Counted from the stretch's first letter, positions 1-64,000 are shown. The stretch is 64,000 bases of DNA from Candidatus Heimdallarchaeota archaeon (GCA_030149205.1 JASBSB010000001.1:134357-198356); one strand, 5' to 3'. Notes: generated by a model from the letters alone, not told the origin. Numbers and translations are program-made.

Positions 1-114
1 TCAATAGTAGATTCTTATCAACAAAAAGCTGCGAAATTACCACTCCCTAAAATTCTGCTCAAGTTAATCAGTTTACTGATAGAGGGAGTACAAGCTAAGA
101 TAAAGATTCTATAA
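1..114 (+). CDS. 3' end of an ORF entering from upstream of the window (unknown product)
   Basis: Frame 1 is open from base 1 to TAA at 112-114 (...KLPLPKILLKLISLLIEGVQAKIKIL*). Only 37 codons are visible and no motif is recognised. Confidence 0.2.
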   Translation, partial: SIVDSYQQKAAKLPLPKILLKLISLLIEGVQAKIKIL

Positions 115-552
115 ATTATAATTGTAAAATCATATTTGCTCTAATGTCGATTTTTGATTTTAAATTTGTTCATGAAAGGTATTGTCCATTGTAACCAGAA
201 CATCCCAATGAATTTGGGATTAAAATGAAAGAAATAGTTATTGATCGTAAAAAGAGAAGAGAAGAGTTGAAAACCAATATGGGTAGTTATCTAATTTAGT
301 GGTTTAGGTAGTTTACTTTACTAAATTAATACAATATTACAGAAGATTACAAAGATTAGATGTTTTAATTGCAAATATCATAAAAAACATTTCATCTTAG
401 TAAATTTTTTAGTTTGTACTAAAGCAGAGTATTATTTCACAAAAAACAATCTAAGTTTGTTAGAACAGAAGATAAACAACCATTTTAAGGAAAAATATAT
501 GCAAAAAGAAATTTAAGTTCGGGTTAATTCTTTTCAATGACCTAATATAATT

Positions 553-1386
553 TCAAGTGTCAAACTCTAATAAATCTATAAAGTCACACAATTTACAAAA
601 TTGACATACCTTAGATGTGAAATCTTGTTCAGGTAACTTTTTTATATTATTTAATTGTTGTGATTTTTCGTATAAATTAGAAATCTCTTGCAATAATCCC
701 CCAATCGTTTTCTGGTCAATTTTTTGAATTTGATCAAATTTTGGTTTACTATACCAAAGTTCAAGATTTATTTGCTGGTCTGGAAAAGAACTGTATAATA
801 TTTCACCATAAATTTTTATTTGATTCTCATCTTCTAGTTTTGGAGTACCCGTTTTGTATTCAATTATTCGTAATCCACCTGTTTCAGAAAATGCTACCAA
901 GTCAATCTTACCACGTATTTGAAAATTGTGGTTAATTCTATTGATAACAGTAAATTCATCTTGAATTACAAGTGATGTTATCTCATTATTATTAATTGTA
1001 ACCAAACTTTCTGCCATAAGAGCAAGATTATGAAGTTGACTTGTAATTATATCAAAACTATTTGAAAATTCTTGGCGATGGTATTTCCATGGACCTGTAT
1101 TATTCATCCATATTTTTTTTATTGAATCTAATTCAATTTCCATTGATAATAATATTGCATCCTTTATATTCTTACTTTTACGGTGATAAAAAAATTCAAC
1201 ATTACTAAAATTTCTTAGGAATACTCTCTGTAAAATTAAATGTAAAAAATTTCCCGCGTATACAAATTTGTTAGGTGTAAATGGTATTTTTATCTCCTGT
1301 TGAGCATATAATACCTGTAACATTGTTCTTCTTTTACAATTAAATTCATTTACACTTGTAACTCCTAATCTTATTGATTTATTCAT
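553..1386 (-). CDS. Cas4-like PD-(D/E)xK nuclease with predicted 4-Cys (Fe-S) cluster; last gene of the Argonaute operon
   Basis: Motif order matches the Cas4/AddB family. N-terminal Cys (SVNEFNCKRR), GNFLH, GKIDLV...RIIEYKTG (D...ExK core), QIKIY (QxxxY) and C-terminal CQFCKLC. The ATG overlaps the upstream gene's stop by 8 nt (1379-1386). Confidence 0.8.
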   Translation of the reverse strand: MNKSIRLGVTSVNEFNCKRRTMLQVLYAQQEIKIPFTPNKFVYAGNFLHLILQRVFLRNFSNVEFFYHRKSKNIKDAILLSMEIELDSIKKIWMNNTGPWKYHRQEFSNSFDIITSQLHNLALMAESLVTINNNEITSLVIQDEFTVINRINHNFQIRGKIDLVAFSETGGLRIIEYKTGTPKLEDENQIKIYGEILYSSFPDQQINLELWYSKPKFDQIQKIDQKTIGGLLQEISNLYEKSQQLNNIKKLPEQDFTSKVCQFCKLCDFIDLLEFDT

Positions 1387-3148
1387 TTAATGTCCTCCTA
1401 TTTTCCAATAAAAATTCTGAAGAATAGTGCATAGCTAATCCAAGGATAAATGGAAATTTCGGTTTTGATAAACTGTATGGGTTTATGAAGGTTTGATAAA
1501 ATACATCTTGAAGTATTTCTTGGATATCATGCAATCCTTTGATTTTTTCAATAAATAATGGTTTGGGAATACCTTCAAATAAATCATTAGGATATCCATT
1601 TGTCATAATTAATGACTTGTTATCATTAATACTAACTGATAAGCCATCAATTGCTTTAGAAGTATTTTCGATCTGTCCATAAAGGATTGAGTGTGATGAA
1701 TTAACTAAAACTAAACAAAAATTATAATGGGAAATTTTATCAATTAAAGGTAATAACTGTCTGTCTGAAATTTGAATTAAGAAGTGGTCTGAATCACTAA
1801 AATTAATCAATTTTTGTAAGAAATCATTAATTTTAACTTTTTCATCGATATTTTTGTCTCTATCATTATAAAAAATATCATGTGAAATGTTAATATTTCC
1901 CTTATTAGAACTAACACCTGATAATATCATCCATTCTCCTGCATAATATGGTGTTATATGAAGAGCGATTATATTCTGATGATACTTCATTGATACATTT
2001 TGATATAATTTTCGAGTGTATCTAAATCTAATATTCAACCAAATTAGTTTTACAATTTTTCCCCAATCATCTTCTAATATTGTTGAAAATTTAATGATTT
2101 TATTTGGAATTACAATTTTTTCTTTAGTTTTATTGTATACATATCCTGAACCCTTTATTCTATCGTCGATACATATTATAGCTGCATCTGCCTCAAATTT
2201 ATGAAGCTTGGAGACATAATAGCTTTGAATTGTAATATTTAATCCTGTAACTTCTGCAAAATATGAAATAAAATTCTGAATCTTAATGGGGGTATTATCT
2301 GTCACAGATTTATCAATTAAAAATAATATATTGCTAATAAATGGATCAAATGAAATGTTATCCTCTAAAATATCTACTAATGGAGTAGTGTTTAAAGTTT
2401 CAATAGTGTTTGAATTGATTTTTATCGACGGACTATTTATTAAATCCCCTTTCAGATTCTCAATAACAGATAATCTTACATTTCCGATTTGATTTGTATT
2501 TATTACTTTGATTATTTTAAGGAATCTTTGTTCCACTGATTCAAAATTTCGATGTAATTGTAATACTTCTTTTTCTATTACACCAGGTATTAATTTATTA
2601 GATGTTAAGTTAAATGAATTTTCAGATATTTCATGTCTGGGATCATAAAAAACCATAACCTTATCATCTCGCATCTCATGGCATTCAAACCTTTCAGCTT
2701 GAAAAATCGAATACGTGAATGTTTCATTAAACTGTTCAACAGTTTTTTCTACGATAGGATTTATTCTTTGACTAGCTACTCCTTTAGATTTTCCAATAAA
2801 TGACAGTACCTCACTGGGTCTATAATAACCTTTGTTTGAAAATGTAATATATAAGGCTGTCAATACGAATATGTCAAGATTTTGTATTTCTTTCTTTTCA
2901 TTAATCTCTGTAGTACAGATTGAAACAGGGATTGTAGCAATCTCCAAATGTGAAGGTGGTTTTTGTGCGAAAAGGTAATATGAATCCTTTACATATATAA
3001 TTGTAAATGGAACATCTGATAAAAAATCACCATTTTTTAATGCAAAGGTCAGAAAGCTAAATTCATAGTTGTACTGCATGGAAACTTTGTACATTTTTAA
3101 TACAGCTGTATCAATTTGTGCTATCCAACCAAGTATTTTGCATATCAT
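1379..3148 (-). CDS. Second, highly diverged Argonaute-like protein (MID-PIWI-like C-terminal half; N-terminal ~300 aa unassigned)
   Basis: By eye, aa ~325-592 follow the MID->PIWI motif order. YVYNKTKEKIVIPNKII is MID-like; KLIWLNIRFRY sits at the aKlGG helix position; HFLIQISDRQL at the hRDG strand position. GIPKPLFIEKI is GtprP-like and the C-terminal KPKFPFILGLAMHYS sits at the lPxPxxYA position. The ATG at 3148-3146 overlaps the pAgo TGA at 3147-3145 (ATGA). The track's GTG start at 3157 is the alternative. Confidence 0.55.
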   Translation of the reverse strand: MICKILGWIAQIDTAVLKMYKVSMQYNYEFSFLTFALKNGDFLSDVPFTIIYVKDSYYLFAQKPPSHLEIATIPVSICTTEINEKKEIQNLDIFVLTALYITFSNKGYYRPSEVLSFIGKSKGVASQRINPIVEKTVEQFNETFTYSIFQAERFECHEMRDDKVMVFYDPRHEISENSFNLTSNKLIPGVIEKEVLQLHRNFESVEQRFLKIIKVINTNQIGNVRLSVIENLKGDLINSPSIKINSNTIETLNTTPLVDILEDNISFDPFISNILFLIDKSVTDNTPIKIQNFISYFAEVTGLNITIQSYYVSKLHKFEADAAIICIDDRIKGSGYVYNKTKEKIVIPNKIIKFSTILEDDWGKIVKLIWLNIRFRYTRKLYQNVSMKYHQNIIALHITPYYAGEWMILSGVSSNKGNINISHDIFYNDRDKNIDEKVKINDFLQKLINFSDSDHFLIQISDRQLLPLIDKISHYNFCLVLVNSSHSILYGQIENTSKAIDGLSVSINDNKSLIMTNGYPNDLFEGIPKPLFIEKIKGLHDIQEILQDVFYQTFINPYSLSKPKFPFILGLAMHYSSEFLLENRRTLNE

Positions 3149-5346
3149 ATAAACCACGGCTTTTTAAAATGGAAATTCGCCATATCTTTAGGAATTTTGC
3201 CCATACCTCTACTTGATGAATGAATTGGAACTGGGAGCTTAGTTTCAATTCTATCCCATCCAGAATAACAATGGCATAAATCAAAAATCTCATAAAGAAG
3301 TTTTTCAAATCTCTCCTCATCACATTTAATATTTCTTAATACAATTGGATTTTGAGTCCCAACATTTCCTTGTGTTGAAATTAAACCAACTTCAGTCTTA
3401 GATATCCAATAAAAAGTCCCAATATGTGGCCGAAATATTCTATTTTTTTCATTCTTTGAATAAATACGAAGTGGAGACGAAGAAATTACCTCAACAATTG
3501 AATGTTTTAAATTAAGAATATTAAGGCTATGTTCAATATCTTTTAATTCTCTATCATAAAATTTTCCATTCTTTATTAAAACTACTTCATCATTATTTTT
3601 AGTGAGTAACTTAAAAGCACTTTCAAAATTTTGTTGACGATTTTCGACGTTATCAGAAATGTAGTATCCTCCACTAAATCTACCCGAATTATAATATGAA
3701 TTTAGTAACCCCCGATATTTAGTTGCATCTAGTGAGATGTTTTGAGATTGCAAACCAATATATTTTACAAAACCATTTTCATTAACATTCAGTAACCATG
3801 AATGTAGACCTAACTTTGCAATTATACCCAAAAATATATTCCGAAAATACCCATTTTGTCTTGATTCAATTTTATCCTTCAGAACATTAAAATTAATTCC
3901 CTGATGAGGATATTCATTTTTTATTAATTCACCAGATACTAATTCTTTGAATTCACTATCTACACTATCATTATCAGAATGAACCACTATGATACAATTG
4001 TTGTTATTTACAAATTTATCCATATATTCTGATAAGTCTCCCTTTTTTTCGAGAAGTTTTATTTCATCAAACTCAATTTCTGTACTAAGAAATTGTTGAA
4101 GAATGATTATTTCTTTTGTTTCTTTTAGAAATGGCTTTTTTATTAATCCTAATTGATATTCATTATACTCTCGATATAATAAAATCGATATTTTTAACTT
4201 TTCGGGACCCTTATCAAATATCCCATATTTTTGAATTTCTAATGCTGGGTAATCAGTCCTATGTGAATTACCAATAATGTAATTATTCAAATCTAATAGT
4301 CCAGAGTTACATGAGTTCCAAGATTGAAAGTTTCTAATTGGATTTAGAGTTATTGAACCCACGGTTAAATTACCTATAAAACGCATATAATTCTGTGATC
4401 GTTTAAATCTAATCGGAGGGTCAGGCCTAATTTGTTTCATCAGGGCACCTCTATCATGATAATCCAAATGTGAAAATGTTGGTAATTCTCGAATTCTTTC
4501 TAAAGGGTATGAATAATACTCATCATTATCATTTTTATAGAATGATAACGCAATAGGTGGTTCATCTTGTATAAATTCACCAAGCACGGGTGCTCTAGGA
4601 CAAATGAATTTTTGTTTGTGAAACTCAATTATATCTAAATTATCAATTATTACCTCTGAAGGTTTCTTATTTACAATTTTTTTCAATTTCACAGTCTTCC
4701 CAGTTCCAGCATATCTACAGTTTGAGAAAGGATCCTGTTTTTCTGGACATTGAATAATTGGACAAGTATCTACATAATAATTTTTCGGATTTATTTCTAT
4801 ACTAGAATATGAAAGTTTCTCTCTCAATGATACGGATGAATGAAATTTATATTTGAGATCAACTATTACTCCAACTTCACCATTTTTAAGCAAAATTGGA
4901 GCATATTGAAATCCTGGGAAAACATCAATTTTTCCAAAACCCTCGATGGTCTCAGGGCTAGAAACCTCAAATATTGAATTGTAAGTTTCTTGTATCTTCC
5001 ATAATTTATTACTATGTCGTAAATTGACAGCAATAGCATCTCCAATAATTCTTTTCAATAGATCTAAATCATCATCATTTTGGGCTGAAACTAATCTACT
5101 AGTAGGAGGAAATAAATTTACTGCCAAATCTTTTTCGAAATCATCTTCAAGTAATTCGGTTGAAATTATCTTATCTCCAAATTGAATTATAATTTTACGT
5201 CGATTATCTGGAACTTTCCTAAGATTAAGTAATACATCACCAAGTTTTCGAAAGTTTATTTCTTCTTTTTTCCTATATTCAAAGACTGTAACTTTATCTT
5301 TGAATGGTGTTTTTTCAAATTTTAAAATATTAGTTATTATTTCCAT
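3145..5346 (-). CDS. Long prokaryotic Argonaute (N-PAZ-MID-PIWI), predicted catalytically inactive
   Basis: N-terminal TNILKF; PAZ-like block DVFPGFQYAPILLKNGEVGVIVDLKYKF. The MID/PIWI junction reads YPHQGINFNVLKD...FRNIFLGIIAKLGLHSWLL. The PIWI C-terminus reads GTQNPIVL...ETKLPVPIHSS. The hRDG strand reads IKNG (nt 3565-3576), so the third catalytic Asp is Asn. Confidence 0.85.
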   Translation of the reverse strand: MEIITNILKFEKTPFKDKVTVFEYRKKEEINFRKLGDVLLNLRKVPDNRRKIIIQFGDKIISTELLEDDFEKDLAVNLFPPTSRLVSAQNDDDLDLLKRIIGDAIAVNLRHSNKLWKIQETYNSIFEVSSPETIEGFGKIDVFPGFQYAPILLKNGEVGVIVDLKYKFHSSVSLREKLSYSSIEINPKNYYVDTCPIIQCPEKQDPFSNCRYAGTGKTVKLKKIVNKKPSEVIIDNLDIIEFHKQKFICPRAPVLGEFIQDEPPIALSFYKNDNDEYYSYPLERIRELPTFSHLDYHDRGALMKQIRPDPPIRFKRSQNYMRFIGNLTVGSITLNPIRNFQSWNSCNSGLLDLNNYIIGNSHRTDYPALEIQKYGIFDKGPEKLKISILLYREYNEYQLGLIKKPFLKETKEIIILQQFLSTEIEFDEIKLLEKKGDLSEYMDKFVNNNNCIIVVHSDNDSVDSEFKELVSGELIKNEYPHQGINFNVLKDKIESRQNGYFRNIFLGIIAKLGLHSWLLNVNENGFVKYIGLQSQNISLDATKYRGLLNSYYNSGRFSGGYYISDNVENRQQNFESAFKLLTKNNDEVVLIKNGKFYDRELKDIEHSLNILNLKHSIVEVISSSPLRIYSKNEKNRIFRPHIGTFYWISKTEVGLISTQGNVGTQNPIVLRNIKCDEERFEKLLYEIFDLCHCYSGWDRIETKLPVPIHSSSRGMGKIPKDMANFHFKKPWFI

Positions 5347-5348
5347 AT

Positions 5349-6035
5349 TTATCTCTCTTTGTTTTTAAGTAACTCAAATGAACTTATCACCGCAAGGTCT
5401 GTGTTAACCGTTTTTGTTAGTATTTTCTTACAAGCTGAATGCATTATGAAAAATCCTGTACCTAACGCAGTTTTCATTAACTCGTTTTTTGCGGATTGCA
5501 ATAAAATATCATTAACTATTATTTCAGGATGAACTGATGTTGAAAAATATACTTGGATTGTAAATGAACTCGTATCATCCAAAAACAAAAAAGAATTTAT
5601 TCCATCTTTTTTCCAATTACACTTCAGTGAAAAAAGATCTTCAATTCTTGAATTAAACCCGTCTAATCTATTAAATTCTTCGCTAATTTCTTTGATAGGT
5701 AGTATAATTGAAGATTTTAACAAATAATTCCCCATAACTCTCAGGTGCCAATTAGAATTAAATTTATCTACGTCTAATACTTGTATAGTTTGATTGGATT
5801 GATACAATCCTGTATCTTCTTCATAAGAAAGCAGATTATCTTTAGTTAATTGGCTAAGTATCATTTCAACTTCTACATTTGGTATATGATCAAAATATAG
5901 ATTACTTCTCCCAGAACTCATCCAAATATGTTTCACTATATTTGATTTTTTTGCACTACCATAATCTCGCAGGAAATCAAGAATTAATTTTTTAATTGCT
6001 TTCTCCATTGAATCTTTAGGTTTCATATCAATCAC
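5349..6035 (-). CDS. Winged-helix (wHTH)-like N-terminal domain protein with uncharacterised C-terminal domain; Argonaute-operon gene 2
   Basis: The N-terminal ~75 aa (EKAIKKLILDFLRDYGSAKKSNIVKHI...ILSQLTKDNLLSYEEDTGLY) has a wHTH-like helix/wing pattern. The GTG at 6035 overlaps the upstream TGA (GTGA); an ATG at 6026 is the alternative. Only 2 nt separate its stop from the pAgo ATG. Confidence 0.5.
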   Translation of the reverse strand: MIDMKPKDSMEKAIKKLILDFLRDYGSAKKSNIVKHIWMSSGRSNLYFDHIPNVEVEMILSQLTKDNLLSYEEDTGLYQSNQTIQVLDVDKFNSNWHLRVMGNYLLKSSIILPIKEISEEFNRLDGFNSRIEDLFSLKCNWKKDGINSFLFLDDTSSFTIQVYFSTSVHPEIIVNDILLQSAKNELMKTALGTGFFIMHSACKKILTKTVNTDLAVISSFELLKNKER

Positions 6036-7072
6036 CTGACTATCTCCTTAATCTTTGACTTTAGTTCTTCAGAATTATCTACAATTACAACATTCTTAAA
6101 ATTGTAGCGTATTTCATCATAATATTGATTAGAATTGTTTAAAATAATAAAATGGGTAATATCAATAAACGAAGTAAAAGCAAAATTAATTTCATCTACC
6201 TCTTCAGAAGGTAAATGCATATCTACAATCCATAATCCAATTTTTAGGTTATTCAATTCAATGTAAATGGGAATTGTTATACTCTCATTCTGACTATTTG
6301 TAATCTTTATTTCCTTACGGATAAAAATTGGATTGAATTCTTGAATTACATTGAGGAAGCTTTGACCAATTTTCTCCTGTAAATACTTGAAATCATCACT
6401 GAAAGCCGGAATTCCAGATATTTCCTCAAAATCTTTTGCTGTGTATTTTGTTCTCATTTGAGAGCTTGATTTTGTAATTATTTGTTCTATTATATCTTGA
6501 AATATTTGTTTAGGATTACGAATTAGAATATTATATTTTGATAGCTCTTCAAGACATTTACTCTTAATATTATCGAATGGACTTGATGGATGATTGGGGG
6601 CAAAATAATTCCAAACAAATTCTATTTTTTTGAATACTTCAATTTTTTTCTGATCTGTGAATTTTCCTTTGAAAAGAGAATTTATTCTACCTTTATCAGC
6701 ATTTGAAATTTCTAAATTGTTCTGAAGGTTTTGTTGAATTTGCAGTAGTTCAGTAATTTCTGCATTCCAACCCGATTGAGTTGTAAATCGAAATTTAATT
6801 TCTTTTCCAGATAAATTTTTTTCATCTTCCTGTATGAACTTTGTTAAAATTGGTATCAAACTTGATTTATTCCAGACACTATGTTCTTTTTTCTTTACCT
6901 GTTCAAATATAAAGTACCCAGTATATTCTATGTTAATATCTTCTAATTCATCATCCTTTGATTCAAATTCAATTGATAAAATCTGATCTCCTTTAATGAA
7001 TTCAATGACTCTTAGTACTCCAACCATATTTTGGTAATTAATACCATAGTTTGTATCAATTCCACTTGGCAA
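6032..7072 (-). CDS. DUF4297 / Cap4-type dsDNA-endonuclease-like (PD-(D/E)xK fold) N-terminal domain protein; first gene of the Argonaute operon
   Basis: The N-terminus (YGINYQNMVGVLRVIEF...IEFESKDDELEDINIEY...FEQVKKK) matches the G-x-x-YQ ... E..D.D ... QxK pattern of DUF4297 nuclease domains. The C-terminal ~220 aa are unassigned. A TTG start at 7072 is needed to include the YQ motif. Confidence 0.6.
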   Translation of the reverse strand: MPSGIDTNYGINYQNMVGVLRVIEFIKGDQILSIEFESKDDELEDINIEYTGYFIFEQVKKKEHSVWNKSSLIPILTKFIQEDEKNLSGKEIKFRFTTQSGWNAEITELLQIQQNLQNNLEISNADKGRINSLFKGKFTDQKKIEVFKKIEFVWNYFAPNHPSSPFDNIKSKCLEELSKYNILIRNPKQIFQDIIEQIITKSSSQMRTKYTAKDFEEISGIPAFSDDFKYLQEKIGQSFLNVIQEFNPIFIRKEIKITNSQNESITIPIYIELNNLKIGLWIVDMHLPSEEVDEINFAFTSFIDITHFIILNNSNQYYDEIRYNFKNVVIVDNSEELKSKIKEIVR

Positions 7073-7091
7073 TATTTTAAATCTAGTTTTC

Positions 7092-7102
7092 TTTATAATA
7101 AT
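7092..7102 (-). promoter_or_regulatory. TATA-box-like element upstream of the Argonaute operon
   Basis: The minus strand reads attattataaa about 25 nt upstream of the TTG start at 7072, a spacing compatible with a leaderless or short-leader archaeal transcript. TATA-like strings are common in this AT-rich DNA. Confidence 0.3.
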
Positions 7103-7454
7103 TCAGAGATATTGTAATAATCAAAATGAAAGTTTTAAAAATTTAAATATACAATATGTGATATCAAAAAAATTTTATTGCAAAGACTTAAAATAAATGA
7201 GAACTCGAAGCTGGATAAAGACCTATAACCGTGATTTCCTTGAAATATCTCGGATATAATCAAGAAAATAAATTAGTAAATCTAAATCTTGATTGAAATA
7301 TTCTTCGTCTACTAATTATTCTTATTATATTGTTATCTTATAAGAGTTGGAAGTACACAGATATTCGACTTGCTAAGTCAGTATACAATATATATTCAAC
7401 CAGTATCTTTCAACTATGACTACCAATTCCAAAAAAAAAATGAAATTGAATGAA

Positions 7455-8597
7455 TTAATCCAGGTGTTTATTGTTTTTCTTAATATGCTGCAATGTATCT
7501 TCATTGTGAGCTGCCAAATACTCAAAAGAATTGTCATACATAGTTTGATTTAATCTATGAATAATGTCACTTTTTACGAAAATACTATATTCAACAGGAG
7601 TTTTGTTATCAATTGTAGATAAATTATTTGTTATGTATTTCATAAAATTTTCCAGATTTAACAATCCTATCGCAATTGTGGGATTAATTGGTATGTAATA
7701 TTCTAACATAACTGATACTCCATTTACTATTAACTCTGCTATAATCAATGGATTGTCTGAAGTAATTAATTCTACAGGGTGGTCTTGAGGATTTAGTCCA
7801 GATAGATTAATTATGATGATCGGCCTGAGTTCAGTATGTTTTAGTGGTTTATCAACTGTTTCATCAGGCAATTTTTGTAAAACTTCTCTGATTTTATTTT
7901 CAATTTCGATTTGACTATCTTTATGATCTAAAGATTTCTTTATTCCGATACTAATATTTTTACTTATTAAGGATATCATACCTTGTAAGTCGTTTTTTAA
8001 AAAATACCCCTGTGCTTTTTGTAAAAACACCTCGTCATATTTAATATTACTTTGATATAGAATCTCCTGTGTTTCAGTGCTAATAAAACTAAAATCCAAT
8101 ATCTTACTAAATTTCATGTAATTTCTAAATGAAGGTGTTCTAAACGTTAGATGATTAATAAAATCACATAAAATTTCGAAATTTGATTGCAAATGCATAG
8201 CATCTATGAAAGTCTCCGCAAATTTTTTTATATCTAATGATTTTTTGAATATGTTATCTCTATTACTAGGGTTGTAAATTTTTATTTTCTCAGTTTGAAA
8301 ATTTAATTTTTCTAATCCAGTAAAGAACTTAGCGACTTTATCCTCAGCTTCACTCATCAAATCGTCAATCAGTTCCTCTAAAAACCTTGGAGAATAAAAA
8401 CTTTGATTAATCTTTTTTTTGTCAATATCCCCAGTCTTTTTGTTCAACCTAAATACTCTTTTCTTTTTGTTATCTTTTTCAAAATCCTCCTCAATAACAA
8501 AATTTCGTAGAAACCACTGAGGAATATAATGTTGTTTTCTGCCTGACATGAACATAACTGTGGAATAATTGTATATTATAGTATTTGAACGAGACAT
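7455..8597 (-). CDS. DUF4238-like protein (function unknown)
   Basis: The N-terminal motif GRKQHYIPQWFLRNF matches the H-Y-[IV]-P-Q-x-[FY]-L-x-x-F signature of DUF4238. The rest is unassigned. It lies in the same low-GC block as the Argonaute operon. Confidence 0.55.
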   Translation of the reverse strand: MSRSNTIIYNYSTVMFMSGRKQHYIPQWFLRNFVIEEDFEKDNKKKRVFRLNKKTGDIDKKKINQSFYSPRFLEELIDDLMSEAEDKVAKFFTGLEKLNFQTEKIKIYNPSNRDNIFKKSLDIKKFAETFIDAMHLQSNFEILCDFINHLTFRTPSFRNYMKFSKILDFSFISTETQEILYQSNIKYDEVFLQKAQGYFLKNDLQGMISLISKNISIGIKKSLDHKDSQIEIENKIREVLQKLPDETVDKPLKHTELRPIIIINLSGLNPQDHPVELITSDNPLIIAELIVNGVSVMLEYYIPINPTIAIGLLNLENFMKYITNNLSTIDNKTPVEYSIFVKSDIIHRLNQTMYDNSFEYLAAHNEDTLQHIKKNNKHLD

Positions 8598-8704
8598 TAC
8601 AAAATTAATCGATAATTAGATCATTTTCTGAAATTTCAAAGGTTTGTGTTAACAAAAATAATATTAGTCAATATTTCAGACTTGTGTTTCAATCAACAAC
8701 TAAT

Positions 8705-9319
8705 CTACGAATCGAAACCTTCAATTTCTTCAAGATCGTCATAGGTCTGTCTAACTGCTTGATGAACTTGATCTTCGGTCTTTGCACCAGTACACACAAG
8801 ATTCCCACTTTGGAAGAGCAACAATACTGTTTTAGGTTCTTTTAATCGATAGATAAGTCCAGGAAACTGCTCAGGTTCATACATTGATTGTTCTAACCAC
8901 ATGTTTGCGGCTTCAAGGTTAATCACCCTATTGTTGAAATTCCCAGAGGCAACAATATTTTGGACGATAATTTCAGGAGTCTCTTCAATGGTTGTGCCCA
9001 CAGTTCTTAGGATATCAATCATCTGATAAACACCTTGATGAACCATTTCCTCAGATTTTGCACCCGTTATAACCAGTTTACCACTTGAAAACACAAGGGA
9101 TGAGATTTTAGGCTTTTTAGTTTTTAAGATCAGACCAGGAAACTGTTCTGGGTTATAGCTTACTTCTAATTCATCATCATCAATTAACTGTTGAAAGATA
9201 CTGACTAAATCTATGTTTGTGAACAGGTTAACTGAAGCTACACAGTTTTGGATTATAATTTTGAAATCTAATCCGTCGTCTTTGTTTTTTTCTCTTGAGG
9301 GAAGTGTTTCTTGACTCAT
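8705..9319 (-). CDS. tbp: TATA-box binding protein
   Basis: Two direct repeats are present, each with QNxVAS...EQFPGLI...SGKLVITGAK / SGNLVCTGAK. Confidence 0.95.
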   Translation of the reverse strand: MSQETLPSREKNKDDGLDFKIIIQNCVASVNLFTNIDLVSIFQQLIDDDELEVSYNPEQFPGLILKTKKPKISSLVFSSGKLVITGAKSEEMVHQGVYQMIDILRTVGTTIEETPEIIVQNIVASGNFNNRVINLEAANMWLEQSMYEPEQFPGLIYRLKEPKTVLLLFQSGNLVCTGAKTEDQVHQAVRQTYDDLEEIEGFDS

Positions 9320-9461
9320 CTTGATTCAAAATGATTAAGAACTTGCTCTTTTATAAGGCTTAGTAAAAATATCTTTTATTTTGTATGTTCTGATACATAA
9401 AAACACACGCTTGAATTGTAAAGAGAATGCATTTTTCTACAATTTTCCTACGACACAGTAA

Positions 9462-10007
9462 CTATTTTCTTACAAGCTTTTGGTTATCTTGAATCTTCCC
9501 AGCAATTTGCTCAATTTTTAATTCTAGAACCTTGATGATTTTTGTATTGTCGAACTCTTCAAGTGTTTCCCCACATTTTGGACAGATGAAATCATACTCC
9601 ATAGCTTCGTTGAACGTCAAACGGTAACACTCCTTCTTTCCACATGTGAAAAACATGTTTTCCTTCTCATGTTGAAGCCGTTCCATAAGTTTCCATTGTA
9701 TTGCCCTCTGTTTCTTAATAACGACAGAGTTTATGTTTTCAGTCAGTAGTTTCCAAAAATAAATATACCAACCTGTGTTTTTATCCCTGATCCTACGAAA
9801 ACTTGCTATCTCCAAATCATGGAGTTTATACAAGGATTTTCTAACCTCATCAAGTTTAATGTTTAGCTCATCTGCTATAAATTCATCTGTAACCTCTTCA
9901 TCTTGATCAATAAGTAGAATGGTTACTTTTCGGATCTCAGGTCCGGCTACATCCTCCACCATATCTAATAATGTTTGTCTTTCTTGCTCGTTAACTACCA
10001 AATCCAC
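9462..10007 (-). CDS. tfe: Transcription factor E (TFE alpha, TFIIE-alpha homologue)
   Basis: N-terminal wHTH (DEFIADELNIKLDEVRKSLYKLHD) followed by a Zn-ribbon (FFTCGKKEC...FICPKCGETL). Confidence 0.85.
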   Translation of the reverse strand: MDLVVNEQERQTLLDMVEDVAGPEIRKVTILLIDQDEEVTDEFIADELNIKLDEVRKSLYKLHDLEIASFRRIRDKNTGWYIYFWKLLTENINSVVIKKQRAIQWKLMERLQHEKENMFFTCGKKECYRLTFNEAMEYDFICPKCGETLEEFDNTKIIKVLELKIEQIAGKIQDNQKLVRK

Positions 10008-10175
10008 AACCTTTATCGAATTGATTACCAGAGGAATACCCTAATTAACATTAATTTTTGGTATTAAAACCCATATGATGTTGTACTAATCAATTTCACA
10101 TAAATTAGCATCAAGCTGAATAATAACTTTTTATTTGCAAAACTAACAAAGGTTTTAGATTTACCTAACAAATAT

Positions 10176-10766
10176 GTGGTTGTGTTAAAGCTAATTCATC
10201 TAAACATTATGAGGATGGTGGATGGAAAACCTCAGGGAGTGCCAATTTGGAAGACCCCACTAGATCCTGAAAAACACCCAAATTTGTCAGATGATACAAT
10301 CACAACGACGCTAGTGAGTCTTTCAAAGCGATTTGTACGACCATCCTTAGAGGGAAAAAATTATAATTTTGTAAAACTTTCCTTTAATAACATCATTTTT
10401 GATATTTACCTCCCTTCCAGTGGAAAAGATCAGTTTGCTTTAATCACTATCTTTCAATCTGAACCCCCAATAAAGACAACAGAAAAAGAAAGAGATGAAT
10501 TGATTTTAACCTTAGTCTCAAAGATTAAGAAGATAGAAGAATTTAGAAAGGTATTCACAAAAAGTTTTGGGGATCAAAGTTTAGAGATTGAATTCAATTC
10601 CACTCTGTACAAAAAAATCCTCAGTGTGGTCTTTGATGAGGTCGAAAAGTTCAACAACATTAAACTGCATAAACTGAAAGAGGAGATTGAAAAGAAAAGG
10701 AGGATACAGGAGGAGAAAATAGAAAAATTCATGTCAGATACTGAAAATACAGAGGATAATGAATAA
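10176..10766 (+). CDS. Hypothetical protein; possible Roadblock/longin-like alpha/beta domain plus C-terminal charged coiled coil
   Basis: The ORF starts with GTG; ATG codons at M12/M14 are alternatives. A beta-beta-alpha-beta-beta-beta-alpha-like hydrophobic pattern is seen by eye only. The C-terminus is EEIEKKRRIQEEKIEK. Confidence 0.4.
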   Translation: MVVLKLIHLNIMRMVDGKPQGVPIWKTPLDPEKHPNLSDDTITTTLVSLSKRFVRPSLEGKNYNFVKLSFNNIIFDIYLPSSGKDQFALITIFQSEPPIKTTEKERDELILTLVSKIKKIEEFRKVFTKSFGDQSLEIEFNSTLYKKILSVVFDEVEKFNNIKLHKLKEEIEKKRRIQEEKIEKFMSDTENTEDNE

Positions 10767-10829
10767 ATCATCACTCTAAATTACCTCTGTGATGAAAATA
10801 TTTAATATAAAAGTGAATTATGTTAAGTA

Positions 10830-11672
10830 TTGAATCTTTTTGATAAGTATTCCCCGAATAAAAAGAATACAGAAATCAGGGTGGGGACTGTAGAAGAGAA
10901 TTTTGTTTTAGAAGAACAACCATCAAGGGAAATTGTTTTTAAGTCAGCCAGTGAAATATTAGAGGACTCAAAGCTCTCCCAACCAATAAGTACTGGGGTC
11001 TCGGGTCTAAATCAGCTTTTGCATGGAGGAATAGAGCGAGGTAGTATTACGGAAGTGTTTGGCTCTCCCACGGTTGGCAAATCTCAATTTGCCTTTCAAA
11101 TAACCAAGAATAATTCTCTTGGGAAGTATAAACCAATTAGCATTTTTATTGATACCGAAGGTACTTTTAAACCTCAAAGAATTGTACAAATGTTGAAACA
11201 TCAAAAAGCAAGTCAATCATCAACCAAAGATGTTCTTGACAATATTATGGTGTTCTCAGTGAGTAATTATAAGGATCAAATAAAGGTGGTTCAAAGCATT
11301 TTTCAAATGCCAAATCTGGAGAATGTTGGGCTAATTGTAATTGATTCTCTAACAAACCTTTTCAGAGCTCAATTGAGCTCAAAAAGCCAAATTATCAGAA
11401 GACAGCAACTTATTAATCTTCAACTGTCGAAATTAAGAAGTTTAGCACAGAGAAACAAAATCGCAGTTCTTGTTACAAATCAGGTCGGAATGGATTACCA
11501 AGCCCAACGAAATATTCCAGTTGGTGGAAATATTCTTGCACATGGGGTGACCCATAGGCTACAGATAGAGAGAATGGACGGTGGAAATAAACGATTGTTT
11601 AAAATCGTTAGCTCTCCTTTCATACCAGAAGGTGTAATTGAATTACGTTTGACTGAACAAGGGTTAATCTGA
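10830..11672 (+). CDS. RadA/Rad51-family recombinase paralogue lacking the N-terminal HhH domain (RadB-like)
   Basis: Walker A GSPTVGKSQ, IDTEGTFKPQRIVQ, Walker B LIVIDSLTNLFRA, RRQQL...VLVTNQV and VGGNILAHGVTHRL. TTG start. Confidence 0.8.
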   Translation: MNLFDKYSPNKKNTEIRVGTVEENFVLEEQPSREIVFKSASEILEDSKLSQPISTGVSGLNQLLHGGIERGSITEVFGSPTVGKSQFAFQITKNNSLGKYKPISIFIDTEGTFKPQRIVQMLKHQKASQSSTKDVLDNIMVFSVSNYKDQIKVVQSIFQMPNLENVGLIVIDSLTNLFRAQLSSKSQIIRRQQLINLQLSKLRSLAQRNKIAVLVTNQVGMDYQAQRNIPVGGNILAHGVTHRLQIERMDGGNKRLFKIVSSPFIPEGVIELRLTEQGLI

Positions 11673-12020
11673 ATTCTCAAAGAAATCTGTAATACTCTTT
11701 TGACTCATCCTTTTTTCTAATCTCTCTAGCTTCATATCTTTGAATTCTTGAAGCAGTGAATTTGCTTCGTCATCCAATGCAAAAGCGAGAACAATTTGAT
11801 CTTTTAGAACATCCACATCAGCTAACTCCTCAATAAAATTGGTAAAAAAAAGATTGTTGTTATCGGTCAACTTGATAACACCATCCTTTGTGGCTTGTCT
11901 TAGTTTGATTGTTGCTTGAAGGAGTTCACCTAACTCTTCAATTAGTTTGTCTATCTGATGATTGATCCCAAATGTCTTGACTGCTTTTAAACTGATCTCC
12001 CGTCGTTTGTTAGCATCCAT
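11664..12020 (-). CDS. MazG-like nucleotide pyrophosphohydrolase domain protein
   Basis: Paired EExxE/D helices are present: IEELGELLQA and IEELADVDVL. Confidence 0.65.
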   Translation of the reverse strand: MDANKRREISLKAVKTFGINHQIDKLIEELGELLQATIKLRQATKDGVIKLTDNNNLFFTNFIEELADVDVLKDQIVLAFALDDEANSLLQEFKDMKLERLEKRMSQKSITDFFENSD

Positions 12021-12143
12021 CTCTATTCATTTAGTATTTCCTTAAATTATAAAGTCATCTATGAAATCAAGGGAACATTAATTCAGTAACCAATTAATTT
12101 CTAATAATTTTATTCATCGTTTTATGAAACCCTTTATACTGAT

Positions 12144-12548
12144 TTATTCATATCTCCAGCTAATTACAGTATTATTAACAGGAACCATCTGGTCGACTGC
12201 TAAAGAACCCCGAACATTATTGAGGTAGTATATCCAAAATGCATTTGATCGATTAATGTTGTTAAACACTCCATCAATGGAGGTAACAAAATATCCCAAA
12301 TTAGGATACACCTTAATTGTAACGTTGTTATCAAGGATTGTCAAGTTATAAACTGTAAGTGTGGTGTTGAGGAGATAAGATTTTTGGATATCCGGTTTTA
12401 TTCCATTAAACTTGACTTCTAGAGAATAATAGATTAAACCAACCGAAACACCTCCTTTTTGTTGATTTTGATTAAAGAGATACAAAGCGCCAGTTAATGT
12501 AATTAAGATAAATAACAACATCACCAAGAACAATAGAGTTCTTTTCAT
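12144..12548 (-). CDS. DUF4430-domain membrane-anchored protein (commonly next to ECF/cobalamin-type transporters)
   Basis: N-terminal TM helix. The C-terminus (GYFVTSIDGV...NAFWIYYLNNVRGSLAVDQ...VISWRYE) matches the DUF4430 pattern. ATGA overlap with the upstream gene. Confidence 0.6.
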   Translation of the reverse strand: MKRTLLFLVMLLFILITLTGALYLFNQNQQKGGVSVGLIYYSLEVKFNGIKPDIQKSYLLNTTLTVYNLTILDNNVTIKVYPNLGYFVTSIDGVFNNINRSNAFWIYYLNNVRGSLAVDQMVPVNNTVISWRYE

Positions 12549-13174
12549 TTATTGACCCCACGTGATTGAAGTAAATAATCATAGTTTATCTGTACGACGG
12601 GTAACACTGTTCTTTCTATATAGGGCAATGTGGCAAATAGATAGCTGTTTGCAACTACATGAATAATGGTAAAATTTATTCCAAATATAAATGTGGTCAG
12701 ATAGACCGAGATAAATTCAAGAGGAGTTGTAATGAAGAACAAGCTTGTTCCTAAGGTCACCACCATATCCCAAATAAGTGTAAAGAAGGCACCAATTATC
12801 AGAAATTCATAAGCCTTCTCGACTTTGAACTTATAACTTAAATGACCAGCAATCAAAAATAACAACCAGCCTATAACTTTAAGTGGGAATACAAGCAACC
12901 CTAACCCAAAAGTAAGTGAGGCTAATACTTCCCAGGAAAATATTATAACCAAACTCGTCACCAAGGCAAATTTTGTCCTAAATAAATACCCAATGAAAAA
13001 GATACTAAAAGAAATTATCTCCACATTTGGTATAGTGATGAGTAACCAGTTAATTCCAAGAACTGCTGCTCCAAGTTCAATCATTAATGCTTTGGTTTGC
13101 AGCTTCTCATCTGTGGACTCGAAATTTGAGATAATTTCATACGTATTTTCCTCTGTCTTAGTATGTGAATTCAA
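12545..13174 (-). CDS. Polytopic membrane protein, ECF-transporter S-component-like
   Basis: About 6 hydrophobic helices. It lies divergent to an ECF A-A-T module and is coupled to the DUF4430 gene. The assignment rests on context. Confidence 0.45.
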   Translation of the reverse strand: MNSHTKTEENTYEIISNFESTDEKLQTKALMIELGAAVLGINWLLITIPNVEIISFSIFFIGYLFRTKFALVTSLVIIFSWEVLASLTFGLGLLVFPLKVIGWLLFLIAGHLSYKFKVEKAYEFLIIGAFFTLIWDMVVTLGTSLFFITTPLEFISVYLTTFIFGINFTIIHVVANSYLFATLPYIERTVLPVVQINYDYLLQSRGVNK

Positions 13175-13223
13175 TTGATTTCTTTACCTAGTTTAATTAA
13201 TAGGATTTTTAACCTATAACTTA

Positions 13224-14531
13224 GTGACAGGTTCAACTGAACCTAGATTAACAACAGAAGACCTAGGAATTTCGTATACTCACCCATCAGAGGTTAAAGT
13301 TTTCGAGCACGTAGATTTGACCATTACTCAGGGGAAGATTGTACTAATCACCGGAAAAAATGGATCGGGAAAGTCTACGCTAATTTCAACTTTACTTCAA
13401 GCACATGCTAAAGGCTCAATCAAAAGCTCAGGAAGAATAAAAATTCTAAAAGGTGAAACGTTAAACTATTTATCACAAAAACCGGCATTCCACCTTCTAA
13501 CGCAGCGGGTAGATGAAGAGCTAGCCAGCCCCTTAGGATTTAAAAGAGTCCCAAGGGAAGAAAGGAGACATAGAGTTATTGATGTAATAAATCAATTTAA
13601 TTTCAAACCGACTCTCGAAAGGAATCCATTAAAACTGTCTTCGGGTGAACAACAGCTTCTGTTATTGATGGTGGGAAAAATTTCAGATTCTGATATTTTT
13701 CTTTTAGACGAACCATTTTCAATGCTTGATAAAACAAACGAAGAGTCAGTCATCAGTGCGTTGAACGTCTTAAAGGGACTCGGGAAGAGTATAGTTGTCG
13801 TATCACATCGACCACCTTTAAATTTGCTAAAATATATTGACAACATATTTTTGATTGAAGATTTTAGATTAAAACAAACTTCAATTCCCACATTCAAAAA
13901 TCACTTAGAACATTTGCAGGAGTTTGTAAATAGCTTACTGTCCAAATCAACTCAAAAGGAAAGGAATTTAGCCATTTATTGGGACAGTATGATATCTGTA
14001 GGAAGAGCTGAGATGTTATTTCAATGCCCTCCCATGAATATTAACTCTGGAGAGATCGTATGTTTTAGTGGATCAAACGGTTCAGGTAAAACTACATTTT
14101 TGTTAACCCTACATGGAAGCATTTCACCATTGGAAGGGTCGGTAACCAAAAAAGCAAAGACAAAGTTTGTACCTGCTGATCCACTACTTTTCTTTATGGA
14201 TGGAGAAATAAAGTCCTTGCTTAAAGAATACAAAATTGATAAAATGGATATTCCTAACAAATTCAAATCTGTGGAGACAATATTCCAACTTTCAGAGGGA
14301 CAACAAAAACTATTTGGCTTGTTCTTGGTATTTTTTAGTGACACAGAGATTCTTTTATTAGATGAGCCTACGTTTGCATTAGATAGTGAAAACATTAAAC
14401 TCCTATTAAAATGGTTAAGTGAGACTGAAAAGACTGTAATTATCGCATCGCATGAAGTTTTATTGTTTGGAAAACTACCTAATAAGTCGTACACAATCAC
14501 TTCCAAAAAGGCAATTAAGATGAGGAGATAA
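13224..14531 (+). CDS. ECF/ABC transporter ATPase, fused double ATP-binding cassette (EcfA1-EcfA2-like)
   Basis: Two cassettes are present: GKNGSGKST / LSSGEQQLL / FLLDEP and GSNGSGKTT / LSEGQQKLF / LLLDEPT. GTG start. Confidence 0.85.
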   Translation: MTGSTEPRLTTEDLGISYTHPSEVKVFEHVDLTITQGKIVLITGKNGSGKSTLISTLLQAHAKGSIKSSGRIKILKGETLNYLSQKPAFHLLTQRVDEELASPLGFKRVPREERRHRVIDVINQFNFKPTLERNPLKLSSGEQQLLLLMVGKISDSDIFLLDEPFSMLDKTNEESVISALNVLKGLGKSIVVVSHRPPLNLLKYIDNIFLIEDFRLKQTSIPTFKNHLEHLQEFVNSLLSKSTQKERNLAIYWDSMISVGRAEMLFQCPPMNINSGEIVCFSGSNGSGKTTFLLTLHGSISPLEGSVTKKAKTKFVPADPLLFFMDGEIKSLLKEYKIDKMDIPNKFKSVETIFQLSEGQQKLFGLFLVFFSDTEILLLDEPTFALDSENIKLLLKWLSETEKTVIIASHEVLLFGKLPNKSYTITSKKAIKMRR

Positions 14532-14536
14532 CTTAA

Positions 14537-15217
14537 ATGGAAGTTGAATTTCGAATAAAATTGCTGCTCGTACTGCTCCCCTTTGGATTAACATTTCTAA
14601 ACGTACTTCCCTCTCTACATTTTCTGCTTGTATTTTCTCTCGGACTTGCTCTCGTTAGTCTAGGTTATAGAAAAGTTATTTCTCTATTGTGGTCACTCAA
14701 ATGGATTATTTTGTTGGCCTCGTTGATTTTAATCCTAATTTCCCCCAATTTTTTAACTTTAAATTTCCTTGAGAAATTTTTGATAATGATTGGATTATTG
14801 GCTTTTTTAACAACTCAACTCAACTCTAGTGAGCTTTATGACCTGATGATTAAATCAAAGTTCCCTCATACATTTGCTTGGACAGTAACTCAAATTCAGA
14901 GAAATATGGAGTTTTTTGTTGATGAATTTCAAATTCTCCTTGAGATTCATAAAAGTAATCTAGATCAGGGATTCTTGTTACAAAGAATTAAAGCCCGTGT
15001 TAAATTTTCCACGTCGCTTTTAATCCTGGCATATGTTAGAGCTATACAAAGAGCAAAAATTCTTCCAATAACCTTACGTTCAAGAGGATGGAAGGGGGCA
15101 CACGAAAATTTATTTTTAAACATCACTCCAAAGCCTACAAATTGGCTAACAGTGCTGTTGATCTTTTCTGTCGAATTAATCGCAATTATTGGTACATATA
15201 CATTCACACTTACATAA
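14537..15217 (+). CDS. ecfT: ECF transporter transmembrane (T) component, CbiQ/EcfT family
   Basis: Multi-TM protein immediately after the ATPase. It has coupling-helix Arg motifs (AYVRAIQRAKILPITLRSRGW). Confidence 0.7.
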   Translation: MEVEFRIKLLLVLLPFGLTFLNVLPSLHFLLVFSLGLALVSLGYRKVISLLWSLKWIILLASLILILISPNFLTLNFLEKFLIMIGLLAFLTTQLNSSELYDLMIKSKFPHTFAWTVTQIQRNMEFFVDEFQILLEIHKSNLDQGFLLQRIKARVKFSTSLLILAYVRAIQRAKILPITLRSRGWKGAHENLFLNITPKPTNWLTVLLIFSVELIAIIGTYTFTLT

Positions 15218-15248
15218 AATATAGATAGAAGAAGATGGAATCTAAGTT

Positions 15249-16481
15249 ATGGCTGAAGCCCTTGATCAATACGAGATTGACCTGAGAATTTATGATGGTG
15301 TGGAGGGAAACTTCCTCTGGTACCAAAATTATTTTCAAACTCAGAGGGAAGATTATTTTAACAAGGGAATTGAAGGCTCGGTAACATCTAAGGTCATATC
15401 ATATTTTTTTGGTGGAATGGAGAACTTGGTAAAGGCTGATTCTTATTTTTGGAAGGGTGATTTCAAATCAGCTGTAAATGAATATACAAAGTCTCTCCGT
15501 GAGTTTAGTCTTTTTAAATCTTCAAGAGGAGCGAGCTTTAAACTTGATCTGTTAACACTTAAAAATATTCATTGGGTTAAAGGTATGATAGCTCTAAGCA
15601 GAGCCCTTCAAATGCCAGGTGACAAAAAATCCTTTGATTACTTCTCCGAAGCCCTGTTAGAATTTAACAATGAAGTTAATCAATCCACTGAAATGAAAGA
15701 AGAAATTAGTATGCTGGTGTCATTTTCGAGAGCTTCATTAACAGAAGCATTACTCTGGCAAGCGCGTGGAAACCAGGTAGAGATTGATAACAGCGCCGAA
15801 GCAAAAAGAAGATTGATGAAGGCAAGATCCGCAGTCCGACAGGCACAATACATTAACAAGTTAGTGACTGAATTTACCGAAAGTATAGAAGAAAATCTAG
15901 ATAACTTAACTCGAAAGCGGATTTTGGTGAAAGCAGATAAACTTGCGGTCCAAGGAACCATTGCGTCAGAAAAATCCGATTATCTTTCAGCAAAACAACT
16001 CTTTATTCAATCCAATCTTTTTTATAATAGAGCTGCTCAATTAGCCGAATCTGCGGGAAATAGAAGGATATTACTTTCAATGTCTAAGGTTATGGAAGCA
16101 TCAATTTTTGAATGTGACGCCAATGAGATGTATCGAAAAAATAACAATCTCAAAGAGGCACAGCTCAAATTTGATGAGGGCTCTTTGATAATAGATAAAG
16201 CAATCGCTTTATTGGGGTCATTGGGTTCATCGGAACTTAGAGACTCGTTCACTGCCCAAAGAGATTACTATTCAGCAATGGCTCTCTATTGTAAAGCAAC
16301 ACAAAGCTTTGATGAAGAAATTTATGATGAAGCTAAGGAGTTGTACCTGACTGCAAAGGACAAATTCCTCTCAGCAATTCAATTAGGTAAGAAATCTCAG
16401 AACACCACTATTGTGGAATTAACAGGTCAAGCACTTGCAGAAGTAGAAAGTTATTTACAACTGTGTGATACATTTCTTTAG
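15249..16481 (+). CDS. Hypothetical all-alpha (TPR-like?) protein
   Basis: Long ORF with amphipathic-helix periodicity. No catalytic or binding motif recognised. Confidence 0.45.
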   Translation: MAEALDQYEIDLRIYDGVEGNFLWYQNYFQTQREDYFNKGIEGSVTSKVISYFFGGMENLVKADSYFWKGDFKSAVNEYTKSLREFSLFKSSRGASFKLDLLTLKNIHWVKGMIALSRALQMPGDKKSFDYFSEALLEFNNEVNQSTEMKEEISMLVSFSRASLTEALLWQARGNQVEIDNSAEAKRRLMKARSAVRQAQYINKLVTEFTESIEENLDNLTRKRILVKADKLAVQGTIASEKSDYLSAKQLFIQSNLFYNRAAQLAESAGNRRILLSMSKVMEASIFECDANEMYRKNNNLKEAQLKFDEGSLIIDKAIALLGSLGSSELRDSFTAQRDYYSAMALYCKATQSFDEEIYDEAKELYLTAKDKFLSAIQLGKKSQNTTIVELTGQALAEVESYLQLCDTFL

Positions 16482-17332
16482 ATTATTTCAGATTTATTGG
16501 GGGGGACATACGGGGAATAGCCATTGGGATCAAAAGATACTTCTTTATACCCGAATTTCTTTAAAATTGATTTTATACGATCTATATTTGAGCTTAGTAT
16601 TCCAATTTCATCTCTGGACACTTGAATAAGTGCCTCATCATTCCCTAGATCACGAACACGGAGGATACGAAATTCAAAATTTTGCCTCAGGTACGATTCA
16701 GAGCTGTCTACTCTTTTTAATATATCCTGATCAATTTTGACGCCAGTATACACCCTACTTGCAAGACAAGGTAATGAAGGTTTATTCCAATTTGTCAATC
16801 CATTTTCATGAGCTATAGTTCGTATTTCTTCCTTTGTTAATTTGAAATCTGCAAGAGGTGTCGCTGCTCCTAATTCACTGATAGCTTTGTAACCTGGTCT
16901 ATGACCTGAAAGGTCAGAATAATTTGTTCCATTAACCACAACGTCATAAGAGAGTTCCACTCTTAACTGCTCTAGCTTTGAATGAAGAAGCTGTTTACAA
17001 TAATAACACCTGTTTGCAGGGTTTTGGGCATAATTAACACTTTCTTCAAATTCATTGTACTTGATCACATGTAACCCTAGATTCAATTGCTTTGCGACAT
17101 TTCGAGCATTTTCAATCTCACCTGATGCAAGACTGTCACCATCTTGAATAACTAGGAGAACAGAATTTGCTATTTTGGATAGTAGGAATGCAACTACCGT
17201 TGAGTCTACACCACCTGAAAAGGCTACAATTACCCTTTTGTTTTTGAACATATCCTGTAGTTTCTTTATTTTAACCTCTATAGCATCGCGATTCAGAATT
17301 TGTAACAACTTTACTTCTCCCAACCTGACCAA
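16478..17332 (-). CDS. larE: LarE-family PP-loop ATP pyrophosphatase (sacrificial sulfur transferase for the nickel-pincer cofactor)
   Basis: PP-loop AFSGGVDST. ENGLTNWNKPSLPCLASRVYTG closely parallels the LarE block ELGLTNWNK..SC..SRFPYG and includes the sulfur-donor Cys position. Confidence 0.85.
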   Translation of the reverse strand: MVRLGEVKLLQILNRDAIEVKIKKLQDMFKNKRVIVAFSGGVDSTVVAFLLSKIANSVLLVIQDGDSLASGEIENARNVAKQLNLGLHVIKYNEFEESVNYAQNPANRCYYCKQLLHSKLEQLRVELSYDVVVNGTNYSDLSGHRPGYKAISELGAATPLADFKLTKEEIRTIAHENGLTNWNKPSLPCLASRVYTGVKIDQDILKRVDSSESYLRQNFEFRILRVRDLGNDEALIQVSRDEIGILSSNIDRIKSILKKFGYKEVSFDPNGYSPYVPPNKSEII

Positions 17333-18375
17333 CCTAACTTTTTCTTTTTATCAGGTGGTACTGGAGCTCCTTCAGGTATGTCTTCTTTATCTATATGTTT
17401 TTCACTCTTCGATTTTTCAGGTTTAGGAATAGATGGAGCAGGGATGTTATACTTGTTAGTTTTTACCTTTCCAATATTTTGACCCTCAACATTTTTCTCT
17501 GGAAGTGAAGACAGAGGAATATTTGAATTTGGGGCAACTTTATCAGGTTTCATTTCCATCTGATCTGAACTGTTTGAAGATGTAGTATTCTTAGGCGATG
17601 GGATATCTGCGTTAATTAAGGGGTTAACTTTTGGATTTGGGGGACTCACAGCTTCGACTTTGTCCTCTCTTTGATGCTTTAAAATATCGGAGGGCTTTGC
17701 CCATTGATCATCAGTGTAATTATCCTCTGCTTTTGGTTCTTGCCATTCTATATTAGTTGAGCTTGCCTCTTCTGTAACGTACTTGTTATCGATCGGTTTT
17801 GGCTGTTGTTGGTTATTGGGCATATTTTTTTCTTTAAGCACATCTGAAAAAAGGTCTTCCTGTTCATCTACTGATGGTGTTGATGAGTCACCGTTCAATA
17901 AACTTGCCCAAATTCTCGGAGAAGGTTTTGAAAAAGCAGACACATATTTCCCTGATAAGACATGAGTATAGTTAACGTTAAGCGGCACCCTAGAGGGAAT
18001 TTGGCGTGATACTGTATTTATGGTTGTTGTTGCTTTAGGTTGTATGGGCTCAACATTGAGTATTTCTGAACTTTCCTCTGCAGTGACCAACTTTTCGTTG
18101 CTCATCGCAGCAGTTCTTAAATCAGAAGCATCTTCTGATTTTTTGGACAGCTCTTCCGGGATTTTCTCCCAATTAATTGTTAGACGAAGAAAATTGTTTT
18201 GTTCAGATTGATTTATTTCAAATTCCAGTTGAATATCCTTTGAAACGGATATAGATAATTTAGAGTCGCCAAGAGGTAGCTCAAGTGATTGATTTGTTCT
18301 GAGACTCTCAGAAAAGAGTGCAAACAACTCCGCAACTTCATTTGTGCTAAGATCAACATTCGTCTTTAAATCCAT
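17311..18375 (-). CDS. Amphi-Trp-like N-terminal domain protein with long Pro/Ser/Lys/Glu-rich disordered tail
   Basis: N-terminus LSTNEVAELFALFSESL...IQLEFEINQSEQNNFLRLTINWE. The remaining ~270 aa are low complexity and contain one KPSDIL motif. Confidence 0.45.
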   Translation of the reverse strand: MDLKTNVDLSTNEVAELFALFSESLRTNQSLELPLGDSKLSISVSKDIQLEFEINQSEQNNFLRLTINWEKIPEELSKKSEDASDLRTAAMSNEKLVTAEESSEILNVEPIQPKATTTINTVSRQIPSRVPLNVNYTHVLSGKYVSAFSKPSPRIWASLLNGDSSTPSVDEQEDLFSDVLKEKNMPNNQQQPKPIDNKYVTEEASSTNIEWQEPKAEDNYTDDQWAKPSDILKHQREDKVEAVSPPNPKVNPLINADIPSPKNTTSSNSSDQMEMKPDKVAPNSNIPLSSLPEKNVEGQNIGKVKTNKYNIPAPSIPKPEKSKSEKHIDKEDIPEGAPVPPDKKKKLGWSGWEK

Positions 18376-18554
18376 CTATAATTTTTAGTATCCTTGAGTG
18401 TTTAATATCTTTCCTTCAAAGTCTAAGTAAAGTAATAAGCTTCTAAAAATATTTGCACACTTCTATACGGGTTTACATTTCGTTATCCCAATGTAAATAT
18501 TGCAATCCTAAGAAATTGTTTTATCTTAGTAATCCTACAGCAAAACGATATCCA

Positions 18555-19319
18555 ATGAAGTTTGCCGATTCACATGCCCACTTACATCCTCCTGAGTTTA
18601 CAAACAACAATTTAAATCAAATTGTAGCTGAAGCTCTAGAGGCAAATGTGACTACAATTGTAAATTGTGCATCATTTCCAAAGGATTATTTCTTTGTTAG
18701 GTCTTCTAGTAGTTTTGATGAAGTTTACTTTACTCTTGGAATTCAACCAACAATTGCTCAATATCATAGGGGGACAGATTGGGAAATATTGTTTGCAGAT
18801 ATTTTAAACGAAGAAGTAAAATTTAAAGGAATTGGGGAGGTTGGTTTAGATTATTACTGGGTGAAAACAGAGAAGGAGAGAAAAATCCAACAGGAGGTAT
18901 TTAAAACACTTATTGAGACAGCAAATTCATTGAATTTAAACCTCATAATTCATTGTCGAAAAGCTGAAGAGAAAACTTTAGAATTGCTTGAGATGCTCGC
19001 AGAGGTTCCTGTGCTTCTGCATTCATTTGAAGGAAATTTAGAAGCGTGCAACAAAGCAAAAGACCTGGGGTACAAAGTAACAGTTCCTACAAATGTAACC
19101 ATTAGAAAAAATCGTAAAAAGGTAGTTCAACGTATGGGACTGGAGAACATTCTTCTTGAAACAGATTCTCCCTATTGCTCTCCCTCACCAGAAATAAAGA
19201 TAAACTCACCCAAAACCGTTCCAATTGCTGCTCAAACAGTAACCAAGGTCTTAGGGGCGACTTTAGAAGATGTAGCGAATGTTACCACTAATAATTTTAC
19301 AAAATTTTATAAAATTTGA
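18555..19319 (+). CDS. tatD: TatD-family metal-dependent hydrolase/DNase
   Basis: MKFADSHAHL, GEVGLDYYW, IIHCR, LHSF and ETDSPY motifs. The start is moved to the ATG at 18555, because the track ORF starts 34 codons earlier in non-conserved sequence. Confidence 0.85.
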   Translation: MKFADSHAHLHPPEFTNNNLNQIVAEALEANVTTIVNCASFPKDYFFVRSSSSFDEVYFTLGIQPTIAQYHRGTDWEILFADILNEEVKFKGIGEVGLDYYWVKTEKERKIQQEVFKTLIETANSLNLNLIIHCRKAEEKTLELLEMLAEVPVLLHSFEGNLEACNKAKDLGYKVTVPTNVTIRKNRKKVVQRMGLENILLETDSPYCSPSPEIKINSPKTVPIAAQTVTKVLGATLEDVANVTTNNFTKFYKI

Positions 19320-19502
19320 GAATCACAAATTTCTAAAATTCATCGAACTTATTGATAAATTCATAGGTCACTGTATTCTGATAATAATATTTTACATTTT
19401 AATATATTGATAAGTATTCTTAGGATGAGTACTTTAAGTCTATCATTTCGACTAATACAAATGTAAAATAAGTTATAATTAATTAGTAAGGCTTCTTTTA
19501 AC

Positions 19503-20054
19503 TTATCTTTTTCTTTTGACCACTACGACGGATGTAACTAGTAATGCAAATAAGGCACCTAAAATTTCATAACCTGGAAGAAAACTACCTGCTACACTTC
19601 CCACAACCAATGTTCCCTTCATACCAGCATCTTTATGACCTGAGACTGTGCACCAAAAATCAGTTTTTACATCTACATTTGGCATCTGAATGTTAAGTGA
19701 ATTAACTGCACCATCATATACCGTCTTACCATTAACTGTTGTTTCCCCTTCAATCATAAACGCTTTTACGTCTTTGTTTGTTGAGTTTTGTACGGCAAAA
19801 TCATGAAGTTGAGTATCTTTATTTACAAGGGTGAAGGTTACACAAGCACCTTTAGGTACCTTAATCTCGCTAACATTATATTTTAACCCTGGTCCTGCCT
19901 GAATGGTAACAGACTCAGTTGGAGTAGTACAATTACTTTTCATTATATATCCTAAGCCCATCTGTGGTGTTGCAGAAACATTATAGTTTGAGAAAACCAA
20001 CAGGAAAAGGATCATTGACATGAATAATGATGTCTTTATTACTTTGTTGTTCAA
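19503..20054 (-). CDS. Secreted type-1 (blue) copper protein, cupredoxin fold, with C-terminal membrane anchor
   Basis: Signal peptide present. Cu ligands are HDF ... CTVSGHKDAGM (C-x4-H-x4-M). The C-terminal LPGYEILGALFALLVTSVVVVKRKR resembles a PGF-CTERM-type sorting tail. Confidence 0.8.
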   Translation of the reverse strand: MNNKVIKTSLFMSMILFLLVFSNYNVSATPQMGLGYIMKSNCTTPTESVTIQAGPGLKYNVSEIKVPKGACVTFTLVNKDTQLHDFAVQNSTNKDVKAFMIEGETTVNGKTVYDGAVNSLNIQMPNVDVKTDFWCTVSGHKDAGMKGTLVVGSVAGSFLPGYEILGALFALLVTSVVVVKRKR

Positions 20055-20377
20055 TTTATCACCTGTTAAGATGAGCTAACTAAAAATTTGTTGTTTTTAA
20101 ATATATCGGGGATTGTCCTATTAATTTGTATTCAATCTATATTGATAGTAGAGACATAAGCATTAAATCTTTACTAAGTATAGTTGTTTTCAGGGGTAGG
20201 ATAAAAAAAATATCCACCCATTTGAAAAATTAAGACAATTTAATTTTTTTCTATTCATTAAGAGTTGAATAATATAGTGTGTAATATTTTCGATTTACCT
20301 AAATTTATAATATCTGAATTTCAATAAATTTCCCGTAACATTACTAAGATTTTAATCTTCAACTAATACCTAAGCTT

Positions 20378-22024
20378 ATGTCTGATCAAAAATCTTTACA
20401 GGAAGAGATTGTAGAGGTGTGCTTAAGAAGGGGGATAATATTCCCGACTGCAGAAATCTACGGAGGTGTGGCAGGTTTTTATGAGTTTGGCCCTGTTGGG
20501 CAGACACTTCGTCTACAGTTGATCAACCTCTGGAGACAACATTTCATTCAATCTGAAGAAAACATAGTTGAAATATTTGGTTCAACTATTTTGCCAGAGA
20601 AGGTTTTTGAAGCAAGTGGCCACATCGAAGGTTTTAGTGACCCATTAACTCAATGTGATAAGTGTAAATCAATGTATCGGGCAGATCATCTTCTTGAGAA
20701 TCATGATACTGAAACTATTAATTTTGATGTATTGACACTCCAAATGCTTGATACACGAATAAACGAATTAAAGATCAGGTGCCCAAGCTGTGGTGGTAAC
20801 CTTCTCCCAACTAAAAAGTTTAATTTGATGTTTGAAACCACAATTGGACCATCCTCAGATAAAAAGGGATATCTAAGACCTGAGACGGCACAAAATATTT
20901 TTATAAATTTCAAGAGAATTGCTAATTTTCTAAGAGATAAGTTACCTTTCGGAGTAGCTCAGATTGGAAAAGCTTACAGAAATGAAATTTCGCCAAGAAA
21001 TTTTTTGGTTAGGATGAGGGAATTTGAACAGATGGAGATTGAAATGTTTGTTAACCCAGATGAAATAAACGAACACCCAAGTTGGGATGAGATCTCTGAC
21101 CTTGAAATTAACATACTAACCAGAGAAAACCAACTGAAAAAACAAAAGTTCAAGAGAATGACAGTTCAAAAGGCATTAGACGATAATATCATTCCCAATC
21201 AATACTTTGGTTACTATCTTGCTCTTGAAAGTGAGTTTATAGAAATGTTAGGTGTAGAGACAAGCCAATTTTGGTTTAGACACCTACTCGAAGATGAGAC
21301 TGCACATTATAGCAAGGCAAACTTTGATTTAGAGGTTCAATTTCCTTTTGGCGTAGTTGAATGTGTGGGAAACGCTTACAGAACAGACTATGATTTAAAG
21401 AAGCACCAAGAGTATTCTAAGGCTAATCTCTTCGTGGTTACCCCAGAAGGAAAAAAGATAGTCCCTCATGTGATCGAACCATCTTTCGGTGTAACTAGGT
21501 TAATTTACATAATCTTGTTAAATGCATATCAAAATAAAAGCAGGGATTGGACCTGGTTCAAATTTCCCAATGTTCTTGCACCATATGAGGTACTGGTAGC
21601 GCCTCTGATGAAAAAAGATGGATTGAAAGAAGAGGCGTATAATTTCTTTTGGGAGTTAAAAGACGAAGGAATTGATGTGATTTATGATGAGTCCGGTAAA
21701 ATTGGAAAACGGTATGCTCGAGCAGACGAAGTTGGTGTCCTGTATTGTATTACTATAGATTACCAATCATTAGAGGACGAAACAGTTACCATTCGAGACC
21801 GTGATACTACTATCCAATATCGAATCCCAACGGATGCAACTGCTCAGGTGGTAAAAGAACTAGTTTTAGGATTGATCTCTTTTGAGGATCTACAGCAAGA
21901 ATTTGAAGAAATTAATGCTGGTGACACTAAAGGAGTAGAAAAGCGCAAAGTTGAAACGAACAAAACTCAACAGAATACAAAAAAAGGTAGAAGCAAGAAG
22001 AAACAAAACAAGAAAAGCTCGTAA
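20378..22024 (+). CDS. Glycine--tRNA ligase (archaeal/eukaryotic alpha2 type)
   Basis: Class II motifs are present (YLRPETAQ, FRNEISPR, REFEQMEIE, GVTRL). It has an anticodon-binding C-domain and a Lys-rich ~40 aa tail. Confidence 0.95.
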   Translation: MSDQKSLQEEIVEVCLRRGIIFPTAEIYGGVAGFYEFGPVGQTLRLQLINLWRQHFIQSEENIVEIFGSTILPEKVFEASGHIEGFSDPLTQCDKCKSMYRADHLLENHDTETINFDVLTLQMLDTRINELKIRCPSCGGNLLPTKKFNLMFETTIGPSSDKKGYLRPETAQNIFINFKRIANFLRDKLPFGVAQIGKAYRNEISPRNFLVRMREFEQMEIEMFVNPDEINEHPSWDEISDLEINILTRENQLKKQKFKRMTVQKALDDNIIPNQYFGYYLALESEFIEMLGVETSQFWFRHLLEDETAHYSKANFDLEVQFPFGVVECVGNAYRTDYDLKKHQEYSKANLFVVTPEGKKIVPHVIEPSFGVTRLIYIILLNAYQNKSRDWTWFKFPNVLAPYEVLVAPLMKKDGLKEEAYNFFWELKDEGIDVIYDESGKIGKRYARADEVGVLYCITIDYQSLEDETVTIRDRDTTIQYRIPTDATAQVVKELVLGLISFEDLQQEFEEINAGDTKGVEKRKVETNKTQQNTKKGRSKKKQNKKSS

Positions 22025-22121
22025 AACACCCAATTAATTTAAGGGTCTAAAGGTTTTATATTTGTTTAAGCCTAGGGTCTCTACTGAAAAGTACATATAC
22101 TAAATTTCGAATACTTTAATT

Positions 22122-22265
22122 ATGACAGAATATAGATGTTTACGCTGTAGAACAAGGATCAATCCCACAGAACTTGTTGATGAGAAAATTCAATGCACAT
22201 ACTGTGGGTACAGAATTCTTGAAAAAACCAGACCTGCAGTTATTCATCGAATTAGAACTGATTAA
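22122..22265 (+). CDS. rpoP: DNA-directed RNA polymerase subunit P (Rpo12 / RPABC4 homologue)
   Basis: 47-aa ORF absent from the supplied track (below its size cut-off): MTEYRCLRCRTRINPTELVDEKIQCTYCGYRILEKTRPAVIHRIRTD. CxxC-x15-CxxCG-x-RIL-x-K-x-R is the RpoP zinc-ribbon pattern. Confidence 0.75.
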   Translation: MTEYRCLRCRTRINPTELVDEKIQCTYCGYRILEKTRPAVIHRIRTD

Positions 22266-23017
22266 ACACCTTCTCTGAAATTAGATAAAATATCATTTAC
22301 AACTTTCCATTCATCTGAATCGAGCCAAGGTGCTGACAATATTATTCCATCAACATTTAACTGGTTTAGATCTAACAATCTGTTTTTAAGATTATTTGTT
22401 GTCAGTTCAATCTGAGTTCTATCTCTTTTACCTACCATTCTTTTAACCCACCCATTATACTTTTTAAAAGATCTAGGGGGAAGATCCTTAAGCAATAGGG
22501 GTGCATATACCATTATTTTATTGAAAGAGTACCCTTCAGTAATTTTTTTGACTTCAACTGGTGATGACGTATTCAATACTACACCAAACCCCTGATCAGA
22601 AGACCATTTTAATACCTTCGAAGACATAGAACCCACTAAGACTTTATCTTTTGGGAGGCTCTGAATAATTGAATCTAGGGAGTAAATAAGTTTTTGACTA
22701 GGCGAGGAAGGAAACATTTCCAGTTTCTTCAAACGTTCAAAATCTCCTAAGCCCAATCCTAAATACATGTCCAGTGAATTTACGGTGCTTGAATACTGTT
22801 TTAGCAGGTTGGTGTTGTTTGCAAGTATTATTGCTGATGCAATAGCTACTCCTACTGGCTGTAAAGTCTGGGATAACCTTTTTCTTTCGATAATCGCTTT
22901 GATGACCTCCTCCTCAGAAGAAGAGAGAGATGTCCCAAACCAAACCCTATCGTGCACCAAGTCCTTGGGTAGATTGGAGCCAATAGATTGGTTTATCCCA
23001 ATTTCTAACCGTGGCAT
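22262..23017 (-). CDS. Hypothetical protein (possibly a TIM-barrel/luciferase-like fold; not supported by clear motifs)
   Basis: 251-aa ORF whose stop overlaps the rpoP stop region by 4 nt (convergent). No diagnostic motif. Confidence 0.4.
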   Translation of the reverse strand: MPRLEIGINQSIGSNLPKDLVHDRVWFGTSLSSSEEEVIKAIIERKRLSQTLQPVGVAIASAIILANNTNLLKQYSSTVNSLDMYLGLGLGDFERLKKLEMFPSSPSQKLIYSLDSIIQSLPKDKVLVGSMSSKVLKWSSDQGFGVVLNTSSPVEVKKITEGYSFNKIMVYAPLLLKDLPPRSFKKYNGWVKRMVGKRDRTQIELTTNNLKNRLLDLNQLNVDGIILSAPWLDSDEWKVVNDILSNFREGV

Positions 23018-23023
23018 GAAGAT

Positions 23024-23350
23024 CTATTTTCGTATCAAATCAATACTTTCCCTTTCAAAACCAATTTCTTCCAATAAGTCGAGAATTCTAAACTCATGAT
23101 TTCCCTGAAGCTCTATTAAATCTCCTTTTACGGTTCCCCCACAAGCGAGCTTTGTTTTAAGGGTGTTGGCAATTTGTTTTAAATTGAATTCTTTGGGATC
23201 CAGACCTGAAATTACAGTATAGATCTTTCCCCATTTTCTTTTTTCTAGGACTACCTTTAACCTTGCTTCACCTTTTGCGACTTCATCACAAATGCACAAT
23301 TCTTCTGGTAATCCACATACTGAGCAAGTTTCTACTTCATCATCGAATAT
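23024..23350 (-). CDS. Translation initiation factor aIF1 (SUI1 family); start codon unresolved
   Basis: SUI1 core: KRKWGKIYTVISGL...LKTKLACGGTVKGDLIELQGNH. The Zn-knuckle ETCSVCGLPEELCICDE extends upstream of the TTG at 23299. The 5' limit is set at the in-frame ATA at 23350; the in-frame stop is at 23357-23359. Confidence 0.85.
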   Translation of the reverse strand: MFDDEVETCSVCGLPEELCICDEVAKGEARLKVVLEKRKWGKIYTVISGLDPKEFNLKQIANTLKTKLACGGTVKGDLIELQGNHEFRILDLLEEIGFERESIDLIRK

Positions 23351-23467
23351 TGTTGTTCAACCTCTTATAATTTGTTTCCATCTTTTGATGTTAAATCATA
23401 GTTACAGTAATCTATAATAAAGATTACCTCTATGCACTTTATATAAGCCAAAAAAGTGAATAATTTT

Positions 23468-24445
23468 TCAGATTGTGGTTACCTTCGCGCCTGACTCTTC
23501 GATGATCATTGTATGTTCAAATTGAGAAATAACAGCCTTTGAATCTGTTGCTCTAAGAACATGATATTCTTGTATCCCTGCAACTTTTCGAAGTTCCATC
23601 ATCCCCATCTTTAGTTCTGGTCTGGTGACACCCTTTTCAATAAGCCATCGTTCTGCAAAGGGAAGCCCTTGAAACTCATGAATAGCAAGCTTTTGAATTT
23701 TCTTAGCTGGTTTTGTTCTCAAAGGAACTTTGAATGGTGCAACTCTGAAAATGTTAACTTTGGAATAGTCCTGCCCAAGACCTCCTGGGTGAGTGCTAAC
23801 AAAAGGTTCAATTGCGAAGACCTCACCTAACTCAACTTTATCCCCTTTTTCTACCCTCACATTCGGAACAGTTTTCCCAGCATGAACTGCGAATCTTTCC
23901 ACTGAATGACCTCTTAATTCTCTAATTGGATAAAATCCTTCATCTGTTACAATTTTCTCAATAATACCACCGATTGACCCAGTGTCAGCCCCTGGTCTCA
24001 TAAACTGAATCGCTTCATCCAATGCCTTTTGATTTACTTCCAGAAGTTTGGAATAACTTCCATCCAGGTCCACTGAAGTTGCTGTATCGGAAATATACCC
24101 TTCAAGTGATACACCTACATCAATCTTTACCACTCCTTTCTTAGGTATCTTCAAATCATCTTCTGGAGTACCTGTGTAATGAGCAGCCACATCATTAATC
24201 CCAATATTAATGGGAAAAGCTGGCTTTGCCTCATTCTCTCTAATGAATGAATCTGCGATATTACAAAGATCGAGTACGGATGCATTAGGTTTTACCTCTA
24301 ATGCCATTTTATCCCGCAATTGTTTTCCAAGATCACCAGCTTTTAACCAAAGTTCATGTTCTTCCTCCTTAGAGTAGTCTTTTACCTTAAGGCTGGGATG
24401 TTGAACCTCATTTTGTAGGGCTAATGCTCTCTTGATGCTATACAT
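23468..24445 (-). CDS. map: Methionine aminopeptidase, type 2
   Basis: Pita-bread fold metal-ligand blocks are present: VKIDVGV, GYISDTA, LRGHSV, FAIEPF and QFEHT. Confidence 0.9.
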   Translation of the reverse strand: MYSIKRALALQNEVQHPSLKVKDYSKEEEHELWLKAGDLGKQLRDKMALEVKPNASVLDLCNIADSFIRENEAKPAFPINIGINDVAAHYTGTPEDDLKIPKKGVVKIDVGVSLEGYISDTATSVDLDGSYSKLLEVNQKALDEAIQFMRPGADTGSIGGIIEKIVTDEGFYPIRELRGHSVERFAVHAGKTVPNVRVEKGDKVELGEVFAIEPFVSTHPGGLGQDYSKVNIFRVAPFKVPLRTKPAKKIQKLAIHEFQGLPFAERWLIEKGVTRPELKMGMMELRKVAGIQEYHVLRATDSKAVISQFEHTMIIEESGAKVTTI

Positions 24446-24941
24446 AAATTATGTTATGAATATCAAAATTAAAAACCCTAGGTTAAATTCAAGGTGTTGA
24501 AAAGTAAAAGTAGTTGTTGTTTGATAGAAATTTTGGTGTATTTTTTATTTGGGGTCGTAAGATGAGCATTTCTTTACGTTTGGATAGTCTTTTTTGAGCA
24601 CCAAACATAGAAAGCTTTTCCCCTTAAAGGAACACGAAAGACACAATGAGTCTAATTCAACCAACTGCTCATGTACTCTGTCGATCATGTTTTGGTTTGT
24701 TATGATGTTTGTTACAGTCATTTTTGATTACCTTTGAATGTTTAATTCAACAGGTAGCCAACGAACCAAAGCTCGTCTATAGGTGTGATCAGAAAATCCC
24801 GTGGGATTTAATGTTAATCTTAGGTACGAATTAATCTTTATAAAGATTGTTTTTATGAAGAAATAACAGCATATTTTGTTATATAATAGCTAAATTTGTT
24901 GAACATTTTCCAGAAAATCTCGAAATTTATAAAAAATTTTA

Positions 24942-25700
24942 TCACTTAAATTTCGATTTGTCCTCGGTTAAATCATCATCATACTCATCATCATATGAGA
25001 GTGAAATCAATTGTTGACGTAAACTGCTTGCCTTTGTCTTCAACGTGGTAAGATCAATCCCGGTTAAAGCAATTTTTTCAAAGACTGTTAATACATTAAA
25101 TGCAGCCAAGTAGTCTGGAAGTTCTGGAATACAATCAGATAAAATGCTTATCACATTAATATCCTCAAGATAACCTTGCAATAAAGATAGAGCAACGGAA
25201 CCAAAAACTAAGCCTGATGTGGTAAATGATAGATTCGTCTTAGATAAAATTTCTTCTCTCAGTTTCTCATCTGATGTACCAAGATGATACGGGAGTTCAT
25301 CAGCGTCTCCTCGTCTCCCCGTTGGTAAACCTCCAAGAACATAAACTCTTGAAACCTCACCCTCTTTATAGGTTTTAAAAAGTAATTTGATTAGTGGTTT
25401 TAAATCAGATTTAGTAATATTTGCATTATTCACTACCGCAATATAACGATCGTTTTGAAAAATCCGCATAGGATGTTTGACAACCCCATCACGAACCACA
25501 GCAACATTTGGGATTAAATCACTCTCAATAAATGCCACCTCATCCAAGTCTAGAGATTGAATTAGATGATAAGAAGCCAAATTTCCAACAAATCCACTAC
25601 CCGTGAAAGATTGAAAGACTGTTTTACCCTTTAGAATTAACTCAGAATCTGAGATTTGGTTAATTTGAAGCTCCATGAAAATATTTAAAATTACTGACAT
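24942..25700 (-). CDS. PAC2-family protein (archaeal proteasome-assembly-chaperone-like)
   Basis: FTGSGFVGNLASYHLIQSLDLDEVAFIES...HPMRIFQ is typical of the PAC2/DUF75 family. The acidic C-terminal tail ends in a hydrophobic residue. The ATG at 25676 is an alternative start. Confidence 0.6.
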   Translation of the reverse strand: MSVILNIFMELQINQISDSELILKGKTVFQSFTGSGFVGNLASYHLIQSLDLDEVAFIESDLIPNVAVVRDGVVKHPMRIFQNDRYIAVVNNANITKSDLKPLIKLLFKTYKEGEVSRVYVLGGLPTGRRGDADELPYHLGTSDEKLREEILSKTNLSFTTSGLVFGSVALSLLQGYLEDINVISILSDCIPELPDYLAAFNVLTVFEKIALTGIDLTTLKTKASSLRQQLISLSYDDEYDDDLTEDKSKFK

Positions 25701-25753
25701 TAAAAGACTTAGATTGAACTGTCAAAATAGTTTATGATTTAAAGGTATGAAAC

Positions 25754-26755
25754 TCAATTTTCTCGTATGATTAATTCGTCCGATCCTGGTCCTGTAGATA
25801 GATATTTCACTGGTACACCTGTTTCAGATTCAACAGACTCAATAAATTTGATAGCTTCGGGAGTCAACTTATCCATTGTTGTTGCACTTTTGACCTCAGG
25901 AAATAGAACATCAAGCTTTGTCAAAGCGATCGCAGTTGCACCATTTAATCTTACTGATTTCTTAGCTAAAGTGTAATCAAATGGAGCTGCTCTTCTTAGT
26001 CTTCCAGTGACTGTACCATACTCGGTCCAACCTCTTTTTATTACCTCTTCCTCTGAAAGTTCACCATTCAATGGACCAGTTCCCACACGGGTTGTAAATC
26101 CCTTGAAAACGACTATAACCTCATCTACATAGGTTGGACCCACACCAACATCAGCAAGACATGTGGGCGCAGTGACATCTTTTGAAGTAACAAACGGATA
26201 GGTTCCGTGAATGAGACTGAGATGTGTTGCCTGTGATCCTTCGATAATTATGTCTTTACCTTGTTCAAGAAGATCGTTTAATTCATTAGAAACATCAATT
26301 AAATATTGTTTTAACTCTGGCATCTCTCTTGCCAATTTGAGCTTTCTTGATGCTCTGTCTTCATTAGCTGGACCACATCCAGTCCCAGTAGAACCAATTT
26401 TGTTATGGAGATGATCATCCTTGCGATCTCTATCAATATGATTTTGCTCAATGATCCCAGTGTGATAGTCCACGAAGACTCTCCCTGAAGTATTTGTTTC
26501 TTTTATCTCATTTAACAATATTGAAGGATTTACGAGGACACCCGCGCCAACGTATAACTTAAGATCTTTGTTGAAAAAGCCAGAGGGAAGTAACTGAAGC
26601 TTATAGGTTTGCCCATGATGAACCACAGTATGTCCTGCATTAGGCCCGGTTCCCGCTCTTGCAATTGCAGAGTATTTTGAACCAGTGGCAAGATATGAAA
26701 CTATTTTCCCTTTTCCTTCGTCTCCAAATTGACCCCCCACTACGATTGTGATCAC
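25754..26755 (-). CDS. purA: Adenylosuccinate synthetase (short archaeal form)
   Basis: GGQFGDEGKGK, GPNAGHTV, GSTGTGCGP, TTRVGTGP and GTVTGRLRR. Confidence 0.95.
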   Translation of the reverse strand: MITIVVGGQFGDEGKGKIVSYLATGSKYSAIARAGTGPNAGHTVVHHGQTYKLQLLPSGFFNKDLKLYVGAGVLVNPSILLNEIKETNTSGRVFVDYHTGIIEQNHIDRDRKDDHLHNKIGSTGTGCGPANEDRASRKLKLAREMPELKQYLIDVSNELNDLLEQGKDIIIEGSQATHLSLIHGTYPFVTSKDVTAPTCLADVGVGPTYVDEVIVVFKGFTTRVGTGPLNGELSEEEVIKRGWTEYGTVTGRLRRAAPFDYTLAKKSVRLNGATAIALTKLDVLFPEVKSATTMDKLTPEAIKFIESVESETGVPVKYLSTGPGSDELIIREN

Positions 26756-26939
26756 AGGTAAACAGTTACCTCATGATTAATAAAACTGTTAGTCGAGACT
26801 AGTCAAATTGTTAATAAATTAAAGTTAGACTTTATCAAACCATATAATTTAATCCTTATTTTTGAGAGTTTCAAGCAATACTTGTCTAGTCTTACAAAAA
26901 ATATTTATAAACTCACGAAAATGAATTTTTGCAAACCAA

Positions 26940-27506
26940 ATGAAGAGGTACATCTCAAAACTTGTGCTCTGTGGTGAAATGGCTGTAGGTAAGACCAGTA
27001 TCAGAAGAAAATATTTTGGTGAAAGATTTCTCAAAGAACACTTAGCCACACTGGGAGCAGATTTCAACATTAAGAGACTCACATTGGACGAAAACAACAC
27101 CTTAGAATTGCAAATTTGGGATATTGCAGGTCAAACCAACTTCCAAGGACTTCGAAAACGCTTTTTTAGAGGCGCCACTTGTGCGTTCATGATATTTGAT
27201 CTAACACGAAAAGATACTTTTTACAAACTTGAAAAATGGATTAATGAAGTTTGGGATGTAAATAAAAGCAAAGAAATGCCTATCGCGATAATTGGAAATA
27301 AGATGGATCTTGAAACTCCGGAGGTTAAAATGGAAGATGTCCTGCAATTTCTAAACAAAATTCGTTCTGAAAATGATCTGTCTGATAGCACCTTTCTGAA
27401 ATACTATGAAACAAGCGCTATGACTGGTGAGAACATAAATATCTGCTTTGAAGAAATGGCAAAGGCAGTAATAGAATTCAACAAAAAGTTTACCGAGGTA
27501 ATTTAA
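26940..27506 (+). CDS. Small GTPase of the Ras superfamily (Rab/Ras-like)
   Basis: G1 GEMAVGKTS, G2 TLGADF, G3 WDIAGQ, G4 GNKMDL and G5 ETSAM. There is no C-terminal Cys (no prenylation box). Confidence 0.85.
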   Translation: MKRYISKLVLCGEMAVGKTSIRRKYFGERFLKEHLATLGADFNIKRLTLDENNTLELQIWDIAGQTNFQGLRKRFFRGATCAFMIFDLTRKDTFYKLEKWINEVWDVNKSKEMPIAIIGNKMDLETPEVKMEDVLQFLNKIRSENDLSDSTFLKYYETSAMTGENINICFEEMAKAVIEFNKKFTEVI

Positions 27507-27556
27507 CAATTCTTCCATAGAACAAGCTTTTAAATAAATATCTTAGAATAAAATAC

Positions 27557-28378
27557 ATGAATACTCCCTTTTCAGTTTTGGATATATTGCAAGCAAAAAC
27601 TGATGGCAAAAAGCTTGTTGAAATAACAGCATATGACTATTCCTTTGCAAAACTAATTGATAAGACTTCTAACGTTGATATGATTCTGGTTGGAGACTCA
27701 CTAGGGATGGTTGTGCAAGGTAACCCTACACCTATCCCTGTGACAATAGACCAGATGGTCTATCATACCAACATGGTTAGTCGAGCGGCAGAACATGCGA
27801 TGGTCATTGGAGACATGCCTTTCTTGTCATACCAAATTGATGAAACCAGCGCAGTCAAAAACGCAGGAAGGTTAATTCAAGAAGGTGGAGCAAACGCAGT
27901 AAAATTAGAGGGAGCTGGAAGAATGACTCCTATTATTAAGCATCTCGTAGAAATCGGAATACCAGTTCAAGGACACCTGGGTTTGACTCCTCAATCTATT
28001 AACTTGCTCGGAGGTTGGAAGGTTCAAGGAAAAACAAAGTCTTCCGCAGAAAAAATCAGAGACCAAGCATTGGAACTTCAAGAGGCAGGTGTTTTTTCAA
28101 TTGTTCTCGAGGGACTACCAATTGACACCGCTAGATTTGTAACTGAAGCAGTTTCAGTACCAACTATTGGAATCGGTGCTGGATGGCACTGTGATGGTCA
28201 AGTTTTAGTAATGCATGACTTACTAGGTCTCTCTGAATTTTCACCTCGATTTGCAAAAAGGTACGCTGATCTTGGAAAGATGGTTAGTGATGCAGTTGAT
28301 GGTTATGCAAAAGAGGTTAGGGAAGGAATTTTCCCGAATGAGGAATATTCCTACAAAACCAGAGTTAATCTTTCTTAA
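27557..28378 (+). CDS. panB: 3-methyl-2-oxobutanoate hydroxymethyltransferase
   Basis: ITAYDYSFAKL, ILVGDSLGMVVQG, GDMPF, VKLEG, GHLGLTPQ and IGIGAG. Confidence 0.95.
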   Translation: MNTPFSVLDILQAKTDGKKLVEITAYDYSFAKLIDKTSNVDMILVGDSLGMVVQGNPTPIPVTIDQMVYHTNMVSRAAEHAMVIGDMPFLSYQIDETSAVKNAGRLIQEGGANAVKLEGAGRMTPIIKHLVEIGIPVQGHLGLTPQSINLLGGWKVQGKTKSSAEKIRDQALELQEAGVFSIVLEGLPIDTARFVTEAVSVPTIGIGAGWHCDGQVLVMHDLLGLSEFSPRFAKRYADLGKMVSDAVDGYAKEVREGIFPNEEYSYKTRVNLS

Positions 28379-28481
28379 ACATAAAAATATATTGAAATCA
28401 ATAATAACTCTAAAAAGAGCTAATCACCTTAGTTTATTGCACGTGTCCCACAGCAAACACAGATTAAATATTCGTATCATC

Positions 28482-30398
28482 ATGCTGATTCTTGCAATGG
28501 CTGCCTTTGCCACTGGAATCCAAAGAACAGTGCTATCTAGTTATACTGGGCAGCTATCTACAGGTATCGCGGTTTTACTCGCCAGTGGTATTGGTTTGGT
28601 TATCTATGGTTCAGCAAAATCCTTAGGAAATATATTTGGTGGGTTTGGTTCTGAGCGTATTGGTCGCAAAATTACAATGATTTACTCTACTGTCATCATC
28701 TTTATTGCTTCTGGTATTATTTTCTTATTTCAAAATCTAACAATGTATCTAATAGGCCTCTTATTTTTAGGGGTAGGTACAGGTCTATTATTTGCATCTG
28801 CTTCAATTGCTCTATCTGATCTTTACGGTATAAATGGTAGAACTCAAGCATTCTCATCAATGGAACTGGCTGTTTACTCAGGAACTGCTGCAGGAAGTTA
28901 TCTTGCGGGGACATTATCAGCAGGACTTTCATTCTCATTAGTCTTTGTGGTCAGTTTAGTTGTTGCTGCATTTTCAATTTTTGTTGTGTTTTATTTTATA
29001 AGGGATACCTCAGAGGAACAAAAATTAGAGGTTGAATCTATGGAGATTAGCTCTATAGATATTAAAGAGCAAATAAAAAAGTCTGTGAATGATCTTGGAC
29101 TTACAAAGGGTTCAGGAGAAAAATTGTTAGAAAATATAAATTACGATCTAAGTGTTTCACCTAAAAAACTTAGAAAACTTTTACTTAATCCAACAATCAT
29201 CTTAACTTTTACATTAGGTACTTCCACGAGACTCTTTGACACTATCTTTATAATCTTAACCCCGCTTTATTTGTCATTGAAATTTTCGGAAAATATTTTC
29301 TTCTATGGAACCCTGAACACAATATTTCTCTTAGCATGGGGTTTAGGCATCTTAGTTTCACCTTACGTTGTCAATTTCACAGGTCGAAAATTCCCTGTGG
29401 TTTTTGGATTTATTATACAGGGTATTGCCTTATTTATGATTGAAACAGTTCCTGTAGAATTAATGGTAATGATCTCGGTTTTCTTTGCAGGGTTTGGAAT
29501 TGGATTGTATTATCCCTTAGGTAGTACAATTACAGCAGATCTATTTGCACCTGATCAAAAGGGAATTGTAGTCGGAATCTACAGACTATTTCTTGATGGG
29601 GGTTATTTAGTAGGATTTGCTCTGTTATATTTACTCAGTGAGTTTATTGTTCCTGCAATTACTCCAAACCTTTCTACTTTAAGAAATTACAGTTTGACTT
29701 CACAGATAGTAGCAGGAGTTCTAATCACTATAGGCATTCTACAATTTATGTTTATGAAAGACACAAAACCTGTGTGGGGGCAGCTTCCCTTACTTGTCAA
29801 ACATGCTCAAAAAGCACGTGAAACTATTTTGTACAGCCTTTGGGGTATTCTTTCCTTTTTAGGTCAGAATAATATGACCAACGAAAACTATATAGCTAAG
29901 GCGAAAAAGGCAGAAAGAGAGGCTGATATACTTCTTGATAATTTGACCCACATTACATACATGTATTCAATTCCAAGAAGGGACGCTGTTGAGCTATTAA
30001 ATACTGCATCCTTAATTGACAAGTCTGCCGGGAGAGCCTTTAGAGCCTTAAAGAGAATAAATCTATATTCTGGCCCAATTGGTGAGGACTTAAAGGAAAA
30101 TTTGATTGAATATTCAATTTTACTGCTAACTCAGATTGATTCATTTATTAAAACAATTGAAACAATGAATCATACTATTAGCCTAACTGGCTTGAAAAGT
30201 CAGGAGGTTTCTCTGTTTGAAGAGATGATGGACAAGCTCTATGAAAACATGTGGAATGAGATTAAAGATTTGCATATTCAAGATCTGTTTGATTTTAGGT
30301 CATTGACCGACACAGTTGATCTTTTGGAAAAATCAGCGAACATTATAGAAGATGCAGGTCAACTTGTGAAATTATTGACCTACAAATATTATGTTTGA
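28482..30398 (+). CDS. MFS-type transporter fused to a C-terminal DUF47/PhoU-like cytoplasmic domain
   Basis: About 12 TM helices with GSERIGRK between TM2 and TM3. The C-terminal ~200 aa contain KAEREADILLDNL...IPRRDAVELLNTASLIDKSA (DUF47-like). The start is moved to the ATG at 28482 (GTG 28443 possible), because the track start at 28251 lies inside panB. Confidence 0.7.
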   Translation: MLILAMAAFATGIQRTVLSSYTGQLSTGIAVLLASGIGLVIYGSAKSLGNIFGGFGSERIGRKITMIYSTVIIFIASGIIFLFQNLTMYLIGLLFLGVGTGLLFASASIALSDLYGINGRTQAFSSMELAVYSGTAAGSYLAGTLSAGLSFSLVFVVSLVVAAFSIFVVFYFIRDTSEEQKLEVESMEISSIDIKEQIKKSVNDLGLTKGSGEKLLENINYDLSVSPKKLRKLLLNPTIILTFTLGTSTRLFDTIFIILTPLYLSLKFSENIFFYGTLNTIFLLAWGLGILVSPYVVNFTGRKFPVVFGFIIQGIALFMIETVPVELMVMISVFFAGFGIGLYYPLGSTITADLFAPDQKGIVVGIYRLFLDGGYLVGFALLYLLSEFIVPAITPNLSTLRNYSLTSQIVAGVLITIGILQFMFMKDTKPVWGQLPLLVKHAQKARETILYSLWGILSFLGQNNMTNENYIAKAKKAEREADILLDNLTHITYMYSIPRRDAVELLNTASLIDKSAGRAFRALKRINLYSGPIGEDLKENLIEYSILLLTQIDSFIKTIETMNHTISLTGLKSQEVSLFEEMMDKLYENMWNEIKDLHIQDLFDFRSLTDTVDLLEKSANIIEDAGQLVKLLTYKYYV

Positions 30399-30568
30399 AA
30401 ATAGCACTTCTTTGCTTTGGGTTTATGATGAGTTGTATTATTTTAATAAATAATACAATTATTTGTATAGTTAGTATGGTGCAGAAAAATGAATTTTTTT
30501 ATCAAACTTCGAATTATTATAGCTAAACCTTTAATAATTTATTTTACCCACACAGTATTGGGCAACCT

Positions 30569-31321
30569 ATGACACAACTTGCAGATTTACTAAACATCAA
30601 GTTACCATGGTATGTTTACCTTACAATACTCATTTTTGGTATTATGTTTGCCGTTCTGAAAGAAGTTTTAGAAATCGAAATTCCTGGTTCTGCTGAGTTT
30701 AGTCTCTCACTTCCCTACGCGATGTTTGTTTGGGGCATTTTTGGACTTGCAGGTGTAACCGAACCCTCCTCTTTCCTCATGGGGTTTTGTGGAGTTTTGA
30801 TCATATTCTACATGGTTTATAATTCTGTCATCTATGATTATGATGCTGAAGCTGTAATCATAGGCACTGAAGCTGAAGTTACTGTACCATTCGGAGATGA
30901 ACGCTCCTCTGGTGAAATTAAGTTTATGTCAAGACAAGGGATGCAGTTCAGAATCGCAAAAGGTACCTCCGATAAAAAGGGAGGATTCAAGAAGGGAGAC
31001 TTAGTTTATATCCAAGCTATTGAAGGAGCATTTGCAGTTATTGGCTCTAATAAGGTGGACTACACCATTAAAAGAAAACCTGTTGAAAGAGTCAACACAC
31101 TTAGAAAATTGCTGAGAGAACTCAGGTTTAGACCTAACAAGGATGAACTTTGTCAGATCTGTTATTCTAAAGTCTCTTATTCAGAGCTGGTAAACTGTCC
31201 CTGGTGTGATGCAAAGTTTCATGAGAACCATCTAGCAGATTGGTTATCAGTGTCTCCTAGGTGCCCTAACTGTCGTCAAGGGTTATTAATGCACGACAGT
31301 TCAATTATCAAGAGAAATTAA
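30569..31321 (+). CDS. NfeD-like membrane protein (C-terminal OB domain) fused to a RING-like cross-brace zinc finger
   Basis: N-terminal TM helices. NfeD OB block: GTEAEVTVPF...GEIKF...GDLVYIQAIEGAFAVI. aa 195-235 read CQIC-x11-CPWC-x4-H-x2-H-x10-CPNC, with FHENHLADWL...CPNCR resembling the RING-H2 core. Confidence 0.7.
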   Translation: MTQLADLLNIKLPWYVYLTILIFGIMFAVLKEVLEIEIPGSAEFSLSLPYAMFVWGIFGLAGVTEPSSFLMGFCGVLIIFYMVYNSVIYDYDAEAVIIGTEAEVTVPFGDERSSGEIKFMSRQGMQFRIAKGTSDKKGGFKKGDLVYIQAIEGAFAVIGSNKVDYTIKRKPVERVNTLRKLLRELRFRPNKDELCQICYSKVSYSELVNCPWCDAKFHENHLADWLSVSPRCPNCRQGLLMHDSSIIKRN

Positions 31322-31331
31322 GTGATATACT

Positions 31332-32669
31332 ATGACAACTAAATATTGGATGATAACAATCATCTTTGGAGCAACAGTGCTTGGATTTGCATATTGGGTT
31401 AATCCAGCATTGGGTGCTGGACTTACGATAGCCTTTATTATTGCATTTATCTTAATGCTCAGGTCGTACACTGTTGTGGATCTACAATCTATCCATGTCC
31501 TTTCAGGAAATGGAAGAGTTACTGAAAAAGTAGGGGGACAATCTTACATTTATCTACCCTTTGTAACCAAAAGGTCGATAGTTCCTCTTCAAGTATTGGA
31601 AATTGCAATTCCAAGAATAAAGCTTTTGGACATGAACAATCTACCATTTGGTGTTGAAATTAGCTGCAAGGTTCAAATTAGCGACGCAAGAACATCAGTC
31701 AGATCTTTAAATAGAACCACCCCTAATGAAATCAGACCTATTGTGGATGATACTATTCAGTCTGCTTCCAGAGCACAAGCCATGAAACAAACATTGCTGA
31801 AAATTATGCGAGAGAGAGATGAGGTTGAACAGTCAATTTTGACAGCAACGAATGACAGCCTATCCAGAATAGGAATAAGAGTAGTTCTATTCGACATCAA
31901 GAACATTGTGGATGTTCCAGGTTCAACTGTAATTTCTGATATGGAACGTGTGAAATCTGCTGAATTGGAGAGAATGGCTAGAGAAGCGGAAGCCCGTGAA
32001 AATAGCTCTGCAGAGATTGTTGAGGCGCAAAAAAAGGCTGAGGCAGAAATTCAAAGACAAAAAGCGTTCGAACAAAGTGAGCTTGCAAGGCTTAATCAAG
32101 AGATGATGATTGCTGATAAAGAGCGAGAACTTAAATTAAAGCGGATGGATATTATTAATGCTGAGAAGAAACGACAGGCAGAAATTGAGGCTGAGCGAAT
32201 TGAAATTGAATCAGCTGGTATTGCAAACAAGCAAAGAGAGCTTGCACAAGCAGAGGCAGACACCAGATTAATTAATATAAAAGCTGAAGCGGAGGCTATA
32301 GAGTTAAAAGCACAGGCTGACTCCACATCATTAAGATTGAAAGCTGAGGCAGAGGCAGAGGCAATAAATCTCAAACTTCAAGCGGAGGCCGAAGGTACTA
32401 CAAAATTAGCTGTTGCACTTAATAAATTCAATGAAAAAGCAATTAGTGTAAAGCTAGCTGAGATTCAGGCATCTGTACAATCCTCAGCAGCAGAATCAAT
32501 TGCAAGAGGTATCCAACATAACAGCAAACTAATTCTTCCTTCAAACGGTATGTCAAGCTTCTTTACAGAGATGATCACAGGGATAAACCTATTAAAAGAG
32601 AGTGGAGTCTCAATAGGCGATCTTTTCAATGGGAAGAAGAAGCTAGCCACACAAATTAAAGAAGAATAG
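31332..32669 (+). CDS. SPFH/Band-7 protein, flotillin-like
   Basis: N-terminal TM, then an SPFH domain. A long EA-rich coiled coil follows (AEAEAIELKAQA..., KAEAEAEAINLKLQAEAEG). It starts 10 nt after the NfeD-like gene. Confidence 0.85.
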   Translation: MTTKYWMITIIFGATVLGFAYWVNPALGAGLTIAFIIAFILMLRSYTVVDLQSIHVLSGNGRVTEKVGGQSYIYLPFVTKRSIVPLQVLEIAIPRIKLLDMNNLPFGVEISCKVQISDARTSVRSLNRTTPNEIRPIVDDTIQSASRAQAMKQTLLKIMRERDEVEQSILTATNDSLSRIGIRVVLFDIKNIVDVPGSTVISDMERVKSAELERMAREAEARENSSAEIVEAQKKAEAEIQRQKAFEQSELARLNQEMMIADKERELKLKRMDIINAEKKRQAEIEAERIEIESAGIANKQRELAQAEADTRLINIKAEAEAIELKAQADSTSLRLKAEAEAEAINLKLQAEAEGTTKLAVALNKFNEKAISVKLAEIQASVQSSAAESIARGIQHNSKLILPSNGMSSFFTEMITGINLLKESGVSIGDLFNGKKKLATQIKEE

Positions 32670-32752
32670 GAACCAAAAACCATTAAATTAATAATTTAAC
32701 TAGTTTTACTCAATTAGATAAATAAACAAAGCTGCTAAGCACATATTACGCA

Positions 32753-33532
32753 ATGATTCACCTCCTACTTTTAATAGACCGTAAAAAGAGTGTAGGATTG
32801 GAGCTTTTCAAAGATAACACAATCACATTTGATTCAGAACTGCTTATTCCCTTGATACAATCTATTCTATTAATATCACAGAGTTTTGGCAACTCTAAAC
32901 CGAAGGGCGAATTAAGAGAGTTAGAAATTGGCGACTACCAAATTGGAAGTTACGAGTTAGACAACCTTGCATATGTAATTATACAAGACACCTATGACAA
33001 TGAACCTTTCACCAAACAAATTCTTACATCGATAATTAATGAATTCCATGATAAATTTCTATCTATGGACTTTAGTAGAGAAATCCAGGGCTTAGGTTCA
33101 ATCAAAGAAAGGATAGTGGAACTCACAACGACAATGAAATTTCCAACCCAAGTCTTACAAAGTTTTCAATATAGGATTAAGGAGTTATTAACACGTGTTC
33201 AAGGGGTTGAGACTATATTTCTTGCAGACCTTGATGATGGTGTAAAACATATATGGCTTCGAAGAGAGAACAATATCATAACAGTTTTGATGGAAATTTT
33301 AAGTGAAATTCCTTTTGAAAGAAGTTGGTTGGGAGAAGTGAGACTTTTTAAACCCATCGAATTCAATGGTATAAGTTATACACACGAAGCTTGGATCATA
33401 GTGAGAATCGGTTTAACTGATTTTTGCATATTAGCTCGAGGATATTTTAACCAAAGTTTTAGAGATATCATGTTAAGCGAGTTTGAATCTCTTGCAGAAG
33501 AGTTTAACGAGGAGATATTGAAACACCTTTAG
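32753..33532 (+). CDS. Hypothetical protein; possible tandem Roadblock/longin-like domains
   Basis: Two segments (aa ~1-100 and ~140-240) show an alternating strand/helix hydrophobic pattern (IHLLLLIDRK...LIPLIQSILLISQSF...AYVIIQD). This is a by-eye call only. Confidence 0.35.
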   Translation: MIHLLLLIDRKKSVGLELFKDNTITFDSELLIPLIQSILLISQSFGNSKPKGELRELEIGDYQIGSYELDNLAYVIIQDTYDNEPFTKQILTSIINEFHDKFLSMDFSREIQGLGSIKERIVELTTTMKFPTQVLQSFQYRIKELLTRVQGVETIFLADLDDGVKHIWLRRENNIITVLMEILSEIPFERSWLGEVRLFKPIEFNGISYTHEAWIIVRIGLTDFCILARGYFNQSFRDIMLSEFESLAEEFNEEILKHL

Positions 33533-33546
33533 AGATTATTCCCAAG

Positions 33547-34245
33547 TTAATCATCACCTTTTTCGATGAGATTTTTGATCTCATCAATATTCTTTGTATC
33601 CATTATTATCTCCCCCTTATCAAGTACGAGAAATCGTTCTACCATCTTAAGAAGTTCCCAAGAATTGGAAGTACAAATTAATGTGGTATTCTTCTTTAAC
33701 TGTCCCAGTATCCCAATCAGCTGTTTTTGTGTCCAAAAATCTAATCCTGTGAACGGATGATCTAAAATAATGATTTTCGGATCAATTACAAGTATACCAA
33801 GTAATGCAACCAATTTTTTCTCACCAAAACTCAATGATGAGATTGATCTTTCAAGTAGATGAGAGATATTTAGTAAATTTGCCTTTACTTGCAACCTATG
33901 TAGGCTTTCCCTGCGTGAGAACCCAAGGTTTTCTAACCCAAATAGAACATCAGAACTAACTTTTGGCATGAAAATTTGATCTTCTGGATTTTCAAATAGG
34001 TATCCTATCAAATGAGGAAGATTAGACTGTGATTTAACAGAACGGACATATTTTCCGATTTTAATCTCACCATGTTGTAATTCAATAGCCCCAGTTAACA
34101 GATGCAATAAAGTTGTTTTTCCCTGTCCGTATTTTCCAAGGATTGCAGTAAATTCCAGTTCAAATAGTTCAAGATTTAGTTTGTGGAAAACTGCCCCATT
34201 ACCATAGCTGAAGCTTAAATCAGAAACACTGATAATAGGCACCAC
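33547..34245 (-). CDS. ABC/ECF transporter ATP-binding protein (CbiO/NikO-like)
   Basis: Walker A GKYGQGKTT, signature LSFGEKKLV and Walker B IILDHPFTGLD. It lies downstream of the CbiM-CbiQ-like gene. Confidence 0.85.
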   Translation of the reverse strand: MVPIISVSDLSFSYGNGAVFHKLNLELFELEFTAILGKYGQGKTTLLHLLTGAIELQHGEIKIGKYVRSVKSQSNLPHLIGYLFENPEDQIFMPKVSSDVLFGLENLGFSRRESLHRLQVKANLLNISHLLERSISSLSFGEKKLVALLGILVIDPKIIILDHPFTGLDFWTQKQLIGILGQLKKNTTLICTSNSWELLKMVERFLVLDKGEIIMDTKNIDEIKNLIEKGDD

Positions 34246-34298
34246 AGATTCACTTCAATAGATGAGAGTCTTAAACCATTGCGAGTAAAATTAAATTA

Positions 34299-35684
34299 TT
34301 ACAAATTCCAGAATCTAGTACTAAGCAAGATTAAACAAATCAAGCATGTAACAGTGATGAATATTATTTCTGTGACGGTATAACTCGAATTATATGTATA
34401 CTCTGGATGTGAAATACCCCGGAGTTGAATCGCTAGGCTAATCTTACGGAAATAATCATTGGATTGTAAGAAGAGGTTCTTGAACAAAAGGTATTGATGA
34501 TAGAAAACCCTATAATCCCTTGATTTTAAGCTAAATCCGAGATTAATTCCCCTTACTTTAGCTGCTTTTTTCGTTTCACTAAACCACTCAATTTGATCAA
34601 AGATGATTTTGTTTGCAAATAAAACCACTAATAACAGGGTATTCGGTAATTTGAGTTCAAGAATTCCACTCAAAAGTTCATTAACAGACCCCTCAGAATC
34701 TAACAGAATTGATGAGTGAGTAATTGAAGTTAAATACCTTAATCCAAGGGTCATAGTCAGACCTAAGTTATTTAGACTTAGGTAAAAAGTAAATGTGACA
34801 AGGGTGATAATTGGAAGAGAGTAGACGATTCTCTTTACAAAAAAGGATTTAGGACGATAAAGAAAGTATAGAGGGAGAGACAGAACAAAAAGTAGAGATG
34901 CTTGTAAAATAGTTGTACTCACCCCAAGTGTGATCAAAATAGTAAAAGTCATAATGATTTTGAGTTTTCTACTGATTAGATGTTTATCCTCTGTCAAGTT
35001 ATCAGAAAGAGGGGGATTATCTTTTGAAAATGATGGTAACGATTGAAGCAATAGTTTATTTTCTTGGAATCGCAGTTTAGTCTCTTTTGAGGTGTAAAAC
35101 AAATTAAAAGCCACAATTGAAAGCACCCCCTCTAGAAGGGCAGCTAAGCTTATCCAGATTAAAAGGATAAGAAGTATTGAGGAATCAATCTGTAAATTTG
35201 ATAAATACAATTCAACTAGTATTATCAGAAATTGTGAATAAATAAAACCAACTGCTGTGATAAAAACAAGAAGAGATTTTAACTTCCTCGGTTTCACTCT
35301 AAGAAGAAGAGTTCTTAATGGAACAACCCAAATTATTGTTGTAATTATTAAGTTCATCCCTTGTACACCCACGGAGCCTAAAAACCCAGGAATTAATAAA
35401 CTGGTAATGAAAATTGAAACTAAGCTTACTAAAATCCCCCGAAAAATTCCAAGTATTAATATTGCCGCTGGGATCCCTGTTAGACCAATTGTGACAGGGA
35501 ATCCTAAAAAGGGGATATTGGCTAGTTGAAGTATTATTTCAAGAGAAACTAGTAACCCCATTTTACTGTAATCTAAAACTTCATAATTTTTTCTTTTGAC
35601 AGTTAAAATCAAAAGTATGATGATGTAAGTTACCCAGCCTATTATGATTAACTCACTAGAATATAATCCGTCAGGTATCCTCAC
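34299..35684 (-). CDS. CbiM/NikM-like substrate-capture component fused to a CbiQ/EcfT-like T component
   Basis: The N-terminus MRIPDG compares with the canonical MHIPDG of CbiM/NikM. The protein has more than 10 TM helices. The C-terminal half carries a T-component Arg motif (AAKVRGINLGF). Confidence 0.6.
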   Translation of the reverse strand: MRIPDGLYSSELIIIGWVTYIIILLILTVKRKNYEVLDYSKMGLLVSLEIILQLANIPFLGFPVTIGLTGIPAAILILGIFRGILVSLVSIFITSLLIPGFLGSVGVQGMNLIITTIIWVVPLRTLLLRVKPRKLKSLLVFITAVGFIYSQFLIILVELYLSNLQIDSSILLILLIWISLAALLEGVLSIVAFNLFYTSKETKLRFQENKLLLQSLPSFSKDNPPLSDNLTEDKHLISRKLKIIMTFTILITLGVSTTILQASLLFVLSLPLYFLYRPKSFFVKRIVYSLPIITLVTFTFYLSLNNLGLTMTLGLRYLTSITHSSILLDSEGSVNELLSGILELKLPNTLLLVVLFANKIIFDQIEWFSETKKAAKVRGINLGFSLKSRDYRVFYHQYLLFKNLFLQSNDYFRKISLAIQLRGISHPEYTYNSSYTVTEIIFITVTCLICLILLSTRFWNL

Positions 35685-35747
35685 AGTGTATATTCTTTAG
35701 ATAGTTTGATTTTTAAGACGTTGTATGAAAAATTATTGAAATTCCTT

Positions 35748-38036
35748 TTATCCAGAAGAACCCATGATCAACGTTTGGAGTGTATCAATTAATATTTCAA
35801 ATGGGAAGGGTTCTGTCTTAACCCTGTCTCTCGTGGATTGTTCCATGTTTGCGAACATTGTCCCAATTGAATATACCTGTTGGGCTGTTCCTTCTGCATC
35901 AGGAGCTCCACTGGCACCTACTTGATCTGCACTAGAGTAAGCCAAGTCTTTGGCACTAGACCAGTTTGATATGGCTTCAGAATAATTTTTGTTAAGAGTT
36001 GCAACAGTTGCATTTAGTGCCTTTTCAATTGCTTCGATAAAGCTAATTGCACCAGTTAAGTTGCCCTTTAAGACTTTGAAAAAATCCCAGTTCACAAGAG
36101 AACCTCTAATTATTATGGGTGCTTGATTCTTTAACACTGCATCCAAGGCTACCAGAATATCTGAGAGTGCGGATTTAAAGGTATCGAGTTCCATTATGTC
36201 ATAAGCCATAATCCCCGGCTTTCCAGAACCCTTTCCTAAAGCGGAGCTCTCTATCAATACTGCAATTTTGTTAATGAAGGTGAACTGGATAAGAGCAGAC
36301 CTAAGCTGAATCTCAGCGATTAACCCCCTTAGGAGAGCATTTTTTGCAATTGGTTTTAATACGGTCTCAATTGTCTCCTGTAATGGCCCGGTGTTGTCCT
36401 TGGTACAATAGGAAATTGCATCAAAAATTAAAAAGTAAGATTTAGCCCTCATCATTAATTCTTTAACCGGGTTAGAACCAAATTCATTTTCTGCGATTGA
36501 TTGGATTTGGATTGCTTCAGTTGCTTCATTAATGGCATATAATTCTGCGACTGCCTGATCAGTGAATTCGCTTTGGTTAGGAAGTAGGAGAAATGAAACT
36601 AGAAGTAGATCAAGATGTCTGTTTATGTGAGTTAGTTGGCTGGGAGGTAACCCCTGTTTGAGAGCTTGCATCCACTGTGTTGTTAAGTGTTGAAAGGCCA
36701 CCTTAAGCCTCTCCTCCAAGGAATTGAACCGACTATTTATGAATTCCAAGTCTTTTTTACTGTTCTCTCCGTTTTCTTCATCTGCGATATGAGACACATA
36801 CGCAAATATATTATCATAAATCAAGGGAAAAGTCGATATAAACTGCAAATCTCCTTTTCCAAGCATTTCTTGTATGAGATTCTCTGAGTCTTTGATTTGT
36901 TTTTTGATACTCTTGAAATCCTTTTTCTGTATTAATTCCTCGATCCCTTTATATTTAATGTTAAGCTCGCAGATGGATTTGGAAAGGAAAAACAACTCAC
37001 GCTCTTCTTCAAGTGTATATTCAGTCCATCCATCAATGACCTCAAGTAATGCAGCTGGATCGTCCTCAGAAACGTTTATTAGGTTAAATGCCATTTGGAA
37101 GTAACTTCCAGCAGATTCTAAGTCTTTTGACGAAAGGGCATTAATTGCTAGAGTCTTGTAATGTTGAGCTAAATACGCGTTTGCAAGAAGTTCGGCACGT
37201 ACATGGTTAGCATCATAGACATCCAATATCTCTTTAGCCAAATCAGATGTAGTTTTCTCCAAGTTGTCTTTCATTGACTCCATATGGTTTAATGCATGAG
37301 ATACCATGGAATGCATTACGATTGGGTCTTGCCACCACCAACTAGTCAGACCAGAGGATAAACGTTTAAGCACGACAGTTAACAAGAAGTTGAATTGACC
37401 CATGTCATAAGTGCTTAGGAGTTGAGCTTTCTCTTCATTGAATGTTTTTGGGTCATAAATTTCACCTAAATAATTTAACCGTTTTTGGATTTGGTATAAC
37501 CTCAACAGTTCAATTAAGGAGGATAGTGCTTCTGGAGTGAACGAGGGTTGATCCTTAAAAGCTAATAATGTTAATTCATCTAACTTTAGTTTAGTATTAA
37601 CATATCCCTCTGTTTTTTTGTAAAGATTTGACTCTTTTAGAATTCCACTTCTCATCATAGTGGCATATGCATATCCCATTACATTTATATCAAACCAAAA
37701 ATCGGTAATAGATTGAATTCTTTTGAAATCTTCAGGTTTAACTTTTTCAGGAGACCTTTTCAATTCATCAATTATTCTATTGTATAATGATTCTGTTAAA
37801 TCCATTACAGATAACAGGTGTTCTACCACAGTCTGAGAAAAGTCATTCCAATCTCTTGCAATCTCACTTGTTTCATCTATATCAAGATAATTCTTGTATA
37901 ATAATTTATTTGCGTTAATCAATGATTCAAATTTCGAAAAAACAAGTCTTTCATCTAATTGAAACTTTAAATCCATCACTAGAATAATAGGATACTCTTT
38001 TTTTAATGTTTGGTAGTTTCTAATGTAATTCTGCAA
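35748..38036 (-). CDS. Large hypothetical all-alpha protein (762 aa)
   Basis: Uninterrupted ORF with helical-repeat-like composition. No recognisable motif. Confidence 0.5.
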   Translation of the reverse strand: MQNYIRNYQTLKKEYPIILVMDLKFQLDERLVFSKFESLINANKLLYKNYLDIDETSEIARDWNDFSQTVVEHLLSVMDLTESLYNRIIDELKRSPEKVKPEDFKRIQSITDFWFDINVMGYAYATMMRSGILKESNLYKKTEGYVNTKLKLDELTLLAFKDQPSFTPEALSSLIELLRLYQIQKRLNYLGEIYDPKTFNEEKAQLLSTYDMGQFNFLLTVVLKRLSSGLTSWWWQDPIVMHSMVSHALNHMESMKDNLEKTTSDLAKEILDVYDANHVRAELLANAYLAQHYKTLAINALSSKDLESAGSYFQMAFNLINVSEDDPAALLEVIDGWTEYTLEEERELFFLSKSICELNIKYKGIEELIQKKDFKSIKKQIKDSENLIQEMLGKGDLQFISTFPLIYDNIFAYVSHIADEENGENSKKDLEFINSRFNSLEERLKVAFQHLTTQWMQALKQGLPPSQLTHINRHLDLLLVSFLLLPNQSEFTDQAVAELYAINEATEAIQIQSIAENEFGSNPVKELMMRAKSYFLIFDAISYCTKDNTGPLQETIETVLKPIAKNALLRGLIAEIQLRSALIQFTFINKIAVLIESSALGKGSGKPGIMAYDIMELDTFKSALSDILVALDAVLKNQAPIIIRGSLVNWDFFKVLKGNLTGAISFIEAIEKALNATVATLNKNYSEAISNWSSAKDLAYSSADQVGASGAPDAEGTAQQVYSIGTMFANMEQSTRDRVKTEPFPFEILIDTLQTLIMGSSG

Positions 38037-38060
38037 TCTTGAGATAATTCTTAGGGATAT

Positions 38061-38360
38061 TTATTTCTTGAATTTAACTAATTCTTCTTGTGGGTCTATT
38101 TGAGCAACGTATTGCCCATCTTTTAGCCATTGAATTGGGACAATTTGAAACCTTCCATTATTGAATTGCCGTCTAATTCCAATAGGTAGTACTCTTGCAT
38201 TCAACTCTTCAGTGGCGAGTTTGATGGGGGGCAAACTGATATTTTCCATCTGCATGAGTACAGGAGCTCCATAACTAATTTGTAGCGCTCTTGCTCCAAC
38301 AATTCTGGCTCTTTCATACCTAGTAAGATATGGTGGTCCAACCTCAACCTTATCAGACAA
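38061..38360 (-). CDS. rpoK: DNA-directed RNA polymerase subunit K (Rpo6 / RPB6 homologue)
   Basis: [24 protein letters not shown] ... PIKLATEEL ... LPIGIRR. TTG start. Confidence 0.9.
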
Positions 38361-38643
38361 AATCTCTTTAGAAATTAACCTTCACCTAATAGTTGAATAT
38401 AACATGCTTGTTTTTAACTTTTGCAAAGCTTTCAACACAAATTGAAAGGATGTCCCATTGACCTCAAAACAGAGATATAATTTTTTCTATTTTTTTGCCC
38501 ATTTTCATAAATTATTGCCTCAAAAACCGGTTTTTTTCTAAATATTTCCTCAATTTAAACATATTCAAAAAAAAACAGAGAATTTATTACGAAAATCACG
38601 TAAGTAGAATGGATATTATAAGCACTGTAAAATTTAGTCACTT

Positions 38644-40047
38644 ATGTCTAGGGTAATTTCTCATCTACTAAGAGATATATCCAGCTTAACAAGATACCAT
38701 CAGGATGCATCTTCAAGGTTATGCTTTCTACTTGGTGCAAGAGAAGCAATAAGATTAATGATGGCTGTTAAAGATGCAGCAGAAAATCAATTTCTTATAT
38801 TAAATGTTCCACCCAAAGAAAAAAACATGGAGAGAGTAATGGAGAAGGTCATAAAGGAAATCAAGATTCAAGGTTATGAGTTTGAATTGAGAGAAGACTT
38901 AGGCAATGTTATAAGCATAAAGACCCGAGATCGAAAACTTGAACTTGAAAGAAGAATTGAAGAGGCCGAAAACGAAGAAGAGAAGAGTGAGATCCTTAAC
39001 AGGTTTGATATTGAATATGTTAAGCAGAAGGGAATTCCCACAGCAGTTGTTCGAAGGGAAGCATCAATTGCTGCCTCATTAGGCGCCTCTATTGTCTCTG
39101 GAGATATTCTACAGGATTCAAATATTCAACCACAACAGGAAGTTGTGATTCAAAACATCTACTATGACATTGTTGCTTATGGTATAGCTGAGCTAAGCAG
39201 TGAAGAGATAAAAAGATCTCCAAGAAGAATTGCCATCAGAACACTAGAAGGAAGGTTTGACACCTTTAATGTTCATCATCAAAAAAGGTTCAGGAATGGT
39301 CTTTACTCCGTCACAACTTTACCTAGAATTTTAGGTTTAAATTTGCTCAAATTTAAAAAATCTACTCCTGCAAACGTCTTGGTTATCGCAGAGGATAAAG
39401 GTGAAATTGCAGTTGAGCTTTTTAAGAAAGTACCTGAAGAATCACAAATTGCTATCGTCATCAATAATGACGCCCACCGAAGAGATGTGGTGGAGACAAT
39501 AGAACGACTGGGATTTGAAGAAAGCAACTTTAAATTCATCATTGATGGGATCGATAGATACGCTAAAAGCAGACCAAGGCGAAAATTTACACACTTCTTT
39601 ATTGAGTTTCCTTCATCAAACACGGGTATCCGACCTAACCCCTTTGTTGATTTAGAAGAAAAGAATATCATCAGCTATGCCAGAGGACAATTTCAGGGTA
39701 TACGTGCATTATCATTGCTTGGAACAAACGAATCACAGGTTGCTTATGTTTCCCATTCGATAGATCCAAGTGAAAATGAAGATATTGTGGTTCAATCGTT
39801 CAGGCAGGGTTACTTTTCACCTTTGGTTTTAACTGATGAACTAAGAAAAACCTATCCAATAATAATGCGAGCACTTCCAGAAATTCCCACAATTTCTCAA
39901 GGAGGAACAATTGATGGTTCCAGATTAAAGCAAGAAGAAATGTTTGCCTCCTGCTGGTTAGCAGTGGATCCGGAGATCCATAAATCAGATGCAGGGTTTG
40001 TTGCTTACTTTGAATTACTCCTTAAACCGAGTGGAAGAAGAAGATGA
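38644..40047 (+). CDS. Nop2/Sun (RsmB/Trm4)-like protein with PUA-like insert, predicted catalytically dead
   Basis: Colinear with m5C RNA methyltransferase motifs but degenerate. The SAM loop reads VIAEDKGEI (canonical DxCAAPGGK). Motif IV reads IEFPSSNTG (canonical DAPCSGTG). Motif VI reads YVSHSIDPSENE (canonical YSTCSxxxEENE). Confidence 0.5.
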   Translation: MSRVISHLLRDISSLTRYHQDASSRLCFLLGAREAIRLMMAVKDAAENQFLILNVPPKEKNMERVMEKVIKEIKIQGYEFELREDLGNVISIKTRDRKLELERRIEEAENEEEKSEILNRFDIEYVKQKGIPTAVVRREASIAASLGASIVSGDILQDSNIQPQQEVVIQNIYYDIVAYGIAELSSEEIKRSPRRIAIRTLEGRFDTFNVHHQKRFRNGLYSVTTLPRILGLNLLKFKKSTPANVLVIAEDKGEIAVELFKKVPEESQIAIVINNDAHRRDVVETIERLGFEESNFKFIIDGIDRYAKSRPRRKFTHFFIEFPSSNTGIRPNPFVDLEEKNIISYARGQFQGIRALSLLGTNESQVAYVSHSIDPSENEDIVVQSFRQGYFSPLVLTDELRKTYPIIMRALPEIPTISQGGTIDGSRLKQEEMFASCWLAVDPEIHKSDAGFVAYFELLLKPSGRRR

Positions 40048-40102
40048 AATCAAGGTTACTTATACATTTATTCAAATAGGAATTTACCATAGGTCACTTA
40101 GA

Positions 40103-40819
40103 ATGACATTATCTTTAGTGAACGAGGAAGATTCAAACGATGTCATTTCTCCAATATTAAAATCATTCCTTGCAAAAGATTTGGCAGAGGATATCGGAGA
40201 AACACTCCTAGACATGATAAAGTTTAATGAGGTTTCCTTGTATAAGATTTCAAATGATAAGAAATTAATTGGATTCCTGATCCTAAATGAACAGATGGAT
40301 TTTGATGATGATGATAAACCGTTTAAACTATTAGTCATAGATGAAATTTGGGTCTTACCTGATGTTGACACAGACGATTCTTCTCTTCAAGAGATACCTG
40401 GAGAGGTCCTTAAAATTGCAGAAACTAAAAAAATTAAATTTATTGAGATTGTTGTTAACGAAGGAAACATGTGGTTGAATAGATTCTTAGAAGAACAAGG
40501 ATTCTTAATAAGGGAAATACAAGGAAGAAAAATTGTGCCACATCCAGATTATGTAGCCGACATCATGTCACTTATTGAGAGCACATTACCTGATGTGGAT
40601 AAACTTGTTGAACTTTCATTTTCAAAAGATGATGAGAACATCAACGAATTTGGCATCAGTACAGATGAGATAATTGAGTACCGTAATGAGGGATGGATAC
40701 CTGAATTAGTCAATGTTTATTACGAGGTCAATTCAAAGGATGCAAGTAAAATAATTTCTGAGACCAGTCAAATTATTAATTGGGATGAGATTCAGGTAGT
40801 ATTTAAGAATATACAATAG
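40103..40819 (+). CDS. Hypothetical protein, GNAT-acetyltransferase-like N-terminal half (tentative)
   Basis: IGFLILNEQ...LLVIDEIWVLPD...IKFIEIVVNEGNMWLNRFLEEQGF has a GNAT-like strand/helix order. The start is moved to the ATG at 40103, because the track start at 39989 overlaps the previous gene. Confidence 0.4.
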   Translation: MTLSLVNEEDSNDVISPILKSFLAKDLAEDIGETLLDMIKFNEVSLYKISNDKKLIGFLILNEQMDFDDDDKPFKLLVIDEIWVLPDVDTDDSSLQEIPGEVLKIAETKKIKFIEIVVNEGNMWLNRFLEEQGFLIREIQGRKIVPHPDYVADIMSLIESTLPDVDKLVELSFSKDDENINEFGISTDEIIEYRNEGWIPELVNVYYEVNSKDASKIISETSQIINWDEIQVVFKNIQ

Positions 40820-40828
40820 GTGAGCTAA

Positions 40829-42430
40829 TTGGAAACTGATGAAAAGGTCACACATTGGACCGATAAGATAATTGATGAAGCTACGACAAAATTTGGTGGG
40901 AAGCATGTGATTATGGGAGGGTGGTCTCCCTCCGGAATTTTTCATATTGGAAATTCTAGAGAGATAATCACAGCAAATGCAATTAATAGAAAATTAAAGG
41001 ATTTAGGAATAACCTCAAATTTTGTTTTTGTAATTGACGATTTTGATGGACTAGAAAAAATTCCATCAACCCTAAAAAAATATAAAGGAAGCTTAAAAGA
41101 ATATATTGGTCATCCCTTATGTAGGGTTCCTGATCCAACTAAGCAATTTGCCTCATATAGTGAATTGTTTGCAAGTAGTCTCAAAGCAGCATGTAAAGAA
41201 TGGAACATTGATGTAGAGTTTTTAAATGCCTCTGACCTTTACAAGGAAGGAAAATATGATAAATTTTACAGTCTATATTTACAGAACTACCAGAAAGTTC
41301 AGGAGATCTTAAAGGATGTATCCGGGTCTGAATTATCCTCTTTTCTGATTGTCATTTGTCCGAACTGTGGTTCAAATAAGTCAACTGAGGTTCTCAAGAT
41401 GGATGATACCAAGATAAGTATAAAATGCCAAACATCAGGTCAATACAAAGGGTGTAACACCACGAGTGAAGTTTCCGTTGAGAGTCACGAGTGGAAATTG
41501 AAATGGAGATTAGATTGGCCTGCTAGACAAACATTTTGTGGTGTGACTATTGAACCTGCAGGTAAAGACCACTCTGTAGAAGGTGGATCCATAGATACCT
41601 CAATAGCCATCCATCGAGAAATATTAAACCATCAACCACCAGTCATGCCAAGGTATGGCTTCATTACTATTAACGGGAAAAAAATGAGTGGTAGCTCAGG
41701 GTTAGGATTACCAGTGGAAAAATTAAGTGAGATTGTTGATCCTAGCAGTTATTTATACCTGGTCTACAAAACTAACTTGACTAGAGATGTTGATTTTGAT
41801 TATAAGAGCATGAACTTACTAAATCTGATTGATGAATACATAGGTATCTGGAGGGATGAACTCTTTGGGGACAAATATGAAGGAACTACTCAACAGGTTA
41901 CTAAACTAAAGGCTGCGTTTTTGTTAACTAAAACCCCTTACCATGAGAAAAATAACCCATTATACATTAAAATGACTGAATTGTTGTTGTTGTACCAAAT
42001 TAGCTTGGAAAATTGGGATAGACTTCTAGATAAGCTAAAAAGCTTAGGAAAGTTAGAAGAGGATATTTCTCTGGAAGAGCTTTCTCTAAGACTTAAAAGA
42101 GCAATGAATTGGTTAAATACATATGGGCCAGATAACCTTAAATTTAAAATAAATGAAATTCCACCTGAAGGGGTCAACAAATATTGGACTAAGACTTACA
42201 AAGACATCTGGTTAGAGACTCTTAATACCCTTGATAAGAACAGTACCAAGGATGATATCTCAACTATATTGAGAGCAAAAGCAAACGAAAAACAGGTCCA
42301 ACCAAAGGAGTTGTTCAAACCCTTCTATCAACTGATTATCAGTAAAGACCGTGGCCCTAATGCTTCTCAATTGATTGTGTCATTGGGTTCTGAAACAGTC
42401 CTTAAGTTAATTTCTAAAATCGAAGTCTAA
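40829..42430 (+). CDS. lysK: Lysine--tRNA ligase, class I
   Basis: SPSGIFHIGNSREI (HIGH-type), DDFDGLEKIP, a Zn-binding insert CPNCG...C...C, and KMSGSSG (KMSKS-type). TTG start. Confidence 0.9.
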   Translation: METDEKVTHWTDKIIDEATTKFGGKHVIMGGWSPSGIFHIGNSREIITANAINRKLKDLGITSNFVFVIDDFDGLEKIPSTLKKYKGSLKEYIGHPLCRVPDPTKQFASYSELFASSLKAACKEWNIDVEFLNASDLYKEGKYDKFYSLYLQNYQKVQEILKDVSGSELSSFLIVICPNCGSNKSTEVLKMDDTKISIKCQTSGQYKGCNTTSEVSVESHEWKLKWRLDWPARQTFCGVTIEPAGKDHSVEGGSIDTSIAIHREILNHQPPVMPRYGFITINGKKMSGSSGLGLPVEKLSEIVDPSSYLYLVYKTNLTRDVDFDYKSMNLLNLIDEYIGIWRDELFGDKYEGTTQQVTKLKAAFLLTKTPYHEKNNPLYIKMTELLLLYQISLENWDRLLDKLKSLGKLEEDISLEELSLRLKRAMNWLNTYGPDNLKFKINEIPPEGVNKYWTKTYKDIWLETLNTLDKNSTKDDISTILRAKANEKQVQPKELFKPFYQLIISKDRGPNASQLIVSLGSETVLKLISKIEV

Positions 42431-42455
42431 TGTTTTTAGTTAAATTTTACTAATT

Positions 42456-43553
42456 CTAGTAAGATGGAGGTAAAATTTGATCAATTTTTGAAATATATTC
42501 CCTTAATTCTTCGTTAATCTCTTTCACTTCAATCCTGTCTTTAACCGTGATTTCAAGTTTGTTCACTATTTCATCCAACCCTTGGATTATATTTCTTACT
42601 GCTTCCTGATTTAGTTGGTTGTTTTCAATAATCTGTTCAACATCAAAATTAATATCTGACCTAATTGTTGAATAGGACTCTGCGAACTTTATAGATAATT
42701 GCTCCAGATTTTTAAATACCTCTCGACTGTTGGATGATATTTCTTGGAATTGTTCTTGTTCAAGATTTGCCGATTCTATAGCAATATTGATTGTGATCAG
42801 ATTCAAGCTTTCTGTAATTTCACGCATTTCTTCAGCCATTTCACCAAATGAAATTTCATATTCCTCTCTCCAAGACTTGGTTTGATTATAAATTTCCCTT
42901 AGATCATTAAGAAAAATCTGTTGATTGGATAAAAACCCTGAAAATTGGTTCAGGAGTTCCTGATAATTAAAGGTTCTTTGGTTTGTCTCACTGATTTTTC
43001 TCTCAACATCATTCACCCTCTCTTTTAATTTGTCAAAATATTGGTTTGCCATGTCAATTCTGTTCGCAATCTCCATGGTTGCCGAGTTGAAGGTCTTGGC
43101 AAACATTCGAAATTCAAAAGCACCCAACTCTATAAATCTAACAAAAAGTGCCTTATTTCCATACATGTCTAAGGCAGCTGTGATTTGTTGTACCGGAAAA
43201 ATTAACTGTTCTTCTACACCTCTTTTGCTGATAATGAAAAACAACAATCCAATAACAATGAGTGACAAACTCAACGCTAAAACGTCCCAACCAGCAATCC
43301 ATGATAAAAATCCATTGCTTGATATAGTGTCAGGAGAAACCAGTCTATTATTGAGCAATTCGAAAATTCCAATCCCTAAAAGAATACCACCTACAAAATT
43401 AAGGAAGGTCAACCTCCTTTCTAACCTCTTTATTCCACCTGATGGGTACTTCATTGAATTTAGGATTGTAAATATTCCTACCACAATTAGCAATAAAAAC
43501 ACAATTACGGCAGTGATTTGAAAGACCATGATTGTTGTTAAGATAATAATCAA
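42456..43553 (-). CDS. Membrane protein with coiled-coil cytoplasmic domain resembling a degenerate methyl-accepting-chemotaxis signalling hairpin
   Basis: Three N-terminal TM helices. ITESLNLITINIAIESANLEQEQFQEISSNSREVFKNLEQLS is colinear with the MCP tip QTNLLALNAAIEAARAGE.GRGFAVVA.EVRKLAE.S, but the tip residues are not conserved. Confidence 0.4.
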   Translation of the reverse strand: MIIILTTIMVFQITAVIVFLLLIVVGIFTILNSMKYPSGGIKRLERRLTFLNFVGGILLGIGIFELLNNRLVSPDTISSNGFLSWIAGWDVLALSLSLIVIGLLFFIISKRGVEEQLIFPVQQITAALDMYGNKALFVRFIELGAFEFRMFAKTFNSATMEIANRIDMANQYFDKLKERVNDVERKISETNQRTFNYQELLNQFSGFLSNQQIFLNDLREIYNQTKSWREEYEISFGEMAEEMREITESLNLITINIAIESANLEQEQFQEISSNSREVFKNLEQLSIKFAESYSTIRSDINFDVEQIIENNQLNQEAVRNIIQGLDEIVNKLEITVKDRIEVKEINEELREYISKIDQILPPSY

Positions 43554-43608
43554 TTAAATTCTTTGGGTGAACCTTATGTGAAAGCTTGATTTACTCTTAT
43601 GAATTGAT

Positions 43609-44067
43609 TTATGTTGATGGTTGGTTCGGACGAATTTTACCTAGATACAAATAAATTATATTTACAATTGCTATAAAGTCGATACTTGATGTTATAAGTA
43701 TTGGAGGATAGAACAATAAGCCTTCATAAATAATCAAAGACATGTTTAATGTCAGATCAAAGACAAACCCCAATAGAAATCCAACACTTCCTATAAGCAG
43801 TGATCTGGTGGATTTCACCCTATCCCAAAATTGAGAAATGATCCCAATGAAAAAAAGCCCAACTAAGGAGACGAGGTAAATAACCTGTCCAATTGTCCAA
43901 GAGAATGTGGAAACATCCAGTATAACCACCAAAATGGAGTAATAGACCAATATTTGTCCTGTATCTGAGGTTTTTAGCCAAAGTATCCATAATCTTTTAG
44001 CCCTTGGAGGAAGGTTCCGTATGAATGTGAGTAGATTTTTGAGGAGAGACCTTAAAATTGACAACAA
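43609..44067 (-). CDS. Hypothetical membrane protein (4 predicted TM helices)
   Basis: ORF with hydrophobic-helix pattern. No motif. Confidence 0.45.
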   Translation of the reverse strand: MLSILRSLLKNLLTFIRNLPPRAKRLWILWLKTSDTGQILVYYSILVVILDVSTFSWTIGQVIYLVSLVGLFFIGIISQFWDRVKSTRSLLIGSVGFLLGFVFDLTLNMSLIIYEGLLFYPPILITSSIDFIAIVNIIYLYLGKIRPNQPST

Positions 44068-44109
44068 TTAAAATTTACTATACACTCTTTTATCTTTTTT
44101 GATGACGAT

Positions 44110-44394
44110 TTAAGAAGCTGCAACATTAATTCCCCATTTAATTGGCTTAGGAGAGTTAATAAAAATTGTTGGTAGTTTGATTAATTTAGCTTGAAGTAAG
44201 GTCAAAGTTGATGCCTTATAGATTGTCGAACAGGTAGGACATTTAAATAGACACCTCTCAATCGCCACTTGTCCCTCAGCTATCGCAAGCTCTTGATGTG
44301 TTCGTGGGAAAATTATTGGCGAAAACTCCTGGCCACAAGTGTCATTCTTGCAGTGAAATAATTCATCTTTGTCCAAATCAGGAGGTAGTTCCAT
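44110..44394 (-). CDS. Small zinc-finger protein (CxxxxC ... CxxC)
   Basis: HCKNDTCGQEF ... CLFKCPTCSTIY. The start is moved to the ATG at 44394, because the first 15 codons of the track ORF translate a TATA-like element. Confidence 0.45.
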   Translation of the reverse strand: MELPPDLDKDELFHCKNDTCGQEFSPIIFPRTHQELAIAEGQVAIERCLFKCPTCSTIYKASTLTLLQAKLIKLPTIFINSPKPIKWGINVAAS

Positions 44395-44421
44395 TGGTAT
44401 ATTCAGTTTCAACACCTGAAG

Positions 44422-44429
44422 TATATAAA
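44422..44429 (-). promoter_or_regulatory. TATA-box-like element for the zinc-finger gene
   Basis: The minus strand reads tttatata starting 35 nt upstream of the ATG at 44394. Confidence 0.3.
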
Positions 44430-44603
44430 CTTGTGCCAAATGAATTTTTATATCACAAAATCTTTCGAAATCCGCGCAGTTTAACCTTAAAAAGCGCTTT
44501 TTTTCAGGGTTTTTGACTGTAGAGCGCGCGCTTTGGTTTTTTTATTGAGAAAACCAGTAAAAAATGGGTCTAATCTTGTTCATACCTAATATGAAAGAAC
44601 TAG

Positions 44604-45062
44604 CTAGTGACCCTCAGTTTCGAAGTTTCTGGCTGTTTTTGACAGCACCACATAGGTGTTAGTGTCTTTAACACCAGGGATCCTTCGAATATCTTCTATT
44701 CCTCTTTTTAGAAGTACATCTTTTTGGGTATTCAAGATAACAAACAAATCAATTTCACCTGTAACCTCATAGATTGCCTCAATACCATCTCCAACCTTCT
44801 TAATAATTTCATCTTTGATAGTCGTTGGTTCAACAGTACCTCCAATCACAACACCAACTACTGCACGTATTCCAGAAAGACGGTCGGTCAGTTCTATGGT
44901 AAACCGTTCAATTACACCGTTTTCCTTTAGTTTTTTAATTCTCTTCCTCACAGCTCCCTCCGTAATATCTAACTGACGAGCAATAACAGTGTTCTTTTCT
45001 CTGGCATTTGAAGTGAGGATCTGTAGGATTTTCTGATCAATCTTGTCAAGCATCTCTGACAT
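44604..45062 (-). CDS. Lrp/AsnC-family transcriptional regulator
   Basis: LDKIDQKILQILTSNAREKNTVIARQLDITEGAVRKRIKKLKENGVI (HTH) plus a C-terminal RAM-like domain. The start is set at MSEMLDK (45062), because upstream track codons cover a TATA-like element. Confidence 0.85.
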   Translation of the reverse strand: MSEMLDKIDQKILQILTSNAREKNTVIARQLDITEGAVRKRIKKLKENGVIERFTIELTDRLSGIRAVVGVVIGGTVEPTTIKDEIIKKVGDGIEAIYEVTGEIDLFVILNTQKDVLLKRGIEDIRRIPGVKDTNTYVVLSKTARNFETEGH

Positions 45063-45091
45063 TGGAATCAGTTGTTCATATTTGACAGACA

Positions 45092-45100
45092 TATATAAAT
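45092..45100 (-). promoter_or_regulatory. TATA-box-like element for the Lrp/AsnC gene
   Basis: The minus strand reads atttatata about 30-35 nt upstream of the ATG at 45062. Confidence 0.3.
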
Positions 45101-45241
45101 TATTTGAACTTACGAATTTCGTTTGTATGAAAAAAAAATGCATTGAAATCAACTGGTATGATACCTGTACATTTCCCAAATGAAGCACTAAAAGAATGAT
45201 AGAATACGATTTTCAGCCAAATGTGAAGTTTTTCGTAGTTT

Positions 45242-45475
45242 TTATACGATTTCAGACCTGATTCTAACAAGTTTGCTATGAGGAACAAAATTTATTCGAT
45301 TTTTTGCAATACGTGCCATTTCCTCAAAGGTAACACCTGCCAAATCGATTGCTAAGATTTTACAGTCAGATATAGAATTTACTTTACCAGCTTCCTCAAT
45401 GAAGATAGTGTACTCATTTTTCCTTTTCTCTGTTAGCTGTTGCATATGAACTGCACCATAATTCCCAGAAGTCAT
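45242..45475 (-). CDS. Hypothetical small protein (77 aa)
   Basis: ORF upstream of, and on the same strand as, the Lrp gene. No motif recognised. Confidence 0.35.
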   Translation of the reverse strand: MTSGNYGAVHMQQLTEKRKNEYTIFIEEAGKVNSISDCKILAIDLAGVTFEEMARIAKNRINFVPHSKLVRIRSEIV

Positions 45476-45603
45476 AAAATTTAGTTATTATATACGAATA
45501 AAAATTTTGTTAGGGAAGGGATACTATTTTTACAATTCATAGATGATATATGACAGGTTCAATTTAACAAAACTTCTAAACGCAATTACGGTAATCATGA
45601 TGA

Positions 45604-46530
45604 TTGAAGGCAAATTTACGCGCAGAGTACATCTTGCTCATTGGAATTCTAGCGGTCACTTCATCCAGCTTCATTATTCTTGCTGCTTATGAACCAAGTG
45701 GTGCACAGGTCGATAGGGTGAGTCTTGCTTTTGTTAGAGTTCTTTTTACAGCTTTGTTAAGTTTGACCATAGTTTGGATAAGAAGGAGCAAAACTCACAA
45801 ACTTGTGAAACATACCTACTCAAAGAAAGATTTCTTAGTAATCTCAAGCTCTGGACTAGCATTAGCTCTCCATTTCTCGTTTTGGTTCATTTCTTTGGAC
45901 TATCTCCCAATTGGTGTGTCTTTAGCACTTACAAACACAGCTCCAATTTGGATACTTGCATTTATGTTTATCTTTTATCGAGAAGTCCAAAAAGTTAAAC
46001 AAGTGATTGGGGTTTTAGTGGGAGTGGGAGGAGCAGTGGTGCTTAGTGTCAACAACTTGACATTGTTTTTAGACAAAGGACTTTCTTTGGGTGCACTCTT
46101 AGCTCTAATTTCTGCTTTTGGACTGGCTATATACTTGGCTCTTGCAAAGTATGGTGTGGACAAGTTTGGGCTATGGTTATATTTTGGGCAGGTTAATCTG
46201 GTTGCTGCGGTTGGGCTTTATATTTATTTAACAATTTCTGGAAATTTATCTCACGTCAGTCTTATGGCGATCACTTATGGACTTAGTCTGGCTTTAATCC
46301 CAGGACTACTTGGTCACGCATCATTTCAATATTCAATGAGCAAACTTCCCTCATCACTGGTGTCTATAGCAACTTTGGGAGAACCTCTTCTTGGAGCACT
46401 GTTTGCTTGGTTCATCTTCTCGCAAAAATTATCATTTGTTGAGGTCGTAGGGATGTTGTTAATCCCTATGGGCGTATTTTTAACACTTAATTTCAATGGA
46501 GATTCCCCCATTAATTATGAAGATCAATGA
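45604..46530 (+). CDS. EamA/DMT-family transporter
   Basis: Ten TM helices in two EamA-like halves. TTG start. Confidence 0.8.
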   Translation: MKANLRAEYILLIGILAVTSSSFIILAAYEPSGAQVDRVSLAFVRVLFTALLSLTIVWIRRSKTHKLVKHTYSKKDFLVISSSGLALALHFSFWFISLDYLPIGVSLALTNTAPIWILAFMFIFYREVQKVKQVIGVLVGVGGAVVLSVNNLTLFLDKGLSLGALLALISAFGLAIYLALAKYGVDKFGLWLYFGQVNLVAAVGLYIYLTISGNLSHVSLMAITYGLSLALIPGLLGHASFQYSMSKLPSSLVSIATLGEPLLGALFAWFIFSQKLSFVEVVGMLLIPMGVFLTLNFNGDSPINYEDQ

Positions 46531-46756
46531 GAGAATTGGCGGTACAATTATACCATTGGTAATTTACAAAAGGTATCAATCCTTCTAATTTCTAACAACT
46601 TCAGCCAATTTAGCTGTAAATTAGAAATTTAGTAAATTATTGCTTATTCATCATCACAATAATTTGGTTGAAGCTTTGCACCATATCTTTAAATTTAAAA
46701 TAGAAATTGATATAATTTAATTAGAAGTTCCAAAACAAAACTGTGGAGGATAAATT

Positions 46757-48385
46757 ATGAGTTTAACAGGACAACCAGTAATCATACTCAGAGAAGGCAC
46801 AACCAGAACAAAAGGAAAAGATGCTTTAAGAAACAATATTCAAGCTGCAAAAGTCATTGCAGAAGCTGTAAGATCTGCCCTAGGTCCAAAAGGTATGGAT
46901 AAGATGTTAGTTGATGGGTTTGGAGATGTTGTCATCACAAATGATGGTGCAACAATACTCAAAGAAATTGACGTTCAACATCCTGGGGCCAAGTTTGTTG
47001 TAGAACTTGCAAAAACACAGGATCAAGAGGTGGGTGATGGAACAACAAGTGTCGTTGTCCTCGCCGGTGAATTATTGAAGAAAAGTGAAGACCTTCTTGA
47101 TCAAAACATTCACCCAACAGTTATAGTTGAAGGATACAGACTTGCGAGAGAAAAGTCTCTGAACATTTTGAAGGAAAATTCCATCAAGGTGGATGTAAAT
47201 GACAGAAAACAATTAATTAATATCGCAAAAACATCAATGTCATCAAAGATAGTTTCTAATCAAAGTGACTTTCTTGCAGATTTAGTTGTAGACGCTATTC
47301 TTTCAGTTGCTGAGAAAAAGGAAGATGGGACATACACTGTAGATTTAGACAAAGTCGTGAAGGTTAAAAAAGTTGGTGAGAATTTAGAGAAATCAGAACT
47401 GGTTAAAGGATTAGTGCTTGATAAAGAGGGAGTTCACCCTGATATGCCTAACTATGTGAAGAATGCAAAAATTCTTGTGGTTAATTCTGCCTTAGAAATC
47501 ACTAAAACTGAATTTGATGCCAAGCTAACAATTTCTACTCCTGAAGAAGTTAAAAGCTTCTTGAAACGAGAAAAAGAGATGTTAAGAGAGATGGCTGATA
47601 AAGTTATTAACTCAGGAGCTAATGTTATCTTTACCCAAAAAGGGATTGATGATAATGTTCAACATTACCTTGCGGAGAAAAACATTCTTGCAGTAAGAAG
47701 GGTTAAGAAATCAGATATTTCAAGAATTTCTGAAATTAGTGGAGCCACAATTGTTACAAACATTAATGACATTGAAAAGTCTTACTTAGGTTCTGCTGGT
47801 TTAATTGAACAGGTTCCAATTGGTGGAGATGAGGTCATGGTATTAAGAGAAGCACCTCATGGTTCCGTAGTAACCCTTCTGATCAGAGGAAGTACAGAAT
47901 TCGTGCTTGATGAATATGAGAGATCAATCCATGATGCACTATCTGTAGTTCGAAACATTGTTGAGGATCAAGAACTTGTGTCCGGAGGAGGTGCAGTTGA
48001 ACTCCTTCTATCAAGAAAATTAAATGAGTTTGCAGATACTCAATCACCAAAAGTACAACTTGCAATTAGAGCATTTTCTCAGGCGTTACTGGCCATACCA
48101 AAAGCATTATCAGAAAATGCTGGTTTAGACCCCATTGAAATCATTGGTGAAATGAACAAAAAATTTGCCGAAGATAAAACCTCATTTGGTATCAATCCAT
48201 ATACAGGGAAAATAGATGATATGGCTGTTTTAGGTGTCTTAGAACCACTGAGGGTTAAATACCAAGCAATCTCTTCCGCTTCTGAAGCGGCTTCCATTTT
48301 GCTCAGAATTGACGACGTCGTTTCTGCAAAAGACCTTGGAGGATCTCCAGCCCCACCAGGTGGAGATATGGGAATGGACTATTAG
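46757..48385 (+). CDS. ths: Thermosome subunit (group II chaperonin)
   Basis: [32 protein letters not shown] and a C-terminal GGDMGMDY tail. Confidence 0.97.
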
Positions 48386-49478
48386 AAAAAGCATATTTTT
48401 ATATCATTACAATTTCAGATTTATCATCCATCACAAAAAATCGTTTTTATTCTTAATTGTTCTTATCTTGCTAATCAGTCAAAACCCTTTACACGCTAAA
48501 ACGGTAGAAAAACTACAACCCATTTCGCAGGTTGAAATTACAAAAACCATGAAAAATCAGCTTGATTTTGGTCCAAGGTACCCTGGATCAGAAGGTATCA
48601 AGTTATTTAGAGACTATTTTCAATCATTCGTTGACCAGTACCCAAATTGGGTGATGCGAGAGGAACCATTTCAATATAAGGGAGTAACTCTAGTAAATAT
48701 ATTTGTACATGAAAGAAATTACCCTGAGTTGCCTCAAATTCTTATAGGAGCTCATTATGATACAAGAAAGAGAGCCACCAAAGACCCTAATTATCCCACT
48801 CTTCCTATCTTAGGAGCTAATGACGGTGCCTCGGGAGTCTCTTCAATTATGGAGCTAATTCGAGTGATGAATAAAACACAGAATGGTAAGATTGGATTTG
48901 TCCTGTTTGATGGGGAGGACCAAGGATTTGACACTGGATTTGGAATGGAAGGATGGGAATGGATTGTTGGCTCAACTCATTTTGTTGATTTTCATAAAAA
49001 TGAGATCAATAACATCAAGAACTTTATATTACTGGACATGATTGCGAACAAAAATCTTCAGATATTTTACGAGGGAGGAAGTAACCTGACCCTTGCATCA
49101 AAAATCTGGGATGTTGCACACAAATACAATTTCACTAAAGAATTTGTCAAAAAGGTGGGATATTATCTAATTGATGACCACACACCGTTTGTCAAAGCTG
49201 GGGTTAATTCTGTTGATATAATCGACTTCAATTACCCCGAACATCATACATTGGCTGATGATCTACAGTCTATATCAACATTATCCATAACAATAGTCAC
49301 TAAGGTTGTTTATGAATGGATAAACCTTGAACTACAACCAACAACCACAAAAATCTCACAGAGCTTATCAACCAAAACCCCTGCAACCCTATTTGAAGTG
49401 ATTGCAGCAGGTGCCTTAAGCTTGATTATAATTGTTAAGAAATCGGGTAAGCGACGAAATGGGCACGCTGCACATTAA
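48309..49478 (+). CDS. Secreted M28-family metallopeptidase (aminopeptidase / glutaminyl-cyclase-like) with C-terminal TM anchor; start unresolved
   Basis: GAHYDTR, GANDGASGV, FVLFDGEDQG and DDHTPF. The signal-peptide-like KKSFLFLIVLILLISQNPLHA lies after the thermosome stop. The only upstream ATG (48309) is 77 nt inside the thermosome gene, and the next ATG is at 48549. Confidence 0.7.
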   Translation: MTTSFLQKTLEDLQPHQVEIWEWTIRKSIFLYHYNFRFIIHHKKSFLFLIVLILLISQNPLHAKTVEKLQPISQVEITKTMKNQLDFGPRYPGSEGIKLFRDYFQSFVDQYPNWVMREEPFQYKGVTLVNIFVHERNYPELPQILIGAHYDTRKRATKDPNYPTLPILGANDGASGVSSIMELIRVMNKTQNGKIGFVLFDGEDQGFDTGFGMEGWEWIVGSTHFVDFHKNEINNIKNFILLDMIANKNLQIFYEGGSNLTLASKIWDVAHKYNFTKEFVKKVGYYLIDDHTPFVKAGVNSVDIIDFNYPEHHTLADDLQSISTLSITIVTKVVYEWINLELQPTTTKISQSLSTKTPATLFEVIAAGALSLIIIVKKSGKRRNGHAAH

Positions 49479-50006
49479 ACTAATTTTCTTTTGGCTGATT
49501 TTTCCTTTGTTTTGCTTCAGGTAGAGATACAATAGACCAGCAAAAATTGTGAGTGATTCTTCCCTAGAATTATTTGATGGTTGAAAATTCAACAGAAACC
49601 TCCTAAACTCAGGAACAAGGACATTTAATTTATTTAATGGTTGATCAAAAATCCAAATTAGGTCTACGAGAGAGATTTGGATGGGTTTGAGACCTAATTT
49701 GCTCATGATTTCAACATAGGCAGTATAAGTTTGAGGAGAAGACAATTGGTTTGCAATTTGATGAGGGAAAAGCAAATGGTTAGATATAATTCCATAGTAA
49801 ACTATTCCAGAAAAAATATCGCGATTTAAAGCGATGTTTTTCCTTTGTAGAGCTGAAGAGACCACAAGCACACGAACTTTGAGTCTATAACCCAAATATT
49901 GTATGGAATCCTTAAGATAACCATCCAGATATGGTTCATACTTTGAATACAGGGTGTGAAATTTTGATTCTATGACACGCAAGAATGCCAAAGAGTATGA
50001 AAGCAC
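49416..50006 (-). CDS. Hypothetical helical protein with C-terminal HTH-like segment (cyclin/TFIIB-core-like?)
   Basis: ISQKKISLMCSVPISSLTRFL at the C-terminus. The ORF's 3' end overlaps the peptidase gene by 63 nt (convergent). Confidence 0.35.
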   Translation of the reverse strand: MLSYSLAFLRVIESKFHTLYSKYEPYLDGYLKDSIQYLGYRLKVRVLVVSSALQRKNIALNRDIFSGIVYYGIISNHLLFPHQIANQLSSPQTYTAYVEIMSKLGLKPIQISLVDLIWIFDQPLNKLNVLVPEFRRFLLNFQPSNNSREESLTIFAGLLYLYLKQNKGKISQKKISLMCSVPISSLTRFLNNYNQA

Positions 50007-50166
50007 GTAGGTCTAGCAATTAGATGGATTTTAAAAAAGTAAGCTTTCTCATTAAAATTATTCTCTAATTAGAACATTAATGGCTCTCAATTGTTTTCAG
50101 ATTTTAAGTTAGGTTAATTAAGGACAAGAGAAGGAAATAGTAAGAGACTTCCAGGAGGATAAATTT

Positions 50167-51165
50167 GTGAAAAATTTTATTATTATAGTTCCTCAGAGTA
50201 AAAAGGATGTGCTTGCAGAATCTCTTCAAGAAATGAACATCCCCTACCATCTTATTCTGGGAGAAGGTAATGCAACCTTCAACTTTATCATCCAAACCGA
50301 ATATTCTAACACCTTGCTACATGAACTTAAATTGAGGGGGGTCGGGACTGTTTTTGGTGAGATTGTTGTAGCACCAATAGTAACTCACCTTTCTCCAAAG
50401 AACCCATCACCGAGTATCAAGAAATCAGGGGGGGCAAATGTGGAAGAGATCAGATCAGTGTTACTTGAATCTGGGGACTTAAATATAAATTATATCATTC
50501 TTGTACTACTTTCTGCGATTTTAGCTAGTTATGGTTTGTATGCCAACAATGTCGTTATAATTATAGGATCTATGATTGTGGCACCTCTTATGGCCCCTAT
50601 TGCATTGACATCTTTGGGAGCAATTTTACCAGGCTCTAGACTTTTGCAAAAAGGATTAATAGCTGAAATTCTAGGGATTTCCTTAACTGTTATTGTGGGG
50701 TATATAGTTGGGATAGTTGTTAATGTTCATTCAACTCCAATTGATACCTTACCTGAGCTTAAGTCACGAGGTGTGATCGATGGGGTAGCATTAATTTTTG
50801 CATTGGTTTCAGGTCTTGCTGCCGGAATAATAATTGCAAAGGGGTCAAACCTATCTATTGTTGGTGTGGCAATTGCTGCATCATTAGCACCACCAGCAGC
50901 AGCCATTGGTCTATTCTTAGCGGGTACTATGTGGAAATATGCGTCAGAAGCATCATTGTTGCTCTTATTAAACATAGTAGCCATCAATCTAGCTTGCTCT
51001 TTAGTTTTCCTATTTTTAGGACTTGCTTCGACGACAGGAGAATCCAGGAGGTCAACTGAAATTGCAAGCCGTACGAATAAAATATTGATTTATGTTGCCA
51101 GTGTAATTCTGTTAGCAATTATTTTAGTAATTGCAAATAATAACAGGGTATTTGGACCAATCTAA
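50167..51165 (+). CDS. DUF389 / TIGR00341-family membrane protein
   Basis: A soluble N-domain followed by the hydrophobic repeat IIGSMIVAPLMAPIALTSLG. GTG start. Confidence 0.7.
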   Translation: MKNFIIIVPQSKKDVLAESLQEMNIPYHLILGEGNATFNFIIQTEYSNTLLHELKLRGVGTVFGEIVVAPIVTHLSPKNPSPSIKKSGGANVEEIRSVLLESGDLNINYIILVLLSAILASYGLYANNVVIIIGSMIVAPLMAPIALTSLGAILPGSRLLQKGLIAEILGISLTVIVGYIVGIVVNVHSTPIDTLPELKSRGVIDGVALIFALVSGLAAGIIIAKGSNLSIVGVAIAASLAPPAAAIGLFLAGTMWKYASEASLLLLLNIVAINLACSLVFLFLGLASTTGESRRSTEIASRTNKILIYVASVILLAIILVIANNNRVFGPI

Positions 51166-51211
51166 ACATAGGAAATTTATTTGGATTTGTGCCGATATTA
51201 CATATTGAGTA

Positions 51212-52645
51212 TTAACGGCTGTTTCGACCATCTCTGCCTTTTTTTAACCTGCGTGAGTGGAGTAAGGACTTTAAATCTCTTGGTTTTTCTCTCTCTTCTT
51301 TGAGATTTTTAATTCTACGTTGGTTAAGATGTTCCTCCCAGAATTTCTTCCTCTCTTGAAAATTCATCCTAGACATATCATCAGGTTCAACTTTGTTTCC
51401 TTGAATTATGTTTCTTTTAAACCGTTTTTCCAAACTTTGACTTCCCTTAGAACTGGTTTCAGAACCCGTTTCAGAACTCGCAGCGGAACTAGTGGAAGAA
51501 GAAATATCAACCCTTGAAATTCTGTTTTCCCATAATTTCTTTCTCTCTTCAAATTGTTCCTTAAAATTTTTTAATTCATTTAACCTACTTGACTTTTTAG
51601 AGGTTACCTCAGTCTTTTGATTTCGAACACCTATTCTCGAAGGTGATCGGGGAGTAACAGAAATAGGTTCAGCCATTACATCCCCAATTTTTTGATAAAC
51701 CCTATGACTACCAGATATTGTTTTAAGAGTGTTTTTCCAACTTCCAAAAAGAGTTTCAGTTCTCCCAATGATTAAGAACCCACCAGGGTTCAATGATTCT
51801 ACAAATTTCTCAATTATCCTCCTCTGTTCCTGCTTATCAATATAAATTAAAACATTTCTGCAGAAAATTGCATCAAATCCCTTTGGATAGGTATCTTTAT
51901 TGAGATCGTGTAAAGAGAAGTTTACTCTATTACGAATTTCCTTATTTACCTTGTAATACCCTTCCCCTGTAAGTTTAAAATATTTTGTGGCTTCAATCTT
52001 ACGAGTCTCACTTAAATAAGAGCCATCGTAAGTCGCATGTCGAGCAATTTCGAGTAAATCTGGATTGACGTCTGTGGCTAAAATTCTCAACCTCAGGTCA
52101 TTTGTTCTTAATTTGTCTTCGAATATCATTGAGATCGTATAAGGTTCTGCTCCCACTGCGCACCCTGCTGACCAAATTTTGATTTCACTCCCTTTCCTCG
52201 AACCATTGGAAGTGATCTGTGGTACAATATGATCTCTCACAAGTTCAAATGTATCTCTGTTTCTGAAGAATCGAGTTACATTGATTGACAATGACTCCTT
52301 GATTTTCGAAATTTCACCAAAATTTCTTTTGATATAGGCCAAATACTCAGAATAAGAACTCATGTTTAACCTATTCATTCTCATCCTTATCCTACGAGTG
52401 ATATATCGCTCTTTGTAAGCTGAGGTTTCGATTCCTTGCTTTTTAAGATGAGATAGCAAATAAGGCAGGTTGGTCTCATCTAGTTTACGCTCTTTTGTAT
52501 TAATTGAAAATAGCCGTTCAGAAACAGTTGAATTACCCTTTCGAGGCGATTTACTTGAAGTTTTGTTCAAATAAGATTCTGGACCTAATCCCCGACCGAG
52601 GGTTGCTCCTTTTGCAACTTTTGGTTTATCTTTACCTGAGACCAC
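51212..52645 (-). CDS. cheR: CheR-type protein-glutamate O-methyltransferase with basic N- and long Ser/Lys/Arg-rich C-terminal extensions
   Basis: TRFFRNRDTFE, IKIWSAGCAVGAEPYTISM, ILATDVN, IFCRNVLIYID and LNPGGFLIIG. Confidence 0.8.
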   Translation of the reverse strand: MVSGKDKPKVAKGATLGRGLGPESYLNKTSSKSPRKGNSTVSERLFSINTKERKLDETNLPYLLSHLKKQGIETSAYKERYITRRIRMRMNRLNMSSYSEYLAYIKRNFGEISKIKESLSINVTRFFRNRDTFELVRDHIVPQITSNGSRKGSEIKIWSAGCAVGAEPYTISMIFEDKLRTNDLRLRILATDVNPDLLEIARHATYDGSYLSETRKIEATKYFKLTGEGYYKVNKEIRNRVNFSLHDLNKDTYPKGFDAIFCRNVLIYIDKQEQRRIIEKFVESLNPGGFLIIGRTETLFGSWKNTLKTISGSHRVYQKIGDVMAEPISVTPRSPSRIGVRNQKTEVTSKKSSRLNELKNFKEQFEERKKLWENRISRVDISSSTSSAASSETGSETSSKGSQSLEKRFKRNIIQGNKVEPDDMSRMNFQERKKFWEEHLNQRRIKNLKEEREKPRDLKSLLHSRRLKKGRDGRNSR

Positions 52646-52680
52646 AATAATAATAAGATTTACTCAAATAAAACTCTTAT

Positions 52681-54189
52681 CTATCTTTTTAACTTTCTAA
52701 TAATTACCAAAATTAGTGTGAAAATAACGAATGAGATAATCGTAAAGGGAACAGGAGTAGTTTTGCTGTCAAACTGAGCGGACAAAATCCCTGAATTTTT
52801 GATTTGTCTAACCCATAGCCCATTAGAGTTTTGACTATCTAGCAAGGTAGTTGTTAATCTTTGAATTGTATTGTTGACTATCCCCGATAGTTGGAGAATC
52901 CGCAAAGTTTCATAATTTTTAGCCAAAACCTGCAATACCCCAGCTATACCTTCAGAATAGGAAAGATCGAAAAATCGATCTTCTTTATTAGACGAGTGGA
53001 TCAGATAATAATTCCAACTACCTGTTTGGACGTTGGTTACATTCACAATTTGTGAGTTAAGAAAGTCAAGAAAGGCAGATTTTAGAGATGTCTGTTGAGT
53101 CCGAGTAAGTTTATTATAACTACTCAAAAGGAAATCAAAAACACCAAGGACACCTGAACTTAGGGAGTTTAGTTGAATTGAACTGTTCGGTTGCACGTGA
53201 AAATAGGGGGAGACAGAGGAAAGTTTATTCATCACTAATTGGAGTGGTGTTTGTATCTCTTTTGAATAATCAGTTTGTGAGCTTCCTAAAGATTCAAGGA
53301 TACCAGAGACACCTGAATTAAGATTGTAATTAAGCTCAGTTGTATCGTTTTCCGTATTCCAAAGACCATTGGGTAGCTGCCTAGAGACCAAGTAGGAATA
53401 CACCTTTTTGGAAAAATCTAATATTGAGGAATTTTGACTTATTCCTGCAAAATTTTGAAGTGATAGGGCTATTCCTGCCATTCCCTTCCCATATCCGTAT
53501 ATTTCAACTCCAGCAAACCCCTTTTCAAATGGGTACCAAGGTATTGATATCCCCGATTGGTGTTTGGTTGAAATTGAATACAACCAATTCACTACTTTTT
53601 CTCCCCATTTAAGATAGGTTTGATTCTTTGTTAATTTATACAAGGAACCAACTGCTCCTAAGATTCCTGCTGAGCCGAATTCAAGTCCTGACAGAGGGAT
53701 GCCAAATGCTTTGCTCACATTTGAATCCGCATATCCCCAGAAAGCCTTGTTTCCATCCAAAATTGAGCGGGTAAATAATAAATTGAGGGCGGACTGAGCC
53801 TGGTCAAACCAAATCCTATTCTTTGAAAAATTGTAATAGGACAACAACGAATTAATTATTCCTGACTGACCATATTTATCACCAACATAAATTACTGAAT
53901 AATTATCAACCGTTTTTCGCCAAAGGGAGAGGGGGGTCCCATATAGGTCATTTATACGCTCATTTAAAAGGCCCTGATAAAATTGACTTAAGCTCCTGTT
54001 TACTTCACCCTGTAACTTAACTGGGAGAATAGGGTAGACTTTAATCAAAGTTTTTGCAATACCAGCCCCACCATATTCAAATCCCAGGTATGTTGAATAG
54101 TCTTGTTCTGGAAGCGGTGGTGCTTGAGAATGAACTGTCAGAGGCAAAATAAGAATTAATACTATAAATAACCCGGAAAATAACCTCAC
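52681..54189 (-). CDS. Secreted, C-terminally anchored LanC-like (alpha/alpha-toroid) repeat protein without cysteines
   Basis: Signal peptide present. There are at least 7 G-x-[AS]-G-I motifs at helix starts: GGAGIAKTL, GQSGIINSL, GSAGILGAV, GMAGIALSL, GVSGILESL, GVLGVFDFL and GIAGVLQVL. The C-terminus is a TM helix plus RKLKR. Confidence 0.5.
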   Translation of the reverse strand: MRLFSGLFIVLILILPLTVHSQAPPLPEQDYSTYLGFEYGGAGIAKTLIKVYPILPVKLQGEVNRSLSQFYQGLLNERINDLYGTPLSLWRKTVDNYSVIYVGDKYGQSGIINSLLSYYNFSKNRIWFDQAQSALNLLFTRSILDGNKAFWGYADSNVSKAFGIPLSGLEFGSAGILGAVGSLYKLTKNQTYLKWGEKVVNWLYSISTKHQSGISIPWYPFEKGFAGVEIYGYGKGMAGIALSLQNFAGISQNSSILDFSKKVYSYLVSRQLPNGLWNTENDTTELNYNLNSGVSGILESLGSSQTDYSKEIQTPLQLVMNKLSSVSPYFHVQPNSSIQLNSLSSGVLGVFDFLLSSYNKLTRTQQTSLKSAFLDFLNSQIVNVTNVQTGSWNYYLIHSSNKEDRFFDLSYSEGIAGVLQVLAKNYETLRILQLSGIVNNTIQRLTTTLLDSQNSNGLWVRQIKNSGILSAQFDSKTTPVPFTIISFVIFTLILVIIRKLKR

Positions 54190-54275
54190 AACTTTACTTG
54201 AATTCTCATGCTTATTATTTTAGTCATAACTTCAAGACTTCACGAATAATTTTTTCTAAACTTGTAAGGTTTTCT

Positions 54276-54899
54276 CTAAATTGCCTTCAACCAATGGAGA
54301 ACCTGTTCTCCTAACAGATCAAAAGCCTCCTTAACGTTTAATCCGGTTTTTGCAGAGGTATCAAGGTAATGTACTTCAAACTTACCTTTACTGTATGATT
54401 TGTTCAAATTGGAAATAAAGTCTTCTATTTCTTCGGCTGGAACGCCTGTCCCGTCCTCCACCAAATCAGCTTTGTTTCCAAGGATAATTAGAGGGACATG
54501 TCCTCTAGAGCTATGTTTAGATAATTCTTCTAGCCAATGTTTCAAATTTTGAAATGAGGATGGTCTCGTTCTATCGAAGACTAATATTCCACCAAAACAT
54601 CCCTTGTAATACATCGATCTCACCGAATTAAATGTTTCCTGACCTGCAAGATCCCAAATTTGAAAAGTTACATCATATTTCTTCCCATTAAACTCGTACT
54701 TCACAGATTTAGCAGCGAAATCCGCACCAATTGTTAAGATGTGCTCCTCAGTAAACCCTACACCAAGGTAATTTCGTCTTAGGCTAGTTTTTCCAACTGC
54801 ACCATCTCCCATAAGCACGAGTTTTATAAAGTAAGCAGATGGATCATCTTTCTTTGATTTTTGAGTGGTGGGTTCTGAGGACTTCTTTTTCCAAAACAA
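54276..54899 (-). CDS. Small GTPase of the Ras superfamily (Rab-like)
   Basis: G1 GDGAVGKTS, G2 TIGADF, G3 WDLAGQE, G4 GNKADL and G5 TSAKTG. It has a ~20 aa basic N-extension and no C-terminal Cys. Confidence 0.85.
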   Translation of the reverse strand: MFWKKKSSEPTTQKSKKDDPSAYFIKLVLMGDGAVGKTSLRRNYLGVGFTEEHILTIGADFAAKSVKYEFNGKKYDVTFQIWDLAGQETFNSVRSMYYKGCFGGILVFDRTRPSSFQNLKHWLEELSKHSSRGHVPLIILGNKADLVEDGTGVPAEEIEDFISNLNKSYSKGKFEVHYLDTSAKTGLNVKEAFDLLGEQVLHWLKAI

Positions 54900-55166
54900 A
54901 CTAATTCAAACCTCCGTGTAATCTGAACTATAAAAAATTACTCTATTCGAAGATAAGAATTTCTAAAATTATTTAGCAAGCTTCACAGACTTAGTAACTA
55001 TTTTAAATTGACTAAAAATCACCTACAATAAACTTTTATAGCCAATTATGATAAATACATTTGTTTACAATAGAGGTATGTAACTATTCTTTGTCCTAAA
55101 TGTCAGTCATATTTTGTAAGATACCCATGTCCGGAATGCGGAGCCACTGAGGCAGATGCAGACAAA

Positions 55167-55739
55167 TTGATGGAACAATCCGTTGATGAAGCAATAGAGA
55201 CTAAAGCCGAAGAAGTGGAACATGTTTTAACACCAAAGGAATATCTTGCCAAAAAAAAGCAGGAAGCTAACCCAGAGCCTGAAGAACGATTGCTTAAGCC
55301 TTCTGAATTGATGAAAACAAAAGAAGATATGCCAGAGCCTGAAGAATCAAAGGAAATTCAAAAACCAACTGCCAAAGAACTACCAGTGAAACCGTCAGAT
55401 GTTTATCAGAAAGCTATGGAAGAAAAATATGGGAAAGATGAGAAAAATCTCAAACCCTCTGAACTTATCAAATCACAAGACTCAAGGTTTGGAACCCCAG
55501 AATCAACTTCAAAGGATACGCTAAAGAAACCATCAGAAATTGCCAAGCAAGGTGTGATACAAAGACCCGCTCAACCTCCAAAAAAATATGACCCCGTCAT
55601 TACAGATACGCGATATATTGATGGAGACTTACCAAACCATATTGAGAGAAAAGATGGGGAAACTGATGAAGAATACAAAGAAAGAGTAAAGGACACTCTA
55701 CAAGAAGTGGTTTCATTACTTGAAAAGCTGTTAGATTAG
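55167..55739 (+). CDS. Lys/Glu/Pro-rich protein with four KPS[ED] repeats; probable N-terminal Zn-ribbon encoded upstream of the first canonical start
   Basis: The track ORF starts at TTG 55167. The in-frame upstream codons 55086-55166 encode ILCPKCQSYFVRYPCPECGATEADADK. Repeats: LKPSELMK, VKPSDVYQ, LKPSELIK and KKPSEIAK. Confidence 0.55.
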   Translation: MMEQSVDEAIETKAEEVEHVLTPKEYLAKKKQEANPEPEERLLKPSELMKTKEDMPEPEESKEIQKPTAKELPVKPSDVYQKAMEEKYGKDEKNLKPSELIKSQDSRFGTPESTSKDTLKKPSEIAKQGVIQRPAQPPKKYDPVITDTRYIDGDLPNHIERKDGETDEEYKERVKDTLQEVVSLLEKLLD

Positions 55740-55747
55740 GTGGTCTT

Positions 55748-56002
55748 ATGGTCTATAAAACCAGAATTGCTTTTTCCTGTCCAGAAGAATTGAATCAAGA
55801 ACTATTTAGGCTGGCTAAACAGCAAGGAATCCCCAAAGGAACTTTAATTTCAGAGCTTTTGGAATACGCGATATCTGTTAAATATGACTTTGAAATCGAA
55901 AAATCAAACCTCAAGAGGATCAAAGAACTCGAAACGGACATTAGAGAACTTAAGAAATGGAAACATGAAACAGAAAAGATTCTTAAAAAGCTGTCAGAAT
56001 AA
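55748..56002 (+). CDS. Ribbon-helix-helix (CopG-like) small protein with C-terminal coiled coil
   Basis: KTRIAFSCPEELNQELFRLAKQQGIPKGTLISELLEYAI fits strand-helix-helix. Confidence 0.45.
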   Translation: MVYKTRIAFSCPEELNQELFRLAKQQGIPKGTLISELLEYAISVKYDFEIEKSNLKRIKELETDIRELKKWKHETEKILKKLSE

Positions 56003-56068
56003 GAAGTAATGTGCTAAAATCTTTCAGTGCTGAGATAGTTTTAAGTTCCTTTAAAAATTATAATAACT

Positions 56069-56368
56069 ATGGTTAAAACCTTGTATTACTCCGGGGGAGA
56101 ATTTAAGGAACAAGTTAAGGGAGAAGCACTAGCCACTCTAGAGCTTATTCCTGATGGAAGCGATGGTATAGCTAATTTAAACTTTAACGGAAATGTAGGA
56201 ATCGTCAAACAAAGAACCATTATTAGACAATCAAATAACCTATGTGTCAGTGGATTCAAATTAGGTAGTGGAGAAATGATTGGAAGAAATTTCAAATTGG
56301 TGGTTCTCAATGAGGCTGAGGTTGAGGACAAATTAAAGGGTGCAAGAGACAGCTTTAAGGCGAGATAA
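56069..56368 (+). CDS. Hypothetical protein (99 aa)
   Basis: ORF only. It lies directly upstream of the EutA-like gene. Confidence 0.4.
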   Translation: MVKTLYYSGGEFKEQVKGEALATLELIPDGSDGIANLNFNGNVGIVKQRTIIRQSNNLCVSGFKLGSGEMIGRNFKLVVLNEAEVEDKLKGARDSFKAR

Positions 56369-56436
56369 ACCTGATTTAATAGAAAGTAGATGGAGCTTAT
56401 TGGTTAATTAACAAAGATTTTTGAAAACACTAAAAC

Positions 56437-57897
56437 TTGAAGCCTATGAATGACGATCGAATTGTCTTGCTCAGTGTAGGAATTGATATTGGGTCTTCTA
56501 CCAGTCACTTGGTATTTAGTAACATTACATTAGAGAGAAATGAGCATTCTTACTCAAGAAGGTTTGAAATTGTAGACAGAAAGGTTGTATTTTCATCCAT
56601 TATAATCGATACCCCCTTACTGAATCCCACAACAATAGATGTAAAACAATTGGTTAAATTCTTACAAGATCAGTACGAACTTGCAAAAATTACAAAAGAG
56701 CAGGTACAGACTGGTGTGGTCATAGTTACCGGTGAAACAGCAAAGAAGGAAAATGCAAAAGAAATAGTTGAAACCTTGGCAGAAGATGCAGGAAGCTTTG
56801 TTGCTGCAACAGCTGGACCAAATTTTGAGTCACTAATTGCAGCATATGGAAGTGGTGCAGTTCAAAGGTCAGAACGGGAAGAAATAGCAATTCTTTCATG
56901 TGATATCGGAGGAGGCACCTCGAACATTGCCATTTCTAAAGGTGGCTTAGTCCAAGAAACCTCCTGTATTTCAGTCGGAGGTCGACTCATCGCATTTGAC
57001 AAGGATAGGATTATAACCAGGATTGATGGACCAGGAAGACTGGTACTTGATGAACTGGGACTGAATCTAAATATAGGTTCTGAGATAACAGAGACCCAAC
57101 AGAAACAGGTTGCTGAAAGGCTTGCGACTGCATTACTAAATAGTATTACTCGAAACCATTCGGATAAGCTTGTTGATAAACTTCTGATGACGGAAAACGT
57201 TTCAATACCTATTTCAGAAATCGACGAGGTGTTCTACTCTGGTGGAGTCTCAGAGTTTGTTTATGGATCAAAAAGAGAGTACTATAATGATCTAGGATAC
57301 GAGCTAGGTAAAGCAATTAAGGTCAAAACAGAAGAATTAGGGATCCAAATGTTTGAACCAGAAAATAAAATTAGGGCAACGGTAATTGGTGCTGGAAACT
57401 ATACACTTCAGGTGTCAGGTTCTACCTGTTTCCTAGATGATATGGATTTTCCAATAAAAAATATACCCGTCTTGGAAGCAAACATCCAAAGAGAATTCTT
57501 GAGTGAAGATCATGTAATAGAAGAGATTTCTAAGGCTTTCAAGAGATTTGACTTCATTGAAGGAGAAGAGATAGTAGCTTTTCACTTTAAAGATCCTGTG
57601 AGAGCTGCATATCAAAAATTGAAGACCTTTGCGATCTCATTAGAGAAAGCACTTCCTAACACAATAAAGTCAGGGATACCTGTGATCTTGATTTTTGAAA
57701 GAGATATTGGAAATTCGGTTGGGAATGTAATCAGACGTGAAACAGCCATTGAAGATAATCTCATAAGTATTGATGAGATACATGTAAAAGAAGGAGATTG
57801 GATAGACATTGGCAAACCAATGGTAAGTGGTCAAGTTGTTCCAGTAACTGTCAAATCATTAGTCTTCTCCAAAACAAACAATAATAATGGAAGATAA
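56437..57897 (+). CDS. EutA-like ASKHA (actin/Hsp70-fold) ATPase
   Basis: LLSVGIDIGSSTSHLVFS (phosphate-1), VIVTGETAKKENA and SCDIGGGTSNIAI (phosphate-2). Its length is close to ethanolamine ammonia-lyase reactivase EutA. Confidence 0.7.
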   Translation: MKPMNDDRIVLLSVGIDIGSSTSHLVFSNITLERNEHSYSRRFEIVDRKVVFSSIIIDTPLLNPTTIDVKQLVKFLQDQYELAKITKEQVQTGVVIVTGETAKKENAKEIVETLAEDAGSFVAATAGPNFESLIAAYGSGAVQRSEREEIAILSCDIGGGTSNIAISKGGLVQETSCISVGGRLIAFDKDRIITRIDGPGRLVLDELGLNLNIGSEITETQQKQVAERLATALLNSITRNHSDKLVDKLLMTENVSIPISEIDEVFYSGGVSEFVYGSKREYYNDLGYELGKAIKVKTEELGIQMFEPENKIRATVIGAGNYTLQVSGSTCFLDDMDFPIKNIPVLEANIQREFLSEDHVIEEISKAFKRFDFIEGEEIVAFHFKDPVRAAYQKLKTFAISLEKALPNTIKSGIPVILIFERDIGNSVGNVIRRETAIEDNLISIDEIHVKEGDWIDIGKPMVSGQVVPVTVKSLVFSKTNNNNGR

Positions 57898-57919
57898 ACA
57901 AATTACACCTAAGACCTAT

Positions 57920-58405
57920 TCACTTTGAGTAAGCTGTTTTGATAGTCTCCCGAATATCCTGTCGAACATTCCCCGGGAGCTCTTTTAACATTTCAAGAAC
58001 GGATTTAACCTCCGTTGGAATGTCTCTTTTGACGAAATTGTCATAGCCAACAACAACTCTGGAAATGTAGCCTGACGCACAGATCTCTCCAGTTTCTTTG
58101 TTCACAATAACATGATTTGTTGTGAAGGAATGATTTCCAATCCTAGAAACATAACACAAAACTTCTACCTCATCACCAAATTTCAACGGATGGTGAAAGC
58201 TGGTCTTATGTTCAATTATTGGTAGCAAAAAATCCAACTTTTTGTGAGCTTCCCAATCCAATCCATAATACCGAAGAATTCCTAAAAAATTCTCATCAAA
58301 GTAAGTGGCAAATGACCCAAAGTACAGTATACCAGCTGCATCCGTGTCACTGAATCTCACTATCTCAGTTGTTTTATACATAGTAAATAGTCTCGAGAAG
58401 GTCAT
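57920..58405 (-). CDS. Acyl-CoA thioesterase, 4HBT/YbgC-like hotdog fold
   Basis: VRFSDTDAAGILYFGSFATYFDE carries the catalytic Asp motif. Length is also consistent. Confidence 0.8.
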   Translation of the reverse strand: MTFSRLFTMYKTTEIVRFSDTDAAGILYFGSFATYFDENFLGILRYYGLDWEAHKKLDFLLPIIEHKTSFHHPLKFGDEVEVLCYVSRIGNHSFTTNHVIVNKETGEICASGYISRVVVGYDNFVKRDIPTEVKSVLEMLKELPGNVRQDIRETIKTAYSK

Positions 58406-58460
58406 ATAAATTTAGCTTAAGAGATAAAGTTTGATGTTTACTCAACTAAATTTCCATTGA

Positions 58461-58802
58461 TCAGATTGACTTTTCTCTCAGAGTTGATATCTTTACGATG
58501 CGAGGTTTCTCAATCGTAATTGATTCTACTACCTGTCGGGAAATCCACTTTGAGATAGTCTTAAACTGTCTGATATCGTTGACTATTTCCTTTCCTCGAT
58601 TAGTTAGCTTAAACAGACTAAACCTTTGAACTACCAACCCATCATCCATAAACTCTTTTAAGAAGCGATTTGTGGTTTTAGCCTTAAGCCCAAATTCCAT
58701 AAGCTCTTTAATTGTTCCAAGTCCCAGTGAATCTAGTGCAACCAAAGTTTTTGCCCTTAATGGTGTTCGAAGGCTATAGGGATAATCATCCTTGTCGAAC
58801 AT
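58461..58802 (-). CDS. Winged-helix DNA-binding-like small protein
   Basis: LVALDSLGLGTIKELMEFGLKAKTTNRFLKEFMDDGLVVQ...KLTNRGKE has a MarR/ArsR-like layout. Confidence 0.45.
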   Translation of the reverse strand: MFDKDDYPYSLRTPLRAKTLVALDSLGLGTIKELMEFGLKAKTTNRFLKEFMDDGLVVQRFSLFKLTNRGKEIVNDIRQFKTISKWISRQVVESITIEKPRIVKISTLREKSI

Positions 58803-58843
58803 GACATCAAATGAGTTTCAAGATATAAAAACTCATGACTAAT

Positions 58844-60520
58844 TCAACTGGGTGTTAGTATATACCTAGTAAACCAATCAAATACTGCTTCAGACGAACT
58901 AATAGGATCATCTTTGGCTTTCCATGCAAGTGTGCTTATCGTATCCTCATCATTTAGGGTAAATTCATTTGAAAACAAGGATTTTCGTGTAAATTTGTAA
59001 TCTGATTCTAATATATTCCGATTTAAAAAATTTGAAAAGCTGGATTTAGCCTTAGAAAACAATGAATCAGTACGTTCGATCTCTATTTCAGAGTGGTTAA
59101 CATCACTCATTGCCTCCAGCAATTCGATAGGTGAAGCATCAAAGCTTTTGAAACTAAACATGCCCTCTGAACTCTTGTTAATTAGCAAAGCAATTGCACG
59201 AGATAAATCTAGTTCAGTTATCCATGAAATTTTATTCTTACCAGAGCTTGGTAATGAGATCCTCTGAAGTTTCACACCTTTGCAAAATTCAAATGTAAGT
59301 TCTCTATCAAAAGCACCGAAGTAGAATCCTGGTCTTAGTATGCTTAATTTGGGATAGTAGGGTTCTTCCTTTTCACTAGGCTGATCTGAAAGGTCTGGAT
59401 CAAGAGATTCTTCAACTGTATTACTTAAATTAGGGACATTGGGTTTACCATCTAAGTTAGGGACACTGGGTTTACCATCCAAGTTGGGAACGCTCGATTT
59501 ACCATCCAAGTTGGGGACATTGGGTTTACCATCTAAGTTAGGGATACCAGGCTTATTGTCTAAATTGGGGACACTGGGTTTGCCATCTAGATTAGGGACA
59601 CTGGGTTTACCATCCAAGTTGGGGACACTCGGTTTGCCATCTAAGTTGGGGACACTCGATTTGCCATCCAAGTTGGGGACACTGGGTTTACCATCTAAGT
59701 TAGGGATACTAGGCTTATTGTCTAAATTGGGGACACTCGGTTTGCCATCTAGATTGGGGACATTGGGTTTACCATGTAAATTGGGGACACTCGGTTTGCC
59801 ATCCAAGTTGGGGACACTCGGTTTGCCATCCAAGTTGGGGACACTCGGTTTGCCATCCAAGTTGGGGACACTCGGTTTGCCATCTAGATTGGGGACATTG
59901 GGTTTGCCATCCAAGTTAGGTGAAGAAGTAGAGATTTTTATATTTTTATCAGATTCCGAAGGGTCTTCATTTGTGTTTGATTTGAATCCTGTTCCTTCGG
60001 AGGACCTTATAGAATCCATCCATTCATCGTAATTTGAAGGTGTTCCAAAGTCTGAATGAGAGAAGTAGTTTTTACATACTTCAATTGCTCCAATCAAAGA
60101 CAAATGATAAGGGTCATTCGTGTCATAATCAGAGTCGGGAGAGATAAATTTCATAGAGTTCCAACTTAAGAACATTGGAACCACGCTTATGACCTGTTTG
60201 ACCTTTTTCTCCTTTGCAATAGCCAGCAAATTGATTAACCCCTGTCTATGTAGTATCATAGAATCCATTGATGAAAGTCTTGGATTCAAGGAGAAATCAA
60301 CTTGGCCGTTTACCACAATATCATTTTCTTGAAATATATGTTTTAAGCTCTCAGGATATCTGACATCTGCAAGATGTAAATCAAACCTTTGAAATATCCC
60401 TCGTGGAGCAGACCCCTCAGAGCTGCAAAATACCAGATCCTTAATTGGCATCCGTGGAATGAGATATCTTGCAAAGATACTTCCCACCAAATAATCCACT
60501 CCAAGAATGACAACTCTCAT
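58844..60520 (-). CDS. NAD-dependent epimerase/dehydratase-like (extended SDR fold, degenerate motifs) protein interrupted by an ~18.5-copy nonapeptide repeat
   Basis: N-terminal Rossmann-like MRVVILGVDYLVGS. C-terminal block ILRPGFYFGAFD...ISWITELDLSRAI. The central array of PNLDGKPSV units spans aa ~200-365. Confidence 0.7.
   Translation of the reverse strand: MRVVILGVDYLVGSIFARYLIPRMPIKDLVFCSSEGSAPRGIFQRFDLHLADVRYPESLKHIFQENDIVVNGQVDFSLNPRLSSMDSMILHRQGLINLLAIAKEKKVKQVISVVPMFLSWNSMKFISPDSDYDTNDPYHLSLIGAIEVCKNYFSHSDFGTPSNYDEWMDSIRSSEGTGFKSNTNEDPSESDKNIKISTSSPNLDGKPNVPNLDGKPSVPNLDGKPSVPNLDGKPSVPNLDGKPSVPNLHGKPNVPNLDGKPSVPNLDNKPSIPNLDGKPSVPNLDGKSSVPNLDGKPSVPNLDGKPSVPNLDGKPSVPNLDNKPGIPNLDGKPNVPNLDGKSSVPNLDGKPSVPNLDGKPNVPNLSNTVEESLDPDLSDQPSEKEEPYYPKLSILRPGFYFGAFDRELTFEFCKGVKLQRISLPSSGKNKISWITELDLSRAIALLINKSSEGMFSFKSFDASPIELLEAMSDVNHSEIEIERTDSLFSKAKSSFSNFLNRNILESDYKFTRKSLFSNEFTLNDEDTISTLAWKAKDDPISSSEAVFDWFTRYILTPS
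59425..59920. repeat. 27-bp tandem repeat array (about 18.5 units), in-frame within the CDS 58844-60520
   Basis: Plus-strand units such as ttagggacattgggtttaccatctaag and ttggggacactcggtttgccatccaag are repeated head-to-tail. Boundaries are approximate (+/- 10 nt). Confidence 0.9.
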
Positions 60521-60634
60521 AAATTAAATATTAGCTTTACGCTTAAATTTATTTTGGAAAGGAATAAACATTTGTCCGTCCAAGTTTTCCAAAAAACTTT
60601 TAATTTAGACTATGAATCATAATACTATTTTGGA

Positions 60635-60919
60635 GTGAACTTATTGGAACAAAACGATTCTGATCTAACTACTTGGTTGAGACTCGGGGAACTTGAAAAA
60701 GTGAACTTATTGGCGGTTCATTCAGATTTACCCATCGAAATATTAGTAACTGCAGCTAAAGACTCGTCTCTAAGTGTGAGGATGTCCCTACTGTCACACT
60801 TACACTCCATTTCTCCTTTAAATTTTAATATAGTAAGAATTCTTCAGATGGTTGAAACAAAAGACCCCGAAGACATTGTCAGAAAATCAGCAAGCCATAT
60901 ACTTAAGAAGGTCAGGTAG
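60635..60919 (+). CDS. Hypothetical small protein, HEAT-like repeats (tentative)
   Basis: AAKDSSLSVRMSLLSHL and DPEDIVRKSASHILKKV resemble PBS-lyase HEAT-like units. GTG start. Confidence 0.35.
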   Translation: MNLLEQNDSDLTTWLRLGELEKVNLLAVHSDLPIEILVTAAKDSSLSVRMSLLSHLHSISPLNFNIVRILQMVETKDPEDIVRKSASHILKKVR

Positions 60920-61604
60920 ATTTAATTAAATTCGCTATACGTACAGCTATAGCAGCAGCAGAAATACCATTCCCTATGTTGACCACTGATAAACCAGGGG
61001 AACAGGATTGTAGAGCAGAAAACAAGGCTGCCTCACCTTGTCCTCCTTTCCCATATCCAACAGGAGAGGGTACTGCAATTACAGGTATTGAAAACAAAGA
61101 ATTAACAACTGAGAACAGAGCACCCTCAAAACCTGCAACTACAATAACTGAGGTGAAATCTGCCTCATCAATGTTAGAATAGAGAGACGAGAGTCTTCTT
61201 AAATTTGCGACACCAACATCTTGGTAACTTTCAAAGCCTAAACCATGAAATTCTAAAGCTAATGCAATTTCTTCAACAACAGAAATATCACTTGATCCCC
61301 CAGATAGGATTAATACTTTACCTGTTCGTATCTTTGGTTTACCACCCCCAATAATATAAGTTGACCCAAATCTGGATTTTTTGTAAACTGTCACATTTTT
61401 CTCTTTTAATAGATAAGCCTGTTCCTTAGTCACTTTAGAGAGCAGAAAAAGAGTATCATTTAGATTGTCTGTGATTTGATCTAATATTTCTAGAAAGACC
61501 TCATTTGGTTTTCCTTCACAATAAATTACCTCAGTGAACCCTTGACGGTTCTCCCTATCAAACTCAAAATTAAAGTATTCACTCATTTTATTCACGACCT
61601 CCAT
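60912..61604 (-). CDS. larB: LarB-like nickel-pincer-cofactor biosynthesis protein (PurE/AIR-carboxylase-related)
   Basis: VLILSGGSSDISVVEEIALALEFHG, VIVVAGFEGALFSVVNSL and IPVIAVPSPVGYG. It overlaps larC by 17 nt. Confidence 0.8.
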   Translation of the reverse strand: MEVVNKMSEYFNFEFDRENRQGFTEVIYCEGKPNEVFLEILDQITDNLNDTLFLLSKVTKEQAYLLKEKNVTVYKKSRFGSTYIIGGGKPKIRTGKVLILSGGSSDISVVEEIALALEFHGLGFESYQDVGVANLRRLSSLYSNIDEADFTSVIVVAGFEGALFSVVNSLFSIPVIAVPSPVGYGKGGQGEAALFSALQSCSPGLSVVNIGNGISAAAIAVRIANLIKST

Positions 61605-62835
61605 CTTTAACTATATCTTGTTTCTTAGTTTTCTCCTTATTTGATTCAATCTTTTCAATAGCTTGATCAAAAGAGAGTCTTTGTTGAAGCTCTAAAGGAG
61701 TAATACCAAGATGCTTTGCTGCATTCTGAAGATCTTCAAATTCATATTTCTTGGAATATAACCCACGTTTAATTCGTATTTGTGGGTTCATGTCAACAAC
61801 AGATTCAACTTTTCTACCGCTGATATGACGGAATGCTGTCGTTATTCTAACACCTAATGTCCCAGTTTCCCTCATCACCAGTTCTGAGACCTTATCAACA
61901 TCTTGAATTTTAGTTAGTACTCTTAAACACCAACCTGGCCTGTTTTTTTTCATAATTAGAGGATAGTAGGAGACATCCAATGCACCAGCGGTTGCTAAAC
62001 TTTCAAAACTGTGACCGAGGAATTCTCCAGAGATATCATCCAAATGTGTCTCTATAACTGCAATTTCAGAGGGAGTTTGTGCTAAATAGCCAATTCTAAG
62101 TCGAAGAAAGTTTGAAAAGTTCTCGAACTCTTTGACCCCAAATCCTAATGCAGATCCAGTCCAAATTACTTGGTTCACAGATTTGAAATTCTGAAATAAT
62201 GAGCGAATAATTGACGCTCCGGTTGGTGTGAGGAACTCTCCTGAAACGATGGAGGGTACTGTCTGTAGTGGAACTCCCTCCAAAATTTTCAGAGTAACTG
62301 GACTGGGAACAGGAACGACACCATGAGAGGTTTTAACTCTTCCAGATCCGACATTAATTGGAGAAAACCCAACAAATTGAACGCTGAGAAAATCTAAGAG
62401 GTATGCTGTTGAATAAATATCAAAAAGAGTATCTAAAGTCCCAAGCTCATGTAAATGAAGATGCTTGGTTTCAACACCATGAACATCCTTTTCTGAACTT
62501 ACCAACAAATCTAGTGCTTCCTGCCCAAATGACCTGTATTTTTCTCTTAAATTAGTACTAAATTCAACTAGGTTGTTCGATAATTCTTGAACCGTTTGCC
62601 TTTTTTCGAGACCAGTTAACATGAGTTGGTAACCAGAAAATCCGTGACTATTGACCTTTTTAAGATCAATTGTTACTCCTTCGCTGACCTTTGAAAACTT
62701 GGTTAAAATGTTCTCCAAAACCTTAATTCGATCAGATTCAGATAACAGACCTAGTAAGGCTGAAACCACCATATCACCCGAAGCCCCAGCCACAGCGGCA
62801 TCAACCCAGAGAACCAAATTTGTAATTTTCTTCAA
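61588..62835 (-). CDS. larC: LarC-like nickel insertion protein (DUF111 family)
   Basis: N-terminus VLWVDAAVAGASGDMVVSALLGL (DUF111 GxSGDM motif). LHLHELGTLDTLFDI. Length about 415 aa. Confidence 0.8.
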   Translation of the reverse strand: MKKITNLVLWVDAAVAGASGDMVVSALLGLLSESDRIKVLENILTKFSKVSEGVTIDLKKVNSHGFSGYQLMLTGLEKRQTVQELSNNLVEFSTNLREKYRSFGQEALDLLVSSEKDVHGVETKHLHLHELGTLDTLFDIYSTAYLLDFLSVQFVGFSPINVGSGRVKTSHGVVPVPSPVTLKILEGVPLQTVPSIVSGEFLTPTGASIIRSLFQNFKSVNQVIWTGSALGFGVKEFENFSNFLRLRIGYLAQTPSEIAVIETHLDDISGEFLGHSFESLATAGALDVSYYPLIMKKNRPGWCLRVLTKIQDVDKVSELVMRETGTLGVRITTAFRHISGRKVESVVDMNPQIRIKRGLYSKKYEFEDLQNAAKHLGITPLELQQRLSFDQAIEKIESNKEKTKKQDIVKDGGRE

Positions 62836-63012
62836 TATGTCTGCTTATTTAGATTTTTGAAAAAATTATCTAAAGGGGGACACGAATAGAGGAATTTTAT
62901 AACACGACACTGTATTTTTGGACTCTTTTATATATTAAATTTTATATTATACGATTCCAAAGACGATAAGAAATAAATACACCTGTAGGGGAAGGTTCGA
63001 GATTGAGAATTT

Positions 63013-64000
63013 ATGGTCAGAGACTTAATCGAAAGAGTGAAAAATTTTTATTCCTCTGAGCACCCATTCTCCGAATTAACACTTTCTGAGTTTGATATTC
63101 AATTAAAGGCAGCCTTTGAAACCAGACAATACTTCTCTTTAGGAAAGAATTCTGTTGTGGTTCCGGGATGGATACTTGAGCAACTTGCCCCTGGTGGAAA
63201 GGCAAAGCATGGTTTAGCTGCACTGCCAATCATTTCAAACAATGAGTATAGAGATTACTATGCGGTGGGGTCTCCTGATTCTAGTATTGAACCTGTAATA
63301 GACCATAGAGGAGGTATAATCCCAAAACCTGACTCCTACACTCTCGTTGTAGGGACAATTGTAAATGATAAACCAATTTACTCCTCTGAAGCAGGTAAAA
63401 TTGATATTCAGCTCCATGATGACGGATTCCCTATAGTCATGGTGAATTGGAAAGTTGACGGAGATGAATGCTCGTATGAATGTGTTGCAGACAGAGATGA
63501 AGAAGGAGTAGAGACTCTCGCTATCAATGTTGTTAGAGGTTTTGCTAATCACCAACTACTTCTGACACTCACACCACTTGATCAGGTGAAACTTACAAGG
63601 GTTGAGACCCTTGAATGGATGGATAAGTCCCAGACATTAATTGTCAATGGGAAAGCACAAATCAAAGTTTCAGAAAAGCCCCTCAACGCTGTTGCATTAC
63701 CTATTGAAAGAGGTCATGCTGGAAGGTGGGTCAATAAGCTTGAACCATCACACGTAGCGACTTGTAAATCTCAAGCTGCTTCGTGGGCCGTAAGGTTTCC
63801 TGTAAGAACCAGAGTTTCAATTCTTGTTAACTTGACTGAGGGACAAGAATTTGAGATGGTTGACTCTGATGATGTAGAGGATAAATGGATAGAGGAGATT
63901 GAAAACTTTCCAATAATCCACACTGGAGACCCTTTAGTTGACACTTTGTTTAAGAATAGTGCAATAACACTGAGATTACTCCTCGATAAAATCAATGATG
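63013..64000 (+). CDS. 5' part of an unlisted ORF running off the 3' end of the window (unknown product)
   Basis: Hand translation from the ATG at 63013 (MVRDLIERVKNFYSSEHPFSELTL...) is stop-free for 329 codons to the window edge. The three minus-strand track ORFs in this interval are short and low-complexity, consistent with antisense shadows. Confidence 0.6.
   Translation, partial: MVRDLIERVKNFYSSEHPFSELTLSEFDIQLKAAFETRQYFSLGKNSVVVPGWILEQLAPGGKAKHGLAALPIISNNEYRDYYAVGSPDSSIEPVIDHRGGIIPKPDSYTLVVGTIVNDKPIYSSEAGKIDIQLHDDGFPIVMVNWKVDGDECSYECVADRDEEGVETLAINVVRGFANHQLLLTLTPLDQVKLTRVETLEWMDKSQTLIVNGKAQIKVSEKPLNAVALPIERGHAGRWVNKLEPSHVATCKSQAASWAVRFPVRTRVSILVNLTEGQEFEMVDSDDVEDKWIEEIENFPIIHTGDPLVDTLFKNSAITLRLLLDKIND

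Follow-up and report, generated by a model that had tools for sequence, protein, structure and literature searches.

A coding nonapeptide minisatellite in the predicted disordered loop of a probable pseudo-SDR from a Heimdallarchaeial family

A 558-aa protein encoded in the window (that is, the whole 64,000-nucleotide stretch of Heimdallarchaeial DNA analysed here) carries an internal array of 18 head-to-tail nonapeptides. Probably, and with moderate confidence, this array is a slippage-generated coding minisatellite, located in a hypervariable, disordered loop of a pseudo-SDR, which would display a short motif multivalently to a partner. In any case, the feature is an uncharacterised variable linker, and it is neither an artefact nor a new kind of system. 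What is new here is the combination of (i) a coding tandem repeat; (ii) a disordered linker; and (iii) a pseudo-enzyme in an uncharacterised Heimdallarchaeial family, each of them being known in kind. The features of the gene and of its neighbourhood are collected in Table 1.

Table 1. Features of the gene carrying the array and of its neighbourhood (nucleotide positions in the window).
Feature	Position	Strand	Evidence or remarks
558-aa ORF, probable pseudo-SDR with internal repeat loop	58844..60520	-	ATG at 60520, stop codon 58844-58846; ORF list
N-terminal Rossmann part, aa 1-177, with the vestigial YxxxK helix and a further helix at its end	59990..60520	-	AlphaFold, profile, hhalign
Degenerate glycine loop, G7-V-D-Y-L-V-G13	60482..60502	-	Family alignment
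Vestigial active-site motif, Y138-H-L-S-L142 (catalytic Lys replaced by Leu)	60095..60109	-	hhalign
Predicted disordered insert, aa 178-374 (acidic/Ser-rich lead-in, array, acidic tail)	59399..59989	-	AlphaFold
PNLDGKPSV array, 18 x 27 bp (59435-59920) plus PNL stub (59426-59434)	59426..59920	-	Tandem Repeats Finder, unit table, pN/pS, higher-order phase
C-terminal part, aa 375-558 (next Rossmann strands and substrate-domain equivalent)	58847..59398	-	AlphaFold, conserved columns, profile
Antisense 197-aa ORF with LGTLGLPSK repeats	59439..60032	+	ORF list
Ras/Arf-type small GTPase	54276-54899		
EutA-like ATPase	56437-57897		
LarB	60912-61604		
LarC	61588-62835		

An earlier, sequence-only reading of this DNA had placed about 18.5 copies of a 27-bp/9-aa unit at 59425-59920, arranged head-to-tail and in frame. 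Tandem Repeats Finder recovers the array at 59426-59917 with a period of 27 bp (18.2 copies, 81% matches, score 550), and it is the sole array scoring above 50 in the 64-kb window. In the minus-strand translation, 18 complete nonapeptides with the consensus PNLDGKPSV occupy aa 201-362 of the single 558-aa ORF, together with a partial 19th unit (PNL), and the frame is unbroken over 486 bp, that is, 18 x 27. A degenerate DNA pattern for PNLDGKP is matched 16 times, always inside the array, while the expectation from 100 shuffles is 0.00. Being head-to-tail, in frame and beyond chance by both the repeat score and the pattern count, the array can be called a minisatellite.

The units are not all alike, and the variants that had been listed from the sequence are all present in the unit table: DNKPSI is unit 8, DNKPGI is unit 14, DGKSSV corresponds to units 10 and 16, DGKPNV to units 1, 15 and 18, and HGKPNV to unit 6. 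The higher-order pattern claimed for them is likewise found. Tandem Repeats Finder also reports periods of 81 bp (6.0 copies) and 162 bp (3.0 copies, 89% matches), units at an offset of six are 88.6% identical versus approximately 81% at other offsets, and the 6-unit blocks reach 93.8% identity in the best phase. Since offset-6 units are the most alike, a 162-bp block would have been duplicated after the divergence of the units; and since units 3-5 are identical (the longest exact internal repeat, of 77 bp, runs across them), a later expansion is indicated. The array may then have grown by replication slippage or unequal recombination, with the duplication of the 6-unit block as one phase and the multiplication that left units 3-5 identical as a more recent one.

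Many differences between units had also been described as synonymous. This description holds, and the variation is in fact mostly synonymous, as 13 distinct DNA units encode 6 distinct peptide units and the third position is variable in all 9 codons of the unit (Leu, for instance, is TTA, TTG or CTA). Pooled pS among the array units is 0.58 and pN is 0.068, and the resulting pN/pS of 0.116 supports purifying selection as a probable force on the peptide, although within a single array this ratio is an imperfect test of selection, since the units, through gene conversion, do not vary independently of one another. The proposal that the peptide itself is maintained is supported by the ratio (0.12 when rounded), but the open antisense frame gives 0.17.

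With both frames open and these two values at hand (0.17 versus 0.12), pN/pS was dropped as a means of choosing the coding strand; it is the flanking homology, and not the ratio, that picks the minus strand. The antisense ORF is open because the repeat itself is open in that frame. We take it for a side effect of the repeat rather than for a gene, all the homology and fold evidence being on the minus-strand ORF, the only one searched.

The 558-aa protein is identical to the database protein P0001, and its N-terminus (MRVVILG) aligns to the MRxVIxG starts of its family. Searched whole, de-repeated or as halves, it has no match among Pfam families even at E <= 10 and no significant match among PDB sequences. 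In NCBIfam, no family is matched by the protein either; a single match, to the Pro-rich part of BAC, an IgA-binding protein of GBS (NF038253, E 0.005), reaches 14.6 bits versus a cut-off of 1700 bits and is compositional only. When 5.8 billion protein clusters were searched with a word index, only two proteins came back: the window protein and P0002 (491 aa), its closest relative (45% identical), whose contig bears the label Candidatus Heimdallarchaeota.

An exhaustive HMMER scan with the de-repeated protein illustrates how rare the family is: among 1.84 billion cluster representatives, 25 proteins were found, 23 of which form a distinct family, the other two (P0023 and P0024) being canonical extended SDRs. 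P0023, for instance, has the motifs GATGFIGS and YHRSK. Where family members or their contigs have a source label, which is so in three cases, the label is Candidatus Heimdallarchaeota. The GTDB representative genomes yielded nothing but the P0002 contig, of Heimdallarchaeota, and one canonical bacterial SDR, and a family pattern search of metagenomes gave only 2 short loci. In the 90%-identity cluster database, the family alignment used as a profile scored 2 proteins among a candidate list limited to 8000 entries, which low-complexity words from the linkers had probably filled. By its three labelled members, the family has so far been seen only in Heimdall-type (Asgard) archaea.

The relationship to extended SDRs emerges at the level of the family. 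Pfam Epimerase is matched individually by 16 of the 25 proteins (E <= 0.1). A profile of the 23 members, from which the canonical SDRs were excluded, matches L-threonine 3-dehydrogenase and dTDP-glucose 4,6-dehydratase in the PDB, with E-values from 3.6e-13 to 1e-11 and through both halves, and in hhalign the comparison with a canonical dehydratase-like ORF reaches a probability of 90.8%. The N-terminal part is predicted by AlphaFold with pLDDT of 85-98 and alternating strands and helices, and its profile and hhalign matches are to the N-terminal halves of extended SDRs. The C-terminal part, with pLDDT mostly above 90, has profile matches to the C-terminal halves of L-threonine dehydrogenases. 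Together, they provide a Rossmann domain and a C-terminal lobe that are superimposable on solved extended SDRs. Because the family profile matches SDRs through both its N- and C-terminal parts, these two parts belong to one gene and one fold. To judge from profiles and models, the family is a small, unnamed one with what appears to be a complete extended-SDR (sugar-nucleotide epimerase/dehydratase) fold.

The motifs expected of an active enzyme of this class are, on the other hand, lost. The sequence-only reading had described GxxGxxG and YxxxK as degenerate in this protein, and the same is true family-wide. The glycine loop reads GVDYLVG (versus GATGFIG in the canonical P0023), and its middle Gly is absent in 19 of the 19 family members covering the site. 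At the active site, hhalign pairs DPYHLSLIGA with SPYSATKIGA, that is, YHLSL with YSATK: Y138 is retained and L142 stands at the position of the catalytic Lys. No family member keeps this Lys, which is replaced by Leu, Phe, Tyr, Thr, Ile or Asn, and the catalytic Ser/Thr position is taken by a conserved Pro (Pro115). Both the TGxxGxxG loop and the S...YxxxK triad of active epimerases/dehydratases are thus missing. As the middle glycine, the catalytic Ser/Thr and the Lys have been lost, the family most likely consists of non-catalytic pseudo-enzymes, and, to judge from these motifs, NAD(P) binding may have been lost as well. The most conserved region of the family is the C-terminal part (FGxFD, ISWIxPxD, SFDAS, NxS and WxW; near-invariant columns G402, S432, D438, F460, N475, W533 and W549), and this conservation suggests that some ligand- or partner-binding surface may have been kept.

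The window protein differs in these respects from the well-known extended SDRs (GalE, RmlB and others of PF01370; L-threonine 3-dehydrogenase): it falls below every Pfam threshold, neither the middle Gly nor the catalytic Ser/Thr nor the Lys is present, and where they have a loop of 6 residues it carries an insert of about 200 aa. Atypical SDR-fold regulators such as MAT2B, SDR39U1 and NDUFA9 were matched in the searches, and no specific sequence relationship between them and the window protein was seen. NmrA and HSCARG are further non-catalytic or atypical SDR-fold regulators, and these proteins, as far as is known, keep a glycine-rich loop and bind NAD(P)(H). To our knowledge, none of the atypical SDR-fold regulators has a long repeat insert in the loop that carries the array here.

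The location of the insert follows from the comparison with the canonical proteins. Residues 160-389 of the window protein, which contain the insert, align to the 6-residue loop of P0023 and P0024, and this loop connects the YxxxK helix to the Rossmann strand that follows. The earlier claim that the array splits an extended-SDR-like protein has to be amended in one point: the epimerase-like fold stands at family level (profile E 3.6e-13, hhalign 90.8%), while the array is not exactly at the boundary between the two domains, the insert site being the loop just mentioned.

Nearly all relatives have an insert at the same site, with lengths from 45 aa (P0014) to 272 aa (P0015) versus 6 aa in the canonical proteins, and with compositions that go from Pro/Ser-rich to acidic or Lys-rich. 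The de-repeated query is matched in two stretches flanking the insert by every full-length relative except P0014. Such enormous variation in length and composition agrees with the main alternative to motif display, namely that the loop is a passive spacer or tolerated junk: a harmless insertion site, filled by neutral slippage and with an entropic spacer role at most. The linker of P0014, of only 45 aa and in a protein that matches the query in one stretch, speaks for the same alternative, as does the fact that substitutions between 94%-identical relatives fall mostly in the linker. Nevertheless, the insert is kept in every full-length family member and there is none in P0023 and P0024.

Tandem arrays also occur in the inserts of other members. 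Besides the window array (P0001; 27 bp x 18.2, unit PNLDGKPSV), these are (i) in L005 (P0018), 39 bp x 4.1 copies with 98% matches (39-bp array unit GPKLSGPQAPNSE) and 24 bp x 7.9 copies; (ii) in L011 (P0020), 45 bp x 3.8 copies (unit SGPTLGGPQ...); and (iii) in L007 (P0003), 75 bp x 3.1 copies (unit ...GGPNLGG...). No DNA-level tandem array was detected in L001 (P0002), where there are approximately 8 degenerate copies of KPPxLDxxPS. Because these degenerate copies belong to the closest relative, the unit predates the homogeneous array of the window. The comparison of the arrays shows units with a P-x-L-x-G core that would have been amplified independently in different lineages at one loop. 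With inserts of 45-272 aa and independent arrays in three other lineages, the suspicion that the array is a hotspot of length variation is supported between lineages.

This recurrence of one core in arrays of four periods (27, 39, 45 and 75 bp) is difficult to reconcile with a passive spacer, and so is the low pN/pS among the window units, measured where every codon is synonymously variable (0.12, with the non-independence of units noted above). The pattern P-x-[LI]-x-G, derived from the window's own unit, is observed 20 times in the linkers of the other members versus 1.5 times expected, and none of 2000 composition-preserving shuffles contained it more than 7 times; this enrichment also argues against mere filler, though the counts are inflated by duplications within proteins. 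The pattern is present in 9 of the 19 other linkers and absent from 10, which are acidic or Lys-rich; and because of these 10 linkers, a generic spacer would account more evenly for all members than a specific motif does. On balance, a purely passive loop is a possible but rather unlikely explanation.

As regards the conformation of the insert, AlphaFold gives residues 178-374 pLDDT values of 30-43 (<50) and no secondary structure (178-368 and 372-374 are without DSSP elements), values that could in part be due to this region having no aligned homologues. The array itself contains 21% Pro and 15% Asn, its net charge is near zero, and its hydropathy of 0.40 versus a boundary of 0.416 places it marginally on the disordered side in the charge-hydropathy comparison. 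The insert is thus predicted to be a disordered surface loop, and the model supports the idea that the array loops out of the fold.

A structured repeat domain, that is, a rigid rod or solenoid such as a polyproline-II bundle or an RTX-like beta-roll, might also be thought of, the more so as a period of exactly 9 residues, in which the Pro, Leu, Gly and Val positions are conserved, resembles the regularity of solenoids and as the low AlphaFold confidence could stem from the lack of aligned homologues. We regard it as very unlikely. Secondary structure appears in neither of two AlphaFold models (one of them built from a 2-sequence alignment, mean pLDDT 29.6), and a conserved repeat fold is disfavoured because the relatives have units of 13, 15 or 25 residues, or no periodicity, at the same site. 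The RTX-type beta-roll was rejected in particular: PNLDGKPSV, with one Gly and two Pro, fits GGxGxDxUx in no rotation, and the 558-aa protein matches no RTX family in Pfam or NCBIfam.

That the array is an assembly artefact, or the product of two genes wrongly joined, is barely credible, for even if the count of the identical units 3-5 could be wrong and the searched collections hold no second gene copy and hence no independent assembly to compare, it is improbable that 13 distinct unit sequences with a mean identity of 81% were collapsed or invented wholesale, the reading frame is preserved throughout the array, the split architecture is repeated in relatives from independent assemblies, and the two flanks of a continuous ORF build one SDR fold, on which grounds a two-gene model was rejected. 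As assembled, the array has 18 units, and only units 3-5, with their 77-bp exact repeat, are at risk of collapse or expansion. The collections concerned are the 5.8 billion protein clusters, the JGI metagenomes and the GTDB representative genomes, in none of which a second copy of the window gene was found; two adjacent PNLDGK units, used as a DNA pattern, gave 0 matches in the JGI metagenomes. The repeat by itself, used as a protein query, gave no match at E <= 0.001; as even its parent protein was missed, probably through filtering by composition, this negative carries no information.

The window is archaeal and encodes, among others, a class I LysRS and a thermosome; Rfam and tRNA scans of it found nothing. 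Small GTPases similar to that of Table 1 flank 6 of the 8 related loci examined. LarB and LarC, proteins of nickel-pincer cofactor synthesis, are also recurrent neighbours: one or the other is within a few genes at 7 of 9 places (the window, L001, L006, L007, L010, L012/L013, which represent one protein, and L014), and EutA is at 5 of 9, in varying orientations. With L007 and L014, the window has CheR, LanC-like and EamA neighbours in common too. Since other neighbours are shared as well, general synteny among related genomes is an adequate explanation for the adjacency of LarB, LarC and EutA, and a functional link is no more than a possibility.

Among the known systems that resemble the array are the coding minisatellites (VNTRs) of prokaryotes, with which it shares head-to-tail in-frame units, a higher-order period, and lineage-specific unit length and copy number. 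Classic examples are mostly found in surface or secreted proteins. The window protein, by contrast, has its first Rossmann strand right at the N-terminus, without any extension before it, and is therefore presumably cytoplasmic. Short Pro-containing units repeated in a non-globular segment are likewise known from formin FH1, the VASP polyproline region, the Pro-rich spacer of TonB and the XPZ region of the streptococcal beta antigen. Two differences from these proteins can be pointed out: (i) the window unit has isolated prolines and no PPP run; and (ii) the array interrupts a folded domain, and lies neither between domains nor at a terminus.

Returning to the preferred reading, in which the amplified loop displays a motif, the insert would be a flexible tether on which a short linear motif is offered many times over to a putative partner, and the dead SDR body could serve as a folded anchor or as a ligand sensor. 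The role of the repeat in multivalent display, which had been anticipated as a possible 'ligand array', is what we infer from the preceding comparisons. As for the partner, Heimdallarchaeial profilin has been reported to interact weakly with a polyproline peptide of VASP (PMC8410842). Profilin may be considered a candidate partner of the array, only as a lead, given that the window unit has no proline run.

A bolder version of the same idea, which we hold to be distinctly unlikely, is that a dead epimerase has been turned into a scaffold, the amplified P-x-L-x-G motif of its loop recruiting several copies of a eukaryote-like partner (e.g., a profilin or another proline-recognition module). If this were true, it would be a prokaryotic case of the multivalent interactions, mediated by motifs in disordered regions, that are typical of eukaryotic signalling and cytoskeletal regulators, and the neighbourhood of LarB/LarC and the EutA-like ATPase might indicate the process that is organised. 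No archaeal group is closer to eukaryotes than Heimdallarchaeota.

Taken singly, neither a coding tandem repeat nor a disordered linker is out of the ordinary; their setting here, in a loop insert of a rare family that has lost its catalytic residues, is less usual. In practical terms, the array is a likely spot for copy-number errors in assemblies and a possible strain marker. Beyond that, how much the feature is worth depends on there being a partner for the repeated motif. If the motif does bind one, the family would offer a tractable archaeal model of multivalent short-linear-motif signalling and of the passage from pseudo-enzyme to scaffold.

Tandem repetition within the loop is found in other members of the pseudo-SDR family as well, since three relatives (the proteins of loci L005, L011 and L007) carry in-frame arrays of their own at the equivalent position. 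The P-x-L-x-G core is encoded by three of these four arrays (those with units of 39, 45 and 75 bp) and is absent from the 24-bp array of L005. As for the opposite strand of the window's repeat, it contains an antisense ORF of 197 aa whose pN/pS (0.17) comes close to the low value in the true frame (0.12) and, hence, such ratios within repeats do not reveal the coding strand.

Features of the window and arrays of related loci (array coordinates are those of each locus)
Feature	Position	Strand	Detail
Large ORF	1379-3157	-	
Large ORF	3145-5346	-	
MFS + PhoU_div/DUF47 ORF	28251-30398	+	715 aa
Large ORF	35748-38036	-	
Large ORF	38644-40047	+	
CheR methyltransferase	51212-52645	-	
Adjoining LanC-like protein	52681-54189	-	
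Ras/Roc/Arf-type small GTPase	54276-54899	-	Ras, E 1e-40
EutA-like ATPase	56437-57897	+	
4HBT-type thioesterase	57920-58405	-	
Small winged-helix protein	58461-58802	-	HTH_45, E 1.6e-7
Antisense ORF	59439-60032	+	crosses repeat as LGTLGLPSK units
Putative 94-aa ORF	60635-60919	+	in 391-bp gap, LarB to repeat gene
LarB (AIRC)	60912-61604	-	
LarC (Ni_insertion)	61588-62835	-	
L005 array 1	6574-6734		39 bp x 4.1
L005 array 2	6830-7018		24 bp x 7.9, EDNKNEAH
L011 array	8644-8815		45 bp x 3.8
L007 array	6583-6813		75 bp x 3.1

The winged-helix and thioesterase genes lie directly downstream of the repeat gene on the same strand and, in consequence, may be co-transcribed with it; neither was seen adjoining the family gene in the other loci. 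On the other side, the putative 94-aa ORF bears a weak resemblance to HEAT repeats (E 0.004, under threshold). Elsewhere in the window, no Pfam family matches any of four large ORFs (467-762 aa) at E <= 1e-5, and another ORF unusually fuses an MFS transporter domain to a C-terminal PhoU_div/DUF47 domain.

Of the eight related loci examined, six have a small GTPase similar to that of the window close to the family gene (none was seen in the short L006 or in L012/L013), which fits the view that the window comes from an Asgard (Heimdall-type) archaeon. The CheR and LanC-like pair recurs in L014, where it lies upstream of the pseudo-SDR gene, and L007 has a CheR gene too; together with EamA, they are further shared neighbours of pseudo-SDR genes.

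Across the window and L001, L005, L006, L007, L010, L011, L012/L013 and L014, the recurrent neighbours of the pseudo-SDR gene, a few genes away, are (i) LarB; (ii) LarC; and (iii) the EutA-like ATPase. Their orientations relative to it vary among loci, and their proximity recurs even where family members share just 25-35% identity. Deep synteny alone could account for this neighbourhood. In functional terms, the proximity of LarB and LarC could mean that the pseudo-SDR is tied to the synthesis of the nickel-pincer cofactor.
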